Shown: positions 1 through 64,000 of the stretch, one piece after another
Layout: each line of letters begins with the position of its first letter
How positions within the stretch are numbered: position 1 is the first letter of the stretch
Source: a virus
Strand: one strand, 5' to 3'
Length of the DNA: 64,000 nt
Virus record (IMG/VR): IMGVR_UViG_3300032308_002092
Location: 1-64,000 of that record
Made by a program: the position numbers and the translations under genes
The notes under the pieces: model-generated
Database searches by the model: none
Told to the model about the DNA's origin: nothing
The model's input: only the letters and a program-made list of their open reading frames with translations

Positions 1-62
1 CGCTTGGTCAACCACCAGGTCATTGCGTCTGTGATTTCTACGGTCTTGGCTGGTCTCTTCAT
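1..62 (-). CDS. Partial hypothetical protein running off the window edge (MKRPAKTVEITDAMTWWLTK...)
   Basis: ATG at 62 on - strand, GGAGG 8 nt upstream, open to the window edge, divergent from the helicase. Confidence 0.55.
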   Translation of the reverse strand, partial: MKRPAKTVEITDAMTWWLTK

Positions 63-80
63 GGATCATTCCTCCTTTGG

Positions 81-90
81 GGTATAAAAT
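81..90 (+). promoter_or_regulatory. Putative promoter -10 element GGTATAAAAT
   Basis: Recurrent GTATAA(A/T) motif in the intergenic gap upstream of the helicase. Confidence 0.5.
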
Positions 91-116
91 ACTGACACAG
101 ATCATTAGGGGATCGG

Positions 117-1502
117 ATGAAGATACTCGTAAATAATTCCACGACTACCGTCGTATCCCCTGATAATGAATTGATATCGGGATTACGAAGACTTTTTACC
201 ATGAGAGATAAATCTAAAGAGTATCAAGTCAACCGTATGTCAAAAAATCCCTACGCTCGTATGTCTAAGGCGTATGAGCAGCTCAAATCCCAGGTCTACA
301 CCTCGCTACTAGATGAGTCTGTACCAGGTCAAGTCTCGTTCCCCACTCCGCTACTGGAGGTCTCTGGTCTACAGCCTACTGTAGACAGTAGATCTAGCAC
401 GGGCAAGACTATTTCCCTACCCTGGGACTCGTCCTACAAACCGGTGCAGCTCAGGCCGTACCAAGTCGAAGCCGTAGAGAAGGCAGCCAAATCCCAACGC
501 GGCATCATCAACATGGCTACCGGCTTGGGCAAGTCTAAGGTCGCCATCTTCCTTACTCGCCAACTCAAGAAGCGTACGCTCATAGTGGCACCCAACAAAT
601 CAATCGCCAACCAACTGTACGACGAGCTCTGTCAGTGCTTCGGCAAGCACTGCATCGGCTTCTACGGCTCCGGCAAGAAGAAGCTGGGTGACGTCACCGT
701 GGGTATAGCGCAGACCGTAGTCAACCACGTAGATGACTTCAAAGCCCACGACCTAGGCTTGGTGATAGTCGATGAAGCGCACCACACCGCAGCCACCACA
801 TTCTACTCCATAGTGGAGTCACTCTCCCACGTGGGCAACATCTACGGCCTCACCGCTACCGCCTTCAGGTCCGACGGCAAGGACCTACTGCTGAACGCTG
901 CGTGCGGGTTCCCTGTAGTCGAGTACGATGTGAAGTGGGGAATCCAGAACGGCTGGTTGGCAGAGCCAGTGTTCATCACTCGTAAGATTCGAACCTCGAC
1001 CCCGGACTACGATGATAAGCTGATGGCATACAAATCCCACATCCTCTCGGCCACAGAGATATCCTCTAGGATAGAGATCGATGCCCAGAAGATGATGCAG
1101 GCAGGTAAGGCTACTCTGATACTAGTGGACACCATCGAGCACGGCGAGGCGCTCTCGAAGTCGCTGGGTATACCGTTCGCCAAGGGCGAGGACAAGCAGT
1201 CGGAGGCTTACGTAGACCAACTCAACCAAGGCAAGATAGTTGGATTAGTTGCCACGGAGGGCAAGGCAGGAGAAGGCACCGATACCCGCAACGTAGACTG
1301 CCTCATCATGGCTCAGTTCACTGCAAGCAAAGGCGCAGTACTCCAAGCAGTAGGAAGAGGATTGCGTAAACAAGGCAATAAAACTCATTGTTACATTCTA
1401 GACTACTGGCCGACCTCCAGCCGTATGCTAGGTAGGCACGCAGCAAAGCGAGTAGAATTCTACCAAGAAATCACAGATCAAGTAAAAGTCCTAGATCAGT
1501 AG
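117..1502 (+). CDS. Superfamily 2 (UvsW/XPB-like) DNA helicase
   Basis: LRPYQ Q-motif, ATGLGKS Walker A, DEAH, TAT motif III, QAVGRGLR motif VI. Confidence 0.92.
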   Translation: MKILVNNSTTTVVSPDNELISGLRRLFTMRDKSKEYQVNRMSKNPYARMSKAYEQLKSQVYTSLLDESVPGQVSFPTPLLEVSGLQPTVDSRSSTGKTISLPWDSSYKPVQLRPYQVEAVEKAAKSQRGIINMATGLGKSKVAIFLTRQLKKRTLIVAPNKSIANQLYDELCQCFGKHCIGFYGSGKKKLGDVTVGIAQTVVNHVDDFKAHDLGLVIVDEAHHTAATTFYSIVESLSHVGNIYGLTATAFRSDGKDLLLNAACGFPVVEYDVKWGIQNGWLAEPVFITRKIRTSTPDYDDKLMAYKSHILSATEISSRIEIDAQKMMQAGKATLILVDTIEHGEALSKSLGIPFAKGEDKQSEAYVDQLNQGKIVGLVATEGKAGEGTDTRNVDCLIMAQFTASKGAVLQAVGRGLRKQGNKTHCYILDYWPTSSRMLGRHAAKRVEFYQEITDQVKVLDQ

Positions 1503-1512
1503 GGAGATCCAC

Positions 1513-1815
1513 ATGCAAGAAGTAAAGATGATTGGTCATGGGCGTTACTCAATCTCTAGAGTCGGAGATGGAGTTGGTGACTCTGGTCCAATGCTAGAGT
1601 CAATCAACCCAGAAACACTAGAGACCACCTCTGGTGTAATCAAGGTAGGTTGCCGCATCCGCTGCGGTTCTATATACGCCAGGACCTACGCTAGCCAAGA
1701 CTGGTGGCTGACCTCCAAGGTGACTGAGATCTTCGATCACGAAGAAGGTGAGTTCTCCTCGTCGTGTAAGTTTAGGACTGAGTCTAACTCCGTCTACATC
1801 TGCAAGAATTTCTGA
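1513..1815 (+). CDS. Hypothetical protein
   Basis: GGGAG RBS, tightly packed after the helicase. Confidence 0.7.
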   Translation: MQEVKMIGHGRYSISRVGDGVGDSGPMLESINPETLETTSGVIKVGCRIRCGSIYARTYASQDWWLTSKVTEIFDHEEGEFSSSCKFRTESNSVYICKNF

Positions 1816-1877
1816 CTTACCCTGTATCTGATGACAGTACAATCAACGACGTACCGTGTCATAAACAAGGAGACCCA

Positions 1878-2180
1878 ATGTACTCGAATTCAAAAAGCGT
1901 CAATAGTGTTCTCACCAACAATGTTGCAACAGTTGAGTCTAATTTATCGAAAAGCACTCTAGAGCTATTAGAACAGTTCAGATCCCTCCCAGAAGGATCC
2001 TATACCCGGGATGAAAGTCTAAAAATTCTAAGTCGACACCCTACTGAGCTATCAGACGCAGAAGTAAGCTCTTTTCTAAGAGAGGTTTTAGATCAAAACC
2101 CAACTAGCCGTTTAGATGATCTGAATGCGTTGACGCTAGCAGATGGTACACATTTGTTGACCGCTTACTTCCGCCAATAA
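1878..2180 (+). CDS. Hypothetical protein
   Basis: AAGGAG RBS, AGTACAAT upstream. Confidence 0.65.
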   Translation: MYSNSKSVNSVLTNNVATVESNLSKSTLELLEQFRSLPEGSYTRDESLKILSRHPTELSDAEVSSFLREVLDQNPTSRLDDLNALTLADGTHLLTAYFRQ

Positions 2181-2203
2181 GAAATCATGAACAAGGAGAC
2201 ACA

Positions 2204-2638
2204 ATGTCATTAAATCCAGAGAACAAGTGCGCCCAGCTTCTAAGCAACCCAGTAGCAGAGCTAGAGCTTGGCGAGCAGTCGCTGGTCAAGATGTTTGACA
2301 TGCAGAAATCTCTGCAAGAGAGACTTGGCTACGACTTCGACAATCTGACCATGGAGCAAAGAGTTGCCCACTTGAAGGAGAATTGGATCGCGCTTAGTGA
2401 CGAGTTCAGCGAGACGCTCGAGCGTTTGCCGTGGAAGAAGTGGAAGAAGTATACTCCAGAGGCAAAAGCCGACTGGACCTCAGAGGAGCAGAAAGTTGAG
2501 ACACAGTTCGAAGTTATCGATATGTTTCACTTCATGATCAACATGGCCCTCCTGGTGGGCATTGATGGAGAAACTGCGTGGAAGATGTACGCGCAAAAGA
2601 ACGCAGAGAATTTCGCACGTCAAGATAGAGGCTACTAA
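2204..2638 (+). CDS. All-alpha dNTP pyrophosphatase (dimeric dUTPase / T4 gp56 dCTPase-like)
   Basis: E..E...LPWKKWK, EVIDMFHF and KNAENFARQDRGY C-terminus typical of the dUTPase_2/MazG fold. Confidence 0.85.
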   Translation: MSLNPENKCAQLLSNPVAELELGEQSLVKMFDMQKSLQERLGYDFDNLTMEQRVAHLKENWIALSDEFSETLERLPWKKWKKYTPEAKADWTSEEQKVETQFEVIDMFHFMINMALLVGIDGETAWKMYAQKNAENFARQDRGY

Positions 2639-2677
2639 CACCACTACCTAAGTACAACCCTCCTCACAGGAGGATTC

Positions 2678-3373
2678 ATGAGAATCACGCCATCCGCTTT
2701 CCCATCGGCCATAAACATAAAGCACGCCAAGCCGCTAGATAAAGAGAGTATCTGGCCGATGAACGTGGAGCTTGCCGTTTTTAGCGTACCCATCCGTAAG
2801 AAAGATGGGTACGACCTTGCTTCTGTGCGATCGCTTGCAACTAAGCTTAAAGCCTCTATGGCACCAAATGGCAAGGTATTTATAAACTGCTATGCCCCAG
2901 CGGAATGTAAGTCTAGACCTTTCGAGGTGGCAAGTGAGATGGCCAAAGCTGGCTTCAACCATGTCGAGAATCTAGTGATAGAAAAGACATGGATGCCAGG
3001 TAGGAAGTCGGACTCTACTCTGGTCAACACCCATGAGTTCGTGTTCTTCTTCGTGAACGGCGAGCAGTGGACGATAGACAGAGCACCAGTGAGGCAGTAT
3101 CTCATGCTGCCAGAGGATCAGCCATGCTGTGGAAACACTTGGCTGGTACAGTCAGGCTCCCTAGACGAAGCTTACTCAGATGACCTGGCAGAGCTGATAG
3201 TCCGCTTCTCAGACCTGCTTCCAGGTAGCTCGGTGTTTGACCCGTACATGGGTAACACCGGCATCATCAAGGCGTGTCTTAAGTTAGGTCACTCACTCAC
3301 GGGCTTCGAGTCCGACCTAAAGAAGATCAAGCAGTATCAGAAAATAATCGAAGAATTTAAATTGGAGGAGTAA
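2678..3373 (+). CDS. N6/N4 DNA methyltransferase-like protein (beta-class layout) with degenerate catalytic motif
   Basis: C-terminal VFDPYMGNTG SAM-binding motif and HEFVFFF; FSVPI where (D/S)PPY is expected. Confidence 0.7.
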   Translation: MRITPSAFPSAINIKHAKPLDKESIWPMNVELAVFSVPIRKKDGYDLASVRSLATKLKASMAPNGKVFINCYAPAECKSRPFEVASEMAKAGFNHVENLVIEKTWMPGRKSDSTLVNTHEFVFFFVNGEQWTIDRAPVRQYLMLPEDQPCCGNTWLVQSGSLDEAYSDDLAELIVRFSDLLPGSSVFDPYMGNTGIIKACLKLGHSLTGFESDLKKIKQYQKIIEEFKLEE

Positions 3374-3374
3374 C

Positions 3375-5087
3375 ATGAGCATCGCTTACATCAAGTCTAA
3401 GGCCAAGACTACGGTCTCAGGTCAGAGTGAACTAGAGAAAATTGTGGACGAGACTTTGGCCCACGCCGCTACGGTAGTGGGAAGAACACTCGGGCCAAGT
3501 GGGCGCCCCATAGTTCTGGAGCGAGAGGGACTTTCACCCATCATCACCAAAGATGGTGTCACGGTGCTCAAGCACCTAGGTCTACCTTCTGCAACCCACA
3601 ATCTCATCCTGGACACAGTGAAGGAGGTATCCCTCAACACAGCCAGGGACGCAGGTGACGGCACTACTACCGCTATCGTGCTGGCAGATGCCATCGTGCG
3701 TGAGGGTAAGAAGTATCTGCGTGAGAATCCAAAGTCAAACCCACAGCGCGTGATGCGCGAGCTACAACACTGCTACAGCTCTGTAGTTGTTCCTTTCCTA
3801 GAGAGGGTATCAACCCCAGTAACTACCGACGAGCACCTACATCGCGTAGCCATGATCTCCGCCAACGGCGACGAGGAGATCGCCGCTTCGGTGGTCAAGG
3901 CCGTAACTGCTGCAGGCGAAGACGGAACTGTCCTGATCCAGGAAGATCAGGGCGGAGGGATGCGAGTAGAGACAGTCGACGGTTACATCGTCACGACTGG
4001 ACTTAGGGACATCGGTGCTATCGGCGTAGCTTTCGTCAACGACCGTGCTGGGCAGCAAGTCAAGATGGACGCGGGACTAGTAGTACTGTTCGACGGCACA
4101 CTGAACGATCTCGTACTACCTGCTGCGATCCAGAGTGCTTGCGAGAACAACCCCGATTTGTACGGTAAACCCATCGTCGTATTCGCACACGACTTCTCCG
4201 ACCCCGTCATCGAGAAGTTCTTGAAATCGACCAAGGCGGGAGTCACAGTACTTCCAATCAAGACACCCAAGTCTACGCTCACCAACAGCAGAACTATGTT
4301 TCTGCAAGACATGTCGGCTTACGCCGGTGGCACGGTCATGGACCCAGCTACCGCACCTGGCTTTACCGAGAACAACTTCGGCTTCTTCACTCAAGTCAGA
4401 TGTGGCTACTACGAGACCTTCTTGCAAGCAGAGGTAGACTCGGAGCAACTAGAGAGTCGCGTAGAGGAGCTCAAGGCAATTCTAGCTGGAGCTAGATCAG
4501 AGCACGATCAAGCCCACTTGCGAGCACACCTAGGTAAGCTCACTGGCGGTATCGCTACGGTTTGGGTAGGCGGAATGACGGATGCTGAGATCCGTGAGCG
4601 CAAAGATAGAGTGCAAGACGCAGTTGAGGCAGTTAGATCTGCAGTAGCAGAAGGTATCGTACCCGGTGGCTGCTCTACTCACTTGTCTCTAGCGGTAGAG
4701 ATCCTCGGCAGCAAGTCGTATGCTCACTCCTGGAAGATCCTCAGCCAAGCCCTTAATCAGCCTATCATAAAACTACTCTCCAACTGCGGAGAAGAAGAGC
4801 TGATCCCAGAGGTCATGACTAACATCTGCGACAGCATCAACTCGAACGGCATCGCCACTAAGACCTTCGACGCAGATGTCCACAAGATGGTGGACGCGGT
4901 AGAAGCAGGGATAGTAGAACCAAGCAAGGTCCACCGTATTGCCATCGGCAACGCGCTATCCGTAGCAGGTGTGCTGATGACCGTAGGTGGTATCGTAGTT
5001 TCTCCACGTGACTACAATCTAGAGACTCAACTAGAGCTCTCTAGGGACGCTTTTAAGAACATGCTGAACCAAGGAGACGAGCAATGA
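3375..5087 (+). CDS. groEL: Phage-encoded GroEL-like chaperonin
   Basis: TLGP, ITKDGVTV, AGDGTTT, ISANGD, RVQDAV, GIVPGG; no GGM tail. Confidence 0.95.
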   Translation: MSIAYIKSKAKTTVSGQSELEKIVDETLAHAATVVGRTLGPSGRPIVLEREGLSPIITKDGVTVLKHLGLPSATHNLILDTVKEVSLNTARDAGDGTTTAIVLADAIVREGKKYLRENPKSNPQRVMRELQHCYSSVVVPFLERVSTPVTTDEHLHRVAMISANGDEEIAASVVKAVTAAGEDGTVLIQEDQGGGMRVETVDGYIVTTGLRDIGAIGVAFVNDRAGQQVKMDAGLVVLFDGTLNDLVLPAAIQSACENNPDLYGKPIVVFAHDFSDPVIEKFLKSTKAGVTVLPIKTPKSTLTNSRTMFLQDMSAYAGGTVMDPATAPGFTENNFGFFTQVRCGYYETFLQAEVDSEQLESRVEELKAILAGARSEHDQAHLRAHLGKLTGGIATVWVGGMTDAEIRERKDRVQDAVEAVRSAVAEGIVPGGCSTHLSLAVEILGSKSYAHSWKILSQALNQPIIKLLSNCGEEELIPEVMTNICDSINSNGIATKTFDADVHKMVDAVEAGIVEPSKVHRIAIGNALSVAGVLMTVGGIVVSPRDYNLETQLELSRDAFKNMLNQGDEQ

Positions 5088-5860
5088 TCAAGACAATTTT
5101 AGAGCAGCTGTGGGCGAACGAGAAGACCAGGTACGTGCTACTGGTAGTTGGTGGGCTACTGGTCGGAGTACTGTCGACCGTGCTCCTGTATCCAACCAAG
5201 CAGATCCGAGAAGAAGCACAGAAAGAACTACGTGAGCAAGTGCAGCAGGAAGCACAGTCCTCTTTTGCAAAGAGAGAGCAAGAGCTTACAGAGCGCTTCA
5301 CAAAAGAAGTGAATACGCTTACCTCCCAAGTAGAGAAGTCCATGCAAGAGCAATCTTCCCTCCAGAAGAAAGTATCCTCTCTGACCACCGAGAACACGCA
5401 GCTCAAGCAGAAGCGAAGGGTTGAGACTATCATCGTCAAGAAGCCAGATGGTACAGAAGAGACCCACATCGTTGACGTCACGGATACCGAGTCTATCTCA
5501 TCCAAGCACGAGCAGCAGATCTCAGAGCTAAACGAGACCCACAAGCAAGAAGTAAAAGAGCTGGAAAACAAGCACCAAGAGCAGATCGTGGCTGAGCAAA
5601 ACAAGTCACAGAAGAAAATAGATGAGGTCTCGCAGGAGCTCTCGAAGTCCAAGCAGACAATCGAGCTCCTAGAGAAGACCAGTAAAACCATCACTACCAA
5701 CGTGCGCAACTTTGGTATCGGCGCTGGATACACTACTGATCGCGACTACTCCGGCGAGGTGTCGTACCAGTTCTGGGGTCCAGTCTACATGCAGCTCTCA
5801 GGTGACTCTGACTTCAAGTCAGATTACCTCGGCAGAGCAACCCTGGGGATCCGCTTCTAA
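5084..5860 (+). CDS. Membrane-anchored coiled-coil protein with C-terminal beta-strands ending in Phe (spanin-like candidate)
   Basis: N-terminal TM (YVLLVVGGLLVGVLSTVLLY), long E/Q/K heptad region, C-terminus ...ATLGIRF. Confidence 0.6.
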   Translation: MIKTILEQLWANEKTRYVLLVVGGLLVGVLSTVLLYPTKQIREEAQKELREQVQQEAQSSFAKREQELTERFTKEVNTLTSQVEKSMQEQSSLQKKVSSLTTENTQLKQKRRVETIIVKKPDGTEETHIVDVTDTESISSKHEQQISELNETHKQEVKELENKHQEQIVAEQNKSQKKIDEVSQELSKSKQTIELLEKTSKTITTNVRNFGIGAGYTTDRDYSGEVSYQFWGPVYMQLSGDSDFKSDYLGRATLGIRF

Positions 5861-5861
5861 T

Positions 5862-6212
5862 ATGCCCAAATATACGTTTCAATGTACTAAGTGTGGACAC
5901 AAAAAAGCTGCGTACACGAACACTAACATTCGTGTTGCTCCGTGCCAAGAGTGTCATAGCCCTGCAATCAGGTTACCTCCAAACACCAACAAGGCTAATG
6001 TCACAGAACTGATCGATTCCTATTCCGGAGTACATCTATCCCCAGAATACAGGAACGAGATGGATCAGAGATCTCTAGATCACTTCTGGGCAGTCGAAGT
6101 GCCGAGACTAGTTGGTGAGCACCCAGAAGCCGAGTGTCTAGCCAATGGCTGGCTCTACAAGAATGAAAAGGGAGAGCTCTGTATTCAGACCAAGCCGCCC
6201 AACAGGAGATGA
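5862..6212 (+). CDS. FmdB-like zinc-ribbon protein
   Basis: Start reassigned to ATG 5862: MPKYTFQCTKCGH...CQECH. Confidence 0.75.
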   Translation: MPKYTFQCTKCGHKKAAYTNTNIRVAPCQECHSPAIRLPPNTNKANVTELIDSYSGVHLSPEYRNEMDQRSLDHFWAVEVPRLVGEHPEAECLANGWLYKNEKGELCIQTKPPNRR

Positions 6213-6215
6213 TGC

Positions 6216-7979
6216 TTGCAGATACAGTCGATCAAGATAAGTAACTTCCTCAGTATCGGGGAAGCAGAAGTACAGTTCCCAAATCAAGGCATGCTACTAA
6301 TAGAGGGTTGGAACCATGACAATCAGTCAAGCAACGGCGCTGGCAAATCTTCTATTCTGTCTGCAGCATCTTGGTGTCTATACGGTAAACTCCCCCGTGG
6401 GATCACATCTACTTCTGTTACTAGATCCGGAGAAAAGTCCACATCTGTATCACTTGAATATAGATCTAATACTGGACACTTTAATATCCAGAGAACTAGA
6501 GGCCCTAACGCGCTCTGGCTCTCGGTGGATGGTGAGGACCCAAAGCAAGTAGATCAAGAGCAGCTTGATGAGATACTTGGCTTATCCTACGAACGCTTCC
6601 TACAGATAGCTTACTTCGCACAAGGTCTAGGCCAGAGGTTCCTAGATCTGTCAGATACAGATAAGAAGCAGCTATTCCTAGATCTGTCCAACTCGGTAGA
6701 CTACTCTGCAGCAAAGCAGAAGGTTGAGGCAAAGCTCAAAACTCTTGTCTCTGAAAAATCAGCGTTAGAGCTTAGGTCAGCGCAGGTCAATGCTAAGCTA
6801 GAAGAGCTGTCCTCTGTAACTATAGATACGGTTGCATTAAACCAAACCTTAGAGCAACTATACTTGCAGCGAAGCAAGCAGCAACTCCACATGTTAGAAC
6901 TATCTAAAACTCTGAACCCTCCAGATACAGCTAAACACAAAGATCTTTTGTCCAAGCTCAGAGGGCAGCTATCTAAGATACAAGAAGCGAAAGGCGAGTT
7001 GCGGCAGCTGCACATTCAGCTCAAGCAGCTCAGCGCACCCATTGAGAAACCCTCGCCTCTGCCTTGCCCACACTGTAATGGCGCTCTAACCATAGACGAA
7101 GACACAGTAGTTGTCTGCGATACCCAAGCCATGGAAGACTCCTACTTCAGGCTACTAACTAGACAGAAAACCAGAGTCGAGGACATCAAGTCTAAGATCA
7201 TCGACGTCGATTCCTTGGTCTCAAAAGAAGAGAGAACCAGAGAGGCGATCGAAGCCTGTGAGCAAGAAGTGCGAGATCTATCCACTAAGTACCTTGAGAC
7301 AAAGTCTGACATGGATCAACTGACCATGGCTATCAGTAAGACCAACCATTCTGTTGAAATCACGCTAGCAGAGGTGTCTAGAGCAGAGGCACTGTCCTCT
7401 AGGTTGGGTAAACTCAGGGACGAAGCCGAATCCATATCTGTCGATATCGCCGAGCTGAATTCAAAGATCCTCATCCTGAGTGAAGCGATAAGTGTCCTTG
7501 GACCATCCGGTATCCAAGCCTACGTGCTTGATTCCATCATAGACCAGTTCAATGAGTTCGTTAGAGGCGTCTTGTCTGAGGCTTGGCCATCTATAACCTA
7601 CGAGTTGCTGTCGTTCAAAGAGAATAAAACTGGGGTCGTATCCACTAGGTTCTCAGACTCTGTGTCTATAGACGGTAGGGTTACCACTATAGGAGCCATG
7701 TCTGGTGGCGAGAGGCGCTGTCTATCTATAGCCATAGACCTCGCGGTATCCAAGGTACACTCCCTATACTCTGGTGTCCAGGTTGCCCCGCTGATACTAG
7801 ACGAGCCCTTTGACCACATGGACTCTACCAATAGAGAGCGAGCTATCTCCATACTCCAGACCGTGGCTAACGATACCACAATTGTGGTAGTCGATCATGC
7901 CAATGAAGTCAAGGGGTTATTCGATTCCATCATCACCGTGGAGAAGAAGGGTGGTATATCTGCCGTCAGGGTAGAATAG
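6216..7979 (+). CDS. SbcC/Rad50/T4 gp46-like recombination ATPase
   Basis: NFLSIG, NGAGKS Walker A, central CPHC zinc hook in a coiled coil, MSGGE signature, LILDEPF Walker B. Confidence 0.93.
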   Translation: MQIQSIKISNFLSIGEAEVQFPNQGMLLIEGWNHDNQSSNGAGKSSILSAASWCLYGKLPRGITSTSVTRSGEKSTSVSLEYRSNTGHFNIQRTRGPNALWLSVDGEDPKQVDQEQLDEILGLSYERFLQIAYFAQGLGQRFLDLSDTDKKQLFLDLSNSVDYSAAKQKVEAKLKTLVSEKSALELRSAQVNAKLEELSSVTIDTVALNQTLEQLYLQRSKQQLHMLELSKTLNPPDTAKHKDLLSKLRGQLSKIQEAKGELRQLHIQLKQLSAPIEKPSPLPCPHCNGALTIDEDTVVVCDTQAMEDSYFRLLTRQKTRVEDIKSKIIDVDSLVSKEERTREAIEACEQEVRDLSTKYLETKSDMDQLTMAISKTNHSVEITLAEVSRAEALSSRLGKLRDEAESISVDIAELNSKILILSEAISVLGPSGIQAYVLDSIIDQFNEFVRGVLSEAWPSITYELLSFKENKTGVVSTRFSDSVSIDGRVTTIGAMSGGERRCLSIAIDLAVSKVHSLYSGVQVAPLILDEPFDHMDSTNRERAISILQTVANDTTIVVVDHANEVKGLFDSIITVEKKGGISAVRVE

Positions 7980-7999
7980 ATATAGCCACATCGGAGACC

Positions 8000-8404
8000 T
8001 TGGTGACAGATAAACTAGACAAAGCCATACCAGGCATCCCATCACCTACTGCGCCAAAGCCACCCAAGGTGCCTTCTATGGCACCTACGTCTAAGAAGTC
8101 TGCGGTCAAGCAGATAGAGCAGCTCAAAAGTCCACAGATGAACGAGCTGCACATGAAGCAAGCCAAGACCATGGAAGCTAGCCTCAAGAACCCTATGGCC
8201 ATGACCAAGGACGAGAACGAGCAATCCTTCCACGTCACCAAGGACGGTTCTAGGGTCACTACCGAGCCTATCCCCCTAAGCCATATCGATTCCCACCTGG
8301 GCGGCAAAGATCGCCTAGAGCAAGCAGGATACAACCTGGTCCCAGTCAAGCGCGAGCGACTAGTCAAGCAACCAAACGGTCAGTGGTCCATCGAAGAGTA
8401 CTGA
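8000..8404 (+). CDS. Hypothetical protein with C-terminal NGQW motif (putative internal head protein)
   Basis: GGAG RBS before TTG/GTG start; N-terminal LDKA; ends RLVKQPNGQWSIEEY. Confidence 0.65.
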   Translation: MVTDKLDKAIPGIPSPTAPKPPKVPSMAPTSKKSAVKQIEQLKSPQMNELHMKQAKTMEASLKNPMAMTKDENEQSFHVTKDGSRVTTEPIPLSHIDSHLGGKDRLEQAGYNLVPVKRERLVKQPNGQWSIEEY

Positions 8405-8431
8405 GTACAACTACCTCAATGTGAGGTAACC

Positions 8432-9148
8432 ATGACGATATTTATCGCTCTCGATCCAGCGCAGTCGACTGGATTTGCACTCGCTAGAGTAGACGGTACT
8501 CACTGCGAGATCTTCGACTACGGCTTCATTGACGTAGACAACTCCTCCGCTTACGTTGGAGATTGGTGCATCGACTTAATGTCGCGCATAGACACCATCC
8601 ACGCAGCACACAAATTTACCGACATCGCCGTAGAGTCCTTCTTCTTCTCCTCGCGTTTCGTCAGTGGAACAGATATCAACCCAGCTTACAGAACCGCCAT
8701 CCACATCTGGGCGCGGCAGAGAAACCTACCATACTCGATCCTGAACATCTCCTCGTGGAAGACGATCGTGGCTGGACGCTCTACTCCAACCAAGGAGCAG
8801 AAGGCAAAGTACGGCAAGGAAGCAGCCAAGAAGATCATGATCGTGCAAGCACTCTGGGAGCGTCACGGTATTCGCTTACCCAACCACTCTATCTCAGAGG
8901 CTACTGGTAAACCGATACTATTTCGCTACGACATCGGTGACGCCATCGGCCAAGCCATCTACCACGCTTACGAGAAGTATCGCTGCAAGACGTTCTCGTG
9001 TTCTGTTCCCGTTCCACCAGACGTCACTTTCCCACGTGTCTCCAAGAAACACTTCTCGTATGATGATCTCTGTATAACCCCTTCTGAAAAGGAGGACACA
9101 AATGGCAAAAAGAGTAAGTCTAGGAAAAGCAGATCAGGTACTATCTAA
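8432..9148 (+). CDS. RuvC-like Holliday junction resolvase
   Basis: IALDPAQSTGFA, IAVES, WK..V.G, DIGDAIG RNase H-fold acidic residues. Confidence 0.8.
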   Translation: MTIFIALDPAQSTGFALARVDGTHCEIFDYGFIDVDNSSAYVGDWCIDLMSRIDTIHAAHKFTDIAVESFFFSSRFVSGTDINPAYRTAIHIWARQRNLPYSILNISSWKTIVAGRSTPTKEQKAKYGKEAAKKIMIVQALWERHGIRLPNHSISEATGKPILFRYDIGDAIGQAIYHAYEKYRCKTFSCSVPVPPDVTFPRVSKKHFSYDDLCITPSEKEDTNGKKSKSRKSRSGTI

Positions 9149-9395
9149 GAGCTTCGTCGATTCTATCGCAGAGTTGGGTGAGGACGAGTTGGAGCAACTG
9201 ATCGTCAAGACAGAGCAAGAGATCCGCAAGATCAAGACAGAGAAGAAGAACGACTCTAAGTTGAACTCAGCCAAAGAGATCGCGAAGGATCTGTCTGCAG
9301 CTTACACGGCAGCTATCGCTCACAACGATGCAAAGAAGAACTTTCTGCTGGACAAGCTGGAAGAGCTGCAAGGTGGCGACGATGCTGACGAGTAG
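9102..9395 (+). CDS. Hypothetical coiled-coil protein
   Basis: AGGAGG RBS, helical charged sequence. Confidence 0.75.
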   Translation: MAKRVSLGKADQVLSKSFVDSIAELGEDELEQLIVKTEQEIRKIKTEKKNDSKLNSAKEIAKDLSAAYTAAIAHNDAKKNFLLDKLEELQGGDDADE

Positions 9396-9597
9396 TATTC
9401 TGATGACGGTCTTGCTTGCTGCCTCCTCTGGAGAAGGCAAGAATAAGCCAGAGGCGAAGGAACCAGGGCAGGTCTATATCTGTGAGGCTGAGACAAGTGG
9501 CCCAGACAAAGACATCGATCTAAAGAACTGCAAGAAGCTGAAGCCAGAGCCTACACCTTCTCCCACGCCTAGGCCACCAAGTCCTCCTCGCCACTGA
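9382..9597 (+). CDS. Small putatively secreted protein with Pro-rich tail
   Basis: ATG 9382 gives MLTSSILMTVLLAA signal-like N-terminus, two Cys, PTPSPTPRPPSPP tail. Confidence 0.5.
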   Translation: MLTSSILMTVLLAASSGEGKNKPEAKEPGQVYICEAETSGPDKDIDLKNCKKLKPEPTPSPTPRPPSPPRH

Positions 9598-9608
9598 TGT
9601 GGTATAAT
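9598..9608 (+). promoter_or_regulatory. Extended -10 promoter TGTGGTATAAT
   Basis: TGn-TATAAT upstream of an AGGAGG RBS; no -35 seen. Confidence 0.7.
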
Positions 9609-9631
9609 CCTACTATACTATAGGAGGGTTT

Positions 9632-10234
9632 ATGTCTGAGATTTCACTGAAAAGTCAATACCTTGAGGGAGCCACGGGTTTAACCCAAAAGTTGGCGGAC
9701 GCCTTTGAGCTCGGCAGAAGGTTCATTAGACCCCAATTTGATGACGTCCCTTTCAAGGACGCCGTAGCAGTGTCTACGACTTCGCCACACTTCACTATTT
9801 CAAACTCTGGTAGCAATACCTTGCTGTTAGCTGGCTACACCGTGCGTTATGATAACGCGGGTACTGAAGTAGAGCGCATAGTTGCTAGTCCACTGGTTGC
9901 TGGCTCTACATTTGACGTAACAGTAGCTCCTCCTGCTGCGGTTACCGGCAAGTCTCTACGCTACTCTAGCCCTAGACCTGCTGGCTACACCACTCTAGCC
10001 AATGAGCTTACCTCTGCAGCTGCTGCTGGCAAGACCTCATTCTCTGTATCCATCGAGACTTCCGACAACCCTTCCTACCTGCGCCTACAAGGCCACTATA
10101 TGAACGCTTACTTCGCGGGTATTGAGTACGCTCTAGGTAAGGAAGGCATCTTCCCCACTTACGAGGTCAAGTTGACGTTGGACACCTCTGATACACTTGC
10201 TACCAAGGTTAAGTTCGCTTTCACATTCTGCTAA
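9632..10234 (+). CDS. Hypothetical beta-rich protein, possibly virion-associated
   Basis: Own promoter and RBS; A/T/S-rich composition. Confidence 0.75.
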   Translation: MSEISLKSQYLEGATGLTQKLADAFELGRRFIRPQFDDVPFKDAVAVSTTSPHFTISNSGSNTLLLAGYTVRYDNAGTEVERIVASPLVAGSTFDVTVAPPAAVTGKSLRYSSPRPAGYTTLANELTSAAAAGKTSFSVSIETSDNPSYLRLQGHYMNAYFAGIEYALGKEGIFPTYEVKLTLDTSDTLATKVKFAFTFC

Positions 10235-10249
10235 TGTCTTGCCCTGATC

Positions 10250-10260
10250 TGGTATAAATA
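10250..10260 (+). promoter_or_regulatory. Putative promoter TGGTATAAATA
   Basis: Same motif family; contains TATAAATA. Confidence 0.55.
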
Positions 10261-10263
10261 TTC

Positions 10264-10602
10264 TTGCGACGAATCACGGGAGGAACATGCGTGAAATGGT
10301 CTGAGCAGCAAGAATTATTCCAAAGTATGGTAAACGAAGAGAAGCTACTACTTGAGAACAAGGGTAGGGAGTACTCATCAGATACCGACTCTCTGGCCAA
10401 TTTCAAGACCAAGGCTGACATTGGTCTAACTCCAATGCAGGTAGCGATGGTGTTCATGGACAAGCACTACTCATCCATCAAATCGTACGTAAAGAACGGC
10501 AAGGAACTCTCCAGCGAGAGTATCGAGGGTAGAATCGCAGACATGCGTAACTACCTATTCCTTTTAGCTGCTCTCATCAAAGAGAAGAAGTCAGGAGAAT
10601 AA
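10264..10602 (+). CDS. DUF1599/nucleotide-modification-associated all-alpha (MazG-like) protein
   Basis: K..EYS....LANFK, KH, ESIEGRIADMRNYLFL pattern; true start probably the GTG near 10291 after GGAGG. Confidence 0.65.
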   Translation: MRRITGGTCVKWSEQQELFQSMVNEEKLLLENKGREYSSDTDSLANFKTKADIGLTPMQVAMVFMDKHYSSIKSYVKNGKELSSESIEGRIADMRNYLFLLAALIKEKKSGE

Positions 10603-12198
10603 ATGGCTGTAGACAAGAAGACTCAGATACTTCGAAAGTATGCTGCCACGGCCAAGAAGCTTAGGCGCGATCCTAAGATGTCTGACCTGAAGGCAATTGG
10701 CGTAACCAAGGATATGGTCACACACCACTTCAATTCTCTAGGCTCCCTCAATCTTGCTGCACGAGAAGCTCACCCCGACAGTTTCTTCGACGTATCTATC
10801 GACTCCATCTACTCCAACAAGGCTCTAACAAATCTGCGCACAGAGGTGTCTAAGAACAAGCGGTTCGTGGTAACAACTGCGGTTACTGGGTGTAAGGTAA
10901 GTGATAATTTCTACGCGTCTATTAAAAACTACTGCAAAGTAAACGATGCTTGCCTCCTGATTCTAACTGCATCCGACCCAGCCAGCTCAGTAACTGCCTC
11001 CAGCTTTGGCATGATCGATACCAAGCTGCAGAACGAGACTATTGTGTTCGAGGACACGAAGCTAAACTCCAACGTGTTTCTGTCTACGATCAAGATGTCG
11101 GCCAAGCACATCGATCCCATCACTGGACTATCCAGAATCGGTCAGCGTAACGGTACGTTCCTGTACGCTTCTCCAAAGCAAAGACTGCAGGCAGTAGCGG
11201 TAGGTAACAATAAACTCCCTCACTTCCTCATGACTACTGGTGCCATCACAGAACCCAACTACAAGACCGAGCGGTATATGTCAGACCGCACCGCCTACAT
11301 CGCAAACAACGACCACGTCATGGGTGCGGTGATAGTAGAGATACAAGACGACGAGATCTTCTTCTTCCGTCAGGTGCAGGCAAATGCCAAAGGCGAGTTC
11401 CCGGATCTTGGCGTGATGTACACTCCTAGCTCTTCTAAGCCTTACGCGCCTTCTGCTTTCGTCCTAGGTGACTGGCACTCTGGATCTACTGACCCAGATG
11501 CTAGATCCTGCTGGGAAGAAGTGATCCAGACGCTCAAGCCCAACATGGTCGTCTTACACGACTTATTCGACGGTAGGTCCATCAGCCACCACGAAGAGAA
11601 GGACATCGTACTCAGGTCGCAGCGCGCTGGACGCGACGAGCTCTCACTAGAGCTAGAGCTGCAGGGAGTAGCACAAGATCTGCAAGACCTATCTGAGATC
11701 ACCAACAAGCTCATCGTAGTAAAGTCCAACCACGACCTCTTCCTAGAGCGCTACCTCAGAGAAGGTAGGTACGTCAAGGACCCATTCAACCACAGACTAT
11801 GCCTGATCCTCGCACTAGACCTTATTGATGGTAACGACCCACTCAAGTCTGGAGTGGAAGTGTTTCTCGACAAGAAGGTCTCTGATAAGATATCGTGGCT
11901 CGGCATGGACGAAGATTTCAAGATCGCAGGTGTTCAGCTAGGCGCGCATGGACATGCAGGATCAAATGGATCCAAAGGCTCACTCCCTGCCATGGAACAT
12001 GCTTACGGCAACTCCATCACTGGACACACGCACACACCTAGTATCCTCAGAGGCGCGTGGCAAGTAGGTACTAGCTCGTATCTGAAACTAAGCTACGTCA
12101 AGGGCTCTAGCTCCTGGCTACACAGTTCGTGCTTGCTCTATCCCAATGGATCTAGACAACTGATCAATTGCATTGATGGCAACTGGCGCCTCAAATAA
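10603..12198 (+). CDS. T5 A1-like metallophosphoesterase/nuclease
   Basis: TTGAITEPNY...GAVIVE segment as in the A1 family; calcineurin-like motifs GDWH, HDLFDG, SNHD, HGH, GHTH. Confidence 0.75.
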   Translation: MAVDKKTQILRKYAATAKKLRRDPKMSDLKAIGVTKDMVTHHFNSLGSLNLAAREAHPDSFFDVSIDSIYSNKALTNLRTEVSKNKRFVVTTAVTGCKVSDNFYASIKNYCKVNDACLLILTASDPASSVTASSFGMIDTKLQNETIVFEDTKLNSNVFLSTIKMSAKHIDPITGLSRIGQRNGTFLYASPKQRLQAVAVGNNKLPHFLMTTGAITEPNYKTERYMSDRTAYIANNDHVMGAVIVEIQDDEIFFFRQVQANAKGEFPDLGVMYTPSSSKPYAPSAFVLGDWHSGSTDPDARSCWEEVIQTLKPNMVVLHDLFDGRSISHHEEKDIVLRSQRAGRDELSLELELQGVAQDLQDLSEITNKLIVVKSNHDLFLERYLREGRYVKDPFNHRLCLILALDLIDGNDPLKSGVEVFLDKKVSDKISWLGMDEDFKIAGVQLGAHGHAGSNGSKGSLPAMEHAYGNSITGHTHTPSILRGAWQVGTSSYLKLSYVKGSSSWLHSSCLLYPNGSRQLINCIDGNWRLK

Positions 12199-12205
12199 TC
12201 CCTCC

Positions 12206-12212
12206 GTATAAT
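12206..12212 (+). promoter_or_regulatory. Putative promoter -10 GTATAAT
   Basis: Intergenic, upstream of the polymerase RBS. Confidence 0.55.
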
Positions 12213-12246
12213 CTCAATATCAGAAACCCCAATCCTGGAGAAAACA

Positions 12247-15200
12247 GTGATTGCATTACTTTACCATGACGTCGAGACGACAGGTCTCGATTCTCGCCTC
12301 AACGATGTCATTCAGCTTGCTTGCATCCCAGTAATCAACGGTGTAGAGCAGAAGCACTTCAATGAGTTCTGTCAGCCGCTGAACTACGAGACCGTAGAGC
12401 AAGGCGCCATAGATGCCCACGGCATCACCGTTCAGAAGATGAAGACGTTTCAACTCCAGTCAGAGATGATCAAGTCTTTCGTGGCCTACCTCAAGCAGTT
12501 CAACTGCAACTTCGTCATGGCTGGCTTCAACATCAACTTCGACCGTAAGTTCCTAGGCGCCCTATTCCAAAAGCATGGGTTCAACGAGGAGTACCGAGAG
12601 TTCTTCTCCAACAACGTGCACGACGTGTACACTCGCGCCAAGCTACTCAAGTCCCAGAAGAAGATTGCCTCTGCTAAACTGGGTGTAGTGGCCGAGTACC
12701 TAGGTGTCACCCTAGACAACGCCCACGACGCGCTCAATGACATCAGGGCTACTATAGAAGTAGACGAGAAACTATCTGACCTTCTTGGCGAGCATCAGAT
12801 GGAGACCAACTCCTCTGTTGTCCTACCTGACTTCGACGTATCAGAGCCTCCTGCGCTACACCTCCACTCCGAGTACTCCGTCTACGACTCTGCAACTACC
12901 TCCGCACAGTGGCTCAAGTGGGCACAGAAGAACAAGGTCTCTGGAGTTGCGTTCCCGGACCACGTCTATGCTACTAGCTTATTCACCTCGGTCAACCCAC
13001 CGATGAACAAAGAGACGAAACAACCCCTGTACCCAGACGTAACGATGGTGCCAGCTATATCCATATGGGTCAGGGACAACGGCCTAGAGTACACCCTCAA
13101 CGCTTGGGCCACTAGCAACACCGGCTACCGCAATCTGATGAAGCTCTCTTCGCTGGGTTGGACCAACCCATACTCACTAGATGGCGACAAGAAAGTAGCG
13201 CCGTGCGTAGACCTAGAGACACTCAGCTCCCACAACGAAGACGTAGTGTTCGGCTCTGCTTGCGACAAAGGACTGCTGAGCGCCATACTGGACAGCACCA
13301 TGGACTTCGATTCTGCGGTCAAGTACGTGACGCATCTGTCCACTAATTTTTCGCTCATGTTCGAGCTACTCACGCTAGATATCAACAAGTACTACAGCCA
13401 GGTGTACGGTATGACAGCCTACAACAAGCCAGCTCTGTCGCCGTATCAGAACAGAGCCAAGGCTATAAACAATCTGGCTTGGTCGCTCTCGAAGCGAAGC
13501 ACCATCAGGTGTATCGTCTCTTCTGCGGCACACTTCATCGACGAGTCCGAGAAGATCGTCCAGGACTGCAAGATGAAGAACTCGTTCAAGGACGAGAGAT
13601 ACTTCTGGGAGTCCCGCCACCAGCGCAGTGCCAAGGAGCAGTACGCCATACTGGCATCCCACATAGAGGGATTCTCTTTGGGTTCTTGGATTGCACTCTG
13701 CAACAACGCCCAAGACATCGTAGAAGCGGCCAAATCAATCAAGATAAAGCACGACTACTTGCTACCAAAGATCGAGATCCCAGATGATATCAGATCTAAG
13801 ACCGACGACTATGATAAGCAACTGTATTACTTGACCATGAAGAAAGTTGTAGAGCACGGCAGGTGGAATGAAGATCCTACCTACGTAGCTCGCTTCAAGA
13901 AAGAGCTGGACGTGATCTGGAAGAACGACACCATGAACTTCCTCGCGTACTTCTTGCTGTACGAGGATATCGGCTCCTACGCTAGGTCACAGGGCGTTCT
14001 ACAAGGTCTTGCACGAGGATCTGCTGGTGGTAGTCTACTAAGCTACTACCTCAAGATCACCCACCTAGACCCAGTGAAGAACGATCTTCCATTCGAGCGA
14101 TTTCTCTCACATGCTCGAATCAAGGCAGGATCATTCCCTGACGTCGACTCTGACTTTGGAAACCGCACCCCTATCATCGCGTATCTGAAGAACAAGTACG
14201 GTCTAGGCTTCGCACAAGTAGGTACGTTCCTAAAGATGAAGGTGAAGTCGGCGATCAAGCAGGCGATGTTTGCACTGTACGGTAGACCATCAAACGACTT
14301 TGAGATCGCTAGACTCTGTGACCTCATCCCAGACTCTCCACAGGGACTAGATGAGTTCAAGTTCGTCTACGGCTACGTGGACAGCGAAGATGTATCCCAC
14401 AAAGGTGCAGTAGAGACAACACCAGAGCTGGCTAATTTCTTCAACCAGTACCCAGACTGTGAAGAGCTAGTAAAGAAGCTTCTAGGGCTACCAGCCTCAC
14501 TTGGCCGTCATGCTTCTGCGTTCGTGGTATCTACGGTTGATTTGTCTGATGGTCGGGTTCCAACGTTCTCCATTGACGACAACGATCTGGGCGCTATCCA
14601 AGTGGTACAACTAGACGGCGCGATGACTGAGAAGTCGGGTCTAGTCAAGGCGGATATCTTGGGCGTGACTACGATTCAAACCATCTCTGACTGCATTAAG
14701 CGCATAGGTAAGAGACATAGAGCAGATCTGCTAGAAGAAGACGACAAAGGCGTAGCACTCATATATCGCCTACCCGAAGATCCATCCGTGTACACTGATT
14801 TCTACAACAGGAAGACCGACTCCAGCTTCCAGTTCAACACGGATTTGATCAAGGGTTTTGTAAGAGACTTCGCGCCACAGTCAATCAAAGACCTCGCGGA
14901 CCTCACGGCCCTAGCTAGACCCGGTGCACTCGATGTCGAAGCGGCACCAGGTATCTCTGCGACCAAGCAGTACACCTTAGTGCGCAATGGTCAAGCTGAC
15001 CCAATATACGTCCACTCAGAGCTAGAGCCAATACTCAAAGAAACGTATGGGGTTGTAGCCTACCAAGAGCAGCTCATGAAGATCCTGGTAGATATTGCTG
15101 GCTACACTCTAGAGGAGTCTGACCAGATCCGCTCTGCCATCGCGAAGAAGAAGCGAGACGTGATGACCAAGGCTTTCGAGCGGATACGCGAAGCTACGGC

Positions 15201-16332
15201 CAAGCGTGGCTGGACACCAGTGCAAGCACAGGGACTTTGCGACGTCTTGACTGCATACTCTAACTATAGCTTTAACCGTAGTCACAGCTTCGCCTACGCT
15301 TCTCTCGGCTACATCACTATGTACCTCAAGCACCACTATCCGCTAGAGTGGTGGGCATCTGAACTCAACCTCTCCAACGAGGACAAGCTCCGTAAGTACA
15401 TGGGTGTGATCGGCAACCTCATCCAACCACCCAATCTCAAAGTCCCGTCCATGGAGTGGGAGATAGTTGACGACAAGATCTCTGCGCCGCTTACTTCCGT
15501 GAAGGGCATCGGCGAGAAACCAGTCAAGCAACTGATGGTGAATGCACCGTATGAATCCTTCGAGGAGTTGCTGAACACCAACGAGGGCCGCATCTTTCAC
15601 ATAGGTTCGTTCTCTGCCTGTCTCAAGGCCAGAGCCACTGATTGCTTCCTGGACCCATCACTACCCTACAAAGAAGCGAAGAAGAAACTGGTCTCTGCTT
15701 TCTTCGCTGCTCGCGGTAAGGATCCACGCCTAGTTGACAACGTACACAAGCGCAACGACATCAAGAAGAAGCAAGTAAAGCAGAAAGCGTTCGATCCGAT
15801 ATTCGAGGAGTCAGACCCTTTCAAGCTGTACCTTATGGAGCGAGAGGTATCCAAGGTCTTCTCGAAGTCTTTGCTGTCGGACGGTATGATTCGTGGCTGG
15901 CTTGAGTCTAACCTTGCAGCACTCAAACCAACCGGTAAGTCTCCGCTGCCGTACGTTATGGGGGAAGATCAAACGCCATTTCTCAGGGACGTGGATGTGA
16001 TGGCCAGACTACTAGAGAAGAATCCAGATATGGACAACTCGTTCTACGGGATCTTCCTGTTTCAGGGTTCAAGTGGAAAGAGTGGCACTTCAAAGAAATC
16101 TGGCAGACCATGGCAGAAATTGGAAGTAGAACTATCAGACGGAGTTAGAACTATCTATTGTACCATTTGGGACACAGATAAGCCGTTGAGATGGAACGTA
16201 GATATGCCAGTTATAGTCTATGGAAAGCTAGCACTAGACTGGCGCTCTAGGCCAACACTAGTTATTAAAAGTATCGAGAAGATAGAAGATATTATTTTTA
16301 GGAGAAAGAATGACAAAGTTCGTAATATCTAA
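12247..16332 (+). CDS. dnaE: DNA polymerase III alpha (family C) with N-terminal DnaQ-type 3'-5' exonuclease
   Basis: DVETTG...HDALNDI DEDDh domain; LHLHSEYS PHP; RGSAGGSL, FERFL, PDVDSDF, KADILG, YSFNRSH; C-terminal OB fold. Confidence 0.95.
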   Translation: MIALLYHDVETTGLDSRLNDVIQLACIPVINGVEQKHFNEFCQPLNYETVEQGAIDAHGITVQKMKTFQLQSEMIKSFVAYLKQFNCNFVMAGFNINFDRKFLGALFQKHGFNEEYREFFSNNVHDVYTRAKLLKSQKKIASAKLGVVAEYLGVTLDNAHDALNDIRATIEVDEKLSDLLGEHQMETNSSVVLPDFDVSEPPALHLHSEYSVYDSATTSAQWLKWAQKNKVSGVAFPDHVYATSLFTSVNPPMNKETKQPLYPDVTMVPAISIWVRDNGLEYTLNAWATSNTGYRNLMKLSSLGWTNPYSLDGDKKVAPCVDLETLSSHNEDVVFGSACDKGLLSAILDSTMDFDSAVKYVTHLSTNFSLMFELLTLDINKYYSQVYGMTAYNKPALSPYQNRAKAINNLAWSLSKRSTIRCIVSSAAHFIDESEKIVQDCKMKNSFKDERYFWESRHQRSAKEQYAILASHIEGFSLGSWIALCNNAQDIVEAAKSIKIKHDYLLPKIEIPDDIRSKTDDYDKQLYYLTMKKVVEHGRWNEDPTYVARFKKELDVIWKNDTMNFLAYFLLYEDIGSYARSQGVLQGLARGSAGGSLLSYYLKITHLDPVKNDLPFERFLSHARIKAGSFPDVDSDFGNRTPIIAYLKNKYGLGFAQVGTFLKMKVKSAIKQAMFALYGRPSNDFEIARLCDLIPDSPQGLDEFKFVYGYVDSEDVSHKGAVETTPELANFFNQYPDCEELVKKLLGLPASLGRHASAFVVSTVDLSDGRVPTFSIDDNDLGAIQVVQLDGAMTEKSGLVKADILGVTTIQTISDCIKRIGKRHRADLLEEDDKGVALIYRLPEDPSVYTDFYNRKTDSSFQFNTDLIKGFVRDFAPQSIKDLADLTALARPGALDVEAAPGISATKQYTLVRNGQADPIYVHSELEPILKETYGVVAYQEQLMKILVDIAGYTLEESDQIRSAIAKKKRDVMTKAFERIREATAKRGWTPVQAQGLCDVLTAYSNYSFNRSHSFAYASLGYITMYLKHHYPLEWWASELNLSNEDKLRKYMGVIGNLIQPPNLKVPSMEWEIVDDKISAPLTSVKGIGEKPVKQLMVNAPYESFEELLNTNEGRIFHIGSFSACLKARATDCFLDPSLPYKEAKKKLVSAFFAARGKDPRLVDNVHKRNDIKKKQVKQKAFDPIFEESDPFKLYLMEREVSKVFSKSLLSDGMIRGWLESNLAALKPTGKSPLPYVMGEDQTPFLRDVDVMARLLEKNPDMDNSFYGIFLFQGSSGKSGTSKKSGRPWQKLEVELSDGVRTIYCTIWDTDKPLRWNVDMPVIVYGKLALDWRSRPTLVIKSIEKIEDIIFRRKNDKVRNI

Positions 16333-16864
16333 AGAAGTCCCAGCGGAGCTGTCCAACTATGAGATGAGGATAGATCCACCAACGCTTCTACAAGAAGTGC
16401 AGAACTGCTGGAACCACAGACCGGTAAATGGCTTGACTGGCCCAAACTGGCTTAGGCAGATCGCTAACGAGATCACAAAGTGGGATAAGAGCTTCAACCC
16501 ATATCGTACTATCACCCCAAGCGAGTTCCAGGGTATCCCATACTCTACCCCAGAAGAAGTAGCGGCTATCGTACTTAGGATGGTAACAGAGCGATACCCT
16601 GGCCTCACCGACGCTTGGGTCGAGCACTGCATAAAGCACAAGCCGCCGTTCACGAAGCTGATCTGGTTCACTGGTGACTTCAAGCAGACAAGTAAGTTCT
16701 CTGCTAATTTCGTCGACCAAATTGATTTGTCTGAGGTAGACGAGTACATGGGTCGCCACGCCGTCAAGAAGCCAACTGGGATGCCGCTAGGCAAAGGCAC
16801 TAAGGGTAAGCAAGAGAAGACCATCCAACAAGTAGATGAGCTCACGCTGTCGCTAGAAGATTAA
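16310..16864 (+). CDS. Hypothetical protein
   Basis: AGGAG RBS overlapping the dnaE end. Confidence 0.75.
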   Translation: MTKFVISKEVPAELSNYEMRIDPPTLLQEVQNCWNHRPVNGLTGPNWLRQIANEITKWDKSFNPYRTITPSEFQGIPYSTPEEVAAIVLRMVTERYPGLTDAWVEHCIKHKPPFTKLIWFTGDFKQTSKFSANFVDQIDLSEVDEYMGRHAVKKPTGMPLGKGTKGKQEKTIQQVDELTLSLED

Positions 16865-16883
16865 CCCTGCAAGATATATCAAT

Positions 16884-16893
16884 GGGTATAAAT
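16884..16893 (+). promoter_or_regulatory. Putative promoter GGGTATAAAT
   Basis: Motif family member upstream of the SSB gene. Confidence 0.55.
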
Positions 16894-16896
16894 ACG

Positions 16897-16927
16897 TACG
16901 AAGAGAATTTCCTCTTCGTATTTTTTT
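16897..16927 (+). terminator. Intrinsic terminator-like hairpin
   Basis: TACGAAGAG-aatttc-CTCTTCGTA 9-bp stem followed by T7. Confidence 0.75.
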
Positions 16928-16939
16928 ATTGGAGTCAAT

Positions 16940-18016
16940 ATGACACGAGCAAAGACAGCACTGAACGTACGCGCATTCGAAGACAAGCGAGAGATGACAC
17001 GCCACAAAGTAAACTCAGGTGAAAACATCTATCGAATCCTCCCTCCATTTGGGGAGCAAGCAGATGGCTATCCCTACAAGCGATGGACACTGGCTTGGCT
17101 TCTAGATCCTTCAACCGGTAACCGTCGACCATTCGCGTCGCCATGGTCGTTCGGTCACGAAGCATGCCCAATCGGCGAGTATGTGCGTCAACTCCAAGAC
17201 AAGAAAGAAAGCATCGAGCAGAAGCTTGCTGCTACAATGGAAAAGGATGAGATCAAGGAAAAAGTCAAGTCTATTACGGAAACCATCAACGCAGTCAAGG
17301 CTAAGTCGACCTTCTTCTACAACGCAGCCAATAAGTCAGGTCAAGTAGGTGTTCTGGAACTCAAGAAATCTGCTCACGACGCTCTCAAGAAGGTCTACAC
17401 TGGGTATATCTCGGACTACAGTTTCGACCCTACCTCGCTCAACTCAGACCAAGATGACTCTGGCGTATGGGTCAAGATCTCTCGTACCGGATCCGGCATG
17501 AGCACCGAGTATGCGGTAGAAAAGAACCAGAACAAGGTCAAGAACAAAGAGACAGGCAAGATCTCGTTCGAAGACGATCAGTCCGAGCTTCCAGCTGGAA
17601 TAGTAGACAACTACGATTCCATGGCTACTGACCTATTCAAGTTGTATCGAGAAGTTTCCTACGACGATCTCAAGGACATATTGCTCTTCAACCTAGCGCA
17701 GCTCCATTCTTCTTTCGTCAAGGATCTGGGTGAGAAAGCAGCAAACCTAATCCTCGTCCCAGGATTCGAGTTTGACCACCTACTCGATGAGGAGCCAGCA
17801 CCTAAGACAGCACCTAAGCCGCAACCACAAGCTGCACCTAAGGCTAAGGCTATGCCTAAGTTTGACGACGAAGAGGAAGAAGAACAACCACGCCGCACAT
17901 CTAGACCTGCTGCAGTGCTTGTATCAGATGAAGATCTCGATATCCAAGTTAAACCAACCAAGAAGACGCTCAGTAAGTCTAGCGTATTTGATCTCGCAGA
18001 GGACATCTTGAGCTAA
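16940..18016 (+). CDS. T4 gp32-like single-stranded DNA-binding protein
   Basis: G.N.YRILPP, CPI.E, DP....G....I.R.G.G..TEY pattern; acidic disordered C-tail; upstream of UvsY-like and RecA genes. Confidence 0.75.
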   Translation: MTRAKTALNVRAFEDKREMTRHKVNSGENIYRILPPFGEQADGYPYKRWTLAWLLDPSTGNRRPFASPWSFGHEACPIGEYVRQLQDKKESIEQKLAATMEKDEIKEKVKSITETINAVKAKSTFFYNAANKSGQVGVLELKKSAHDALKKVYTGYISDYSFDPTSLNSDQDDSGVWVKISRTGSGMSTEYAVEKNQNKVKNKETGKISFEDDQSELPAGIVDNYDSMATDLFKLYREVSYDDLKDILLFNLAQLHSSFVKDLGEKAANLILVPGFEFDHLLDEEPAPKTAPKPQPQAAPKAKAMPKFDDEEEEEQPRRTSRPAAVLVSDEDLDIQVKPTKKTLSKSSVFDLAEDILS

Positions 18017-18026
18017 GGGGATAACC

Positions 18027-18503
18027 ATGTCTGCTCTGATACCTTTAGAGGACATAGAGTCTCGACTAGACTCTATCGATATAAATAAGCTAAACGACTA
18101 CGTACGTAAGCTACAAAACATAGATCAGGGTCACAACAAGAACCTCGCGCCAGGGATGATGCGAGACTTCATCGTGGCTCAGGATATAGCATCTGTATTG
18201 CTTGCTCGTGCCGTCCAAGCAGAGATGCTCGCTAAGTCCGCGGTAGAGACAGCAGAGGCTATCGCTACCCTAGACAAGGCGGACGATTACTTCTCAGCCA
18301 AGAACCAGAAGGCTACAGACAAGATGCGACAGGCTTATGTAGCACTAGACCCAGACGTCAAGCAAGCCAAGGAACTACATGCTAGGTCGGTAGCTATAGT
18401 TACCCTGGTGAAGAATAGAGTGTATGAATTCAAGTCGGGTTACGAAGCGGTGAAGCAGTTGTGTAGAGATACCCAGCAGACCCCATGGGAGGGGATTGGG
18501 TGA
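18027..18503 (+). CDS. UvsY-like recombination mediator
   Basis: Helical, YVALDPDV motif, located between SSB and RecA. Confidence 0.5.
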   Translation: MSALIPLEDIESRLDSIDINKLNDYVRKLQNIDQGHNKNLAPGMMRDFIVAQDIASVLLARAVQAEMLAKSAVETAEAIATLDKADDYFSAKNQKATDKMRQAYVALDPDVKQAKELHARSVAIVTLVKNRVYEFKSGYEAVKQLCRDTQQTPWEGIG

Positions 18504-18539
18504 TTAGTGTTCATGAAAATAAAATAAAGGAGAACTACA

Positions 18540-19640
18540 ATGACAAACAAGTGGATGAGTAAACTTACACGTGAGTTCGGCACACAGGCGTCAGAACTCA
18601 AACAGCCCAAGTGGGCTCCAGTGCCGTTACCGTCGCCTTCACTGAATTGGGCAACTACAGCCGGCGGTTTCACACCAGGCAAGGTGACGATAGCTTACGG
18701 ACCAGAGTCAAGCGGTAAGTCAATGATCTGCATGATGGCTATTGCCGAGCTGCAGAAACGCGACTCAGAAGCTATCGCTATCTGGTTCGACGCTGAGTAT
18801 AGCTTTAATGCAACTATGTTCGAGAAGGTAGGCGGCGATCCAAGCAGGTTGGTTGTTCGTAAGTCTAATGACCCCCTGAAGATCTTCGACTACATCGGCG
18901 GCGAGATGCTAGAGATGCTACAGGACGGAGCTCCGATCAAGGCTATCGTGATCGACTCCATCAAGTCTATTAGGTATCCAAAGGATGTCAGGAAGCAGAC
19001 TACTGATCAAATTATGGGTGGCTCTGGTTCACAGTACCTCGGTAGTGCTCTCAAGCTCGTCATCCCAGTTATTGCCGAGTACGGACTACTGGGTATGTTT
19101 ATCCAACAAGTCACGGCGCAGCTCGATCCGATGAAGGCTCTGCGTAATCCGTACGTGATCAGTGAGGGTCACGCGCTCAAGCACGCAGCCGACCTCATGC
19201 TCGAGATTACCAGGGTCGACTCTAAGAAGGGTGTTCTAGAGCACGGCGAAACTATCTCTGGTGCTGCTGCTCAAGTAGGCCATATGGTCAGGGTCAAAGT
19301 GAAGAAGAATCGTCTCGGTGCACCAGCGCGTCAGGCACAGTTCATGTTCCACTACGACAAAGGTGTGATCAACCAAGGTGAAGAGATATACGATCTGGCC
19401 AAATCATTGGGTGTGATCTATCACCCCAAGAACCCAGAGACAGGCAAGGAGAACACCATGATGTGGCAGTTCAGCAATCTGCCACCAGTGCGTGGTGAGC
19501 CTGCTATGAAGCAGATGGTCACATCAGACAAAGCCCTGCAGAACAAGATACTAGAGGCCTGCTATGCTTATGCTGATGTCCCTGCTGTTACTGACGCGGA
19601 TGGCTTTGTCTCAGACCTCTCCGACGAGGAACTCATCTGA
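18540..19640 (+). CDS. recA: RecA/UvsX recombinase
   Basis: YGPESSGKS, WFDAEY, IVIDSI, GHALKH, KVKKNR. Confidence 0.95.
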   Translation: MTNKWMSKLTREFGTQASELKQPKWAPVPLPSPSLNWATTAGGFTPGKVTIAYGPESSGKSMICMMAIAELQKRDSEAIAIWFDAEYSFNATMFEKVGGDPSRLVVRKSNDPLKIFDYIGGEMLEMLQDGAPIKAIVIDSIKSIRYPKDVRKQTTDQIMGGSGSQYLGSALKLVIPVIAEYGLLGMFIQQVTAQLDPMKALRNPYVISEGHALKHAADLMLEITRVDSKKGVLEHGETISGAAAQVGHMVRVKVKKNRLGAPARQAQFMFHYDKGVINQGEEIYDLAKSLGVIYHPKNPETGKENTMMWQFSNLPPVRGEPAMKQMVTSDKALQNKILEACYAYADVPAVTDADGFVSDLSDEELI

Positions 19641-19837
19641 TGCAGACTAGAAGACAGAGTGTCTACGAGGCTTGGACCAACACGATACTCGGGTTGGCCA
19701 TCAGCCAAGGGGTGCTCATGTTGTTCGAAGTGCCTGCGGGTAAGGCTGCGATTATGGCCATAGTGATGGTCTTCATCTCTACGCTTAGAAACTATATGGT
19801 TAGAAGGGTTTTCAATAGGATGAGCACAGATGTCTAA
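19640..19837 (+). CDS. Small two-TM phage membrane protein
   Basis: MQTRRQS.YEAWTN...R.Y.VRR.FN pattern common in phages; translational coupling. Confidence 0.7.
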   Translation: MQTRRQSVYEAWTNTILGLAISQGVLMLFEVPAGKAAIMAIVMVFISTLRNYMVRRVFNRMSTDV

Positions 19838-20864
19838 GATTCTCTGCGTAGGCGATCTTCATCTCAGTCACACCCGGCTTGCGCTGTGTAGCAGTGTCTT
19901 GAAGTGGATCGCTTCGACTATAGTCGAACACGAACCAGACGCCGTGGTTTACCTAGGTGACGTCTTCGATACCCACGCCGTAATACGCTCGGAGTGTTTG
20001 GGTATCTGGACCAACCATCTACGCAACACCCTAGACTACTGCGCCACCTATTGGATCGCGGGTAACCATGAATTTTTCAAACCCAATGACTCCACTTACA
20101 ATGCCCTCATCCCGTTCGCTGCTTGGCAGCACAAGCACTTAAAGATCGTAACTCAAACAGTAAAACTAGACGGTCTTGGCTTCGTGCCGTATCTACCGCA
20201 CGGCCAGTCTTGGAAGGAGGCGACTAGTGGGTTTCGATCAGATGTTACGTTCACACACAATACTTTTCTTGGAGCAGACCTTGGATCGCGACTCGCTGAA
20301 CAAGGTATTGCTGGCGAAGAAGTTTCTGGAGACCTTATCGTTTCTGGGCATATACATAAGCGACAACAACTCTCAATGGGACGAGGCTCATCTCCTACTA
20401 CAGTACTCTACCCAGGAACACCATACTCCTGGTCGGCGAACGACGTAGATATGACCAAGGGTCTAACCATCCTAGACTCTGACACACTGCAAACTGAGTT
20501 CATCGAGTCCCCGTTTCCAACGTGGCGTAAGGTCGAGGTAGACTTATCTGTAGCCACCGAGATCTCCATACCAGATAGGGTTAGCGCCAAGGATCATCTC
20601 TTGCTGCATCTTACCGGCTCCAGAGCTACTATAAAACCCATAGTAGGCGGTAGGCTAGTAGAAGACCTTAGGTCTAAGTACGCCTCGGTCTCTGTTTCAA
20701 CTAAATTCATAGACTCTGCCAAATCCAATGCCAGTGTAAGCAGCGTCAGCACTAGCTCCATATCTGAAACGGTAGAATCCTTTATGTCAAGGGTATATAA
20801 GGGCTCAGCACAGGCAGAAGACGTCAAGAGGGTGGTTCTAAACGCCCTAGGGGAGAAGAGATGA
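19830..20864 (+). CDS. SbcD/Mre11/T4 gp47-like nuclease
   Basis: GDLH, GDVFD, GNHE, SGHIH, YPGTP motifs. Confidence 0.9.
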   Translation: MSKILCVGDLHLSHTRLALCSSVLKWIASTIVEHEPDAVVYLGDVFDTHAVIRSECLGIWTNHLRNTLDYCATYWIAGNHEFFKPNDSTYNALIPFAAWQHKHLKIVTQTVKLDGLGFVPYLPHGQSWKEATSGFRSDVTFTHNTFLGADLGSRLAEQGIAGEEVSGDLIVSGHIHKRQQLSMGRGSSPTTVLYPGTPYSWSANDVDMTKGLTILDSDTLQTEFIESPFPTWRKVEVDLSVATEISIPDRVSAKDHLLLHLTGSRATIKPIVGGRLVEDLRSKYASVSVSTKFIDSAKSNASVSSVSTSSISETVESFMSRVYKGSAQAEDVKRVVLNALGEKR

Positions 20865-21277
20865 GCATAAGAGAAGAAGATCTTAAGGATCCATCCTACT
20901 GGCTAAAGTGGTCTATAAACGCGGGCTTGGCTACAGATGCAGTCAAAAATTCTTTGTATAGCTACGGATACCTATCCCACAAAGACGTGAAAGCCGCTGA
21001 AGTTGTTATAAATGTTGAGTCAAAGCAAGTTGACTATAAGCTCTACCTGCCAAAGAAAACCCACGCCTCTTACTTCAAATACCATGAGTTGATGAAGTCT
21101 GGGGGTATAATTGACCTATGGCGCGCTAAGCGTCTGTTGAAGAGGTATGGTAACTTGGAGATACACAACGTGCTTATGGACTTCGTATCTAAGCTGTGTG
21201 GATCTGATTGGGCTACCACTGTTTACATCGGACTTGAGGAAGACTTTGTTGAAGACGGAGGAGAAGAGACGGCTTGA
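20861..21277 (+). CDS. Hypothetical protein
   Basis: ATGA overlap with the upstream gene. Confidence 0.7.
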   Translation: MSIREEDLKDPSYWLKWSINAGLATDAVKNSLYSYGYLSHKDVKAAEVVINVESKQVDYKLYLPKKTHASYFKYHELMKSGGIIDLWRAKRLLKRYGNLEIHNVLMDFVSKLCGSDWATTVYIGLEEDFVEDGGEETA

Positions 21278-21686
21278 TGCCATAATGAATCTGACCGAGG
21301 ACCATGAGCTCCAATCTGAGCTGTGGATACTTCTCTCAGAGACTCCCTCTCTTTCTCCAAAGCAAGCTCTAGAAGAAGCTATTCGCAAAGCAAAGACCGA
21401 TGACCTGGTTTTCAGAGCTATGGGTGATCTACTAAAGACACAACCTAAGACTCACACGTTGGTACTGCTTGACTCTCTAGAGCCAATAGAGAGATCCATA
21501 GTGGTCATGATGATGCTGGGTCTCAAGCAAGACACAATACGCGAGTACAACCACTTAAGTTATATACGGTATAACCAAGCGGTTAGCGCCTTAGTATCTT
21601 CTAAGGCCTGGGGGATCTTCATTGAAGAAGAAGCTAAATCTAGAACAGAGACAGGGCTTAGAAGAAGCCCAGGTAAGAACTGCTGA
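21249..21686 (+). CDS. Degenerate ECF-sigma-like protein
   Basis: TTG start after GAGGA; ELQSELWILL (region 2-like) and LDSLEPIERSIVVMMMLGLKQDTI (region 4-like). Confidence 0.45.
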   Translation: MKTEEKRRLDAIMNLTEDHELQSELWILLSETPSLSPKQALEEAIRKAKTDDLVFRAMGDLLKTQPKTHTLVLLDSLEPIERSIVVMMMLGLKQDTIREYNHLSYIRYNQAVSALVSSKAWGIFIEEEAKSRTETGLRRSPGKNC

Positions 21687-22224
21687 GACATACCTAAACA
21701 TCCATGGTAACAACCCGCTTTCTGACTTAGAGTCAGCCCCGATGCTGGAAGCATTTCTGGTTGGCTACTCTATAGACGAAGTGGCAGACCGGTATCCGCA
21801 CGCAGATAGGCAGAAGCTTATCTACACGGCTGCAGTTAATGGGTGGGCAAAGAAGCGCCAAGAGGTAGCAGCATCTATCTATGACAGGGTTAGAGCTAAG
21901 TTAGTTCGCTCTGTCGTGGAGCAAGTAGACCACATGACCGACTTGCTTTCGGTAGCGTCCACAGAATCCAAGGCACAGATAGCGGCGTATCTACAAGACC
22001 CTGTTGCAAACCCGCCGCCGCAGAATAGAATTAGATCCATGAAGGAATACAAAGACGCCATCGAGTCTTTGATGAAACTAACCGAGAAGGTATCGGTCCT
22101 AGGCTCCAACAGGGACAACGCTAAAGGTAGCTCTAAGCAGAAGGCTAGAGCAAAGACAGACTCTGGCTACTCTTCTAAGGAAGCAGCTACGCTAGCTCTA
22201 CTCGCTGGTGATGACAGTGAGTAA
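21622..22224 (+). CDS. Putative terminase small subunit
   Basis: N-terminal HTH-like segment (GYSIDEVADRY), helical body, immediately upstream of TerL. Confidence 0.5.
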   Translation: MKKKLNLEQRQGLEEAQVRTAETYLNIHGNNPLSDLESAPMLEAFLVGYSIDEVADRYPHADRQKLIYTAAVNGWAKKRQEVAASIYDRVRAKLVRSVVEQVDHMTDLLSVASTESKAQIAAYLQDPVANPPPQNRIRSMKEYKDAIESLMKLTEKVSVLGSNRDNAKGSSKQKARAKTDSGYSSKEAATLALLAGDDSE

Positions 22225-24328
22225 GCATCGAAAACAAATGTTGAACGTAGGCAAGAAGTGTACTTATGGTGTATGTGAGAAGCCCGCATTCTCCCGCACA
22301 CTCTGTAGGTACCATTACCGTCTAGTTCACGACGAAGGTGGTCTAGCAGAAGAGAAGAAGCTAAATAAAGAGCTAGACAAGAAAGAGGCGAAGGAGAAGA
22401 AGCGTCTTCAGACGCTCAGTGCTCTTTCTGATGAAGAGCTTAAAACTCTATTTCTGACGCCGTGCAAGACTAGACAAGAGCTCATGAACTTCGTTAAGTT
22501 CTTCTTTGGTCTCCACATGCCCGAAGTCAACGTATCTCGCTACACGGATACAAATCCGTTCGATGCTCTATGGGAACTGTACCAAATAACGGTCCTAAAT
22601 AAGAACCCAGATAATATAAAAGAACTTGTGTACTGCGCCAGTCGTGGCTCAGGGAAAACGCTTTCTGTTGCTATTGCTCAGCTACTTGCTGTTGTTCATG
22701 GTAAGCGAGACGTGGTTCACGTTGGAGCTATCCTAAGTCAGGCCGAGCGTTGCTACGCTTATGTCAAGGGCTTCATACTCGCTCGATATGTCAAGAACAT
22801 TCTTTCTCCGCCAGGAGTCACAGAAGACAACCGAATCCTACGCAAAGACACGATGCACAAGTCGATCCTAAACTTCGGCACTCGCGACCATACCATCGAG
22901 ATCGTACCTTGTACGCTCAAGGCTGTCAACGGACCACACGTTAGTTTTGTTACTGTGGACGAAGTGGATACGCTTGCTACTGGTGAGCAGATGAAGGCCT
23001 ACAAAGACATCTCGGGTATGCTTGACTCTCGTGATGGCAAGAAGCCACTGCGTGTAAACATCTCTACCAGAAAGTCCCGCTACGGACTGATGAACCAACT
23101 CATGGAGAACGCGGAGAAGCAGGGTAGGACGGTTCGTCGCTGGACTGTCTTTGAGTTCATGGAACGTTGCCCAGAATCTAGGTCTGGAGTTGGCAAGCAG
23201 TCTTACTACATCGATCAGATGAAGTTCGACACTAAGACCGAAGCCGAGTTCGTGAATGTACCAGAACAGGCCAAGAAAGAATACGCGAAGCACGACATGT
23301 ACGTAGGTTGCTACAAGTGTCCAATCGCACCAATTTGCCTAGGTGATGCCAAGAAGCAAGTCTCTAAGTCACCGATGCTCAAATCTATCGATGAGATCGG
23401 TCAGAAGGTGTTATCTGAAGGACCAGACTGGGCTCTGTCTCAGCTCATGAATCTGAAGCCATCTGTTGAGGGCATAGTCTACAAAGAGTTCGATGAGCGC
23501 CAACACATCTGCTCATGGAACAAGATGTGGGAGAAACTAACATCAACTAACTTCCCCGGTACTTGCGACCACGACACCTTCGTGAAGAAGTGTTTATCCA
23601 TGGGGCTACAAGCTTACGCCGGTATCGACTGGGGTTGGAGTAACCCATCTACGTTAGTCGTATTTTTTATAGATAAGAAAGAGAACGTGTTTGTCGTTAG
23701 GTGCGATGGGCAAACCTATATCTCCAACCCTACTTGGATCAACTACATTAAAACTAAGTGGCACAATAAATACAAGGTGAGCCTATACTCCCCTGACTCC
23801 GCAGATCCAGGCAACATACAGGAGATGCAGAAAGCTGGTCTGCCTACCTCAGATAAAGCAGGCAAGTCTAAGATCTCTACTGGGGTGCAGGTTATCAAAA
23901 AGTGGCTCAAGGCGCCTGGCTCAGGTGAGGCCAAGATCTTCCTCTCAGAAGAGACCTGTCTGCCAATGATCAAAGAGTTCCAGTCCTACCACTATAAGAC
24001 CTCGCCTGATGGCATAGTGAGCGACGATATCGACACAGAGTACGACCACTGGTTGGACGCGCTTCGCTACGCTATGGAGGGGATCTTCGGTAAGGCCTCA
24101 GTAATACTATCTTCTGAGTCTATGGAGTCCATGGACACTACAACTATAGTCAACGCCAGTGGTCAGTACCTAAGACCGCCCACACCATCCGAGTGGGCGC
24201 AAGTCAATAATATTACGATCAATAGCCCAGATACAACCAAGATAGGCAAGGTGGGCAGGTGGTCAGAGCTAGAGGGCGATGATGACCTAGATGTGGGTGG
24301 CGAAGGCGGCATGATGTGGACGTTCTGA
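22208..24328 (+). CDS. terL: Terminase large subunit
   Basis: ASRGSGKT Walker A, VTVDEVD Walker B, GIDWG and DHWLDALRYA nuclease motifs; extra N-terminal CxxxxC...CxxH finger. Confidence 0.93.
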   Translation: MMTVSKHRKQMLNVGKKCTYGVCEKPAFSRTLCRYHYRLVHDEGGLAEEKKLNKELDKKEAKEKKRLQTLSALSDEELKTLFLTPCKTRQELMNFVKFFFGLHMPEVNVSRYTDTNPFDALWELYQITVLNKNPDNIKELVYCASRGSGKTLSVAIAQLLAVVHGKRDVVHVGAILSQAERCYAYVKGFILARYVKNILSPPGVTEDNRILRKDTMHKSILNFGTRDHTIEIVPCTLKAVNGPHVSFVTVDEVDTLATGEQMKAYKDISGMLDSRDGKKPLRVNISTRKSRYGLMNQLMENAEKQGRTVRRWTVFEFMERCPESRSGVGKQSYYIDQMKFDTKTEAEFVNVPEQAKKEYAKHDMYVGCYKCPIAPICLGDAKKQVSKSPMLKSIDEIGQKVLSEGPDWALSQLMNLKPSVEGIVYKEFDERQHICSWNKMWEKLTSTNFPGTCDHDTFVKKCLSMGLQAYAGIDWGWSNPSTLVVFFIDKKENVFVVRCDGQTYISNPTWINYIKTKWHNKYKVSLYSPDSADPGNIQEMQKAGLPTSDKAGKSKISTGVQVIKKWLKAPGSGEAKIFLSEETCLPMIKEFQSYHYKTSPDGIVSDDIDTEYDHWLDALRYAMEGIFGKASVILSSESMESMDTTTIVNASGQYLRPPTPSEWAQVNNITINSPDTTKIGKVGRWSELEGDDDLDVGGEGGMMWTF

Positions 24329-24377
24329 AAAAGTATAAGGCCACTATTGCGTTGTGCTACCTAATAAAGAGCAATAA

Positions 24378-24385
24378 GGTATAAT
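24378..24385 (+). promoter_or_regulatory. Putative promoter GGTATAAT
   Basis: Upstream of the portal RBS (AGGAG). Confidence 0.6.
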
Positions 24386-24410
24386 CATTAAGAAGCATTA
24401 GGAGAAGCAG

Positions 24411-26372
24411 ATGGCCAATTGGTTTGACGACCTACGAAATTCGCTGATAGACTCGTTGAAGTCTGACATCAAACAAGCCACTTTAACTGGCTTGGAAGAG
24501 CCACTCGAGAAGTCTGCCGCACCAGATAATGGTGAGACTGTGGGCCGCAAGGCGCTACTGCTCGATCCTTACTACGAGAACACCTCTGCCAACTACTACC
24601 TCACTAGAGGTAGACTATCTCGTATCTCAAACAGGACGCTCAAGGACATATCGGTTCGCGACTGGCTTGTTTCCGTAATCATTCAAAACCGCGTAGACAC
24701 TTTCCTACGCTTTGCTAGACCTGCCCACGACCGCTTCAAGATGGGTTACAAGTTCTCCCGCCGCGATGGTCAACAGGTGACAGATGAAGACAGAGAGCAG
24801 ATTCATTTTCTAGAAAACTTCGTCTACAATTGCGGCAGAACAGACAGTCTCCCCAGTGGCGATGAGATGAACTTCGGTGAGTTCCTAAAACTGACCGTCA
24901 GAGACGCACTTACGTTTGGCTACATCGGTGTCGAGAAGATCCTCACCAGAAGCCAAACACTACACCGCTTCCGACCAATCCCTGCTGAGACTCTCTATAG
25001 GATCAACCCGCAGAGCAGCAGGGAAGTGGTTGAACAAACTGCAGAAAGTGCTAGGTCTACCTACCACAGGAAGAAATCAGACAACGATCCCAAGTCAGAA
25101 GGTACCATATACCCACGTGAGATCGACTACTACAAATACGTTCAAGTCACTTCAGATGGGTTGCCTATTGCTGTGTTTGGTGACGAAGACCTTATCTTCA
25201 AACTAGCCAACGCACAGAACTTCGCTGACTCCAATGGCTACTGTATCTCAGTGGTTGAGCAAGCTGTGATCATGATCACCAGCCACTTGAATGTAGAGAA
25301 CTACAACGCAAACTACTTCACCCACGGCTACGCTTCCAAGGGTATACTGCACCTCAAGGGTACGGTCACACAGAATGCGCTAGCTGCGTTTCGCCGTCAA
25401 TTCTACAACACCATCTCTGGTACTCAGAACGCTTGGCGCACACCTATAGTCGCTGGTCTAGATGATGTACAGTGGGTGCCAATGTCTGGCTCCGCTAGAG
25501 AGATGGAGTATATCAACTTCAACTCGCATATCATGCGTGCCATCTGCGCTCAGTTCCAAATCGACCCGATCGAAGTCGGTCTAGACTACCTCACTTCGGC
25601 CAATGGTCGTGCTGCATCCAATGCCAAGGAATCAGGCCAATTCAAGATCACCTACTCCCGTGAGCGCGGCTTATTGCCACTACTGCTCATGGTCGAAGAC
25701 ATGATCAACAGCGATATAATCAAGGCCTATGACTCGGAGTTGGCCGATAAGTATATCTTCAAGTTTCATGGCTATGACGATAACACCGCTCAGACTGACG
25801 TGGCACTGCGCCAAGCCCAGATGACTACGTTTGCTTCGATGAATGACCTGCTAGTAGCAGAGGGTAAGAAGAAGATAGAGCTACCAGTGGCTGATGTGCC
25901 GCTGAACCAATCTTTCTGGGGCTTGATTGAGAAAAACTACACTCGTGGCGAAATTAGAGAGTTCTTCTTCGGTGACAAAGGTGCATCTAAGCGACCTGAA
26001 CTCCAGTATCTGCCTGCTGATCCACAGTTCCTAGCTTGGTCGCAGATGCTCCTAACCATGTCTTCCCAGAAGAAGCAAATGGAAGACCAGAAGGAAGCAC
26101 AAGAGCAACAGCAGCAACAACAGCAGCAGCAGTTGGAGCAACAGCAGGAGCAAGCCGACCACGACAAGCAGCTACAGCTAGGCCAAGACCAACGTGAGCA
26201 AGAAAAGCACAAGCAAGAGATGTCTACTGTAGAAGATCAGAAAGCACAAGCAGCAGTCAACCATGGCCAAAGTCTACACGACGCAGCGAAGTTATTTGGC
26301 GCCAGTGGCGCAGACCACGTGGGTGGCAAGATAATGAAGAACCCAATGAATTTGTTTTCAGATGAAGAATAA
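24411..26372 (+). CDS. Portal protein
   Basis: Follows TerL; YNANYFTHG..KGIL, NAWRTPIV, EMEY, FQIDP.E.G portal motifs; poly-Q C-terminal extension. Confidence 0.9.
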   Translation: MANWFDDLRNSLIDSLKSDIKQATLTGLEEPLEKSAAPDNGETVGRKALLLDPYYENTSANYYLTRGRLSRISNRTLKDISVRDWLVSVIIQNRVDTFLRFARPAHDRFKMGYKFSRRDGQQVTDEDREQIHFLENFVYNCGRTDSLPSGDEMNFGEFLKLTVRDALTFGYIGVEKILTRSQTLHRFRPIPAETLYRINPQSSREVVEQTAESARSTYHRKKSDNDPKSEGTIYPREIDYYKYVQVTSDGLPIAVFGDEDLIFKLANAQNFADSNGYCISVVEQAVIMITSHLNVENYNANYFTHGYASKGILHLKGTVTQNALAAFRRQFYNTISGTQNAWRTPIVAGLDDVQWVPMSGSAREMEYINFNSHIMRAICAQFQIDPIEVGLDYLTSANGRAASNAKESGQFKITYSRERGLLPLLLMVEDMINSDIIKAYDSELADKYIFKFHGYDDNTAQTDVALRQAQMTTFASMNDLLVAEGKKKIELPVADVPLNQSFWGLIEKNYTRGEIREFFFGDKGASKRPELQYLPADPQFLAWSQMLLTMSSQKKQMEDQKEAQEQQQQQQQQQLEQQQEQADHDKQLQLGQDQREQEKHKQEMSTVEDQKAQAAVNHGQSLHDAAKLFGASGADHVGGKIMKNPMNLFSDEE

Positions 26373-26402
26373 GAAAGCGTCTACCCAGTAGCGTGACTAA
26401 CT

Positions 26403-27203
26403 ATGACCATACAAGACAATGAAGACATACTGGGGTCGGTAGAGAGCATTAGGCGTAGGTTTAAAACTGAAGCCAAACGCGACCCTGACGCCGTAAAGAT
26501 GTCCTTCCTAGATGAGGTCAATGCGCTAGTCCGCAAGATCTTTCGCGAAGATGACGTTAGTGTCTACGATGCGTTCTCGCCAGAGATGCTTGAAAAATGG
26601 AAGCGACGTCGCCTCAGGCGTCTACTGAGTAAGGTAAACCCACACAAGATTTTCTTGTTCCTACTGTTGCTGACCATAACCGGTTTCTTGGTCACTCAAG
26701 CCTTACCCTTCTATGCTCTTGACGGTGTGATATCCACAAGCACTTGGGTGCAAGCTATACTCACTGAGATTTGCTTTGTGTTCGTCAGCTCATACAGGGC
26801 GGTTGGGTGGTTTCAGACCTCCATCGCCTACGTAGCTAGAGCTGGGATATTCTCACTGATGCTCTTTGTAGTGTCGGCTGAGGTGTTGATGCAGGGTACC
26901 AATCAAGTCAATGAGATCAACGTCATTGCCCAGAAGATAGAGATCATCCAAGAGCAGATAAAGCAGAAGGATGATCTGATCAAGTTCTACAGGGACAAGG
27001 GTTGGGGAAACTCTACTAAGAAGCAGTCTGATGAGAAAGATGCTCTACTGAAGGAGCTACTGAACCTCAAGAACCAGCAGATAGAAGGTAAGAACCAGGA
27101 AGTCTCAGATATAGTTCAGTACAAGACATGGGGTAAGGCGTTCTTTCGAGTGGTCTTGATTCTCATGTCCGTACTGATCTCTAGGCGACTATTCAGTCTC
27201 TAG
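26403..27203 (+). CDS. Multi-TM membrane protein with coiled coil
   Basis: Three to four hydrophobic segments and a heptad region. Confidence 0.7.
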   Translation: MTIQDNEDILGSVESIRRRFKTEAKRDPDAVKMSFLDEVNALVRKIFREDDVSVYDAFSPEMLEKWKRRRLRRLLSKVNPHKIFLFLLLLTITGFLVTQALPFYALDGVISTSTWVQAILTEICFVFVSSYRAVGWFQTSIAYVARAGIFSLMLFVVSAEVLMQGTNQVNEINVIAQKIEIIQEQIKQKDDLIKFYRDKGWGNSTKKQSDEKDALLKELLNLKNQQIEGKNQEVSDIVQYKTWGKAFFRVVLILMSVLISRRLFSL

Positions 27204-27364
27204 TCTTCTACAGCAACTACTTCTTTCTCTATCTTAGCTTCTTCTTTGGGTGCCTTAGCTTTTGCCTTAGGTGCGGGTTCCTTCTTTGCGGAAGGAGCCT
27301 TAGGACCCTTAGCTGCTAGTTCTTCCAAGATAGCCTTCATTCTCTCGATATTTTCTTGTCTCAT
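27200..27364 (-). CDS. Small K/A/P/E-rich protein (54 aa, MRQENIERMKAILEELAAKGPKAPS...), not in the ORF track
   Basis: AAGGAG RBS, directly downstream of the 27375-28001 gene. Confidence 0.7.
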   Translation of the reverse strand: MRQENIERMKAILEELAAKGPKAPSAKKEPAPKAKAKAPKEEAKIEKEVVAVED

Positions 27365-27374
27365 GGCTTACTCC

Positions 27375-28001
27375 TTAAGCGTCTGGATCTAGTACGGTTA
27401 CTTTGAAAGCTGCGTGTGCTCCATTTACGGAGCCTGCGTCCAAAGCTGCCAGCGATGCGTTCATATCGGTCTGCAGCTCAGAGAGTGCAGCCAAGATGTC
27501 GTCCGCTAGGCTCTTGTTCGCCAACGCAGAGCGCAGTGAAACCCTTAGGGTAGCCTTGTGCTGTGCGCCGCCGAGGAAGTCATCTGGATTTACAACAGAT
27601 ACACCAGCCGTGGCAACCCAGTCAGTTGCAGCAAGCGTTCCAGCTTCTGCATCTAGCTTGGCCAACATAACAGCGTAAGCCGTAGCCGACTCAGCGATGG
27701 TCTCGATGATCTCGTCCGCTAGCTTCTTGTGAGCTAGTGCAGAGCGTAAGGCTTGCCTAAGCGTAGCCTTGTGCTGTGCTCCGCCAATGCCTACGTCAGC
27801 GTTGATTGGAGTAACTGCTGCAGCTGAAGCCACGTAGTCTGTATCCAATGCCACATCTGTGTCTGCATCGAGCTTGTCCATAGTCCCGTTCCAGCTTGCC
27901 TGAAGCGAGTTGATCGCAGCCAGAACCTGGTCTGCTGCCTTCTTGTGGGCTAGTGCAGAGCGTAGTGCCTGCCTCCTGGTAGCCCTGTGTTGTCCTGCCA
28001 T
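27375..28001 (-). CDS. Ala-rich protein with three internal repeats (putative structural protein)
   Basis: ATG 28001 after GGAGG; QH(R/K)AT.R..LRSALA.K..AD occurs three times. Confidence 0.8.
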   Translation of the reverse strand: MAGQHRATRRQALRSALAHKKAADQVLAAINSLQASWNGTMDKLDADTDVALDTDYVASAAAVTPINADVGIGGAQHKATLRQALRSALAHKKLADEIIETIAESATAYAVMLAKLDAEAGTLAATDWVATAGVSVVNPDDFLGGAQHKATLRVSLRSALANKSLADDILAALSELQTDMNASLAALDAGSVNGAHAAFKVTVLDPDA

Positions 28002-28126
28002 TAGTTGTATCCTCCATATAAGACGCACGATTATTCGTGTCAACTAACCCTATTACTATATCACGGTCTTTGTGTAGGTTTAAGTTGGACGATACCCTTA
28101 TCCCCACTTACTCATTGAAAACACAC

Positions 28127-28136
28127 GGGTATAAAT
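28127..28136 (+). promoter_or_regulatory. Putative promoter GGGTATAAAT in a divergent intergenic region
   Basis: Motif family; a related GATATAGTAATA lies on the - strand at about 28051-28062. Confidence 0.55.
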
Positions 28137-28162
28137 CAATAATGGAATAGATAGGAGACAAT

Positions 28163-29011
28163 ATGGCTTGGATTATCCTAGAGGGCGCAGATAAAGTAGG
28201 CAAGTCGACCGTGGCTAAACACTACGAGTCCAAGGGTTTTCAAGTCATACACTTCTCTGCCCCACCCAAAAAGTACTATGCCCCAGGCTATGCTGGCCCA
28301 AGCTACGTAGATGACTTGGTCGAGCGCTTAGTCCCACTATCCGGCAAGGATGTCTTATTCGACCGGTCCTGGTATGGTGAGCTCATCTGGTCCAAAGTCT
28401 ACAACCGTCCATGCCTAATAAACGAAGATGACCTAGAGCTGCTCTCAGAACTAGAGCAGCAGAACGACACGCGTAAAATCCTTCTACACGACCCAGACGT
28501 AGAAGCCCACTGGAAGAGGTGCGTCGAGAACAATGAGCCAGTCAACAGACAACAGTTCCTCCTCGTTAATCAGCTCTTCGAAGGACTTTGTAAACAACGC
28601 GCTTTTGAGAGGCTGGATTACAAGTCACTTCTCAGTGAGGGAAGGGGTGATACTAATAAGCCCAGCAATAGTAGCAACGACGCCGTCGTGGGACATAGCG
28701 AACCTACTGTGCCTCCTAGACAAGATGGAGATACTAGTAGTGAAACAAGCAAGTTGGAAAGAGTTCTATCCATGACGCCAGAGCAAAAACGCCTCGCAGA
28801 GGCCAATGCAATCAACGATGTACTCTCCAGGCCTATCGTGAAACACAAGGGTGATCACTTCCAGTCTATCGAGGCTAAGATTCGCGCTTTCTTGAACGAC
28901 GAGCTCGCGGTCCTCTTGGGTACAAAGCAAGAAGTAGAGGTTGCCTCTCTATCTAAAGACGAGATCTTATTTATTAAAACGCTAGTCAGCAAAGCAGGAG
29001 TAAAGAGATGA
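28163..29011 (+). CDS. dNMP (thymidylate-like) kinase with C-terminal extension
   Basis: IILEGADKVGKST P-loop, FDRSWYGE motif. Confidence 0.85.
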   Translation: MAWIILEGADKVGKSTVAKHYESKGFQVIHFSAPPKKYYAPGYAGPSYVDDLVERLVPLSGKDVLFDRSWYGELIWSKVYNRPCLINEDDLELLSELEQQNDTRKILLHDPDVEAHWKRCVENNEPVNRQQFLLVNQLFEGLCKQRAFERLDYKSLLSEGRGDTNKPSNSSNDAVVGHSEPTVPPRQDGDTSSETSKLERVLSMTPEQKRLAEANAINDVLSRPIVKHKGDHFQSIEAKIRAFLNDELAVLLGTKQEVEVASLSKDEILFIKTLVSKAGVKR

Positions 29012-29553
29012 AGCAGACAGGAATCAACAAGCCAAATCAACTAGAGCGAGTAACTCTGTTAGAGAAGACTGCGGAGACACTCTCGATGGGTGTACGCGTA
29101 TCTCAGATGCTCGTGCAACAGATAATGCAGCGAGTGGCTCAGTTAGAAGAAAGACTCGCTTTCGTAGTGTCATCTAACAACGACCTACAGTACCGCCTAC
29201 TCGCGTTACAAAAAGTCACCAACGTAGATGTTGCTACCCTTCAAGCCGAAGCAGACCGCATCAAGTTGGAAGAATGGAACAAGGCATCAGCCGAAGACAC
29301 CAAGTCCCGCAACCTAGTCCCAGCGGACGAAGTCTTAGATGAGAGCTCCATCGTAGTTATTACGTCCTCAACTCCCGGCCAAGACGACAAGGGTATCTTC
29401 CGCTCCAAGGTCTCGGTCGCAGAGATCGGCTCTAACGAAGCTACAGATAAGTTCAAGGGTAAGAAGCCAGGCGATAAGTTTGAGCTCGAGCTCGCGGGCA
29501 ACACCCACGTGGTTGAGTTGCTAGAAGTCTACAGTCAACAAGGTCAGCAATGA
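29008..29553 (+). CDS. Coiled-coil protein with GreA-C/FKBP-like C-terminal domain
   Basis: N-terminal heptads; C-terminal FKGKKPGDKFELELAGNTHVVELLEV. Confidence 0.5.
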   Translation: MKQTGINKPNQLERVTLLEKTAETLSMGVRVSQMLVQQIMQRVAQLEERLAFVVSSNNDLQYRLLALQKVTNVDVATLQAEADRIKLEEWNKASAEDTKSRNLVPADEVLDESSIVVITSSTPGQDDKGIFRSKVSVAEIGSNEATDKFKGKKPGDKFELELAGNTHVVELLEVYSQQGQQ

Positions 29554-30002
29554 CAGATGACCTTCGCTCTCGCTTTAAAAAGTCTTGTCCACTGCAGATG
29601 CAAAACCTACCCAAGCACTGGGCTTCGGGTGGGCAAAAGTTACACTACTGCCCCGTAGCGGTAACAAGACTAAAAGCGATACGAGCGGCTAGGGCAGATG
29701 GAAAGGTCCTCACTCAAGAGGAGGAAGCCCAGCTACCTGGGTGTCCTTGGGCCGTCAAGTCTCAGATGTCGGGATACTGCTGGTTCATCTACGAAGCTAT
29801 CTCTATGCCAGAGCAGCCAACCCTAGATGCCGATATAGCTGCTATCCTAGATCTACCAGTGGATCAGGTCAAGTCATGCGCCCTTAGTGCCGCACAGAAG
29901 ATACTATCTAACCCAGAGGTCACTAGCTTAAAAGAGGCACTGATCTCTGAGACCAATGGCTCCAGGCTGTCTTTGGAGGATGAGCATGTATATTTCGACT
30001 GA
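29550..30002 (+). CDS. Cys-cluster protein with sigma region-4-like HTH
   Basis: CP..CP..CPW..CWF followed by DIAAILDLPVDQVKSCALSAAQKI. Confidence 0.5.
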   Translation: MTDDLRSRFKKSCPLQMQNLPKHWASGGQKLHYCPVAVTRLKAIRAARADGKVLTQEEEAQLPGCPWAVKSQMSGYCWFIYEAISMPEQPTLDADIAAILDLPVDQVKSCALSAAQKILSNPEVTSLKEALISETNGSRLSLEDEHVYFD

Positions 30003-30162
30003 GGACGTTGAGGAAGATGAAGACGAGGAGCTCGACGAGCAGGCAGAAGAACTTGAGTACCTAACCCTACTACAAGAGTCGCTTATGATCAGGGCCATGA
30101 CCGGTAGCAGCAGTCAGAAGTTGGCCACAATAGACCCGCGGCTACTGTTCATGCTGAGGTAG
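29986..30162 (+). CDS. Small acidic protein
   Basis: GGAGG RBS; MYISTEDVEEDEDEE... Confidence 0.55.
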   Translation: MYISTEDVEEDEDEELDEQAEELEYLTLLQESLMIRAMTGSSSQKLATIDPRLLFMLR

Positions 30163-30169
30163 ATTAATA

Positions 30170-30183
30170 GATATAGTATAATA
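30170..30183 (+). promoter_or_regulatory. Promoter GATATAGTATAATA (copy 1)
   Basis: 14-nt exact duplicate of 30625-30638. Confidence 0.65.
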
Positions 30184-30220
30184 TTATGGTACTATATACG
30201 TATACATATTGGAGGGTGAG

Positions 30221-30556
30221 ATGGAAAATCTAGTAAAGAACAATTTGGGGCAATGGAGTCTACAGAAATCAGGCGGGGAAGATATTACCTTTAAGCATAA
30301 AGAGCATACGCATTTGCCGCAGACTGGAAAAGATGGTGAAAGGCCGATTGGCGCTATGGATCATCACTCTTTCGATGTTTATCATAAGGGTAACCACATA
30401 GGTACAGCTAATGCCCTGCACGAGTCTGATGATATACACCCTACTGGTATCGATGTAAGCGGTAGGCACCCAAACGAAGTCAAGCAGGCCTTTAAGCGCC
30501 ACTTGAATGGTAATTGGAAAAAATACACATCGATGTCGCCAACTTACGGAAAATAG
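30221..30556 (+). CDS. Small protein with N-terminal GQWSLQKS leader (putative internal head cargo)
   Basis: ATG 30221 after GGAGG; MENLVKNNLGQWSLQKS. Confidence 0.75.
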   Translation: MENLVKNNLGQWSLQKSGGEDITFKHKEHTHLPQTGKDGERPIGAMDHHSFDVYHKGNHIGTANALHESDDIHPTGIDVSGRHPNEVKQAFKRHLNGNWKKYTSMSPTYGK

Positions 30557-30624
30557 TACCTAATACTATTTAGTTCATTGCTGTTAAGTGCAAATCAATG
30601 CCCAGTTTAAGCCGATTGTCTATC

Positions 30625-30638
30625 GATATAGTATAATA
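30625..30638 (+). promoter_or_regulatory. Promoter GATATAGTATAATA (copy 2)
   Basis: Upstream of the protease RBS. Confidence 0.65.
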
Positions 30639-30658
30639 GTCCATTGGAGGATTGTAGT

Positions 30659-31504
30659 ATGTCAATCGAGATCGATATGTGCGCAGGAAGTGCCTTGCGG
30701 GACACCCAGGGCGAGATACTAGATATCGAGGGCGCTGACATCAGTGAGCTCGAAGCCGGGCGCGGGATCTTCAACGACAACCATAGTTCAAAACTCCCCG
30801 ACGTGCTTGGTCGCGTAACTAAAGCTAAGAAGATCTTTAAGTTAGAAGACTGCGAAGACGACCGTCAACGCTACTACTGGAACAAGATTAAGGCGCCATA
30901 TATCTACGTTAAGGGTAGGCTCTGGAACGACCCTGCTCACCGCTCTGCTAACGCGGCCGCAGCCATCCTACGCAATCAGTTCTCCGAAGATTCACCTTTA
31001 AAATTAAAGGCTTCTGTCGAAGGCGGAATTATAGAGCGCGGCGGTAACGACGACAGGGTCCTCAAGCGCACCAAGATCAAAGGGGTGGCTCTCACTTTTA
31101 CCCCGGCTAACAACGCGACTCTAGTCGAGGGCCTCAACCTCGCCAAGTCTGCCATCACCCCTCAGGACCAGGCCCTCATCAAGTCCATGATCCCGCTAGC
31201 CCAAGACAATGTGCCTACCTTCATCGAGATGGCTGACACCCTGTCCGAGTCTAAGATCCACAGGAATGTCAACAAGATACGCTCCCTAGTTAAAGCTCTG
31301 TCTGCTGGCGTAGGTGCAGGTGCCCCAACTGATAGAACCGGTGGCCAAGTGCTGCAGACCGAGAGCCTCGAGGGAGACGGTAAGCAGATCGAGTGTCCGA
31401 GCTGTGGCAAAGGGCAACACTACTTTCGTCATCAAGTTAAGTGCAGAAGTTGCGGAAAGTCCTTTCCTTTCGATACCTTAGCCAAGTTCTTCATCAAGAA
31501 GTAG
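30659..31504 (+). CDS. Prohead (maturation) protease, HK97/assemblin-like, with C-terminal MCP-like arm and zinc ribbon
   Basis: RDTQGE, FNDNH (His), ASVEG (Ser), VALTFTPAN; upstream of scaffold and MCP. Confidence 0.85.
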   Translation: MSIEIDMCAGSALRDTQGEILDIEGADISELEAGRGIFNDNHSSKLPDVLGRVTKAKKIFKLEDCEDDRQRYYWNKIKAPYIYVKGRLWNDPAHRSANAAAAILRNQFSEDSPLKLKASVEGGIIERGGNDDRVLKRTKIKGVALTFTPANNATLVEGLNLAKSAITPQDQALIKSMIPLAQDNVPTFIEMADTLSESKIHRNVNKIRSLVKALSAGVGAGAPTDRTGGQVLQTESLEGDGKQIECPSCGKGQHYFRHQVKCRSCGKSFPFDTLAKFFIKK

Positions 31505-31505
31505 T

Positions 31506-31631
31506 ATAAGGCAACCCCTCTCCAGGTTTGACCTCGCTGACCCTGTACAATTGAAACAAGCTCACCACTATACCAACCTGCAGCCTCTATGGGCTGAAGA
31601 TAATTTATCTAAGTCGAATAAAGTATTATAA
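31506..31631 (+). pseudogene. C-terminal remnant of an HNH endonuclease
   Basis: Frame reads IRQPLSRFDLADPVQLKQAHHYTNLQPLWAEDNLSKSNKVL*; no start codon or HIDH segment. Confidence 0.75.
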
Positions 31632-31708
31632 GTATAAGATAGTTATGGCTAATAGTGGCCATGTGATATACTATAGTAATGTCATAGCCATAGACAAAGG
31701 AGATAAAC

Positions 31709-32095
31709 ATGGCCAACAATAGGTTCGTCCTTGATAAGATTGCTCGTAACCTAGAGCAATACGGTTTAACAGTTACCCGTGGTTCCGCCGGCCAAGTACT
31801 CGCTGCTGGACTCACGGTTTCCTACAACGATGCAGTTATTCAGTCACCAATGGGCGGTGTATCTGATGCTGTTTCACCATTTCTCGGTGTTGGTATTGCT
31901 AACCCTGGCAAGTTGAAAGTGAAAGGCGGAGCGGGACAAAATACTCTCGCTGCTATCCTTGGCACTGCTGACGACGTGACTGTTTGGTCAATCGTAGCTC
32001 GATTTGCTAACGACGCTTCTATCGAAGCTGGCGACACTGCTACTGAGCTCCTTGCTCTCCGCGGTCACCCAGATATGCTAGCAGTTGGCGAGTAA
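31709..32095 (+). CDS. Small head-module protein (possible decoration or minor capsid protein)
   Basis: AAGGAG RBS, between protease and scaffold, codon style like the MCP. Confidence 0.7.
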   Translation: MANNRFVLDKIARNLEQYGLTVTRGSAGQVLAAGLTVSYNDAVIQSPMGGVSDAVSPFLGVGIANPGKLKVKGGAGQNTLAAILGTADDVTVWSIVARFANDASIEAGDTATELLALRGHPDMLAVGE

Positions 32096-32123
32096 TCATC
32101 AACCAAGGGAAAGGGGACTAGAT

Positions 32124-32846
32124 ATGGATAACCTCCAGAAAAGCCTGACAGAGCTCATTGATGAGACACTGGCAGAAATCGAAGCCCTCAAGAAGTCTGA
32201 ACGCTATTCCGCTCATGAGATCGACCTTGCTGATGAGAAGGCAAACGGTTCCATGGACGCTAAAGCGGTAGCTAAGGCTGAAGAGGACGACGAAGAAAAA
32301 GAAGATGAAGGCAAAGAAGAGTCTGAAGAAGCTAAGAAGTCTGACGATGAAGACGAAGACGACGAAGACAGCGAAGACGACGAAGCCGACATGAAGAAAG
32401 CTGAAGAAGCTTGCGCAAAAGCTCTCAAGAAATATGAGATGGCGAAAGCCGAAGCTGAGCACAAGAAGAAGATGCTTGCAATGAAAAAAGGCGAGTCGGC
32501 TAAGAAGTCTGACGACAAAGATGAAGATGACAAGGACGAAGAGAAGGACCTTAAGAAGTCCATCGACGCCCGTGTTGCTCCGATCGAGTCGAAGCTTTCA
32601 GAAGTCCTCTCAGCAGTCAAGAAGCTCTCCGAGACTCCGGTTCCAGCACGTGGTGCTAGCTACCGAGACGTGAAGCCTCTTGCAAAATCAATCGAAGTTG
32701 AAACGCTCACAAAGGCTCAAGTCCTGAATGAGTTGGTCAGCTTGAAGAAATCAGGTAAGGAAGTTCTGTCGGAAGACGTTATTCAAGTAGAAGACGGTTC
32801 TGCAGATCACCTAACTATGGCTCGTAAATACGGCATCAAGGCTTAA
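32124..32846 (+). CDS. Capsid scaffolding protein
   Basis: ATG 32124; very acidic helical protein directly before the MCP; many xxK(S/A) sites. Confidence 0.8.
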   Translation: MDNLQKSLTELIDETLAEIEALKKSERYSAHEIDLADEKANGSMDAKAVAKAEEDDEEKEDEGKEESEEAKKSDDEDEDDEDSEDDEADMKKAEEACAKALKKYEMAKAEAEHKKKMLAMKKGESAKKSDDKDEDDKDEEKDLKKSIDARVAPIESKLSEVLSAVKKLSETPVPARGASYRDVKPLAKSIEVETLTKAQVLNELVSLKKSGKEVLSEDVIQVEDGSADHLTMARKYGIKA

Positions 32847-32866
32847 ACTTTAGAAAGGAGTATAAG

Positions 32867-34315
32867 ATGCTACAGGATTCTTTGAATCAAATCCTTGCTG
32901 GAGTTGAGCAAGGGCTTATCAGTCAGGAAGAGGTCGAAAACCTCTCCAAGGCATTGTCTGCAGGCGCAGGCTATGCTGGTCGTCCAACAGACCTCACCCA
33001 CGGTGGAGTCCTTCAAACAGAGTCGCTCGAAGCTACCCTCAAAGTAGTTACGTTCGACATGAAGAACCTTAAGTTGTGGCCATCCATCTCGATGGATAAG
33101 GCTACTAACTTGTTCGAACAATACAACCGCATTACCGGCTACGGTTCTGACGCTTCACCTTACATCGGTGAAGGCGGAGCTGGACAAGAAGAAGACAGCA
33201 CCTACGTTCGTGACGGACAAAGGATTGCATTCTTCTCTGAGCGCCGTAAGGTTACACACCAGATGACTCTGGTTAAGACCACGGTTGGCGACGTCGTTGC
33301 CCAACAGAAAAAAGAAGGCACGATGAACCTCCTCAAGAAGGTTGAGCGCGAACTCTACTGGGGTCACGCACACTTCGTTTCTGCTACTGGTCAATTGACT
33401 GGCCTCGAGCAAGACCTTCCTCCAAACTCAATCGCAATGAGCGGTCTCTTCAAGCAGATCCTCAAGGGCGACAGGGACATTCAGTTCCGTTCGGGTGACT
33501 TCGATGGTTGGGGAGCTGAGCAGCAATCTGTTGTTCGCGATCTCCAAGGCCTTTCCTTCAGCCAAGACGACGTTGAGTCTCTCGCTGTAGCAATCATGGA
33601 GAACTTCGGTACTCCAGGTGAGCTCCACGCTGAGCCTGCAGTTATCTCTGCTTTCGTTAAGACCTTCTATCCTCAGTTCCGTTCTGAGCCAGGTCTTGCT
33701 AACCAGACTGTCGGCTATGACGTAGCTAAGGTTACGACTACTGCTGGTCCTATCGACCTCAAGCCTAGCTTGTTCCTCCGTCCACGTCAAGGCGTTCGCC
33801 CAGTTGGCGTGAATGCTAAGGCTCCATCAACCGCTGGCTTGTCCATCGCTGGTGCTGCTGCTGGTTCTGGATCTAAGCTTGCTGCTGGTACATACGCTTA
33901 CGCTATGACCTTCGTCAATGACTTCGGTGAGTCCGCTCCTATCTTCTCGGCTGGCGTTGCAGTTACTGCAGGCCAGAACGTTACGATCACTGTTACTGGT
34001 ACCATCCCTGCTGACGTCAAGTACGTCAAGATCTTCAGGGCTGCTTCTGGTGCAGCTGCTGCCACGGCTCAGTTCGTTACGAACCACCGCCTTGGTCAAG
34101 CAATCGTTGACGCTGGTGAGAAGAGACCTGGACTCGGCGAAATGTTCCTCTTGGACATGAAGCCAGAGTCGATGAGATTCAAGCAATTGATGCCACTGAG
34201 CTCAATGCCTCTCGCCGTAGTTACGACTGCAATCGAGTTCCTGGTAATCATGTACGGAAGCCTTTTCGTGTATGCTCCTAGGTTCTCAGGTATCCTGAGG
34301 AACGTCGGTAAGTAA
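32867..34315 (+). CDS. Major capsid protein (HK97 fold, SPO1/Twort-like N-terminus, Ig-like insertion)
   Basis: KAL.AG..TD..GG.LQ.ESL N-terminus, ELYWG, GTYAY...NDFGES insertion; strong RBS and downstream terminator. Confidence 0.9.
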   Translation: MLQDSLNQILAGVEQGLISQEEVENLSKALSAGAGYAGRPTDLTHGGVLQTESLEATLKVVTFDMKNLKLWPSISMDKATNLFEQYNRITGYGSDASPYIGEGGAGQEEDSTYVRDGQRIAFFSERRKVTHQMTLVKTTVGDVVAQQKKEGTMNLLKKVERELYWGHAHFVSATGQLTGLEQDLPPNSIAMSGLFKQILKGDRDIQFRSGDFDGWGAEQQSVVRDLQGLSFSQDDVESLAVAIMENFGTPGELHAEPAVISAFVKTFYPQFRSEPGLANQTVGYDVAKVTTTAGPIDLKPSLFLRPRQGVRPVGVNAKAPSTAGLSIAGAAAGSGSKLAAGTYAYAMTFVNDFGESAPIFSAGVAVTAGQNVTITVTGTIPADVKYVKIFRAASGAAAATAQFVTNHRLGQAIVDAGEKRPGLGEMFLLDMKPESMRFKQLMPLSSMPLAVVTTAIEFLVIMYGSLFVYAPRFSGILRNVGK

Positions 34316-34343
34316 TTGTAACGATTACTGAACCTCCTCTAGT

Positions 34344-34385
34344 AAGATGGGCTTATCCATAGTGGTAAGCCCATCTTTATTTTTG
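34344..34385 (+). terminator. Intrinsic terminator after the MCP
   Basis: AAGATGGGCTTA / TAAGCCCATCTT 12-bp stem followed by TATTTTT. Confidence 0.85.
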
Positions 34386-34437
34386 CCTAAAATGGTTTCA
34401 CTAGCCCTCTAAATCCCCTCAGTACAATATCATTATC

Positions 34438-34575
34438 ATGAATCCCAAACCATTTTTTACAAACTACAGGCATGTCACTAGGCTGCTAAGGTCTCTAGCT
34501 AAACTAGAAGTTGTACATGCTGATAGCATCCAAAACGGTCTGGTATTTAAGGTAGCGGGTCGAACACACGGGTGA
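34438..34575 (+). CDS. Possible small leaderless ORF (45 aa)
   Basis: ATG about 10 nt after AGTACAAT; no SD; ends just before the next RBS. Confidence 0.35.
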   Translation: MNPKPFFTNYRHVTRLLRSLAKLEVVHADSIQNGLVFKVAGRTHG

Positions 34576-34587
34576 ACGGGAGACTAC

Positions 34588-35028
34588 TTGAACATATTCG
34601 TAACCAGTAACTGCCCTAAGCGCAACGCTAGGCTCCTGGACAACAAGAGGCTGGTCAAGATGGTGCTAGAGACCACCCAGCTGCTCAGCAACACCTTGTG
34701 GCACCACTATGGCTCTGGACCATACAAAACAACCCATTTAAACCATCCCTGCAGCGTGTGGTTGCGTCAGTCTGGCGGCAACTACTGGTGGACTGTTCGC
34801 CTACTGGAGGAGATGTGTGCAGAGTATACCCGAAGGTACTGCAAGGTACACAAGTGCCAAGGCTTACTGCCTATGTTTCAGTCGGCCACCGTCGATGAAC
34901 AGCCCATGACTCCTTTCGTGAATTGTACCGATTTCAAGGACTTACCCACCTTCGCTGCGTACCGTAAGGCGATGCGAACCAAGTGGGCGAACGACAAACT
35001 CCCTCCCAGATGGACTTCCCGAACCTAG
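34588..35028 (+). CDS. Pyrimidine-dimer DNA glycosylase / endonuclease V-like protein
   Basis: MNIF...D.K...KM.LE..QLL, YK.TH.NHPCS.W, EYT.RY.K.H family pattern. Confidence 0.8.
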   Translation: MNIFVTSNCPKRNARLLDNKRLVKMVLETTQLLSNTLWHHYGSGPYKTTHLNHPCSVWLRQSGGNYWWTVRLLEEMCAEYTRRYCKVHKCQGLLPMFQSATVDEQPMTPFVNCTDFKDLPTFAAYRKAMRTKWANDKLPPRWTSRT

Positions 35029-35045
35029 TCTTCGGGTATAACTCC

Positions 35046-35055
35046 GTGGTATAAT
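35046..35055 (+). promoter_or_regulatory. Extended -10 promoter GTGGTATAAT heading the cargo block
   Basis: TGn-TATAAT, preceded by a CCCGAA/TTCGGG hairpin. Confidence 0.65.
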
Positions 35056-35087
35056 GTCTAGTGAATACCTCACCATGGAGAAATTAA

Positions 35088-35420
35088 ATGAGGGCGTCCA
35101 ATATACTCTCTGGCGCACAGAGAACTTCCGAAGTAAGCTTGGTTTGGAAAGAGATAAACTCTGGTGGCGGAGCCAGCCAGATAGAAGTACCTAGGCACAC
35201 AGCTATTCGAGTGCGTGCGACTGCTGGCACCGCTATTTCATTGGATGGCATCCTCGCTGCCACCATGATCAATGGCGAGATCTTGGTCTTCAACTCTGGC
35301 CTTGGTGAAAACTACGGCAGGGTTAGCGACCCAAAGAACACCGTGACGCTGGCTTGGACTGGCACGTGCTTCATTCAACTGGGCATGGAGTCACAAGAGC
35401 AATGGCAGGATGATATCTAA
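35088..35420 (+). CDS. Hypothetical beta-rich protein
   Basis: GGAG RBS; coupled to the next gene. Confidence 0.7.
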   Translation: MRASNILSGAQRTSEVSLVWKEINSGGGASQIEVPRHTAIRVRATAGTAISLDGILAATMINGEILVFNSGLGENYGRVSDPKNTVTLAWTGTCFIQLGMESQEQWQDDI

Positions 35421-36433
35421 TGTCTAAGGCAATTAGGGAGCTGCTGCTCCGCAAGACAGACAACCCAAACCTCCGCTTCTTGATCCAGTCTGCGTCCGAT
35501 AAAGCCATCCAAGACATGGTTGTCGAGTCACTGGAGAAGATGGCGTCTTACGCAGGTAAGAAGGCCATCAAGATGAACGCGGCCGTCAGGGACTTCCTAA
35601 ACAACTCCCTAGCAGAGACACAAGCAGGCGAGCCGAGTCCTATGGAGCATCTCCGAGACGCACTTGGTCATCACGCTTCCCACTACACTGCGGCTAGGCA
35701 AAACGGCAACCAAGCGCTTGCCGATGAGCACGCGAAGCAGTTCCTCAAGCTGGGCCACCTAGCCCACAAGTTAGACTCTGGCTCTAAGACTATTGCTAAC
35801 TTCGAGCACCACGATGACATGGACTACAAGATCGGCATGCTGGATGCTGCCAAGTTCGATGCGCCCGACCTTCAGGCGTGGCAAGCTACTAGTCCACAAC
35901 ACTTCGCGAACCGCCACAAATCCTCTGGAGTTGATCTCCCTGGCTGGCGCGCATACCAAAAGCAAGACGGCGTTCGCAGCCGAGGCGACGGCGTCAACGA
36001 GCCCAACAAGTTCAGCTTCGCTTGGCTCGCGAACAACCCTCACCCAGACCACAAAGATATCGGTAAGCACATGATGATGGGTCACGACGAGTCTGGCTAC
36101 CCCATGGAGCAAGTACAAGTCAACGGCAAGCATATCCCAGTGGGTGTCGTAGAGTACAACCCTAAAGATTTTAAGCCTAACCCAAATGGCTCTGGCGATA
36201 AAGTTCACTCGCCACATCCATTTGATTACCATCCGATAGTCCAGCACTTCGATGAGTCGCCAGAAGAGCACGCACCTAAGGCAGAGCAGTACAAGAACAA
36301 GCTCGCTCTGTTCCACGGCGGATCACACGGTCTAGCCCTAGCAACTAAAGGCGCGGAACTCGCTCAACCAGACCACGGCAAAGAACCTGGACTAGTGGTG
36401 CATCCTAAGGTGAAGGTAGAGAACAATGCCTAA
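35420..36433 (+). CDS. His-rich hypothetical protein (putative internal head protein)
   Basis: Coupled start; LEKM site after an N-terminal helical leader. Confidence 0.7.
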   Translation: MSKAIRELLLRKTDNPNLRFLIQSASDKAIQDMVVESLEKMASYAGKKAIKMNAAVRDFLNNSLAETQAGEPSPMEHLRDALGHHASHYTAARQNGNQALADEHAKQFLKLGHLAHKLDSGSKTIANFEHHDDMDYKIGMLDAAKFDAPDLQAWQATSPQHFANRHKSSGVDLPGWRAYQKQDGVRSRGDGVNEPNKFSFAWLANNPHPDHKDIGKHMMMGHDESGYPMEQVQVNGKHIPVGVVEYNPKDFKPNPNGSGDKVHSPHPFDYHPIVQHFDESPEEHAPKAEQYKNKLALFHGGSHGLALATKGAELAQPDHGKEPGLVVHPKVKVENNA

Positions 36434-38984
36434 GGGAGTAATCAAGACCAAGTCGCAAGAGAAGAAGTGGGACAAGGCCAAGGAAGCAGCTGCCGACCAA
36501 GGTAAGTCACAGCGCTGGCCGTTAATCATGCACATTTTCAAACAAATGGGCGGTCTCAACAAAGAAGACAACGACCGCAACGCCAAGATCGAGGCGGCAC
36601 TAGCGGCACAGGGTCGTAAGACTACTATCCCACAGGAAGCCCACGACGTTTTACACTCTTGGTGGTCCACAAATAAAGATCAAGTGCTCTCACCTGAGAT
36701 GAAGCAGCGAATGGCTGACATCAAGGCTCCAAAAGAGAAAAGAGCACAGTTCAAGATCGTCAAGTCCAAGCAAGAAATTCTAGATCTCCAGAAGTCACTA
36801 GAGTACCTCAAGACAGCTGTGTCCTCTGATCTGTTCAAGGCAAAGTCTACGAGACCAGAGTGGTCGCCGTCTAGGCAATATTCGGCCCAAGACACGGCAG
36901 CCATGCAACCACACCTCGACGCGGGTCACTCGCTACAGGAAGCTGCACACCTATCTGGGGTAGATCCGACTAGGTCTGGCCACTCGCACCAAGTGTCCGA
37001 GCTCTCCCCAGCGATGATGCAGCGTGCCAAAGCAGCTGCGCTAGACTGGGTCTCCAAGACGAAGCAACGTGAGGCACTCGAAGCCAAACCAGAGCACAAC
37101 CCAGAGAAGTTCGTATCCGGTAAGGCAGCAGAGATAGGACAGTCAGCTTCTGCAGCGGCTAAGTCGTACGCCGACTCGCTCAAGGAGCACAAAGCCTCTA
37201 TCTCACACATGCCTCCAGATGAGCAACTGAAGTCTATCCAGAAATTCAAGTCAGACTGGCACGCTTCCCCAGCGGCTAAAATGGCACACGTAGATGCAGC
37301 TAAGTCCCACGCTGATTTCACCTCGCAGGCTAAGGAAGCTAGATCTAAGGAACTGTACGAGCAGAGGAAGAACATCCTCATGGGTGGTCAAGGCCTTGAC
37401 TCACCCATGTCGACCCATACCGACTCAGCTATGGACCGCGACGAAGATGTCTTGTCGCAAGAAGACCTAGAGGATATCCATGGTGGCGACAGTCATCTGG
37501 GAAAAACTAGGCCCAACATCGAATTTGCAGATATTTTAGAAAAGATTTCTAAAAAGCAAAGCATGCAGATGTTGGGCAACGATCCTAAGGCCAAAGAGAT
37601 TGCCGACTTCATCTCAGATAAAAAACTACGAGACGATACGGGAAACTGGCTTATTCGTAACTATAGAAAAGATCCCAGTATTTGGAACGATGAAAATAAG
37701 AAAGCGATAGAACATTTTTCTGGTATGGGCCATGCAGATGAGGTAAATAAGGTTAGGTTTAGCAAAGACCACGACTTCAACTCAGGCATACAGATGTGGA
37801 AAGATGCAGAGAAGAAGTACCAAGATAAACATGCTGAATCAGGTCACCTTATAGAGCCGGACAGCAACACTAAAAAGATAGTTGATCTCGGCAACGGTTG
37901 GGGTTGGCACGACCTTGGTAAGGGCTCTTGTAGCAAAGAGGCTAAGGCCATGGGTCACTGTGGCAATGAGCCATCTGAAGTTGAGGGTGATCGAGTACTG
38001 TCGCTTAGGCACGACAAGAAGATAGGCGATAAAACTTATCATGAGCCACATCTTACCTTTATTGAAAATGGCGGCACCTTAGGTGAGATGAAAGGTAGGG
38101 CAAATGAGAAACCAAACCCAAGGTATCACCAAGCTATAGCAGAGTTACTCAAGAACCCAAGGATACATACCCTGATGGGTGGCGGTTATGCAGAAGAAAG
38201 CAACTTTGGCCTAAAAGACATGGATCCAAAGTTGGTCCAAGAGATAAAAGCTAAGAACCCTAGTTTAGAAGAAGGTATTACTAAAGAAAATATAGATAAA
38301 ATGCCCAAAAAATACATCGAGAATGTGTTGCAATCCCCACATGCCACTCTAGCTCATGTGGATAAAGCTATGAACGATGAAAATGACTATGTTAGAGCAG
38401 CAGCTGTGCGCTCACCACTCGCTACTTCAGCTCATGTAGATAAAGCTATGAACGATAAAGATTGGGGTGTTAGATTCGCTGCTCTAGAGTCCCCTCATGC
38501 TACTGCAGCTCACGTAGATAAAGCCATGAATGATGATCACGAGAATGTCAGATTGGCCGCACTTAGATCGCCTCATTTCACCTCAGCTCACGTGGATAAG
38601 GCTATGGATGATGAGAGCCCTGATGTTAGAGGTACCGCAGTGAGATCCCCACATGTTACTCCAGCTCACGTAGATAAAGCTATGGATGATGAACATTGGT
38701 ATGTCAGAGAAGCAGCATTTAGCTCTCAACACGCCACTCCAGCCCACATAGATAAAGCCATTAACGATAAGAGTTACGATGTTACAGCTGCTGCACTTAA
38801 TCATAATGCAACTACCCAAGCTCACATAGATAAAGCCATGAATCACAAGGACCCTGATATTAGAGCGCTGGCGGTAAATTCTCGCCATGCTACTCCAGCC
38901 CACATAGATAAGGCTATGAACGATAAAGACCCTGGCGTAAGGGAAATTGCTAGAGAAGTAAAACAAGGAAGGATGGCTCAATAA
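36426..38984 (+). CDS. Multidomain putative internal head protein with PcfJ-like domain and C-terminal HEAT/LRV-type repeats
   Basis: LQKS/LFKA sites; EAKAMGHCG...VLSLR...PHLTF...EMKGRANEKP; eight 26-aa repeats. Confidence 0.75.
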   Translation: MPKGVIKTKSQEKKWDKAKEAAADQGKSQRWPLIMHIFKQMGGLNKEDNDRNAKIEAALAAQGRKTTIPQEAHDVLHSWWSTNKDQVLSPEMKQRMADIKAPKEKRAQFKIVKSKQEILDLQKSLEYLKTAVSSDLFKAKSTRPEWSPSRQYSAQDTAAMQPHLDAGHSLQEAAHLSGVDPTRSGHSHQVSELSPAMMQRAKAAALDWVSKTKQREALEAKPEHNPEKFVSGKAAEIGQSASAAAKSYADSLKEHKASISHMPPDEQLKSIQKFKSDWHASPAAKMAHVDAAKSHADFTSQAKEARSKELYEQRKNILMGGQGLDSPMSTHTDSAMDRDEDVLSQEDLEDIHGGDSHLGKTRPNIEFADILEKISKKQSMQMLGNDPKAKEIADFISDKKLRDDTGNWLIRNYRKDPSIWNDENKKAIEHFSGMGHADEVNKVRFSKDHDFNSGIQMWKDAEKKYQDKHAESGHLIEPDSNTKKIVDLGNGWGWHDLGKGSCSKEAKAMGHCGNEPSEVEGDRVLSLRHDKKIGDKTYHEPHLTFIENGGTLGEMKGRANEKPNPRYHQAIAELLKNPRIHTLMGGGYAEESNFGLKDMDPKLVQEIKAKNPSLEEGITKENIDKMPKKYIENVLQSPHATLAHVDKAMNDENDYVRAAAVRSPLATSAHVDKAMNDKDWGVRFAALESPHATAAHVDKAMNDDHENVRLAALRSPHFTSAHVDKAMDDESPDVRGTAVRSPHVTPAHVDKAMDDEHWYVREAAFSSQHATPAHIDKAINDKSYDVTAAALNHNATTQAHIDKAMNHKDPDIRALAVNSRHATPAHIDKAMNDKDPGVREIAREVKQGRMAQ
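38334..38957 (+). repeat. Eight tandem 78-bp (26-aa) coding repeats
   Basis: Consensus SPHAT.AH(V/I)DKAMND....VR.AA.. Confidence 0.9.
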
Positions 38985-39649
38985 TGGCCGATGATCACAA
39001 GAAAGTCCTAGACTACATCCTCGCCTCCCACTCACCTACGATTGGCGGGACCATACATCGTATGCGCGAGAAGTACCCCCATCTGAAAGACCAGGATCCG
39101 GGTGATCTCTACGAAGCTGCGACCAACGCGGCCATGACCGCTATCCACGGCCACGACCCAGACCGCGGCGCTAAGCTGTCGACCTACATGAGTCAGAAGA
39201 TCGCCAACGCCTTGCTTCAGCGCTTTCAACCTAGAGACGTAGCTGCAACCGACAGGGCAATGGCATCTGCAACTAGACCCGCGCAACAGCGTGACGTCGA
39301 CAGCGTAAGATCCACTGCGCCTTCTGCCTCCCGCGGCGAGATCGAGTCTGCTGGCGGTTCGGTGTCAGAAGACGGAGCTACCTCGGGTGTCTCAATCATA
39401 CGTAATACGGCAGCTGACTTTGCGGCTAGGAATCCCCACATACGGGCAGAGCTAGAGCGCAAGACAAAGAACTACGAGGCACAGCAAGCGAAGAAGCAGC
39501 CAGTGGTGCAAGAAGCGCCACCAGAGCTGCCCAAGCCTAAACCAGAGCAGCCGAAGATGATCGTCCGCAGGAAGCAAGTAGAGTCTTCACTGCAGCCAGA
39601 GCACCTAGATAGAATGAAGCGAATCGATGGGAAGAAGGTAACAGAGTAA
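38984..39649 (+). CDS. Sigma-70 region-2-only protein with disordered tail
   Basis: DLYEAATNAAMTAIHGHDPDRGAKLSTYMSQKI resembles sigma region 2.2-2.4; no region 4. Confidence 0.6.
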   Translation: MADDHKKVLDYILASHSPTIGGTIHRMREKYPHLKDQDPGDLYEAATNAAMTAIHGHDPDRGAKLSTYMSQKIANALLQRFQPRDVAATDRAMASATRPAQQRDVDSVRSTAPSASRGEIESAGGSVSEDGATSGVSIIRNTAADFAARNPHIRAELERKTKNYEAQQAKKQPVVQEAPPELPKPKPEQPKMIVRRKQVESSLQPEHLDRMKRIDGKKVTE

Positions 39650-40470
39650 TGTCAAAGACCAATACACCAGATATCCCAATATACCCATTTCAAGCAACTG
39701 AGCTCGACAACTCGGTCGATCGCTATGGCGAGATACCCACAGTACAGACCATGAGAGATGTCTATTTGTTTGGCGTACCCCTCAAGTCCTCACTCACCGG
39801 ACAAGAAGTCAACGACACGATGATACAGACTTTCATCAATGCTGCTATTGGGCAACTCGAGATGGATCTGAATATCACCATCACGCCAACTACTTTCGAT
39901 GAGCGCCACGACTGGATTAGGCAGCAGTGGACCCACTCGTTTGGATGGCTGAAGCCAAACCACAGACCTATCATCAACGTGTCTGAGATGTCAATCGTGT
40001 TTTCGAATGACGAGCAGCGCTCAGTAACATTTCCCAATGAATTCATCTATGTTAACTCGCAAGATGCCGCGATACAGGTAGTCCCAGCGATCGGTACGTC
40101 AATGCAAGGCTTCCTAGTCTCAGTGTTCGCTGGTTCCCAGATGTGGGCACTATACAGTCAAAACCTAGGTTCGTTCCCCGGAGCAATTAGAGTTGTGTAT
40201 AAGGCGGGCTTCGAGAAGGACAAAATTCCATACATGATCTCCTCACTTATTGGGTTGATCGCTTCGTATAAACTACTTACGAACATAGGTCCGTTGATCT
40301 TCCCATTTGGGTCGTACTCGATAGGCGCAGACGGCTTGTCACAGTCGATCTCAAGCCCGGGTCCGCAGTTCTTGGCACAAAGGATCAACGACCTAAAAGA
40401 TCAGATAGAGCAAGAGATGCAGATAGCAAGACACTACTTCCTGGCTTCGCCACAGATAGATTGGTTGTAA
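39649..40470 (+). CDS. Head-tail connector/neck protein
   Basis: I..AI..LE.DLNI.I.P, RPIINV, V.YKAG, S.S.GADGLSQS pattern of large-phage neck proteins. Confidence 0.7.
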   Translation: MSKTNTPDIPIYPFQATELDNSVDRYGEIPTVQTMRDVYLFGVPLKSSLTGQEVNDTMIQTFINAAIGQLEMDLNITITPTTFDERHDWIRQQWTHSFGWLKPNHRPIINVSEMSIVFSNDEQRSVTFPNEFIYVNSQDAAIQVVPAIGTSMQGFLVSVFAGSQMWALYSQNLGSFPGAIRVVYKAGFEKDKIPYMISSLIGLIASYKLLTNIGPLIFPFGSYSIGADGLSQSISSPGPQFLAQRINDLKDQIEQEMQIARHYFLASPQIDWL

Positions 40471-40472
40471 CA

Positions 40473-41435
40473 ATGAAGATAAAAGCACTACACAAAGGCA
40501 AGTGGCACGACGTCAAAGATATCACCAAGTGTGACGATGGCGTAGAGTATCAACTAGAGGGTATCAACGGCAAGACCTATGCCAAGGACATCAAGGACCT
40601 TGACCTAGATAAAGGTGAAGTCACTAACCCAGATGGGTCAGTAACTCGTTTCCCCGGCAAGGAGCAGCTTAAGAAGCCCTTGGCTAAGGGTATAAATCTA
40701 ATGGACAAATGGGCATTACTGAAGGCTCGTCTCAACCACAAGAACGCCTTCCAAGACATGGATATATTTACCGATGATGACGAAGAAGCCGATGACGACC
40801 GAGCTGACGGTTCCACAGACGCTGATAGCGCTGGAAGCATACCGGGAGGACCTGGAGGCCAAGAACGAGCTGGATACGACCAAGATCCTAATTCGCCTGG
40901 AGGTGATCAGGCAGGAGTTCCGCAGGAAGATCCACGTGGACTCCTACGAGATGATGGACGGGGAGGAGCTGATCAGGAAGCAGATCGACCGGTCCAGGAT
41001 AATGAAGGACTTCAGCAACCTGATGCCGCCTCAGAGGAAGGCCCTGGTGAACCTACTGATAACGCTGAACAGTCTGGAGATCTTCCGCCACTAGAAGGTG
41101 AAGAACTACAAGAAGCCTTGAAAGAGATCGGCTACTCTGACACCGAGATAGCATACATCCTACACGGCCATTCGCCTGCGATTCCCTCACCTGAGGAGCT
41201 TAAGGCGCAGCAATCACAGCAGAACATGTCTCAAGACCAAGAGGGTCACCACCTCACACTAGACCAACGCACTGAGGAACACGACGTAGACCTAGATCAC
41301 AAGAAGAAGATGCACGAGCTAGAGCTAGAGTACGCTAAGCGTGAGAAAGAGCTTAAACTGAAGCATCTGGAAGAGGAACTAGCCATAAGGCGCGATAAGA
41401 TGAAGAGTAAGGATTCTTCTGGAGGTGCTAAGTGA
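40473..41435 (+). CDS. Acidic low-complexity protein with C-terminal coiled coil
   Basis: ATG 40473; LDKG/LAKG sites; central disordered segment. Confidence 0.7.
   Translation: MKIKALHKGKWHDVKDITKCDDGVEYQLEGINGKTYAKDIKDLDLDKGEVTNPDGSVTRFPGKEQLKKPLAKGINLMDKWALLKARLNHKNAFQDMDIFTDDDEEADDDRADGSTDADSAGSIPGGPGGQERAGYDQDPNSPGGDQAGVPQEDPRGLLRDDGRGGADQEADRPVQDNEGLQQPDAASEEGPGEPTDNAEQSGDLPPLEGEELQEALKEIGYSDTEIAYILHGHSPAIPSPEELKAQQSQQNMSQDQEGHHLTLDQRTEEHDVDLDHKKKMHELELEYAKREKELKLKHLEEELAIRRDKMKSKDSSGGAK
40774..41094 (+). CDS. Nested overlapping ORF (+1 frame) encoding a predicted helical ~100-aa protein
   Basis: Globular composition and G/C-ending codons in this frame, while the host frame is disordered over the same span. 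Confidence 0.5.
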   Translation: MMTKKPMTTELTVPQTLIALEAYREDLEAKNELDTTKILIRLEVIRQEFRRKIHVDSYEMMDGEELIRKQIDRSRIMKDFSNLMPPQRKALVNLLITLNSLEIFRH

Positions 41436-42652
41436 GCGAAGAGATCAAGAAATCTAAGAACGGCCAATGGGTGCTAGAGAAATCCTACTCCGACGAGGAA
41501 AGAAAGAGAAGAAACCGCGCTAGGTTCTTTGCGTCGCAAGCAGAAGAGATGAAGCAGCAGAAAGAAGAAGACAAAGAGGCTGACAGAAAAGCAAACTTGT
41601 CTAATCCGTTTACGGGTCGTATCGACTCATTCAAGCCTGAAGATCCAAAAGCCGATTGGAAGAGCCGAATAGAAGATATCAGCAACAACCCTCTCTCAAC
41701 CAAGCCGGGCGTGGACTCCTCTAGTATGCAGCTGTCCCCTCAAGTTGCTTTTCAGCAAAAGAAAAAAGCCATGGCTCAAGCAGAGGCTAATACCAAGGCT
41801 GTTCAAGATGCGAATCACCAAAAGCACATGGGTGAGATACTAGCGGGCAGGAAGCAGCCAGTGACCATGTGGGAGAAAGCCGCTCTAGTTGCGCACATGA
41901 AGCAAAAACACGCAGAGATGTCTGCACCAAAGTCGAGTCCACAGTCGGTTAAGTCAGGCTCGCAACCAGTAAAGCCTAGTGGCATGATAGTAAGAAGAAA
42001 AGAAGACATGAATAAATCAGACATGAGTAAAGCAGACTACGAGATGGATATGTCAAACCTCATCGAGCTACTACATCATATCAAAGAGCTAAAGGCCAAC
42101 CTACAAGAAGGCGATGAGCTCCCAGACTGGGTCTCAGCTAAGTTGACCCTTGCTACCGACTACCTCTCCCGCATTGCTCACTATGTCGACGGCAAGAAGG
42201 AGATGGATAGCCCGCTCAACAAGATCGCACAGCTAGAGAAAGCACTCAAGGACCTCAAGAAAGAAGATGCTTACTGGCAGAACAAGAAGCCAGTGAACCA
42301 GATCGACCGCGAGAACCAGAAGGCGGTACAGCAGTATCGCCAACAAAAGATGGGTGTTGGTCAAGGCTCTGGACCAGATGTCCAAGTAGGCTCTGCACCT
42401 AGACTTACAGGTGTAGCTAAAGAGTACCAAATGGGTACTACTAAATCCAATAAGCCCATCATGTCGTGGCCAGAGCATGTAGCTCACAATGACTTTAATG
42501 AGGCAGATCACGGCGAAGCTTTCGCTGCACACAAGAAAATTAGGGACGAGCTACGCGCTGACCGAGGTGCTAATCCTAAGTTGGCAGATCACCACCACAA
42601 CGCTGCCGAGTATCACTCCAAGATGCAAGCGAAGCTGAGGTCTGGTAGATGA
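41432..42652 (+). CDS. Putative internal head polyprotein with KNGQWVLEKS leader
   Basis: GGAGG RBS, GTG start; sites MNKS, MSKA, LEKA; ELPDWVSAKLTLATDYL module. Confidence 0.75.
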   Translation: MSEEIKKSKNGQWVLEKSYSDEERKRRNRARFFASQAEEMKQQKEEDKEADRKANLSNPFTGRIDSFKPEDPKADWKSRIEDISNNPLSTKPGVDSSSMQLSPQVAFQQKKKAMAQAEANTKAVQDANHQKHMGEILAGRKQPVTMWEKAALVAHMKQKHAEMSAPKSSPQSVKSGSQPVKPSGMIVRRKEDMNKSDMSKADYEMDMSNLIELLHHIKELKANLQEGDELPDWVSAKLTLATDYLSRIAHYVDGKKEMDSPLNKIAQLEKALKDLKKEDAYWQNKKPVNQIDRENQKAVQQYRQQKMGVGQGSGPDVQVGSAPRLTGVAKEYQMGTTKSNKPIMSWPEHVAHNDFNEADHGEAFAAHKKIRDELRADRGANPKLADHHHNAAEYHSKMQAKLRSGR

Positions 42653-43311
42653 GCAGATGCTGGGAAGGATACAAGCCCACTCCGGGTAAGAAGCCTTACT
42701 CAGAAGGCTCTTGCATAGAGAAGACAGACTTCGAGCCCGACAGCCAATATGTAAAAGTGTCGGGTCACGATGGGTGGCATAAAATTCTAGATATTAAAGA
42801 CACCAACATCCCAGCGCACAAGCCTGGCGGCGGCAACAACTATACGGTGCAGTGCGTTAAAACAGGCAAAAAGCAAGTAGTGCATCAGTCTAAGGTTTCT
42901 TCTCATTCTTTTGGCGACGACATAGAAGAGCTGAGTAAGTCTGCTGTTGTTTGTTTTTACAGTGATGGATCCGTAGACTACGTTGCAGCTCATGATTTTA
43001 GCGAAGCAGCTGAGTCAGCGTTAATTAAACACCTAGAGTCACTAGGTTACACTGAAGACCTATCTAAGGGTCTCAAAGCAGAGCACAAGTCATCTAAGGG
43101 CGGCATGACTGCTGCTGGTGTTGCGGCTTATCGTCGCGAGAACCCAGGCTCTAAGCTTCAAACTGCGGTTGGAGAGAAGAACCCAACTGGTAAGCGAGCA
43201 AAGCGCAGACGTTCGTTCTGTGCAAGGATGTCTGGTAACGATGGCCCTATGAAGGATGACAAGGGTAGACCAACTAGGAAGGCTCTGGCGCTCAGAAGAT
43301 GGAGATGCTGA
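42649..43311 (+). CDS. Putative internal head protein with CWEGY module and C-terminal DUF6321-like basic domain
   Basis: CWEGYK...GSC; LSKS and LSKG sites; GG.TAAG...Y.R.NPGSKL...RR.SFCARM.G...ALRRW.C. Confidence 0.75.
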   Translation: MSRCWEGYKPTPGKKPYSEGSCIEKTDFEPDSQYVKVSGHDGWHKILDIKDTNIPAHKPGGGNNYTVQCVKTGKKQVVHQSKVSSHSFGDDIEELSKSAVVCFYSDGSVDYVAAHDFSEAAESALIKHLESLGYTEDLSKGLKAEHKSSKGGMTAAGVAAYRRENPGSKLQTAVGEKNPTGKRAKRRRSFCARMSGNDGPMKDDKGRPTRKALALRRWRC

Positions 43312-43736
43312 TGAGCTTAATCTCTTTTGCTAAAAATGGTCAGTGGCGCCTCAACAAATCAAGCGGTATCTCGCTGGACAAGATCAACCACTTCGAGGGA
43401 TCCGACCTTGCTCCCGCAGAGCATCACTACTCAGTGAACAAAGACGGCAACTCCATCGGTAGAGCTATAGTCTTCGACAAAGACCCTAAGTCTATACACG
43501 AAGCGGGTAGGACAGGTCCATCACTAAAAGATATTCGCCTCAAGCCAGAGCATCAGGGGCAAGGCCACAGCAAGCAGATCATAGACCAACTGACCGCAAT
43601 TCACGGTCCTCTTTCTTCCGACTCCAGGGGTAATATCTCTGCTGCGGGCAGCAAGATGTTCGACGCCTACGGTACAAAACACAAAGACAGCAATGGAACT
43701 AGTTTTCACGTGCTAGGAGACCATGATGCCAAGTAA
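43311..43736 (+). CDS. GNAT-fold acetyltransferase-like protein with KNGQWRLNKS leader
   Basis: TGATG-coupled start; IRLKPEHQGQGHSKQII acetyl-CoA motif A. Confidence 0.7.
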   Translation: MSLISFAKNGQWRLNKSSGISLDKINHFEGSDLAPAEHHYSVNKDGNSIGRAIVFDKDPKSIHEAGRTGPSLKDIRLKPEHQGQGHSKQIIDQLTAIHGPLSSDSRGNISAAGSKMFDAYGTKHKDSNGTSFHVLGDHDAK

Positions 43737-44181
43737 GAAAGAACTGATCGCCGAGCACGAGAAACTAATCCCTGTGCTCCGAGAAGGTACAAAAGAAGAG
43801 CGCGAGAAGGAAGCCGACGAGCAGGAAGGCGAGCTCGCTGATATGAAGAAAGAGCAGCTGGTCTTTGCTAAAAACGGTCAATGGAGTTTAGTCAAGATGT
43901 CGAACTACGGTCCAAAAGGCGCTGGTCTCTATGACCCAGTGGTCAACTCTAAGCGTAAAGAGAACAACACGGGTCAATCTGTGGAAGATGCAGGCCGCAA
44001 CAAAAATGTCAAGGAATACACCAATATCCAAGGCACCGCCCAAGCACAGGCCAAAGCCCTTGCAGCCAAGCAAGCTAAACTTAACGCCAAGCAACCGGTG
44101 AAGACAGAGATCCCACCTGAGCTCAAGGCTAGGCTAGAGGCTGAGGCCAACAAGCCAAAAGAAAAAGAAAAGAAATCTTGA
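43726..44181 (+). CDS. Putative internal head protein with internal FAKNGQWSLVK motif
   Basis: AGGAG RBS; acidic N-part, motif, then basic C-part. Confidence 0.7.
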   Translation: MPSKKELIAEHEKLIPVLREGTKEEREKEADEQEGELADMKKEQLVFAKNGQWSLVKMSNYGPKGAGLYDPVVNSKRKENNTGQSVEDAGRNKNVKEYTNIQGTAQAQAKALAAKQAKLNAKQPVKTEIPPELKARLEAEANKPKEKEKKS

Positions 44182-44191
44182 CTCAAACGTC

Positions 44192-44200
44192 TGATATAAT
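44192..44200 (+). promoter_or_regulatory. Extended -10 promoter TGATATAAT
   Basis: Intergenic, heads the fibre module. Confidence 0.55.
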
Positions 44201-44259
44201 TTAGGTACATTTGGGTGTTACAAGGGTAGCACCGTCAGGAAAATCGAGCATCGGAGTAT

Positions 44260-44844
44260 GTGATGTTGGAAAAACGCTTTTATGCGGTTCCTCCACAACT
44301 GTTAACCACCAATGGTAGCGTCAACGGTTTCATAACTATCGCAAATGCTTCGATTTTACTTAAAGTCAAGCAAATCGTTAACGTCACCGATACCCTTGGT
44401 AATCATAGAACTTATGAAGTAAAACGAGTAGACTTCCCGGATATCGTGTTCCTCGGGCCAATTGGCAAACCTATAGGCACTTACGATGATATGTCTGCCT
44501 ATACTACTGTCAATGGTGCCTTCCTTTTTGCTGATGAGCAGCAACGTACTAAAATTGCAGAGCAAGAGATACCTCGTGCAGTGTATGCTGAAGAGCCTAC
44601 TGTGGCAATTAGATCAACACTAGTTGATACTAGTGGGCGCAGTTATGGTACAGCGATTAATCCTATAAATATAACGGGTTCCGTATCGACAAGCGGTGGC
44701 TTGGTGTTCGACGATATTCAGTTAACTAGAGATAGCGATGGCGATATCACTAAGGCCGTGTATCGACTAGCCACTGTGCCTGTTCTAACTTACGACTTAT
44801 TTTACGACTCCAACAAAGATCTAATAGAGGTGATTAAATCATGA
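44260..44844 (+). CDS. Hypothetical virion protein
   Basis: GGAG RBS; beta-rich; first gene of the fibre block. Confidence 0.7.
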   Translation: MMLEKRFYAVPPQLLTTNGSVNGFITIANASILLKVKQIVNVTDTLGNHRTYEVKRVDFPDIVFLGPIGKPIGTYDDMSAYTTVNGAFLFADEQQRTKIAEQEIPRAVYAEEPTVAIRSTLVDTSGRSYGTAINPINITGSVSTSGGLVFDDIQLTRDSDGDITKAVYRLATVPVLTYDLFYDSNKDLIEVIKS

Positions 44845-45056
44845 CAGTAAAAGATAAGACCAAGATCGAGTTTAATGTGTTCAACCCGACGCAGCCATTT
44901 GACTTGGTGAAGGTTTTTAATGAAAATCGTATCGTTACTCATCAGTATACCCCAGCCGGAAGTAAGCGTGTGCAGTATGATACTTTCTCAAACACTTGGA
45001 TAGTAGAAGACCCACAGATAGTCGTAGATAATGATGGTAACGTTGTTGTTATTTAA
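44841..45056 (+). CDS. Hypothetical protein
   Basis: GAGGTG RBS, ATGA overlap. Confidence 0.7.
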   Translation: MTVKDKTKIEFNVFNPTQPFDLVKVFNENRIVTHQYTPAGSKRVQYDTFSNTWIVEDPQIVVDNDGNVVVI

Positions 45057-45076
45057 GGTATAGGCGGTAAACAACA

Positions 45077-46030
45077 ATGTCAAAGCATAACGCCTTAGAT
45101 TATAGCGATCTACATTCGCCGTCATCGCAGCAGATAGAGAACACATCAGGTGTTACGCTGCTAAGAGGTACTGTTGTAAGACTAACAGGCTTTGGCATAC
45201 AGTTCCCAACCGTAAACGTCGCCAACCCATTGGTGTCTTCTAATTTTGGCATTGCACAATCAGATATTCTCCCTGGCGACGTAGGCTTTGTCACTTGTAT
45301 TGGTCTAATGCGAGAGCTAGATACATCTGCTTTTGTTGTAGGAACACCGCTATACTCCACAACCGCTGGTGTGCTTTCATCCGTAGCACTAGGACCCATA
45401 GTCGCTAGTGTTTTAAAGCAAGACGCCATAGATGGTGTACTTTACGTAGTTGCTGCTGTCGATCTAACGAGCGGAGGTGCCGTACCATGGGACGTAAACG
45501 GTAACGGAGGCACCAACCCTGCCTCTAATTTCATCGGCACCACAGATTATCAAGGTCTTTCAGTAAGAACAAACAACATCGAAGCTGCTAGATTTACAGA
45601 GCAACAGCGTTTTGGCCTAGGTACTGCAACACCGGGCCTTCATTTTGAGCAGAGATCGCACTCATCTACTAACGCCTCGGGTCTTCAGACCGAGACGTTC
45701 TATCTCGAGACGAACTCTAACCTGCCGCAGACTGCTTACTCCCTGACACTCGCGAACCCTGAAGTCATGCGTTTTACATTTGAAGCTACTGCTAGAGCCA
45801 TCGATGGGTCTGGACGAGCGTTGTTTACTAGAACTGGGCTAGCATATAGAGAGTCATCAAACGTGCAGCTGCAGGGTGGTACTTGGGAAACCGACAACAC
45901 TATAAAGTCCAATAACGCTTATTCCGTGAGTTATCAGTTGGGTGTCTCGTCGATTACTTTTCGTGTTAAATCAGCAGTATCCAGTGAGACGCGGTGGACC
46001 GGAAGGGTTATAGTACAGCGCGTGGTATGA
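45077..46030 (+). CDS. Fibre/spike-like protein with capsid-cement-like N-terminal domain
   Basis: N.SG.TL..G.VV...GI....I..G..G.V...G pattern; W...GN.GT.....FIGTTD; FGLGTATP. Confidence 0.65.
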   Translation: MSKHNALDYSDLHSPSSQQIENTSGVTLLRGTVVRLTGFGIQFPTVNVANPLVSSNFGIAQSDILPGDVGFVTCIGLMRELDTSAFVVGTPLYSTTAGVLSSVALGPIVASVLKQDAIDGVLYVVAAVDLTSGGAVPWDVNGNGGTNPASNFIGTTDYQGLSVRTNNIEAARFTEQQRFGLGTATPGLHFEQRSHSSTNASGLQTETFYLETNSNLPQTAYSLTLANPEVMRFTFEATARAIDGSGRALFTRTGLAYRESSNVQLQGGTWETDNTIKSNNAYSVSYQLGVSSITFRVKSAVSSETRWTGRVIVQRVV

Positions 46031-46066
46031 TACTAGTACCAGTTTTAATTAAAAAGAGGTGTGTAT

Positions 46067-48079
46067 ATGGCTATTATAACAGGTAGAATTACAGTAAACG
46101 AAAAGCAGATTCTCGAAGTAGATGCTGTCCCCTCCTCTGGCGGCGGTACATCGGCGGAAATCGGTTCGTTGGCCATGTTTACGACCGGCTCTGTGGGTAC
46201 GGTCTACATAAAGACTGGAGCTGCAGATACAGCATGGGACCAGGTCTCAACATCTACCGCTTCCGGTACCATCGAAGCGGGTGTAGCTGGGCGCCTAGCT
46301 CTATATCCAGCTTCTGGCAATACACTTAACGATCAATATACTCAAAACTCTCAGCTTATTGACGTTAATATCGCGCCGCAAGGCACTAGAAGTGCTGCTA
46401 TAGCCTACACCATCCCCAATCCTGGAGATGCGGTAACTGCTGCCTCCTTTGTATTGACCGAAGGTGCTACAACTATTAATGGCGCCTTAACTCTAACTAG
46501 TCCTCTAGCGATGTCAGGCCAAGGCATTACTGGACTTGCGAATCCGATCAGTGCGCAAGATGCTTCGACTAAGTTTTATGTCGACTCCGTTGCGCAAGGT
46601 TTAACTTGGAAAAACTCTGTTCGCGCTTCTACAACTGCAGCAATCACGCTTTCGGGTGCTCAGACGATTGACGGCGTGTCGGTAATTGCTGGAGATCGAG
46701 TACTAGTTAAAAACCAAGGATCTGCAATCGCAAACGGTATATACGTCGCAGCCGCTGGCGCTTGGTCTCGCTCTTTGGATATGGATGGTGGTACAGAAGC
46801 TATTGGTGCCGCTGTATTCGTAGAAGAAGGTACTACAAACGGAGATACAGCGTGGGTCCAGGTAACTGATGCTCCTGCGACTATCGGTACCGATCCGCTT
46901 GTTTTTACTCAGTTTGCCGGTGCTGGTACTTATACCGCGGGCAACGGCTTGTCTTTGACAGGTACTCAGTTCGCTGTAAACCTTGCTTCCGCATCTGGCT
47001 TGACCTTTACCTCTGGCGCTCTAGACCATCTACTAGATGGTTCTACGCTATCTAAGTCCGCTTCTGGACTTCGCGTTGCTCTTCTTGGAATTACAAATGC
47101 GGAAGTCTCAGCATCAGCCGCGATTGCAAGATCTAAGCTTGCTTCTGGAACCGCTGACCATGTCTTGATCAATGATGGCTCAGGCGTGATGAGCTCAGAA
47201 GCCCAGCTCGCACTTACACGTGGCGGTACTAACGCCTCGCTTACTGCTGTAGATGGTGGAATCGTTTACTCTGGTGCATCTGCTCTAGCGATCTCAGCTG
47301 CTGGTACTTCTGGTCAAGCTCTCATCTCTGGAGGCGCTGGCGCCCCTACATGGTTCTCTGGCACTGGCGTGGTCAAAGCGACTTCTGGTGTTCTGTCTGT
47401 CGGCAATGTATCCCTTACGACAGAAGTTTCTGGTATCCTGCCAGTCGCAAATGGCGGCACCAACTCCAGTACGGCTCTAAACAGCAACCGTTTCATGGTC
47501 TCAAGCGGTGGTGCAATCGTTGAATCGGCTGCTATCACTGCTGGTCACGTAATCTATGCAAACACAAATGGACTTCCAGCGGGTTCTGCTAACCACTTCT
47601 GGGACAACGCGAACTCTAGGCTTGGTATTGGTATTGCCGCTCCTACTCAGACACTACATGTAGTAGGAAATACTTTATTTGGAACCGGTTCTGCATTCCT
47701 TCACCAAGCGGTTTCTGGCATTACTTGGCGCGAGCAGCAGGCTACAGTTGATACCGTTAATGCTACTGTTGTCTCACTTGATACTTTTACGGTACCCACT
47801 GATACAGTTGTTCTAGTAGAGTTCCGTGTGATCGGTCGTAGAACTGGCGGTATCGGCGGTACCGTTGGTGATTCATCTACGTACGTCAGAACAGCCCGTG
47901 TCCGCAACGTAGGTGGAACGCTTACAATTCTAAATCTGCAGTCTGACTACACGTCCGAAAGCGTCCCTGCAACTAACTGCACAATCGATGTTTCCGGTGC
48001 TGACCTACGCTGCCGTGTAACAGGCCCTGCTACAGCAGACTATACCTGGTTCTCACACGCTAAGATTCTAAACGGATAA
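46067..48079 (+). CDS. Long fibre protein
   Basis: DASTKFYVD, GDRVLVKNQ...NGIY, AGNGL, LPVANGGT, RLGIG fibre motifs. Confidence 0.8.
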   Translation: MAIITGRITVNEKQILEVDAVPSSGGGTSAEIGSLAMFTTGSVGTVYIKTGAADTAWDQVSTSTASGTIEAGVAGRLALYPASGNTLNDQYTQNSQLIDVNIAPQGTRSAAIAYTIPNPGDAVTAASFVLTEGATTINGALTLTSPLAMSGQGITGLANPISAQDASTKFYVDSVAQGLTWKNSVRASTTAAITLSGAQTIDGVSVIAGDRVLVKNQGSAIANGIYVAAAGAWSRSLDMDGGTEAIGAAVFVEEGTTNGDTAWVQVTDAPATIGTDPLVFTQFAGAGTYTAGNGLSLTGTQFAVNLASASGLTFTSGALDHLLDGSTLSKSASGLRVALLGITNAEVSASAAIARSKLASGTADHVLINDGSGVMSSEAQLALTRGGTNASLTAVDGGIVYSGASALAISAAGTSGQALISGGAGAPTWFSGTGVVKATSGVLSVGNVSLTTEVSGILPVANGGTNSSTALNSNRFMVSSGGAIVESAAITAGHVIYANTNGLPAGSANHFWDNANSRLGIGIAAPTQTLHVVGNTLFGTGSAFLHQAVSGITWREQQATVDTVNATVVSLDTFTVPTDTVVLVEFRVIGRRTGGIGGTVGDSSTYVRTARVRNVGGTLTILNLQSDYTSESVPATNCTIDVSGADLRCRVTGPATADYTWFSHAKILNG

Positions 48080-48091
48080 GTCGTGGACTGA

Positions 48092-48131
48092 GTGCAACTT
48101 ACTGTGGTATAATACTTACAGTAAGTTGCAC
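48092..48131 (+). promoter_or_regulatory. 14-bp perfect inverted repeat with GGTATAAT in its loop
   Basis: GTGCAACTTACTGT-ggtataatactt-ACAGTAAGTTGCAC. Confidence 0.7.
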
Positions 48132-48157
48132 CATTATTTCGCGATAGGTTTAAGTAA

Positions 48158-48592
48158 ATGGCCATATTAGGACAAATTACAGTAAACGAAATCTCAGTAG
48201 CAGAGCTAGACCAAAGCCCGCTAGTAGATCCCATTTCTCTACCAATCGGCTCGCTCGGCATAGATACCGTTACGGGTATCGTGTATTCTAAGATTGGCCC
48301 ACTAGATTCAGACTGGACGGAGCTTGGTTCTGCTGGCGCAGTTACTAGAGTTGGCTCCACTAATGACCGTAGAATCGCAATATGGGATGGTGACGACCTT
48401 GATACTATAAAAAACAGTAAGGCCGAGGTTCAAATCGGCGGAGCTATACAAGCGCAGTCATTCGTAGGTAGAAAAGAAATCGACGACATCGTTTTGATAC
48501 CAAGTAAGCATTATGTGATAAGCTCTGGTATAACTATCATGCCAACAGGGTCAGTAACTATCGATGTCGATAGTGAGTTAATAATAATATAA
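48158..48592 (+). CDS. Short fibre-associated protein sharing its N-terminal module with 46067-48079
   Basis: MAI.G.ITVNE....E.D..P......IGSL.......VY.K.G..D..W in both. Confidence 0.7.
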   Translation: MAILGQITVNEISVAELDQSPLVDPISLPIGSLGIDTVTGIVYSKIGPLDSDWTELGSAGAVTRVGSTNDRRIAIWDGDDLDTIKNSKAEVQIGGAIQAQSFVGRKEIDDIVLIPSKHYVISSGITIMPTGSVTIDVDSELIII

Positions 48593-48601
48593 GGAGGCCG
48601 T

Positions 48602-50059
48602 ATGGCCACAACACCCCCAGGAGCACTAGGTTTTGCGCAACTAAGCACATCTCCATCTGCGCCACCTGCTGGTTACTGTATCATTTATTCAAAAACAGAC
48701 AATATCTTGTACCTTCAAGATTCTGCTGGGATAGAAGTTGCATTGGGTTCCGCAAGTGGAATCACGGCTCTAACTGGTGAGGCTACAGCTACTGGACCAG
48801 GATCAGCAGCAATAACTCTATCAAACTCTGCGGTGATCGGAAAGGTCCTTACAGGATTCGTTTCTGGACCTAATAGTGTAGTCTTAGCTACAGATTCTAT
48901 TCTACAAGCGGTTCAGAAACTACAAGGGCAGATATCAGCTACTTCTGGTGCGGCGATCACCTCTCTTACAGGCGATGTAACGGGAACTGGGCCAGGAGCC
49001 ACAGCCGCAACCGTTGCTTTTGTAGGCGGTAAATCTGCAGCCAGCGTAGCTACTTCAGTAGATGATACGCAGGATGCAACTTCAATCAATACTGCTTCAA
49101 GAATAGTTAAGCGAGATGCTTCAGGTAACTTTGCCGCAAATGTGATCACAGCTTCTCTTACTGGTGACGTTACTGGTAACGTTACTGGTAACGTTACAGG
49201 ATCAGCTGGGTCTTTTACAGGAGCCCTAGCAGGCGATGTAACTGGGCTTCAGGGATCTACGGCCATTGCATCATCTGTAGTCACCGGTAAATTGCTTACG
49301 GGTTTAGTTGCTGGTGCTAATACACCCATCGTCGCTACTGATAGTTTACTAACAGCTTTTGCTAATCTCCAGGCTCAAGTGACTGCAACCTCTGGTGCTG
49401 CAATCACGGCTCTCTCTGGAGACGTGGTCGCAACAGGACCAGGCTCGGTTGCTTCTACTATCCAGGCGAACGTTGTTAGTAACAGCAAATTATCACAAAT
49501 GCCAACCCTTACCTTTAAGGGTAACAATACTGGATCTACTGCAGACCCACTTGATTTGACTGTATCTCAAGTTACCTCTGTTTTAAACAACGCCGCTCTA
49601 CCCGTGCAGATCGGTACATCTAACTTTGCTGGTGCTTCTCAGTATCTTGCTCTAGCAGACCACGTTCATAGCCATGGTAATCAAACTGTGGGCACGTTGC
49701 ACGCGGCCGCAACTGGATCAGTGAATGGCTTCATGTCTTCCGCTGACAAGACTAAGCTGGATGCGTCAACTAGCGATAACACTGTTTCAACTATTGTGCA
49801 AAGAAGTGCGGCAGGTCTGGTTGAACTCACGACCCAGCAACTGAACGGATCAACATCTGGTAATGTGCAGCTGAAAGCAGCAGATACCACGACATCCTAT
49901 GTTTTAAAATTTCCATCAGTACAAGGTCCTGCAGGTACTTATCTATCCAACGATGGAGCGGGTAACCTATCCTGGTCAACCGCTGTGGTTAATATTGACG
50001 GTGGTAGATCTGATTCTGTATTTGTAATTGGGGCCAACATTGTTGGCGGAACGCCTTAA
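48602..50059 (+). CDS. Fibre protein with ITALTGDV.ATGPG repeats
   Basis: AAGGAGG RBS; repeated GDV/GNV modules, GFMSSADKTKLD. Confidence 0.8.
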   Translation: MATTPPGALGFAQLSTSPSAPPAGYCIIYSKTDNILYLQDSAGIEVALGSASGITALTGEATATGPGSAAITLSNSAVIGKVLTGFVSGPNSVVLATDSILQAVQKLQGQISATSGAAITSLTGDVTGTGPGATAATVAFVGGKSAASVATSVDDTQDATSINTASRIVKRDASGNFAANVITASLTGDVTGNVTGNVTGSAGSFTGALAGDVTGLQGSTAIASSVVTGKLLTGLVAGANTPIVATDSLLTAFANLQAQVTATSGAAITALSGDVVATGPGSVASTIQANVVSNSKLSQMPTLTFKGNNTGSTADPLDLTVSQVTSVLNNAALPVQIGTSNFAGASQYLALADHVHSHGNQTVGTLHAAATGSVNGFMSSADKTKLDASTSDNTVSTIVQRSAAGLVELTTQQLNGSTSGNVQLKAADTTTSYVLKFPSVQGPAGTYLSNDGAGNLSWSTAVVNIDGGRSDSVFVIGANIVGGTP

Positions 50060-50068
50060 GGAGAAAAT

Positions 50069-51292
50069 ATGCCCGCAGTAAGCGTAATACAACTGAGAAG
50101 AGCGACGGCAGCTCAATGGTCTAGTGCTAACCCAATCTTAGCCATTGGTGAGCTTGGATACGAGACAGACACCAACACCTACAAAGTGGGTGATGGCTCA
50201 ACTGCTTGGTCTTCATTATCCTATGGTGGGTTGGTTGGTCCGCAGCAAACAGAGGTGTTGGAAAGCTACGGCGATGGCTCTGATGGTGACGTAACTGTCT
50301 CATCAGGTGTTACTACCTTAGTTAGGGACACTTACTATAACAATCTAACTATCTCTGGTACTGGAAGTATTTTTACAAACGGTTGGAGAATATTCGTAAA
50401 AGGCACCCTAGATATATCGGCTGCCCCTGCCGGCGCGATAAACTGGAACGGAAACAACGGAAGCAACGCAACTACTTCGGCTGGCGCAAGCGGCGGCGCT
50501 GCTGTTACTGGAATAACAGTTGGAAGTACTTCAGGGGGCGGCACAGGAGCAAGCACGGGAAGTAACGCTGCTGGAGGAACAGGCACTTCGGTTTCATCAA
50601 TCGGATTGGGTAACGGCGGTGCGGGAGGAGGCGGCGGCGCTGGCGGTGCTGGTGCTGCTGGTGGTGCAAACGCTGGCGGAGCATCTACTGTGGGTGGTGC
50701 GATTACTGCAAGTTTTCCAATTAGACGCTATGAAACTGAGCTTATTAGAGGAACGGCCTTGATACCTGGCGGCAACGCCGGCCGAGGTGGATCTGGTGCA
50801 GGATCCGATAGCTCTGCAGGTGGCCGTAACGCTGGCGCTGGTGGAGGAGGAGCTAGTGGAGGAGTTGTTGCTGTCTGGGCAAAAACTATAAATCGAGGCG
50901 CTTCTACTGCTGTTGGTGCAATTAGAGCAAACGGCGGTAACGGTGGTAACGCAGCAAACGCTGCTGCTGGTATCACTGGTGGTGGCGGTGGTGGTGGTGG
51001 CGGCGGTGGCGGTTGGGTGTTCATTCAATACGATTCTCTTACAGGCACTTCTGCCACTAACGCAGTTACTGCAAATGGCGGTACAGGCGGCAACGGTGGC
51101 AACGGTTTGGGCGTCGGTGCAGCCGGAGGAACTGGTGGCCAAGGTGGTTCGGGCGGAAGAGTTACTCTACTAAACGTAAGAACGTCTACTGGCTCTGAGC
51201 TTGTAGGAACAGCAGGATCTGCCGGTAGTGGACCTTCAGGGTTAACAGGTGGTTCCGGCGGAGCTGGAAACTTAGCACAGGTGAATTTATAA
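50069..51292 (+). CDS. Gly-rich adhesin-like protein 1 with Mtd-N-type attachment domain
   Basis: IQLRRATAAQW...NP.LA.GE.GYETDT..K.GDG; GDGSDG; GGxGG runs. Confidence 0.8.
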   Translation: MPAVSVIQLRRATAAQWSSANPILAIGELGYETDTNTYKVGDGSTAWSSLSYGGLVGPQQTEVLESYGDGSDGDVTVSSGVTTLVRDTYYNNLTISGTGSIFTNGWRIFVKGTLDISAAPAGAINWNGNNGSNATTSAGASGGAAVTGITVGSTSGGGTGASTGSNAAGGTGTSVSSIGLGNGGAGGGGGAGGAGAAGGANAGGASTVGGAITASFPIRRYETELIRGTALIPGGNAGRGGSGAGSDSSAGGRNAGAGGGGASGGVVAVWAKTINRGASTAVGAIRANGGNGGNAANAAAGITGGGGGGGGGGGGWVFIQYDSLTGTSATNAVTANGGTGGNGGNGLGVGAAGGTGGQGGSGGRVTLLNVRTSTGSELVGTAGSAGSGPSGLTGGSGGAGNLAQVNL

Positions 51293-51293
51293 T

Positions 51294-52523
51294 ATGGCAC
51301 AGAAAATTCAACTCAGGCAAGGAACAGCAGCTAGCTGGACTAGCACTGACCCCGTGCTGGCAGACGCAGAGATAGGCGTAGAGACAGATACTGGCAGATT
51401 TAAGTTTGGCAATGGTACCGACACGTGGTCGGTTAGAAGCTATGCTGATGTTCAAGGAGGAAACCAAACATTCCCCTATCGCTCATTCGGCGATGGCTCT
51501 GATGGTGATGTGGTTGTTAACTCTGGGACCACGACTCTGGTTAGAGATATGTACTACAACAATCTAACCGTGTCTAGTACTGGAAAAATTACTACACAGG
51601 GTTTTAAGGTGTTCGTCAAGGGGGTTTTAGACCTTTCTAATGCAGGTGCTAGCGCTATAAACGCAGATGGAGCCGCTGGAGCAAATGCCACCGGATCTGC
51701 CGGTGGTGTAACGCCGAGTGCGTATGCAGCTGGATCTTCTGCTGCACAAGGCCAGGGAACATCAGGATCTACAGGTGTGACCGGCACGGGCGTGGCTTCA
51801 GCCACACCTACTGCGATCACTGGTAACGGTGGTATTTCTAACACCGCAGGAAATGGTGGTGCTGGAACAAACGCCGGCGCAACCGGCGGAGGTGGCGCTT
51901 CGCCAACCTCCAACGATATAAATATTTATGCCACTAATTTATTTAGAGGCGTCACGCTGCTAGGCGGAGGCTGCGGCGGTAGAGGAGGGGCTTCTGGCGG
52001 GGGAGACGGAGTCAACACTGGTGGCGGTGGCGGTGGCGGAGGAAACGGCGGCGGCGTTCTTGCCTTGTACGCTAATATCATAGTGACATCGTCGTCTACT
52101 TCTCAGTCGTGCATATCTGCGTTGGGCGGCAACGGCGGCAATGGTGGATCTACTTCTGCAGGGGTCACCGGCGGCGGTGGAGCTGGCAGTGGTGGCGGTG
52201 GTGGTTGGATATACTTAGTGTACAACAGAAAGTACGGCCCAACTATCACAAACATGCTGAATGCTTCCGGTGGTGTAGGTGGCGCAGGCGGCAACAGCTT
52301 TGGCACCCTGACGTCAGGTCTGCCTGCTGGTGGCGGTGGCGCTGGTGACGGCGGGTATGCTGGCCGCATAACCACATATCAAGTCCCAACCGCTGTAGGT
52401 AGAAGCTTATTTGCGGTTACTAATAACATCTACAATCCTAAGGTTGACATAAGCAACAGTGCTCAAACAGACGGCATTGGAAAGAATGGCGGCGAAAGCG
52501 GCCTATTATATGGAGATTTTTAA
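51294..52523 (+). CDS. Gly-rich adhesin-like protein 2, paralog of the upstream gene
   Basis: Same domain order and motifs. Confidence 0.8.
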   Translation: MAQKIQLRQGTAASWTSTDPVLADAEIGVETDTGRFKFGNGTDTWSVRSYADVQGGNQTFPYRSFGDGSDGDVVVNSGTTTLVRDMYYNNLTVSSTGKITTQGFKVFVKGVLDLSNAGASAINADGAAGANATGSAGGVTPSAYAAGSSAAQGQGTSGSTGVTGTGVASATPTAITGNGGISNTAGNGGAGTNAGATGGGGASPTSNDINIYATNLFRGVTLLGGGCGGRGGASGGGDGVNTGGGGGGGGNGGGVLALYANIIVTSSSTSQSCISALGGNGGNGGSTSAGVTGGGGAGSGGGGGWIYLVYNRKYGPTITNMLNASGGVGGAGGNSFGTLTSGLPAGGGGAGDGGYAGRITTYQVPTAVGRSLFAVTNNIYNPKVDISNSAQTDGIGKNGGESGLLYGDF

Positions 52524-52526
52524 TAC

Positions 52527-52730
52527 ATGAAGCTACAAGTGATATGTCAAGAGTGTGGTAAAAAAATAATTGAAGTTCATAAAGAAGTCATCTCAAATGA
52601 AGATGTTTCCCTTTATGAAAAATCCTGCAGCTGCGAAGAGCATGGTGGCAACACATATGTCTATGATGAGGAAACTGGAGAACTACTCAGCTCCACAATA
52701 GTTGTTAAAGCATTTAGGGTTGCAGATTGA
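52527..52730 (+). CDS. Small Cys/His zinc-binding protein
   Basis: CQEC ... C..H. Confidence 0.6.
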   Translation: MKLQVICQECGKKIIEVHKEVISNEDVSLYEKSCSCEEHGGNTYVYDEETGELLSSTIVVKAFRVAD

Positions 52731-52731
52731 T

Positions 52732-53046
52732 ATGGGACTCAACATACCACCACATTTGGCTATAATAGGTGCTGCTAAAGTAGCTAAGGCGAAAAGTGAA
52801 TTTAATAAGCTGGTCGATGAAGTTGCTGGTGAAAATATTATTGCACAGATTACGGCGGCAGGAAAGACTAAACTAATAGCAGATGCGCTTAGAGATGTTG
52901 CTTACTACGGTAGTCAAGGCAGCTTGTGGGAAGTCTATGTAGCAGTCGAGAAGGTCCAGCTGACACCTGAGATGTCTCCCTTTCTTACTGAAGAAAGACG
53001 ACAGAACTTCAAGAATCGAATAATATCTATTATAAGCTCATTGTAA
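52732..53046 (+). CDS. Hypothetical protein (possible fibre assembly factor)
   Basis: ATG just after the upstream stop; follows the fibre genes. Confidence 0.6.
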   Translation: MGLNIPPHLAIIGAAKVAKAKSEFNKLVDEVAGENIIAQITAAGKTKLIADALRDVAYYGSQGSLWEVYVAVEKVQLTPEMSPFLTEERRQNFKNRIISIISSL

Positions 53047-53058
53047 GGCAGACTCTTT

Positions 53059-53505
53059 ATGATGGTGGGTTTCAGTTACTCCAACAAGATACTCTCCAGA
53101 ATAATCAGAAAAGCCACCCGCTCCGAGTGCTCCCACTGCTATATCCTAGACCCTGATGCTGGACTGGTATTCCACGCTCAAGGCATGACTGTGCATGCAT
53201 TATCCTACGAGAACTTCAAAAAGCAGAACGTCATTGTCTGGGAATCTGGTGAGACTGGAATTCCTTTCTCTCACACTGATTGGAACTGGCTGCGCAACCA
53301 GCTCGGCAAACCTTATGGCACTGCCACACTTATTGGCCATGCCATACCCTTGCTTTTTAATACACCAAATCCATTCAACGACTCTGACTACTCCTTCACT
53401 TGCTCTGAGCTAGTAGCTAGGTGGGCTGGCATAAAGAACGCTGAAAGAGCCAGGCCAGATCAGCTCCTAGTCTACCTCAGAGATGGCAAGCCTTTAGATC
53501 TATAG
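53059..53505 (+). CDS. Permuted papain-like (NlpC/P60, YaeF/YiiX-type) amidase
   Basis: SH before G.PY and FTCSELVA catalytic Cys. Confidence 0.75.
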   Translation: MMVGFSYSNKILSRIIRKATRSECSHCYILDPDAGLVFHAQGMTVHALSYENFKKQNVIVWESGETGIPFSHTDWNWLRNQLGKPYGTATLIGHAIPLLFNTPNPFNDSDYSFTCSELVARWAGIKNAERARPDQLLVYLRDGKPLDL

Positions 53506-53566
53506 TGTGATACAATAGGTATGTCTAGTCACCCACGGGTGTCGCTTGTTGCGTCTAGGAGCTGCC

Positions 53567-53983
53567 ATGTCAGAATCAAATATCGAGTTAATTCGATTAC
53601 TTGTAGAGCAAGTTAAACAGAACTCCAATAAACTCGATGACATGAAGGAAGCCTACTACGAGCTTAAAAACGCAGTAGATTCTCACCAAGACATGGATGA
53701 GAAGATGCACAAAGACGTCTGCCAGTTCATGGAAAGCACAAATAAAAAATTAGACGAGTATAATCGGCAACTTGAGATTCACATAGCAGGTACGGTTGAG
53801 AATAGAAATGAGATAGCTGAGTTTAAAGCCACCCTTAAGCCACTGATCGATGACTTCGTAGAAGACAGCATTATCAAGAGAGCTAATAAAAAGTCTATGA
53901 TCAAGTGGACTAAGGTGGCTGGCTTTGTTGGTGCTGTGGCTGGTGCCGCAGCCGGGATACTTAAGCTGCTGGGCTTAATCTAG
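53567..53983 (+). CDS. Coiled-coil protein with C-terminal TM (holin/antiholin-like candidate)
   Basis: AGGAG RBS, TGATACAAT upstream; single C-terminal hydrophobic helix. Confidence 0.55.
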   Translation: MSESNIELIRLLVEQVKQNSNKLDDMKEAYYELKNAVDSHQDMDEKMHKDVCQFMESTNKKLDEYNRQLEIHIAGTVENRNEIAEFKATLKPLIDDFVEDSIIKRANKKSMIKWTKVAGFVGAVAGAAAGILKLLGLI

Positions 53984-54274
53984 ATCTTCTGGGATCTCTT
54001 TCGCGCATTGCTCCATCGCCATCAGAAACTCTATTTGCACGTTCCCTCCAGCTTGGATCTTGTCTTCGAGGCTATAGATCTTTTGCTCCGCGCAGAAGCA
54101 TAGATCTTGTGGTGCTCCCATACCAATACACTGAGCGATAAACACCGAGTGCAAAGGCTCAGTAAACTTGCCTGCAGTATTAATGTGATCCCCAGCCCAG
54201 AAGCCTGCAGCAGCTACAAGCCCAGCTGCAACGCCTGCTCCAACTATAATTCCAAATACTTTCAACTTACTCAT
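53975..54274 (-). CDS. Membrane-anchored Cys-containing protein
   Basis: Start reassigned to MSKLKV after AAGGAG; N-terminal TM; C..CFC..C. Confidence 0.65.
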   Translation of the reverse strand: MSKLKVFGIIVGAGVAAGLVAAAGFWAGDHINTAGKFTEPLHSVFIAQCIGMGAPQDLCFCAEQKIYSLEDKIQAGGNVQIEFLMAMEQCAKEIPEDLD

Positions 54275-54284
54275 TCTTTTCTCC

Positions 54285-54482
54285 TTATTCCTTAAAATCC
54301 CACGAATTGTCTTTTTCAAAATGTAGATTTCCTGCAAATGATACATGAACTTTGGGGACGGCGCTAGGTTCCCATTCGACATCAAGGCTGACCATAAAAG
54401 GTATTTCTTGACCATTTACAAACATCTGTCTTGCGCGACCCATGCTGTCCGTGACTATTCTAATTTCCGGCAACTTACTCAT
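54285..54482 (-). CDS. Hypothetical protein
   Basis: AAGGAG RBS, operon packing. Confidence 0.7.
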   Translation of the reverse strand: MSKLPEIRIVTDSMGRARQMFVNGQEIPFMVSLDVEWEPSAVPKVHVSFAGNLHFEKDNSWDFKE

Positions 54483-54663
54483 TCTTTTCTCCTTGGTTGC
54501 TCAATACATTGTTCAATGTAAACATCGCGCCCGCGATCTGAGTTAGACGCGTGTCGATCTCCCTCATACGACCTTGAATTGCTTCTCTCTCGAGAACAAG
54601 CTGTTCTGCTTCTTTCCCGAGTTTCTCAAGCTCTTCTGCGAGTCTTTGCTCTACGCTACTCAC
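54475..54663 (-). CDS. Small coiled-coil protein
   Basis: GTGA overlap, heptads. Confidence 0.7.
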   Translation of the reverse strand: MSSVEQRLAEELEKLGKEAEQLVLEREAIQGRMREIDTRLTQIAGAMFTLNNVLSNQGEKNE

Positions 54664-54956
54664 CGCTTAGAAACCTCGTATTTAGTTGGTGATCCAACTT
54701 TGGGTTGGTTCTTCAGAGTCGCGATAGAGGTAATCGACCGCAGAGTCGATGCGCCGCTGTCGCTAACGCGGTTGACCATAAAAAGTACGTTGCTGGTGTT
54801 GCCATACTTGTCGGTAAGCTTTAGGCGAACAGTCGAGCCTTTGATGAAGGTCTCAGACTTGTTTGTGCTAACTACCCCCGAGTCTACCAATCGGTTAAGT
54901 GTAACCGTGATGCATGTGTCTGTGCTAGAAGCCCTAGTAAAAAGTACTTGTGTCAT
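54660..54956 (-). CDS. Hypothetical protein
   Basis: GAGGAG RBS. Confidence 0.7.
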   Translation of the reverse strand: MTQVLFTRASSTDTCITVTLNRLVDSGVVSTNKSETFIKGSTVRLKLTDKYGNTSNVLFMVNRVSDSGASTLRSITSIATLKNQPKVGSPTKYEVSKR

Positions 54957-54989
54957 GTGTTCTCCTCTGTTTATGACCTGTTTAAAAGT

Positions 54990-55105
54990 GGTGCTGCCGC
55001 TTATCCCTACACCGTTTTCGACCTAAGTTCCATACGCGACAATCGGCTGGCACCAGTTGGGTACCGTGGAACCTGAATAACCTGCCAGGGTTGTTCATTG
55101 GTCGA
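54990..55105 (-). ncRNA. Candidate structured RNA / 5' leader
   Basis: Nested stems with a possible pseudoknot, directly downstream of a - strand GGTATAAATA. Confidence 0.4.
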
Positions 55106-55107
55106 TG

Positions 55108-55117
55108 TATTTATACC
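55108..55117 (-). promoter_or_regulatory. Putative promoter GGTATAAATA (- strand)
   Basis: Same motif as 10251-10260; overlaps the stop of the upstream gene. Confidence 0.55.
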
Positions 55118-55962
55118 TCAGATATAATTCGCCTAAGTTCTTGGATAGCGCTCTGAGCTTCTTCCTTGTTGTTCCAAAAGCGGGATAGTCCGCTTGGGTG
55201 AGGCATGTGATGTCTCTTGCACTGATACATACTCAGTACGTCCCTAGCTGTATCTCCAACTGTTACCAGTAGATCTGGGTCTAGTTCTTTCAACTCGAAG
55301 CCTAGTCTGAAGAAGCCTTGCTCCATCTGCTTCTTGCTTAGGGATTTGTTTAGCGTGGTTTTCTCGTTGCATACGTTCAAGAAAACTACGTGGATGTCCA
55401 AGCCGTTTACCCACTCTCTTACTTTCCTACCGGACTTCGTGTCTGGATGGAAGGCTGAGTTGTCTGGGGAGTTGTTGCTTGGGTTTGAGCCAACGAACAC
55501 CACTCGGGGTAGTCTGGGTTTGTAGGTTAGTTCTGTGTAGCCTTCTGGCGTGGCATGCTCGCTTATGTATAGGTCTCTCATCTCTTTTAGAGATCCGAAG
55601 TCCTTGTACTTCTCTTTCACGACAACCTTCTCTATACCTGCCTGGTAGATCGCTCGCATACATGTCACACACGGAGACATAGTGCAGACCAGGTACTTAC
55701 CCTCTGTGGAGATGCCTTGCTTGGCGCACGACGCCAGCATATTGATCTCGCTGTGGACGATGTATCTGTATTTGTCTGGCCTTTTGCTTGGGAGACGGTG
55801 GTCACATGCGCCTCTTACGAAACCGTTGCAGGCAGATGCTAGTGCCATACCGCTCTTGCTGTCAACTATGACGCACCCAACTTGAGTTTCTTCGTCGTGA
55901 GACCTTAGTGCCGCGACCTCAGCTAACCGCATGAGCTGCTCTGTCTTAGAGATCCTCTTCAT
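55111..55962 (-). CDS. dCMP deaminase fused to a uracil-DNA-glycosylase-superfamily domain
   Basis: QVGCVIV, HSE, SPCVTC deaminase motifs; then VVFVGSNPS, FLNV, PDLLVTVG..A, HPSG UDG motifs. Confidence 0.85.
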   Translation of the reverse strand: MKRISKTEQLMRLAEVAALRSHDEETQVGCVIVDSKSGMALASACNGFVRGACDHRLPSKRPDKYRYIVHSEINMLASCAKQGISTEGKYLVCTMSPCVTCMRAIYQAGIEKVVVKEKYKDFGSLKEMRDLYISEHATPEGYTELTYKPRLPRVVFVGSNPSNNSPDNSAFHPDTKSGRKVREWVNGLDIHVVFLNVCNEKTTLNKSLSKKQMEQGFFRLGFELKELDPDLLVTVGDTARDVLSMYQCKRHHMPHPSGLSRFWNNKEEAQSAIQELRRIISEV

Positions 55963-56152
55963 CGTCAGTCTCCCTAGCCTCAGACATGCTTTCTACGTAT
56001 GGCGTGAACTTGTACTCTACTGGTTTGTATTTAACGCCCTTGACTTTCTGCTTGACCAAGCCCCTAACTGGGCAAGTGAACTCGACTTCGGTCCAGAATT
56101 CCTCTAGAACCTCTGCCTTCCTCTCCCCAGTGTGCTTCTTCTTTCTGCTCAC
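55946..56152 (-). CDS. Hypothetical protein
   Basis: GTG start coupled to the upstream stop. Confidence 0.65.
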   Translation of the reverse strand: MSRKKKHTGERKAEVLEEFWTEVEFTCPVRGLVKQKVKGVKYKPVEYKFTPYVESMSEARETDDEEDL

Positions 56153-56718
56153 TTGCTTCTCCGAATATAGTCTTCTAGCTCTGGGTACTCTACTTTCAGT
56201 ATGTCTTCTACCGCTTTCTGGTAGGTTTTGATCTGATGTGGCGCATGCTTCTGCTGATAGAAATCACACCATGTCTCTAGGTCAGCGTACATCACCCCCA
56301 ACCAGTAGGTAGATATGGTTGAGGTCATGGTGGCTACGAACCGGTTGCATCCGTCCTTTACGTACATGTCCCTATTGATGTTCCCGGCGTCTATGGTTGA
56401 TTTGATTGAATCAGCCATGTCTTGCCTAGACTCAACCTCTATCGGTGCGATCTCGTCAATCTCTGGATGATATACCTCTTGAGAGTACGTCTGATCTGTG
56501 ATGGATCTGATGTTGCCCATGGCTAGGGTTACGAAGTAGGGCGCTTTTACTTTGAAGTAGACGGTTGGCACCCTAAGTAGGTGTGGGCCAACTTGACCAC
56601 GTCGCATCTGCTGGACGATGAGGCTTAGCTGCTTGCCGTTGGGTGCGCAAGAAAGTAGCTCTACGAAGCCTTTGTCCAAGCAAGGAATCATTTGGTGTCT
56701 TTCTTGTGTCTGAGCCAA
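56149..56718 (-). CDS. ThyX-fold protein lacking the catalytic RHR motif
   Basis: LDKGFVEL N-terminus, F.VKAP.FV, Y...DL..W..F...H....I..Y..AV..IL....P; no RHRxxSxxxxSxR. Confidence 0.6.
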   Translation of the reverse strand: MAQTQERHQMIPCLDKGFVELLSCAPNGKQLSLIVQQMRRGQVGPHLLRVPTVYFKVKAPYFVTLAMGNIRSITDQTYSQEVYHPEIDEIAPIEVESRQDMADSIKSTIDAGNINRDMYVKDGCNRFVATMTSTISTYWLGVMYADLETWCDFYQQKHAPHQIKTYQKAVEDILKVEYPELEDYIRRSK

Positions 56719-57458
56719 GTCGGAGATTTCCTCTTCTCTACGATCCTCTCGATCGCAAGTAGAGCCGCATAGAAATTTCTACCACTGTAGCCAAAACGCT
56801 TACCATCATAGAGATCGGTGACTGCGCAAATATCGTTACCGAACTGGGTCTGCGCTCTAGTCATCGCGTTGACACCCTGGTTCCAGGCGGTGATGGTTAG
56901 TGGCCAGTACTCGATCTCTTTGTGCTTGATCTGCATCAGCCTTGCTGCGGCCTTGGTACTGATCCTAGGGTCTTTAAGCTGCTTGTAGTTCTTGAGACCC
57001 AGCGACTTAACCCAGAACGGCATGATTTGAAATAGACCAGCGGCTCTAACCTTAGATACCGCCTTGGGGTTGTACGAAGATTCTACGTGGGGAAGAAGCG
57101 CAATCTCTATTGGCAGGTTTGCTGCTTCTACCTCTTCGTGAACCATATCGCCCAAGCCGCTTTCGTAGCGAACCATACCCGCTTCAAACTTAGAAGAGAT
57201 GCCGCGCTGCACCTTCACGTCTGGATCTGGGTACTTCTTCTTGACTTTGACTAAAACCTTCTTCTTGGCTTTCTTGTCCTCTGGGTAGTTGATGACCTCT
57301 AGGATCTCCATAGTCGAGGTGTCTACTACTAGACCTTTGTTCACGTCGTACTCGGTGTAGACCTTCTCCCAGAAGTCAATCCTAGGGACTAGGCACTCTG
57401 GTTCTGTCGCTAGTGCGGTTTGTGTCAACAGGGTCAGCGCCAATATCTTAAGTCTCAC
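56688..57458 (-). CDS. Secreted lytic transglycosylase (SLT/MltD-like)
   Basis: Signal peptide; LPHVESSYNP.A.S..AAGLFQIMP; TAWNQG. Confidence 0.88.
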   Translation of the reverse strand: MRLKILALTLLTQTALATEPECLVPRIDFWEKVYTEYDVNKGLVVDTSTMEILEVINYPEDKKAKKKVLVKVKKKYPDPDVKVQRGISSKFEAGMVRYESGLGDMVHEEVEAANLPIEIALLPHVESSYNPKAVSKVRAAGLFQIMPFWVKSLGLKNYKQLKDPRISTKAAARLMQIKHKEIEYWPLTITAWNQGVNAMTRAQTQFGNDICAVTDLYDGKRFGYSGRNFYAALLAIERIVEKRKSPTWLRHKKDTK

Positions 57459-57816
57459 TCTCTACTCCGGCTACGCAAGTGAATGGTTCTTTGTCTGAGA
57501 GAAGAGTCTCTTCCATGATGATGTCAGTGGATCTCTCGATGATGTAGTCTGTGGTCTTGGCGTCTAACCACTCTATCTTGGTCTTGAGTTCTTTGTTGAG
57601 TATGTAGACCTTAGCGTGGTGCATCTCTTTGGTCCACAAATCAGCGACGTACTCGACCATCTCCATGAAATCAAACGGACCCCTGAGCCCAGAGATAACG
57701 CAGTGCTGCTTGTCTCTGTCGCCAGAAGACACAGACACAGCGAAGGTCTTGTCCGTTAGTCTAGATAGGTCCATGTGTTCTATTTGCGGCACGAAGCCAT
57801 GAGATGAGTCAGTCAT
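57448..57816 (-). CDS. Hypothetical protein
   Basis: GGAGG RBS. Confidence 0.7.
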   Translation of the reverse strand: MTDSSHGFVPQIEHMDLSRLTDKTFAVSVSSGDRDKQHCVISGLRGPFDFMEMVEYVADLWTKEMHHAKVYILNKELKTKIEWLDAKTTDYIIERSTDIIMEETLLSDKEPFTCVAGVESET

Positions 57817-57850
57817 ACGATCCTCCGTGATTGATATCAGATCGGGATGA

Positions 57851-58438
57851 TCAGGAGTCGAAGCCTATGACGAAGCGCATGCGTGGCTTGCCTTGCCCTA
57901 GGAACTCACACTCAGCCTTGATGGCTTCGTACGCATCCTTAACTGGCTCCACGGTCAGAGTGTCGTAGTCGAAGTAGTGATCTCTTCCCGTCTCTGGGAT
58001 GTAGATGGGTGACTTGTTTTTGCTTCTTATTTTTTCTAGCTTGTCTATTCTTCTGAAGAGATTAGCTGCCGCATCGAAGTCATCTAAGGCGGACTCCCAC
58101 ATCGTGTGCTCGTATTTCTTGATGGCTCTCTCCATCTCTCTGATGTTACACCAAGTAATTGAGTGATACTCATTCTCATCTAGCCACTCTAGGGTTTCTT
58201 TGGTCGCATCCTTGGGTACACCTCTACCATCAGCTATTGGCTTATGGAACATAGATCTAACGCCAGCTAGTATACCAAAGAACTCGTAGTTGCGACCCGA
58301 TATGCAGTCGATCTCGTCGTTAGCGTAGTTGTATGGATCCTTGTAGCTGTCGTACGAGATATATGGTCTTTTGAGCCATAGTTTCCAAGGCTCTCCAGGG
58401 TACTTGATTTCGCACAAGATGTGAATATCGCAGCCCAA
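57851..58438 (-). CDS. Conserved phage hypothetical protein (MGCDIH...RNY..F..LAGVR...FDS type)
   Basis: Recognisable recurrent phage motif set. Confidence 0.75.
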   Translation of the reverse strand: MGCDIHILCEIKYPGEPWKLWLKRPYISYDSYKDPYNYANDEIDCISGRNYEFFGILAGVRSMFHKPIADGRGVPKDATKETLEWLDENEYHSITWCNIREMERAIKKYEHTMWESALDDFDAAANLFRRIDKLEKIRSKNKSPIYIPETGRDHYFDYDTLTVEPVKDAYEAIKAECEFLGQGKPRMRFVIGFDS

Positions 58439-58443
58439 TTTAC

Positions 58444-58896
58444 CTACTCCTCTATCAGCTTCTCTATCTCGTAGTCAGCCATGACCCTTGATATAAGGTC
58501 TTCCGATAGACCAGAGTAGCTACTTGGTACATTGACGTTCACCACGCCATATATTGCCTTAAGCTTATTCTTGTATTTGATGTCCTTCAGGAGGAACTCT
58601 AGATCTTCCGTGGATAGATCGCCAGATTTTAGTAACTGTTTTAGTTGCTCTGCTTGTTGCTCTGGGTCGTACGGACCGAACGTGTTGTTGATAATGCCAC
58701 TAGTGTTTGGTCCAAGCGTCCAAGAGCCTGATGAGAATGTGCCAGCTTGATTAGACATGGTGTGAGTAGTCGTAGTGTTAGGCACAATTTTGCCTTGTAT
58801 AGTGTGAGTAGTCGTAGTGTATGGTGAGCCAACTGTTACCGGCACATCACTTGGCACTTGATACTCTTGTCCGTTAATTGTTACTTTTTTACTCAT
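58444..58896 (-). CDS. Hypothetical protein
   Basis: ATGA overlap; two TTTTHT repeats. Confidence 0.65.
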   Translation of the reverse strand: MSKKVTINGQEYQVPSDVPVTVGSPYTTTTHTIQGKIVPNTTTTHTMSNQAGTFSSGSWTLGPNTSGIINNTFGPYDPEQQAEQLKQLLKSGDLSTEDLEFLLKDIKYKNKLKAIYGVVNVNVPSSYSGLSEDLISRVMADYEIEKLIEE

Positions 58897-59636
58897 TCTA
58901 CGTACCCTATCATCTTCTTTACGGTTTCTATTGTACTTTCGTAGATATGGAGGGAGTGGGCGATGTGCGTGAAGGTACCTTTCTGGAGGTCGGGGTAGGT
59001 ATCTTTAAGCTCTAGCAACATGTCATCCATTAGTCCCATGAAGAACGGCCAGTCAAATGCAGTTCCTTTGACCAGATCGTTAGCGCGCATCACTATCGAT
59101 AAGTTCAGACGATTATCTCGAATCAACCAGTTGCCATGAGTAGTGCAAGTAAAGTCGCGCACGCCCTTATAGAAGTGCTCTGGTCTACTGAACCTCATGA
59201 GTGCCTGACGGGTGTCTTTGTCTGCTTTGAGGGCTTCTACGCACCATTGCCACGGGGTCCTCATTACACCCTCGAACTCAGGATTGCCGTGGTCTGCCAA
59301 ACCCTTGATCAGATAACCGTACGCTGAGTTCACGGTACCATTTGGGTTACCCAGCTTACCCCAGAACTTAGAGATCTTCTCGAAGTCCTCTACCTTGTTA
59401 CTCATGCTGTAGTAGAGGTTTTTCTCTTTCTGGGTGTAGCTCGCGATTACTTTGTTGCGCTCCAGATCCCTAGTCACCAGCGGCTCTGAGTCTGGGTATA
59501 GGATCTCAATTACTGCGTCGGTAACTTCATGTATCTTCTGCCCCCTAGGTGAGCAGACAAACTCTGGCTCCAGCAGTACACCCTCTAGAAGCTTGACGTA
59601 CGCTTCACTCGGGGTTTTGTACGTATGCGCTCTCAT
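58893..59636 (-). CDS. Thymidylate-synthase-fold enzyme, probable dCMP hydroxymethylase/methylase
   Basis: SPRG, AYG, DKDTRQA, DFTCT catalytic Cys, MRANDLVKGTAFD, HSLHIYE. Confidence 0.85.
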   Translation of the reverse strand: MRAHTYKTPSEAYVKLLEGVLLEPEFVCSPRGQKIHEVTDAVIEILYPDSEPLVTRDLERNKVIASYTQKEKNLYYSMSNKVEDFEKISKFWGKLGNPNGTVNSAYGYLIKGLADHGNPEFEGVMRTPWQWCVEALKADKDTRQALMRFSRPEHFYKGVRDFTCTTHGNWLIRDNRLNLSIVMRANDLVKGTAFDWPFFMGLMDDMLLELKDTYPDLQKGTFTHIAHSLHIYESTIETVKKMIGYVE

Positions 59637-59659
59637 GCGGCTACTCCGGCTGCTTTGGA

Positions 59660-59938
59660 TTATTTAGAGATATAGCATTGGCTTCTGAATACGCCATCGC
59701 CATTTGGGTCCTTGTATACAACGAGCATGGCAGTTGGATATTCGGCAACTCCAGTGATAAACTCACCGTACCGATATCCAGTAAACCCACATACGCCGCT
59801 GTCGCTGCAGCCACCAATGCTCATCACGAGTACTCCATAGCTTTCTTCTTCAATCGTAGAGCACTTTTTTCGCTCGCTGGTCGTTGCGCAGCCAGCCAGT
59901 AGGATTGTAGATAGAAAACTCAATGCAAACTTATTCAT
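59660..59938 (-). CDS. Predicted lipoprotein
   Basis: MNKFALSFLSTILLAG|C lipobox. Confidence 0.7.
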   Translation of the reverse strand: MNKFALSFLSTILLAGCATTSERKKCSTIEEESYGVLVMSIGGCSDSGVCGFTGYRYGEFITGVAEYPTAMLVVYKDPNGDGVFRSQCYISK

Positions 59939-59954
59939 AAGTCTCACTCCTTTG

Positions 59955-60365
59955 TTACTCCTCTAATTCGAATTGTACTTTCTCAAATTGCGAATGCCAG
60001 CGCGCATACCCGCGGGCGTTACTGGTAAGCTTCTTCATCAGAGCACCAACTCGGAACTGCAGGTGGGTATGCAAGAAGCTAGACTCCAGCACCGGTCTTC
60101 CAGTTGGTCCGCCAATGGTGTCTGGTTTGAAGTTTTGTAGTGCCACTACTAGCTCAGTAAGTAGGTGCTGGCGGATGTCCCCTAGGGTCATACCGGTGTT
60201 ACCCAACATGATGTTGTCCCTTGTCTTCGGGTTGTTCCTAGCCTCGTTGAAGTTCTTCACCACGTGTCTTTGGATGAAGGAGTCTACCATCCACTCGTAC
60301 TTTTTAATGTCTTCGTTCGTGATCTTACGCTTAGTCAATTGTGGCCTCGTTTTCTGTGTCGTCAA
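59955..60365 (-). CDS. Sigma region-2-like small protein
   Basis: KYEWMV...; DIRQHLLTELVVALQNFKPD...ESSFLHTHLQFRV resembles sigma region 2. Confidence 0.5.
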   Translation of the reverse strand: MTTQKTRPQLTKRKITNEDIKKYEWMVDSFIQRHVVKNFNEARNNPKTRDNIMLGNTGMTLGDIRQHLLTELVVALQNFKPDTIGGPTGRPVLESSFLHTHLQFRVGALMKKLTSNARGYARWHSQFEKVQFELEE

Positions 60366-60624
60366 TAACTAGAGTTTGTGGGAAAGCTACTGGGTCGTTT
60401 AAAAAGGGAGTTTGTGGGGCAACCTCTGGATCATTTGGAATGAGAGTCAGTGGGATACGATTTGCATTTTGTGCAACAACCTCTACTAAGTCAACTCCTT
60501 CGCGTGATTTTAAAATTATTACGTGCTCAGTGTTTTTACCGTCGTGTACCAGGTCCATCATGTTCATTATGGTTCTAATATCGTCTATAGTGGCCTTGTC
60601 GTTAAGTCTGATTTTGTAGCTCAT
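60331..60624 (-). CDS. Hypothetical protein
   Basis: AAGGAG RBS. Confidence 0.65.
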   Translation of the reverse strand: MSYKIRLNDKATIDDIRTIMNMMDLVHDGKNTEHVIILKSREGVDLVEVVAQNANRIPLTLIPNDPEVAPQTPFLNDPVAFPQTLVIDDTENEATID

Positions 60625-60634
60625 GTTCTACTCC

Positions 60635-60916
60635 TTATTTGTTTAGGCCTAAGTCTTTTTCCATCTCTTCTTGTGTGTATAGGTTTTCTCTGATTATCTT
60701 CACAATGGCTTGCGATACTCTGTTGCAAACCACCTCTGTATAGTCGGATAGTATCTTGGGAATAGCCTGTTCTACGGGTAGTTGCCTTAATCTATTGGAT
60801 ATATCAAGAGGATATTGATAGTGAATTTGCGACCTCAATTCCCCAGATAGTGAAATAAATTCTTGTACTATGGCGGTCTCTAGGTGCGACTTACCCTTCT
60901 TCAGCATTAGCGTCAT
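60635..60916 (-). CDS. Hypothetical protein
   Basis: AAGGAG RBS. Confidence 0.65.
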   Translation of the reverse strand: MTLMLKKGKSHLETAIVQEFISLSGELRSQIHYQYPLDISNRLRQLPVEQAIPKILSDYTEVVCNRVSQAIVKIIRENLYTQEEMEKDLGLNK

Positions 60917-60926
60917 ATCTTCTCCT

Positions 60927-61271
60927 TTATTTTTCTTCGTATCTTCGGATGTTTACTTTTCTTTGGGTGGCCAAACTAACCATGTTCTCTGTTCCTCTAC
61001 CGCCTGGAAAGGCTACCACTAGGTCTGGCTTACCTTCGTCTAGCATCTGTAGGTTGCGATACGGACCTGCGGATTTCCCAAAGCGAGCCCAATCTGCGGG
61101 GAAGGTGAGTGTTTGTACTCGGTTCTTCCTCGCCCACTCCCTCGCGCAAGCGTCTGCTCCAGTGGCTCCGCCTTCTATGACCACAGTGATGTCTGACCTA
61201 TACTCGTCTAGGACTTCATCCACCGCCGCCTGGTCCCAGTAGTTTCTGCCACCACATACCAGTATTCTCAT
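60927..61271 (-). CDS. YspA-like SLOG family (DUF2493) nucleotide-binding protein
   Basis: MRILVCGGRNY, GGATGAD, ADW...GKSAGP.RN..ML, AFPGGRGT..M. Confidence 0.88.
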   Translation of the reverse strand: MRILVCGGRNYWDQAAVDEVLDEYRSDITVVIEGGATGADACAREWARKNRVQTLTFPADWARFGKSAGPYRNLQMLDEGKPDLVVAFPGGRGTENMVSLATQRKVNIRRYEEK

Positions 61272-61272
61272 A

Positions 61273-61605
61273 TCAGCTACCCGGGAACGGGGTCATGGTG
61301 CCGTCTTCTAGGTACTTTGTGGGATCCTTCCAGATGCTCATGAGACCGGTAGATCCGTCGTACTGGGTCGGGAAGTAGATCTTGTCGTTATCGAAGGCGA
61401 TGAAGTTAGGGCACTCTGGACTTCCGTAACCCGTGTGGTACGGTGTGTCTAGGATAGTGCTGTCCTTGTTGATGATTTGTCGTAACTTCACGTCTTCTAA
61501 GCTAGCCCAACCGCTGCGACCTTCGGTGTCGTGCCATATGATAGTGCCGGTTTCCCAGTCGAAACCTTCTTCAGTAAGTTCTTTTCGTAGTGTTGGGTTT
61601 CGCAT
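61273..61605 (-). CDS. Hypothetical protein
   Basis: GYGSPEC...YFPTQYDG; RBS present. Confidence 0.7.
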   Translation of the reverse strand: MRNPTLRKELTEEGFDWETGTIIWHDTEGRSGWASLEDVKLRQIINKDSTILDTPYHTGYGSPECPNFIAFDNDKIYFPTQYDGSTGLMSIWKDPTKYLEDGTMTPFPGS

Positions 61606-61616
61606 TTAGTTTCCCC

Positions 61617-61967
61617 TCACATCGTACAGTTGTCACATATTTGATCTGCTTTGTCTTCTTTACTCTTGGAGGTCTTCTCCCCATAGATTAGATCGGATAT
61701 GAGGATCTCTAGCTTGTTGCACTTGAAGTAATGTCTAGTCACGAATACCGTGCCGAAGCCGTTCATGCCGATATCTTTGGTGCATCTTTCCATAAAAGTA
61801 CCAAGCAGGTCTGGTGTGAAATACATATTGAACCGAAGGCGGGTAGAGACGTGATCCCACTTGCTGTCTTTCTCTGGAGGAAAGTGGTATGCCACAAAAG
61901 AAGTGGCCGAAGGAATGGAGACAAAAATAGCAACTGCAGATACGAAGCCTAAGATGAACTGTTTCAT
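61617..61967 (-). CDS. Hypothetical exported/membrane protein
   Basis: N-terminal hydrophobic segment. Confidence 0.65.
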   Translation of the reverse strand: MKQFILGFVSAVAIFVSIPSATSFVAYHFPPEKDSKWDHVSTRLRFNMYFTPDLLGTFMERCTKDIGMNGFGTVFVTRHYFKCNKLEILISDLIYGEKTSKSKEDKADQICDNCTM

Positions 61968-61980
61968 GGTTTAGTGTTCC

Positions 61981-62187
61981 TTATTTATCTATGTTAATTT
62001 CGGGTATCTTGTGAGGACCTTTGCGGATACAGGCTTGCACTTCCGAGTATAGCTCGTAGTTCTTCGAGCACCAGAATTCCTTATTTTCTTTTCCAATAGC
62101 GCCAACGATAAGCATGCCAGATATGAGTCCAACTAAAAGAAATACGACCGCTATAAGGGTATAAGTCATTCCGTCCTGGTGGTTCAT
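61981..62187 (-). CDS. Small membrane protein
   Basis: Single TM; GGGAG RBS. Confidence 0.65.
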   Translation of the reverse strand: MNHQDGMTYTLIAVVFLLVGLISGMLIVGAIGKENKEFWCSKNYELYSEVQACIRKGPHKIPEINIDK

Positions 62188-62324
62188 CTAAGCGTCTCCC
62201 TTATTGCTACATATAGATAAGCTATTACCATAGCCCCAACTAAGGTGTATAAAAATAGATCCATCGGCTTAGCATCTAGTACACAAGCCTCTACGAAGTT
62301 TCTGATCGTACACTCTGTTTTCAT
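62184..62324 (-). CDS. Small membrane protein (46 aa, MKTECTIRNFVEAC...), not in the ORF track
   Basis: GAGGG RBS; fills the gap with an ATGA overlap into the next gene; one TM. Confidence 0.55.
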   Translation of the reverse strand: MKTECTIRNFVEACVLDAKPMDLFLYTLVGAMVIAYLYVAIRETLR

Positions 62325-62331
62325 TGGTCCC

Positions 62332-62523
62332 TCACAAAGGTCTTTTGGAAATTAGCTTGTCAAGTCTTTCACACGATTCCTGTGCTCTGTCTAAAGAACC
62401 CTGGATCCGCCCAAGGCTTTGCAGTAGCGACTCGACGTCCTCCCACTTAACCCAGTCGCCTTGGGGACGTTCATCGATGCTTTCCATGCGCCAGTTGATA
62501 TCGTACCGCTTAATTTCAATCAT
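62332..62523 (-). CDS. Hypothetical protein
   Basis: MIEIKRYD...GDWVKWEDVE; start overlaps the upstream stop. Confidence 0.6.
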   Translation of the reverse strand: MIEIKRYDINWRMESIDERPQGDWVKWEDVESLLQSLGRIQGSLDRAQESCERLDKLISKRPL

Positions 62524-62812
62524 TGTCGTTAACCCACAACCTACCACTCTCAGGAATCATGACGGAGCCATTAGGCTGCGTACCTACTCTAAGGGTGGCC
62601 TTCAGCCAAAGGTTCTGCGCCTCGGGATCTGATGTTAAGAATGGTACGAAGTAATCAGCAACTCGGATAAACTCAGGCACCAGCTCCCAGTCGTCTGCCA
62701 TGACATCAATATAGTCGTCGTCGCTCGAATCAAACCACGCGTCTTTCGCCCAGCTTTTCCTTCTAGCTCTGCGGCCTTCGCGAATCTCTGGTAGTATTTC
62801 TTCAAGTTTCAT
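62516..62812 (-). CDS. DUF2829/Tad2-like protein (paralog 1)
   Basis: L.E.L..I..G.RARR.SW ... DVMADDWE. Confidence 0.6.
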   Translation of the reverse strand: MKLEEILPEIREGRRARRKSWAKDAWFDSSDDDYIDVMADDWELVPEFIRVADYFVPFLTSDPEAQNLWLKATLRVGTQPNGSVMIPESGRLWVNDND

Positions 62813-63204
62813 TCATCCACCTCCACTTCAATTTCATACGGTGTGTCGATGAGCCAGCGGAGAACATAAGGACCGAGTGCTTCATCCGCCTCTTTGCGGG
62901 AACGGAACAGCTCACGGCTTATATGTATACCCCTGGAATCTGAGCAAAAAGCTGGCGCCATCTTAACCGTCTTGCGTTCCTTTGGCCGTTCTTTGCCGAG
63001 GTATTCTACGAGGTCTCTATTTACAGACTCATTACCATATACCTGATGAGTACCGTCTAAAGTCCATGAGAATTTGCCAGATTTAACAATATATCCAGTT
63101 ACGGGATACTGTGTGCCGAAGTCATTAGGGACGCAATCACTAACCACAACCTCAGCCAACCTGCCATCACGTGTCTTGTACCAGCCGCTTTGCTCAACTT
63201 TCAT
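62809..63204 (-). CDS. Hypothetical protein
   Basis: G.YKTRDGR.A.V...YPV.G...W..DG pattern. Confidence 0.7.
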   Translation of the reverse strand: MKVEQSGWYKTRDGRLAEVVVSDCVPNDFGTQYPVTGYIVKSGKFSWTLDGTHQVYGNESVNRDLVEYLGKERPKERKTVKMAPAFCSDSRGIHISRELFRSRKEADEALGPYVLRWLIDTPYEIEVEVDE

Positions 63205-63557
63205 TTCTGCTCCCTCTCACTTCCCGGAACCATCACGCTGCCCTCTGGTTGCTGGCCGATGGGGAGTGTATTTCGAAAATATGTTGGGTATGTCCCAGTT
63301 TCATAAACATAAAGTTGACTGACAGTTGGAACCAGATAATCAGCAACCCGGACGGGCTCCGACTCCAGTTCCCAGTCATCTGCTAGGATATCGTCGTGGA
63401 GAGGTAGGTACATACGACCGTCCTCCGAAATCAGTTGGTCAGGGAACTCAGGATTTATGCATATGTAGCAGTCCCAGTCTACCTCGCCGGGCCAGCTGTT
63501 TCTTCTGGCCTTCTGGCCTTTACGAATCTCTGGTAGTATCTCTTCTAGCTTTGCCAT
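63201..63557 (-). CDS. DUF2829/Tad2-like protein (paralog 2)
   Basis: Start reassigned to MAKLEE; KGQKARRNSW ... YLP..DDILADDWE. Confidence 0.65.
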   Translation of the reverse strand: MAKLEEILPEIRKGQKARRNSWPGEVDWDCYICINPEFPDQLISEDGRMYLPLHDDILADDWELESEPVRVADYLVPTVSQLYVYETGTYPTYFRNTLPIGQQPEGSVMVPGSEREQK

Positions 63558-63570
63558 CTTGTCCCCACTC

Positions 63571-63960
63571 TCACTTTCTAAAAACGCGCTTGCCAGACTT
63601 GGGCGGCAGGATTCCCAGGTGCAGCCATGTAGGTGCGTCCAGTCTGTCCTCTGCATACAAGTCGAACTGCTCCAATAGACGGTTGTCGTCCTTCGTCACC
63701 ATTGCATACAGCTTGCCATCCTTGTCAGCGATGTCGATGGCAGCAGCCTTGCAGTGCGCTGAGTTCTTCGAGCCGCCAATCTTGACGTTGTATGCAGGGC
63801 TACGGTATCCACTGTTGACCGTGAACGGCATGCCCAATAGGTCACGCAGCTTGTTGACCTGGACAAGCAGCTTGATAGCGTTCATATAGTCATCATGGTC
63901 CAGCTCAGTCAGGTCCTGGCCGCCAAAGTACTCTTCAGCTGATATTTTTATTTTACTCAT
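63571..63960 (-). CDS. Peptidase M15A zinc peptidase (endolysin candidate)
   Basis: SGYRS..YN..IGG...SAH....A.D ... WLH. Confidence 0.88.
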   Translation of the reverse strand: MSKIKISAEEYFGGQDLTELDHDDYMNAIKLLVQVNKLRDLLGMPFTVNSGYRSPAYNVKIGGSKNSAHCKAAAIDIADKDGKLYAMVTKDDNRLLEQFDLYAEDRLDAPTWLHLGILPPKSGKRVFRK

Positions 63961-64000
63961 TTTTTTAAGACATCCTTCGTAATAGAAATTACTGTTAAAG

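Follow-up and report, generated by a model that had tools for sequence, protein, structure and literature searches.

To our knowledge, a short removable tag for head loading is well established only for phage T4 and its kin. The capsid targeting sequence (CTS) of T4 is carried by the internal proteins IPI, IPII, IPIII and Alt and is removed by the prohead protease gp21 (PMC3012670; PMC9026906). In the giant phages phiKZ, 201phi2-1 and SPN3US, a T4-like prohead protease cleaves the propeptides of head and ejection proteins (PMC10052503, PMC7411985).

Here we analysed a short peptide in an uncultured freshwater phage with a 151-kb genome. The window is the 64,000-nucleotide stretch at positions 1 to 64,000 of IMG/VR record IMGVR_UViG_3300032308_002092. 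Our preferred reading, to which we give a probability of about 0.5, is that the peptide is a CTS-like cassette for head loading and processing in a line with an SPO1-type capsid protein and a Lys-cutting protease, and that polyprotein-like head proteins also use it as a joint.

The peptide and its copies

The consensus of the peptide is (M)-E-x-h-K-h-x-x-N-G-Q-W-x-L-x-K|S/A. The genome contains exactly six copies, of which five lie inside the window and four are N-terminal. They are listed below with their scores against an HMM of the tag, and "hairpin" refers to the predicted fold.

8348..8401, + strand: C-terminal hairpin without the Lys cut site, ORF 8000-8404 (25.8 bits)
30221..30271, + strand: N-terminal hairpin tag of 17 aa, ending L-Q-K|S, with G at residue 10 (25.5 bits)
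41432..41485, + strand: N-terminal hairpin tag, GTG start, ending L-E-K|S (27.2 bits)
43311..43361, + strand: N-terminal hairpin tag of the GNAT-like protein 43311-43736, ending L-N-K|S
43843..43899, + strand: internal hairpin cassette of ORF 43723-44181, ending L-V-K|M-S (31.0 bits)
Genome position 106255, outside the window, late-gene strand: sixth tag, N-terminal

The five copies in the window had been reported by the first-pass annotation, and all of them were confirmed, in frame and on the + strand. N-G-Q-W was seen five times in the phage proteome (0.07 expected), and G-Q-W-x-[LI]-x-K was also seen five times (0.014 expected). No out-of-frame N-G-Q-W was found in any of the six frames of the genome. 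The six copies scored 25-34 bits against the tag HMM, versus 3.6 for the next best match and 3.0 for the reversed-sequence control; the HMM was built with the six scored copies included, but the gap was large nonetheless. When five related contigs were searched with the DNA pattern for N-G-Q-W, 16 matches were found on the coding strand, 0 on the other strand and 0 in the reversed control. Chance is excluded as the origin of the motif.

The DNA identity among the six tags was only 39-63%, and of the 99 degenerate positions that are conserved, 40 use the same codon. Such randomised synonymous sites indicate that the copies are old and have been kept by selection. Across 28 distinct instances in the clade, G-Q-W was invariant and the flanks varied. 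These results support a real and portable peptide that is selected at the protein level.

The carriers differ from each other. The tag at 30221, in which L replaces the N ahead of G-Q-W, belongs to a 111-aa ORFan (30221-30556) whose body has no homologue among the relatives. This gene has a TAGTATAAT box ahead of it and the prohead protease gene directly downstream. The tag at 41432 heads a 406-aa protein (41432-42652) whose body includes a small helical module; in relatives, this module forms proteins of 106-187 aa, which are always tagged. The cassette of ORF 43723-44181 lies at residue 51 and links a 40-aa helical module to a conserved S-N-Y-G-P-K module.

In the databases, the motif was seen in about 114 protein clusters, all of uncultured phages. 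The search gave 117 clusters (50% identity) at E<=1e-3, and three were rejected as false positives, namely a tandem-repeat protein and two true WD40 proteins, P0090 and P0099. A WD40-repeat reading of the motif was also rejected: the phage proteins hold between one and three copies, separated by unrelated spacers, and not tandem blades of ~40 residues that each bear the hairpin. The tag had no Pfam or PHROG match, and no homologues were found in INPHARED.

Three placements were observed: a fixed N-terminal one (86 copies), an internal one that separates modules, and one at the exact C-terminus (16 copies). In the N-terminal copies, G was at residue 10 in 50 of 86 and at residues 7-12 in 84 of 86; the start at 43311 gives the GNAT-like protein this commonest spacing. 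Most C-terminal copies (12/16) stop 5-6 residues past G. The motif is more than an N-terminal address, as other copies separate the modules of polyprotein-like proteins or form exact C-termini that lack a cut site. That it is shared by otherwise unrelated proteins was borne out by 54 unlinked families of downstream sequences. About 60% of the downstream segments (125/202) belong to S-N-Y-G-P-K proteins, which makes the cargo less diverse than first suggested; the search profile favoured this family, which makes up ~60% of the instances.

The weight of this family raises the question whether the hairpin is merely its N-terminal end. Other genes could then have captured the start region, that is, the ribosome site and first codons, by recombination, and the hairpin would have no function of its own. 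The share of linked segments, the invariance of G, Q, W, K, S, Y and P among 35 family members with a variable upstream part, and the heavy shuffling of gene content in the tagged block among relatives all fit such a history. We consider it very unlikely, because the clade-wide constancy of G-Q-W amid variable flanks and the randomised synonymous sites indicate old copies kept by selection, and because the internal and C-terminal copies would be left unexplained.

The cut-site signature in head proteins

The second half of the preferred reading concerns the L-x-K|S/A end of the tag. The following head genes carry similar sites.

24411..26372, + strand: portal protein, in which residues 32-35 are L-E-K|S
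30644..31504, + strand: prohead protease (phrog_1028 only)
32085..32846, + strand: acidic scaffold-like protein, conserved in relatives, in which L-x-K-[SA] occurs six times
32867..34315, + strand: major capsid protein (MCP) of SPO1 type (phrog_752; homology to SPO1 Gp6.1 and Staphylococcus phage MCP)

The MCP matched SPO1 Gp6.1 with an E value of 5e-55 (phmmer). Its predicted propeptide junction is L-S-K28|A29 (32948-32953), and L-x-K|A at this junction was invariant in 18 distinct relatives. K28 aligned with K24 of the Staphylococcus phage precursor (5lii_P, 463 aa). The deposited 439-aa mature chain (9row_B) begins at S25 of the Staphylococcus phage MCP, right after the aligned Lys.

At the same time, L-x-K-[SA] was seen three times in the protease (0.36 expected) and six times in the scaffold (0.67 expected). 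The protease has a C-terminal tail that starts at L-V-K|A, with the K codon at 31292-31294. This tail repeats the N-arm of the MCP and ends with a zinc ribbon. The portal of some relatives has L-T-K|S at the matching place. All the sites that had been pointed out before in MCP, portal, protease and scaffold were present. Over the whole genome, L-x-K-[SA] was seen 71 times with 37 expected, and this roughly twofold over-representation makes it a weak marker alone.

Among the 237 copies of the motif, Lys was found at +4 in 168, and the position after the Lys site was S in 102 and A in 51. The residue past Lys is sometimes not small (N, V, I, M and Y were found), and one subfamily has G in place of Lys. 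Taken together, the alignments support that the tag ends in the same signature as the MCP propeptide junction. The tag would then end where the prohead protease of this phage has its consensus site, with the cut itself predicted from sequence.

If the site matters most, the hairpin might only present L-x-K|S/A to the prohead protease and have no targeting role, with the proteins entering the head otherwise or being cut outside it. Many copies are indeed internal and lie between modules (P0001, P0002, P0020 and P0081), and in P0001 the cassette is duplicated, with an extra domain between its two copies. The S-N-Y-G-P-K module always has [LI]-x-K|S just ahead of it, whatever the upstream sequence, and it keeps this site where another upstream domain replaces the hairpin (L006, L015 and L017). 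The sites of MCP, scaffold and protease lack a hairpin as well. On the other hand, the C-terminal copies are conserved yet stop short of the Lys, which rules them out as cut sites. Removal of a bare 16-17-aa N-terminal peptide would be pointless unless the peptide had acted first, and the fixed distance from Met suits a terminal recognition tag. We regard a role in processing only as somewhat unlikely.

Gene neighbourhood and cargo

Most tagged gene families lie within the head-neck gene block. By our count, 8 of 11 families are in the block from TerL to the neck. The block includes the following gene, whose presence makes the 35-44 kb region part of the head-neck module.

39649..40470, + strand: head-to-tail adaptor (neck) protein (phrog_772, phrog_442; PDB 8q01 adaptor/neck protein, E 1e-7)

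Consistently, tagged ORFans adjoin the protease in two genomes (G000 and L009), and minimal tagged genes stand directly behind the MCP gene. The enrichment near head genes that the first-pass annotation had proposed to check was thus found for most families, but not for one conserved family. This family (8000-8404) sits in a recombination block outside the head block, between SbcC-like and RuvC-like genes, and relatives keep it immediately downstream of their SbcC-like gene.

Another function is conceivable, in which the peptide would dock on a non-capsid hub such as the GroEL-like chaperonin of the phage (3375-5087), a host protein, or a factor of replication or recombination, and L-x-K-S/A would be part of the strand and not a cut site. 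The family beside the SbcC-like gene, the position of gene 106255 among minus-strand early genes, the presence of a chaperonin gene in the phage genome and the common use of beta-hairpin peptides as binding elements agree with this idea. However, gene 106255 is on the late-gene strand and shares its promoter-like TGGTATAAT box with gene 35088 and the portal gene. The tagged families are mostly in the head-neck block, with the minimal ones next to the MCP gene. In addition, S or A after the Lys site (153/237 copies) matches the sites of MCP, protease and scaffold, whereas a strand needs no such residue. A non-capsid hub seems quite unlikely to us.

The tag had also been suggested to load interchangeable effectors, exemplified by a GNAT, a repeat protein and a sigma fragment. 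In this genome, only the GNAT-like protein among these carries it; neither the HEAT-repeat protein (36426-38984) nor the one resembling sigma region 2 (38984-39649) is tagged. In relatives, a HEAT-repeat domain is inserted into the protease itself, which is an independent sign of swappable head cargo.

The GNAT-like domain was also found without the tag (P0022 and L012). In its AF2 model (pTM 0.71), residues 1-17 had pLDDT below 50 and lay outside the fold, which spans residues 20-138. All top Foldseek matches of the model were GNAT enzymes, but with E values of only about 4e-3 and TM scores of 0.42-0.49, and the score against Pfam Acetyltransf_1 was 18.1 bits, under the cut-off of 20.7. Two tagged proteins were modelled. 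The hairpin was absent from the model of the GNAT-like protein, and in the other one it was predicted with moderate confidence (strands 3-6 and 12-15, pLDDT about 69).

Proposed role and comparison with known systems

In the preferred reading, the cassette of ~17 residues would form a short two-stranded beta-hairpin with an N-G turn. The conserved Trp and Leu would share one face, and the first strand would contain the conserved Glu and a hydrophobic residue. The hairpin would lead straight into L-x-K|S/A, the putative cut site of a Lys-specific prohead protease. Right after the start Met, the tag would play a role like that of the CTS: it may recruit its protein to the assembling prohead through the scaffold, the shell interior, the portal or the protease itself, and the protease would then cleave past the Lys and free the cargo inside the head. 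Between modules, the cassette would be the joint at which polyprotein-like head proteins are cut up. The C-terminal hairpin without Lys may be retained as an anchor. Docking and its partner, cleavage, packaging, and ejection or injection into the host are what we infer from these patterns.

If the preferred reading is true, a line with an SPO1-type capsid protein and a Lys-cutting protease would have evolved a T4-like solution independently, through a structurally different beta-hairpin tag that doubles as polyprotein joint and C-terminal anchor. It would also give a simple sequence rule to predict, for uncultured members of this group, which proteins are internal to the virion and possibly injected. 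Candidates for early host-takeover or counter-defence factors would be the tagged proteins, whether GNAT-like, His-rich or other, and one could try to load foreign proteins into SPO1-type capsids with the compact 17-residue tag.

A broader variant appears unlikely. In it, the hairpin would be a general address peptide that docks from an N-terminal, internal or C-terminal position alike, either on the scaffold or on the inner surface of the HK97-fold shell. If true, the hairpin would be to phages what cargo-loading peptides are to encapsulins, and, combined with a Lys-specific cut site, it could let a phage line build and swap a set of head-delivered proteins and polyproteins. Encapsulin peptides are likewise short terminal peptides of unrelated cargo that dock inside an HK97-fold shell; they act from the terminus without cleavage and resemble the C-terminal hairpins here. 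In contrast, they are usually C-terminal and extended and have no N-G-Q-W hairpin, encapsulins have no portal, protease or DNA, and shell binding by the hairpin tag is only putative. An encapsulin system as such was ruled out, since the genome has terminase, portal, adaptor and tail-fibre-like genes.

SPO1/Twort-like phages have homologous MCPs (SPO1 Gp6.1, PDB 9vel; Staphylococcus phage, 5lii and 9row) with about 30% identity, in which the junction Lys aligns and the deposited mature chain starts right after it, at h-x-K|S/A. A literature text search found no report in these phages of the MCP cut site on a portable hairpin of accessory proteins, and we know of none. The giant phages also trim many head-internal precursors with a prohead protease at a short consensus, and also have fusion-like and paralogous cargo. 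However, their propeptides are long and do not share one short tag, their cuts fall after Glu in an S/A/G-x-E context, and their capsid is of another lineage.

Our comparison supports the T4 CTS as the closest analogy. The CTS differs from the hairpin tag in several respects. There is no sequence likeness between them, and the tag, known from sequence alone, is predicted to fold into a beta-hairpin that has an N-G turn and contains a Trp. The predicted cut here is after Lys, whereas gp21-type proteases cut after Glu; the MCP is of SPO1 type and not a homologue of T4 gp23; and the hairpin cassette occurs also between modules and at C-termini. In both systems, a short conserved peptide stands at the extreme N-terminus of unrelated, fast-evolving proteins and ends at a cut site of the prohead protease, predicted in the case of the hairpin tag; both also show interchangeable cargo and a linkage of the genes to head assembly.

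Conservation and distribution of the tag

The genome is represented by one contig of 151,207 bp (49% GC), and the window covers its first 64 kb. On the + strand of the window the genes run from replication and recombination through terminase and portal to protease, scaffold and MCP, and then through a block of mostly unknown genes to the adaptor, past which the gene run continues.

Main genes of the window, in order
+ strand, replication and recombination genes: helicase, GroEL-like chaperonin, SbcC-like, RuvC-like, SbcD-like, DNA polymerase, SSB
22208-24328, + strand, large terminase
24411-26372, + strand, portal
30644-31504, + strand, prohead protease
32085-32846, + strand, scaffold-like acidic protein
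32867-34315, + strand, major capsid protein (MCP)
39649-40470, + strand, head-to-tail adaptor

The MCP shares about 30% identity with capsid proteins of the SPO1 type, and no close isolated phage was found. In tblastn against 50,697 phage records, the protein of ORF 43723-44181, whose C-part is the S-N-Y-G-P-K module, had no match, and the 852-aa HEAT-repeat protein (36426-38984) had a single distant one. Directly 3' of the portal gene, 26403-27203 encodes a 266-aa protein in which several stretches are hydrophobic and membrane-like; the relatives examined lack a homologue. Positions 42649-43311 encode a C-W-E-G-Y module with DUF6321. The same pair forms the C-terminus of a 707-aa protein of Synechococcus phage ACG-2014f (L099, 5387-7510), placed between gp16 and gp17 of this T4-like cyanophage; DUF6321 is present in 93 phage records and annotated as hypothetical in every one.

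The first-pass annotation had reported an N-G-Q-W peptide on five otherwise unrelated ORFs. All five were in frame where it had placed them, and a motif search of the whole proteome and genome added one copy, at genome position 106255. N-G-Q-W occurs 5 times in the proteome versus 0.07 expected, and G-Q-W-x-[LI]-x-K 5 times versus 0.014. The six copies scored 25-34 bits with a tag profile, against at most 3.6 for everything else and 3.0 for the reversed control. Their DNA identity is only 39-63%, and the same codon is used at 40 of 99 conserved degenerate positions. The copies are therefore old and maintained by selection for the peptide, and the codon evidence rules out that the tag was copied recently within the genome.

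Thirty IMG/VR contigs with 61-80% MCP identity served as relatives, and the closer ones hold the motif repeatedly. In five related contigs, the N-G-Q-W DNA pattern matched 16 times on the coding strand; the opposite strand and the reversed control gave no match. A strict DNA pattern found 29 stretches in all of IMG/VR; in-frame N-terminal copies were confined to this clade, the remaining stretches look like chance, and a wide distribution across phages was ruled out. A search profile built from 28 distinct tags matched 68 proteins in a word-indexed search and 117 clusters (50% identity) in an exhaustive one. Every match was an unnamed metagenome protein, and three of the 117 clusters were false positives (two WD40 proteins and one tandem-repeat protein). 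Neither the tag nor the S-N-Y-G-P-K module matched a family when every tagged protein, together with several relatives, was searched against Pfam and PHROGs, and a full-text search for the motif strings returned only unrelated antimicrobial-peptide papers. The motif is covered by no Pfam, PHROG, paper or named protein found in these searches.

Structure, position and portability of the tag

The copies share the consensus E(-7)-x-[LIV](-5)-K-[F/h]-x-x-N-G-Q-W-S-L-x-K, with S or A as the next residue. For a minimal family member, AlphaFold2 predicted a hairpin from residues 3-6 and 12-15 (pLDDT about 69), with the remainder of the chain non-globular (pTM 0.26). The WD40 blade hairpins among the false positives fit a beta-hairpin with an N/D-G turn. 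The ESM Atlas modelled the 43723 protein as disordered and gave no usable neighbours. The bodies of many tagged proteins are His-rich, often with H-x-x-x-H-like spacing, and predicted to be poorly structured:

30221-30556, window
41432-42652, window
106255-106731, genome
100642-101541, related contig G003

The tag is not confined to the N-terminus: internal and C-terminal copies exist too. In N-terminal copies the G is residue 10 in 50 of 86 and falls within residues 7-12 in 84 of 86. Twelve of the 16 C-terminal copies end 5-6 residues past the G, ahead of the Lys; all remaining copies are internal. A later start at 43843 for ORF 43723-44181 would make its motif N-terminal. This start was rejected, since the database matches P0001, P0008, P0016, P0019 and P0043 preserve the 40-aa upstream module as protein. 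Stop-codon read-through past the C-terminal hairpins was rejected because in one relative (L098) the frame meets another stop nine codons further on, ahead of a separate gene. In another relative, L012 (17364-20636), only one stop codon lies between a tagged 187-aa ORF and a 902-aa GNAT-like/HEAT ORF that follows in the same frame; this could be coincidence or read-through.

The HEAT-repeat and sigma-like proteins, which the first-pass annotation counted among the loaded effectors, are untagged in this genome. The GNAT-like domain (43311-43736) is tagged here and in the database match P0051, and untagged in P0022 and L012, where the L012 copy is fused to other modules. Its AlphaFold2 model (pTM 0.71) has residues 1-17 at pLDDT <50 and the fold from residue 20; the top fold matches, though weak, are all GNAT enzymes. 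P0001, a near relative of the 43723 protein, has an extra domain between two cassette copies, and this domain is a separate tagged gene adjoining the protease in the relative L009. The sequences downstream of the tag fall into 54 unlinked families, with 125 of 202 segments in the S-N-Y-G-P-K family, the one that the search profile favoured. That the hairpin is a family-specific leftover is very improbable.

The predicted protease site

The MCP junction reads L-S-K28|A29 ("|" is the predicted cut point), and L-x-K|A is invariant in 18 distinct relatives. K28 lines up with the Lys of SPO1 Gp6.1 and with K24 of a Staphylococcus phage MCP. The latter is deposited as a 463-aa precursor and as a mature chain of 439 aa whose first residue is S25, and the two lengths suggest natural processing. 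A literature search gave no usable passage on the cut site of Twort-like MCPs.

The protease tail begins L-V-K|A and repeats the MCP N-arm. The repeat (tail 31292-31504) covers the first ~30 residues of the predicted mature MCP (32948-33040), with L-x-K|A as its exact start and a zinc ribbon after it; all relatives examined keep this arrangement. L-x-K-[SA] was observed 6 times in the scaffold versus 0.67 expected and 3 times in the protease versus 0.36, with about twofold over-representation genome-wide as well.

After the hairpin, K stands at +4 in 168 of 237 copies, and S occupies the next position in 102 of all 237, A in 51. This preference, together with the match to the MCP site, argues that the Lys is a putative protease site. 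The clearest single case is the S-N-Y-G-P-K boundary. [LI]-x-K|S lies directly ahead of the module in every relative, and upstream of it stands the tag alone, a 40-aa helical module plus the tag, or an unrelated tag-less 130-aa region. A boundary that stays constant while the upstream part varies freely looks like a maturation site. At the N-terminus of ORF 40461-41435, a small Trp-containing beta module (40473-40610; G-K-W-H-D-V-K and onward) closes with L-D-K|G. In two relatives (L015, L006) a similar module takes the place of the hairpin ahead of the S-N-Y-G-P-K cut site. The module at 40473-40610 may be related to the tag, as a larger form of it.

That the hairpin is a processing joint only is unlikely, because C-terminal copies without a cut site point to a role beyond being cut.

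Gene neighbourhood and comparison with T4

The tagged ORFan 30221-30556 lies directly 5' of the protease gene, and L009 has a different tagged ORFan directly 3' of it. In more distant relatives, minimal tag-module-tag genes lie directly 3' of the MCP gene. Over whole contigs, most true copies were either beside the terminase and portal genes or no more than 12 kb 3' of the MCP gene. In G003 (IMG/VR 3300026455_000008; 99048-103046, - strand) two separate ORFs make up the large terminase, and two more lie between them, one of which encodes a hairpin-tagged His-rich 299-aa protein.

Two exceptions to the head-gene location were found: the 8000-8404 family, always behind an SbcC-like gene, and the gene at 106255, a lone + strand gene amid - strand early genes. 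Docking of the hairpin on a non-capsid hub could accommodate these exceptions, but is improbable given where most copies lie. The 106255 gene has the upstream box TGGTATAAT, the same as the portal gene and gene 35088, and the box of the 30221 and protease genes is TAGTATAAT. These boxes resemble an extended -10, stand 14-54 nt ahead of gene starts and precede, among others, the portal gene, the protease gene and two tagged genes.

Positions of TGGTATAAT/TAGTATAAT boxes
Window 9601, 24378, 30175, 30630, 35048 and 48106; genome 106225 and 118499; + strand
Genome 90595 and 91010; - strand

The window regions 30644-31504 and 37500-38984 were compared with the protease of relatives. The HEAT-repeat domain, fused here to 36426-38984, sits in relatives inside the protease, between the catalytic part and the capsid-like tail. 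A large insertion at this place was seen in L009 (5006-8036), L030, L020, L017, L019 and L026; in the first three it consists of HEAT repeats that share homology with the C-part of the 852-aa protein. The HEAT insertion is independent evidence that this phage line would ship variable domains into its head.

We give about even odds (roughly 0.5) to the reading that the tag is a head-loading and processing cassette, which by analogy would work like the T4 capsid targeting sequence. Injection of the tagged proteins is speculation. The loading principle is known from the T4 sequence (PMC3012670), whereas the cassette here is built differently and is used in three positions.
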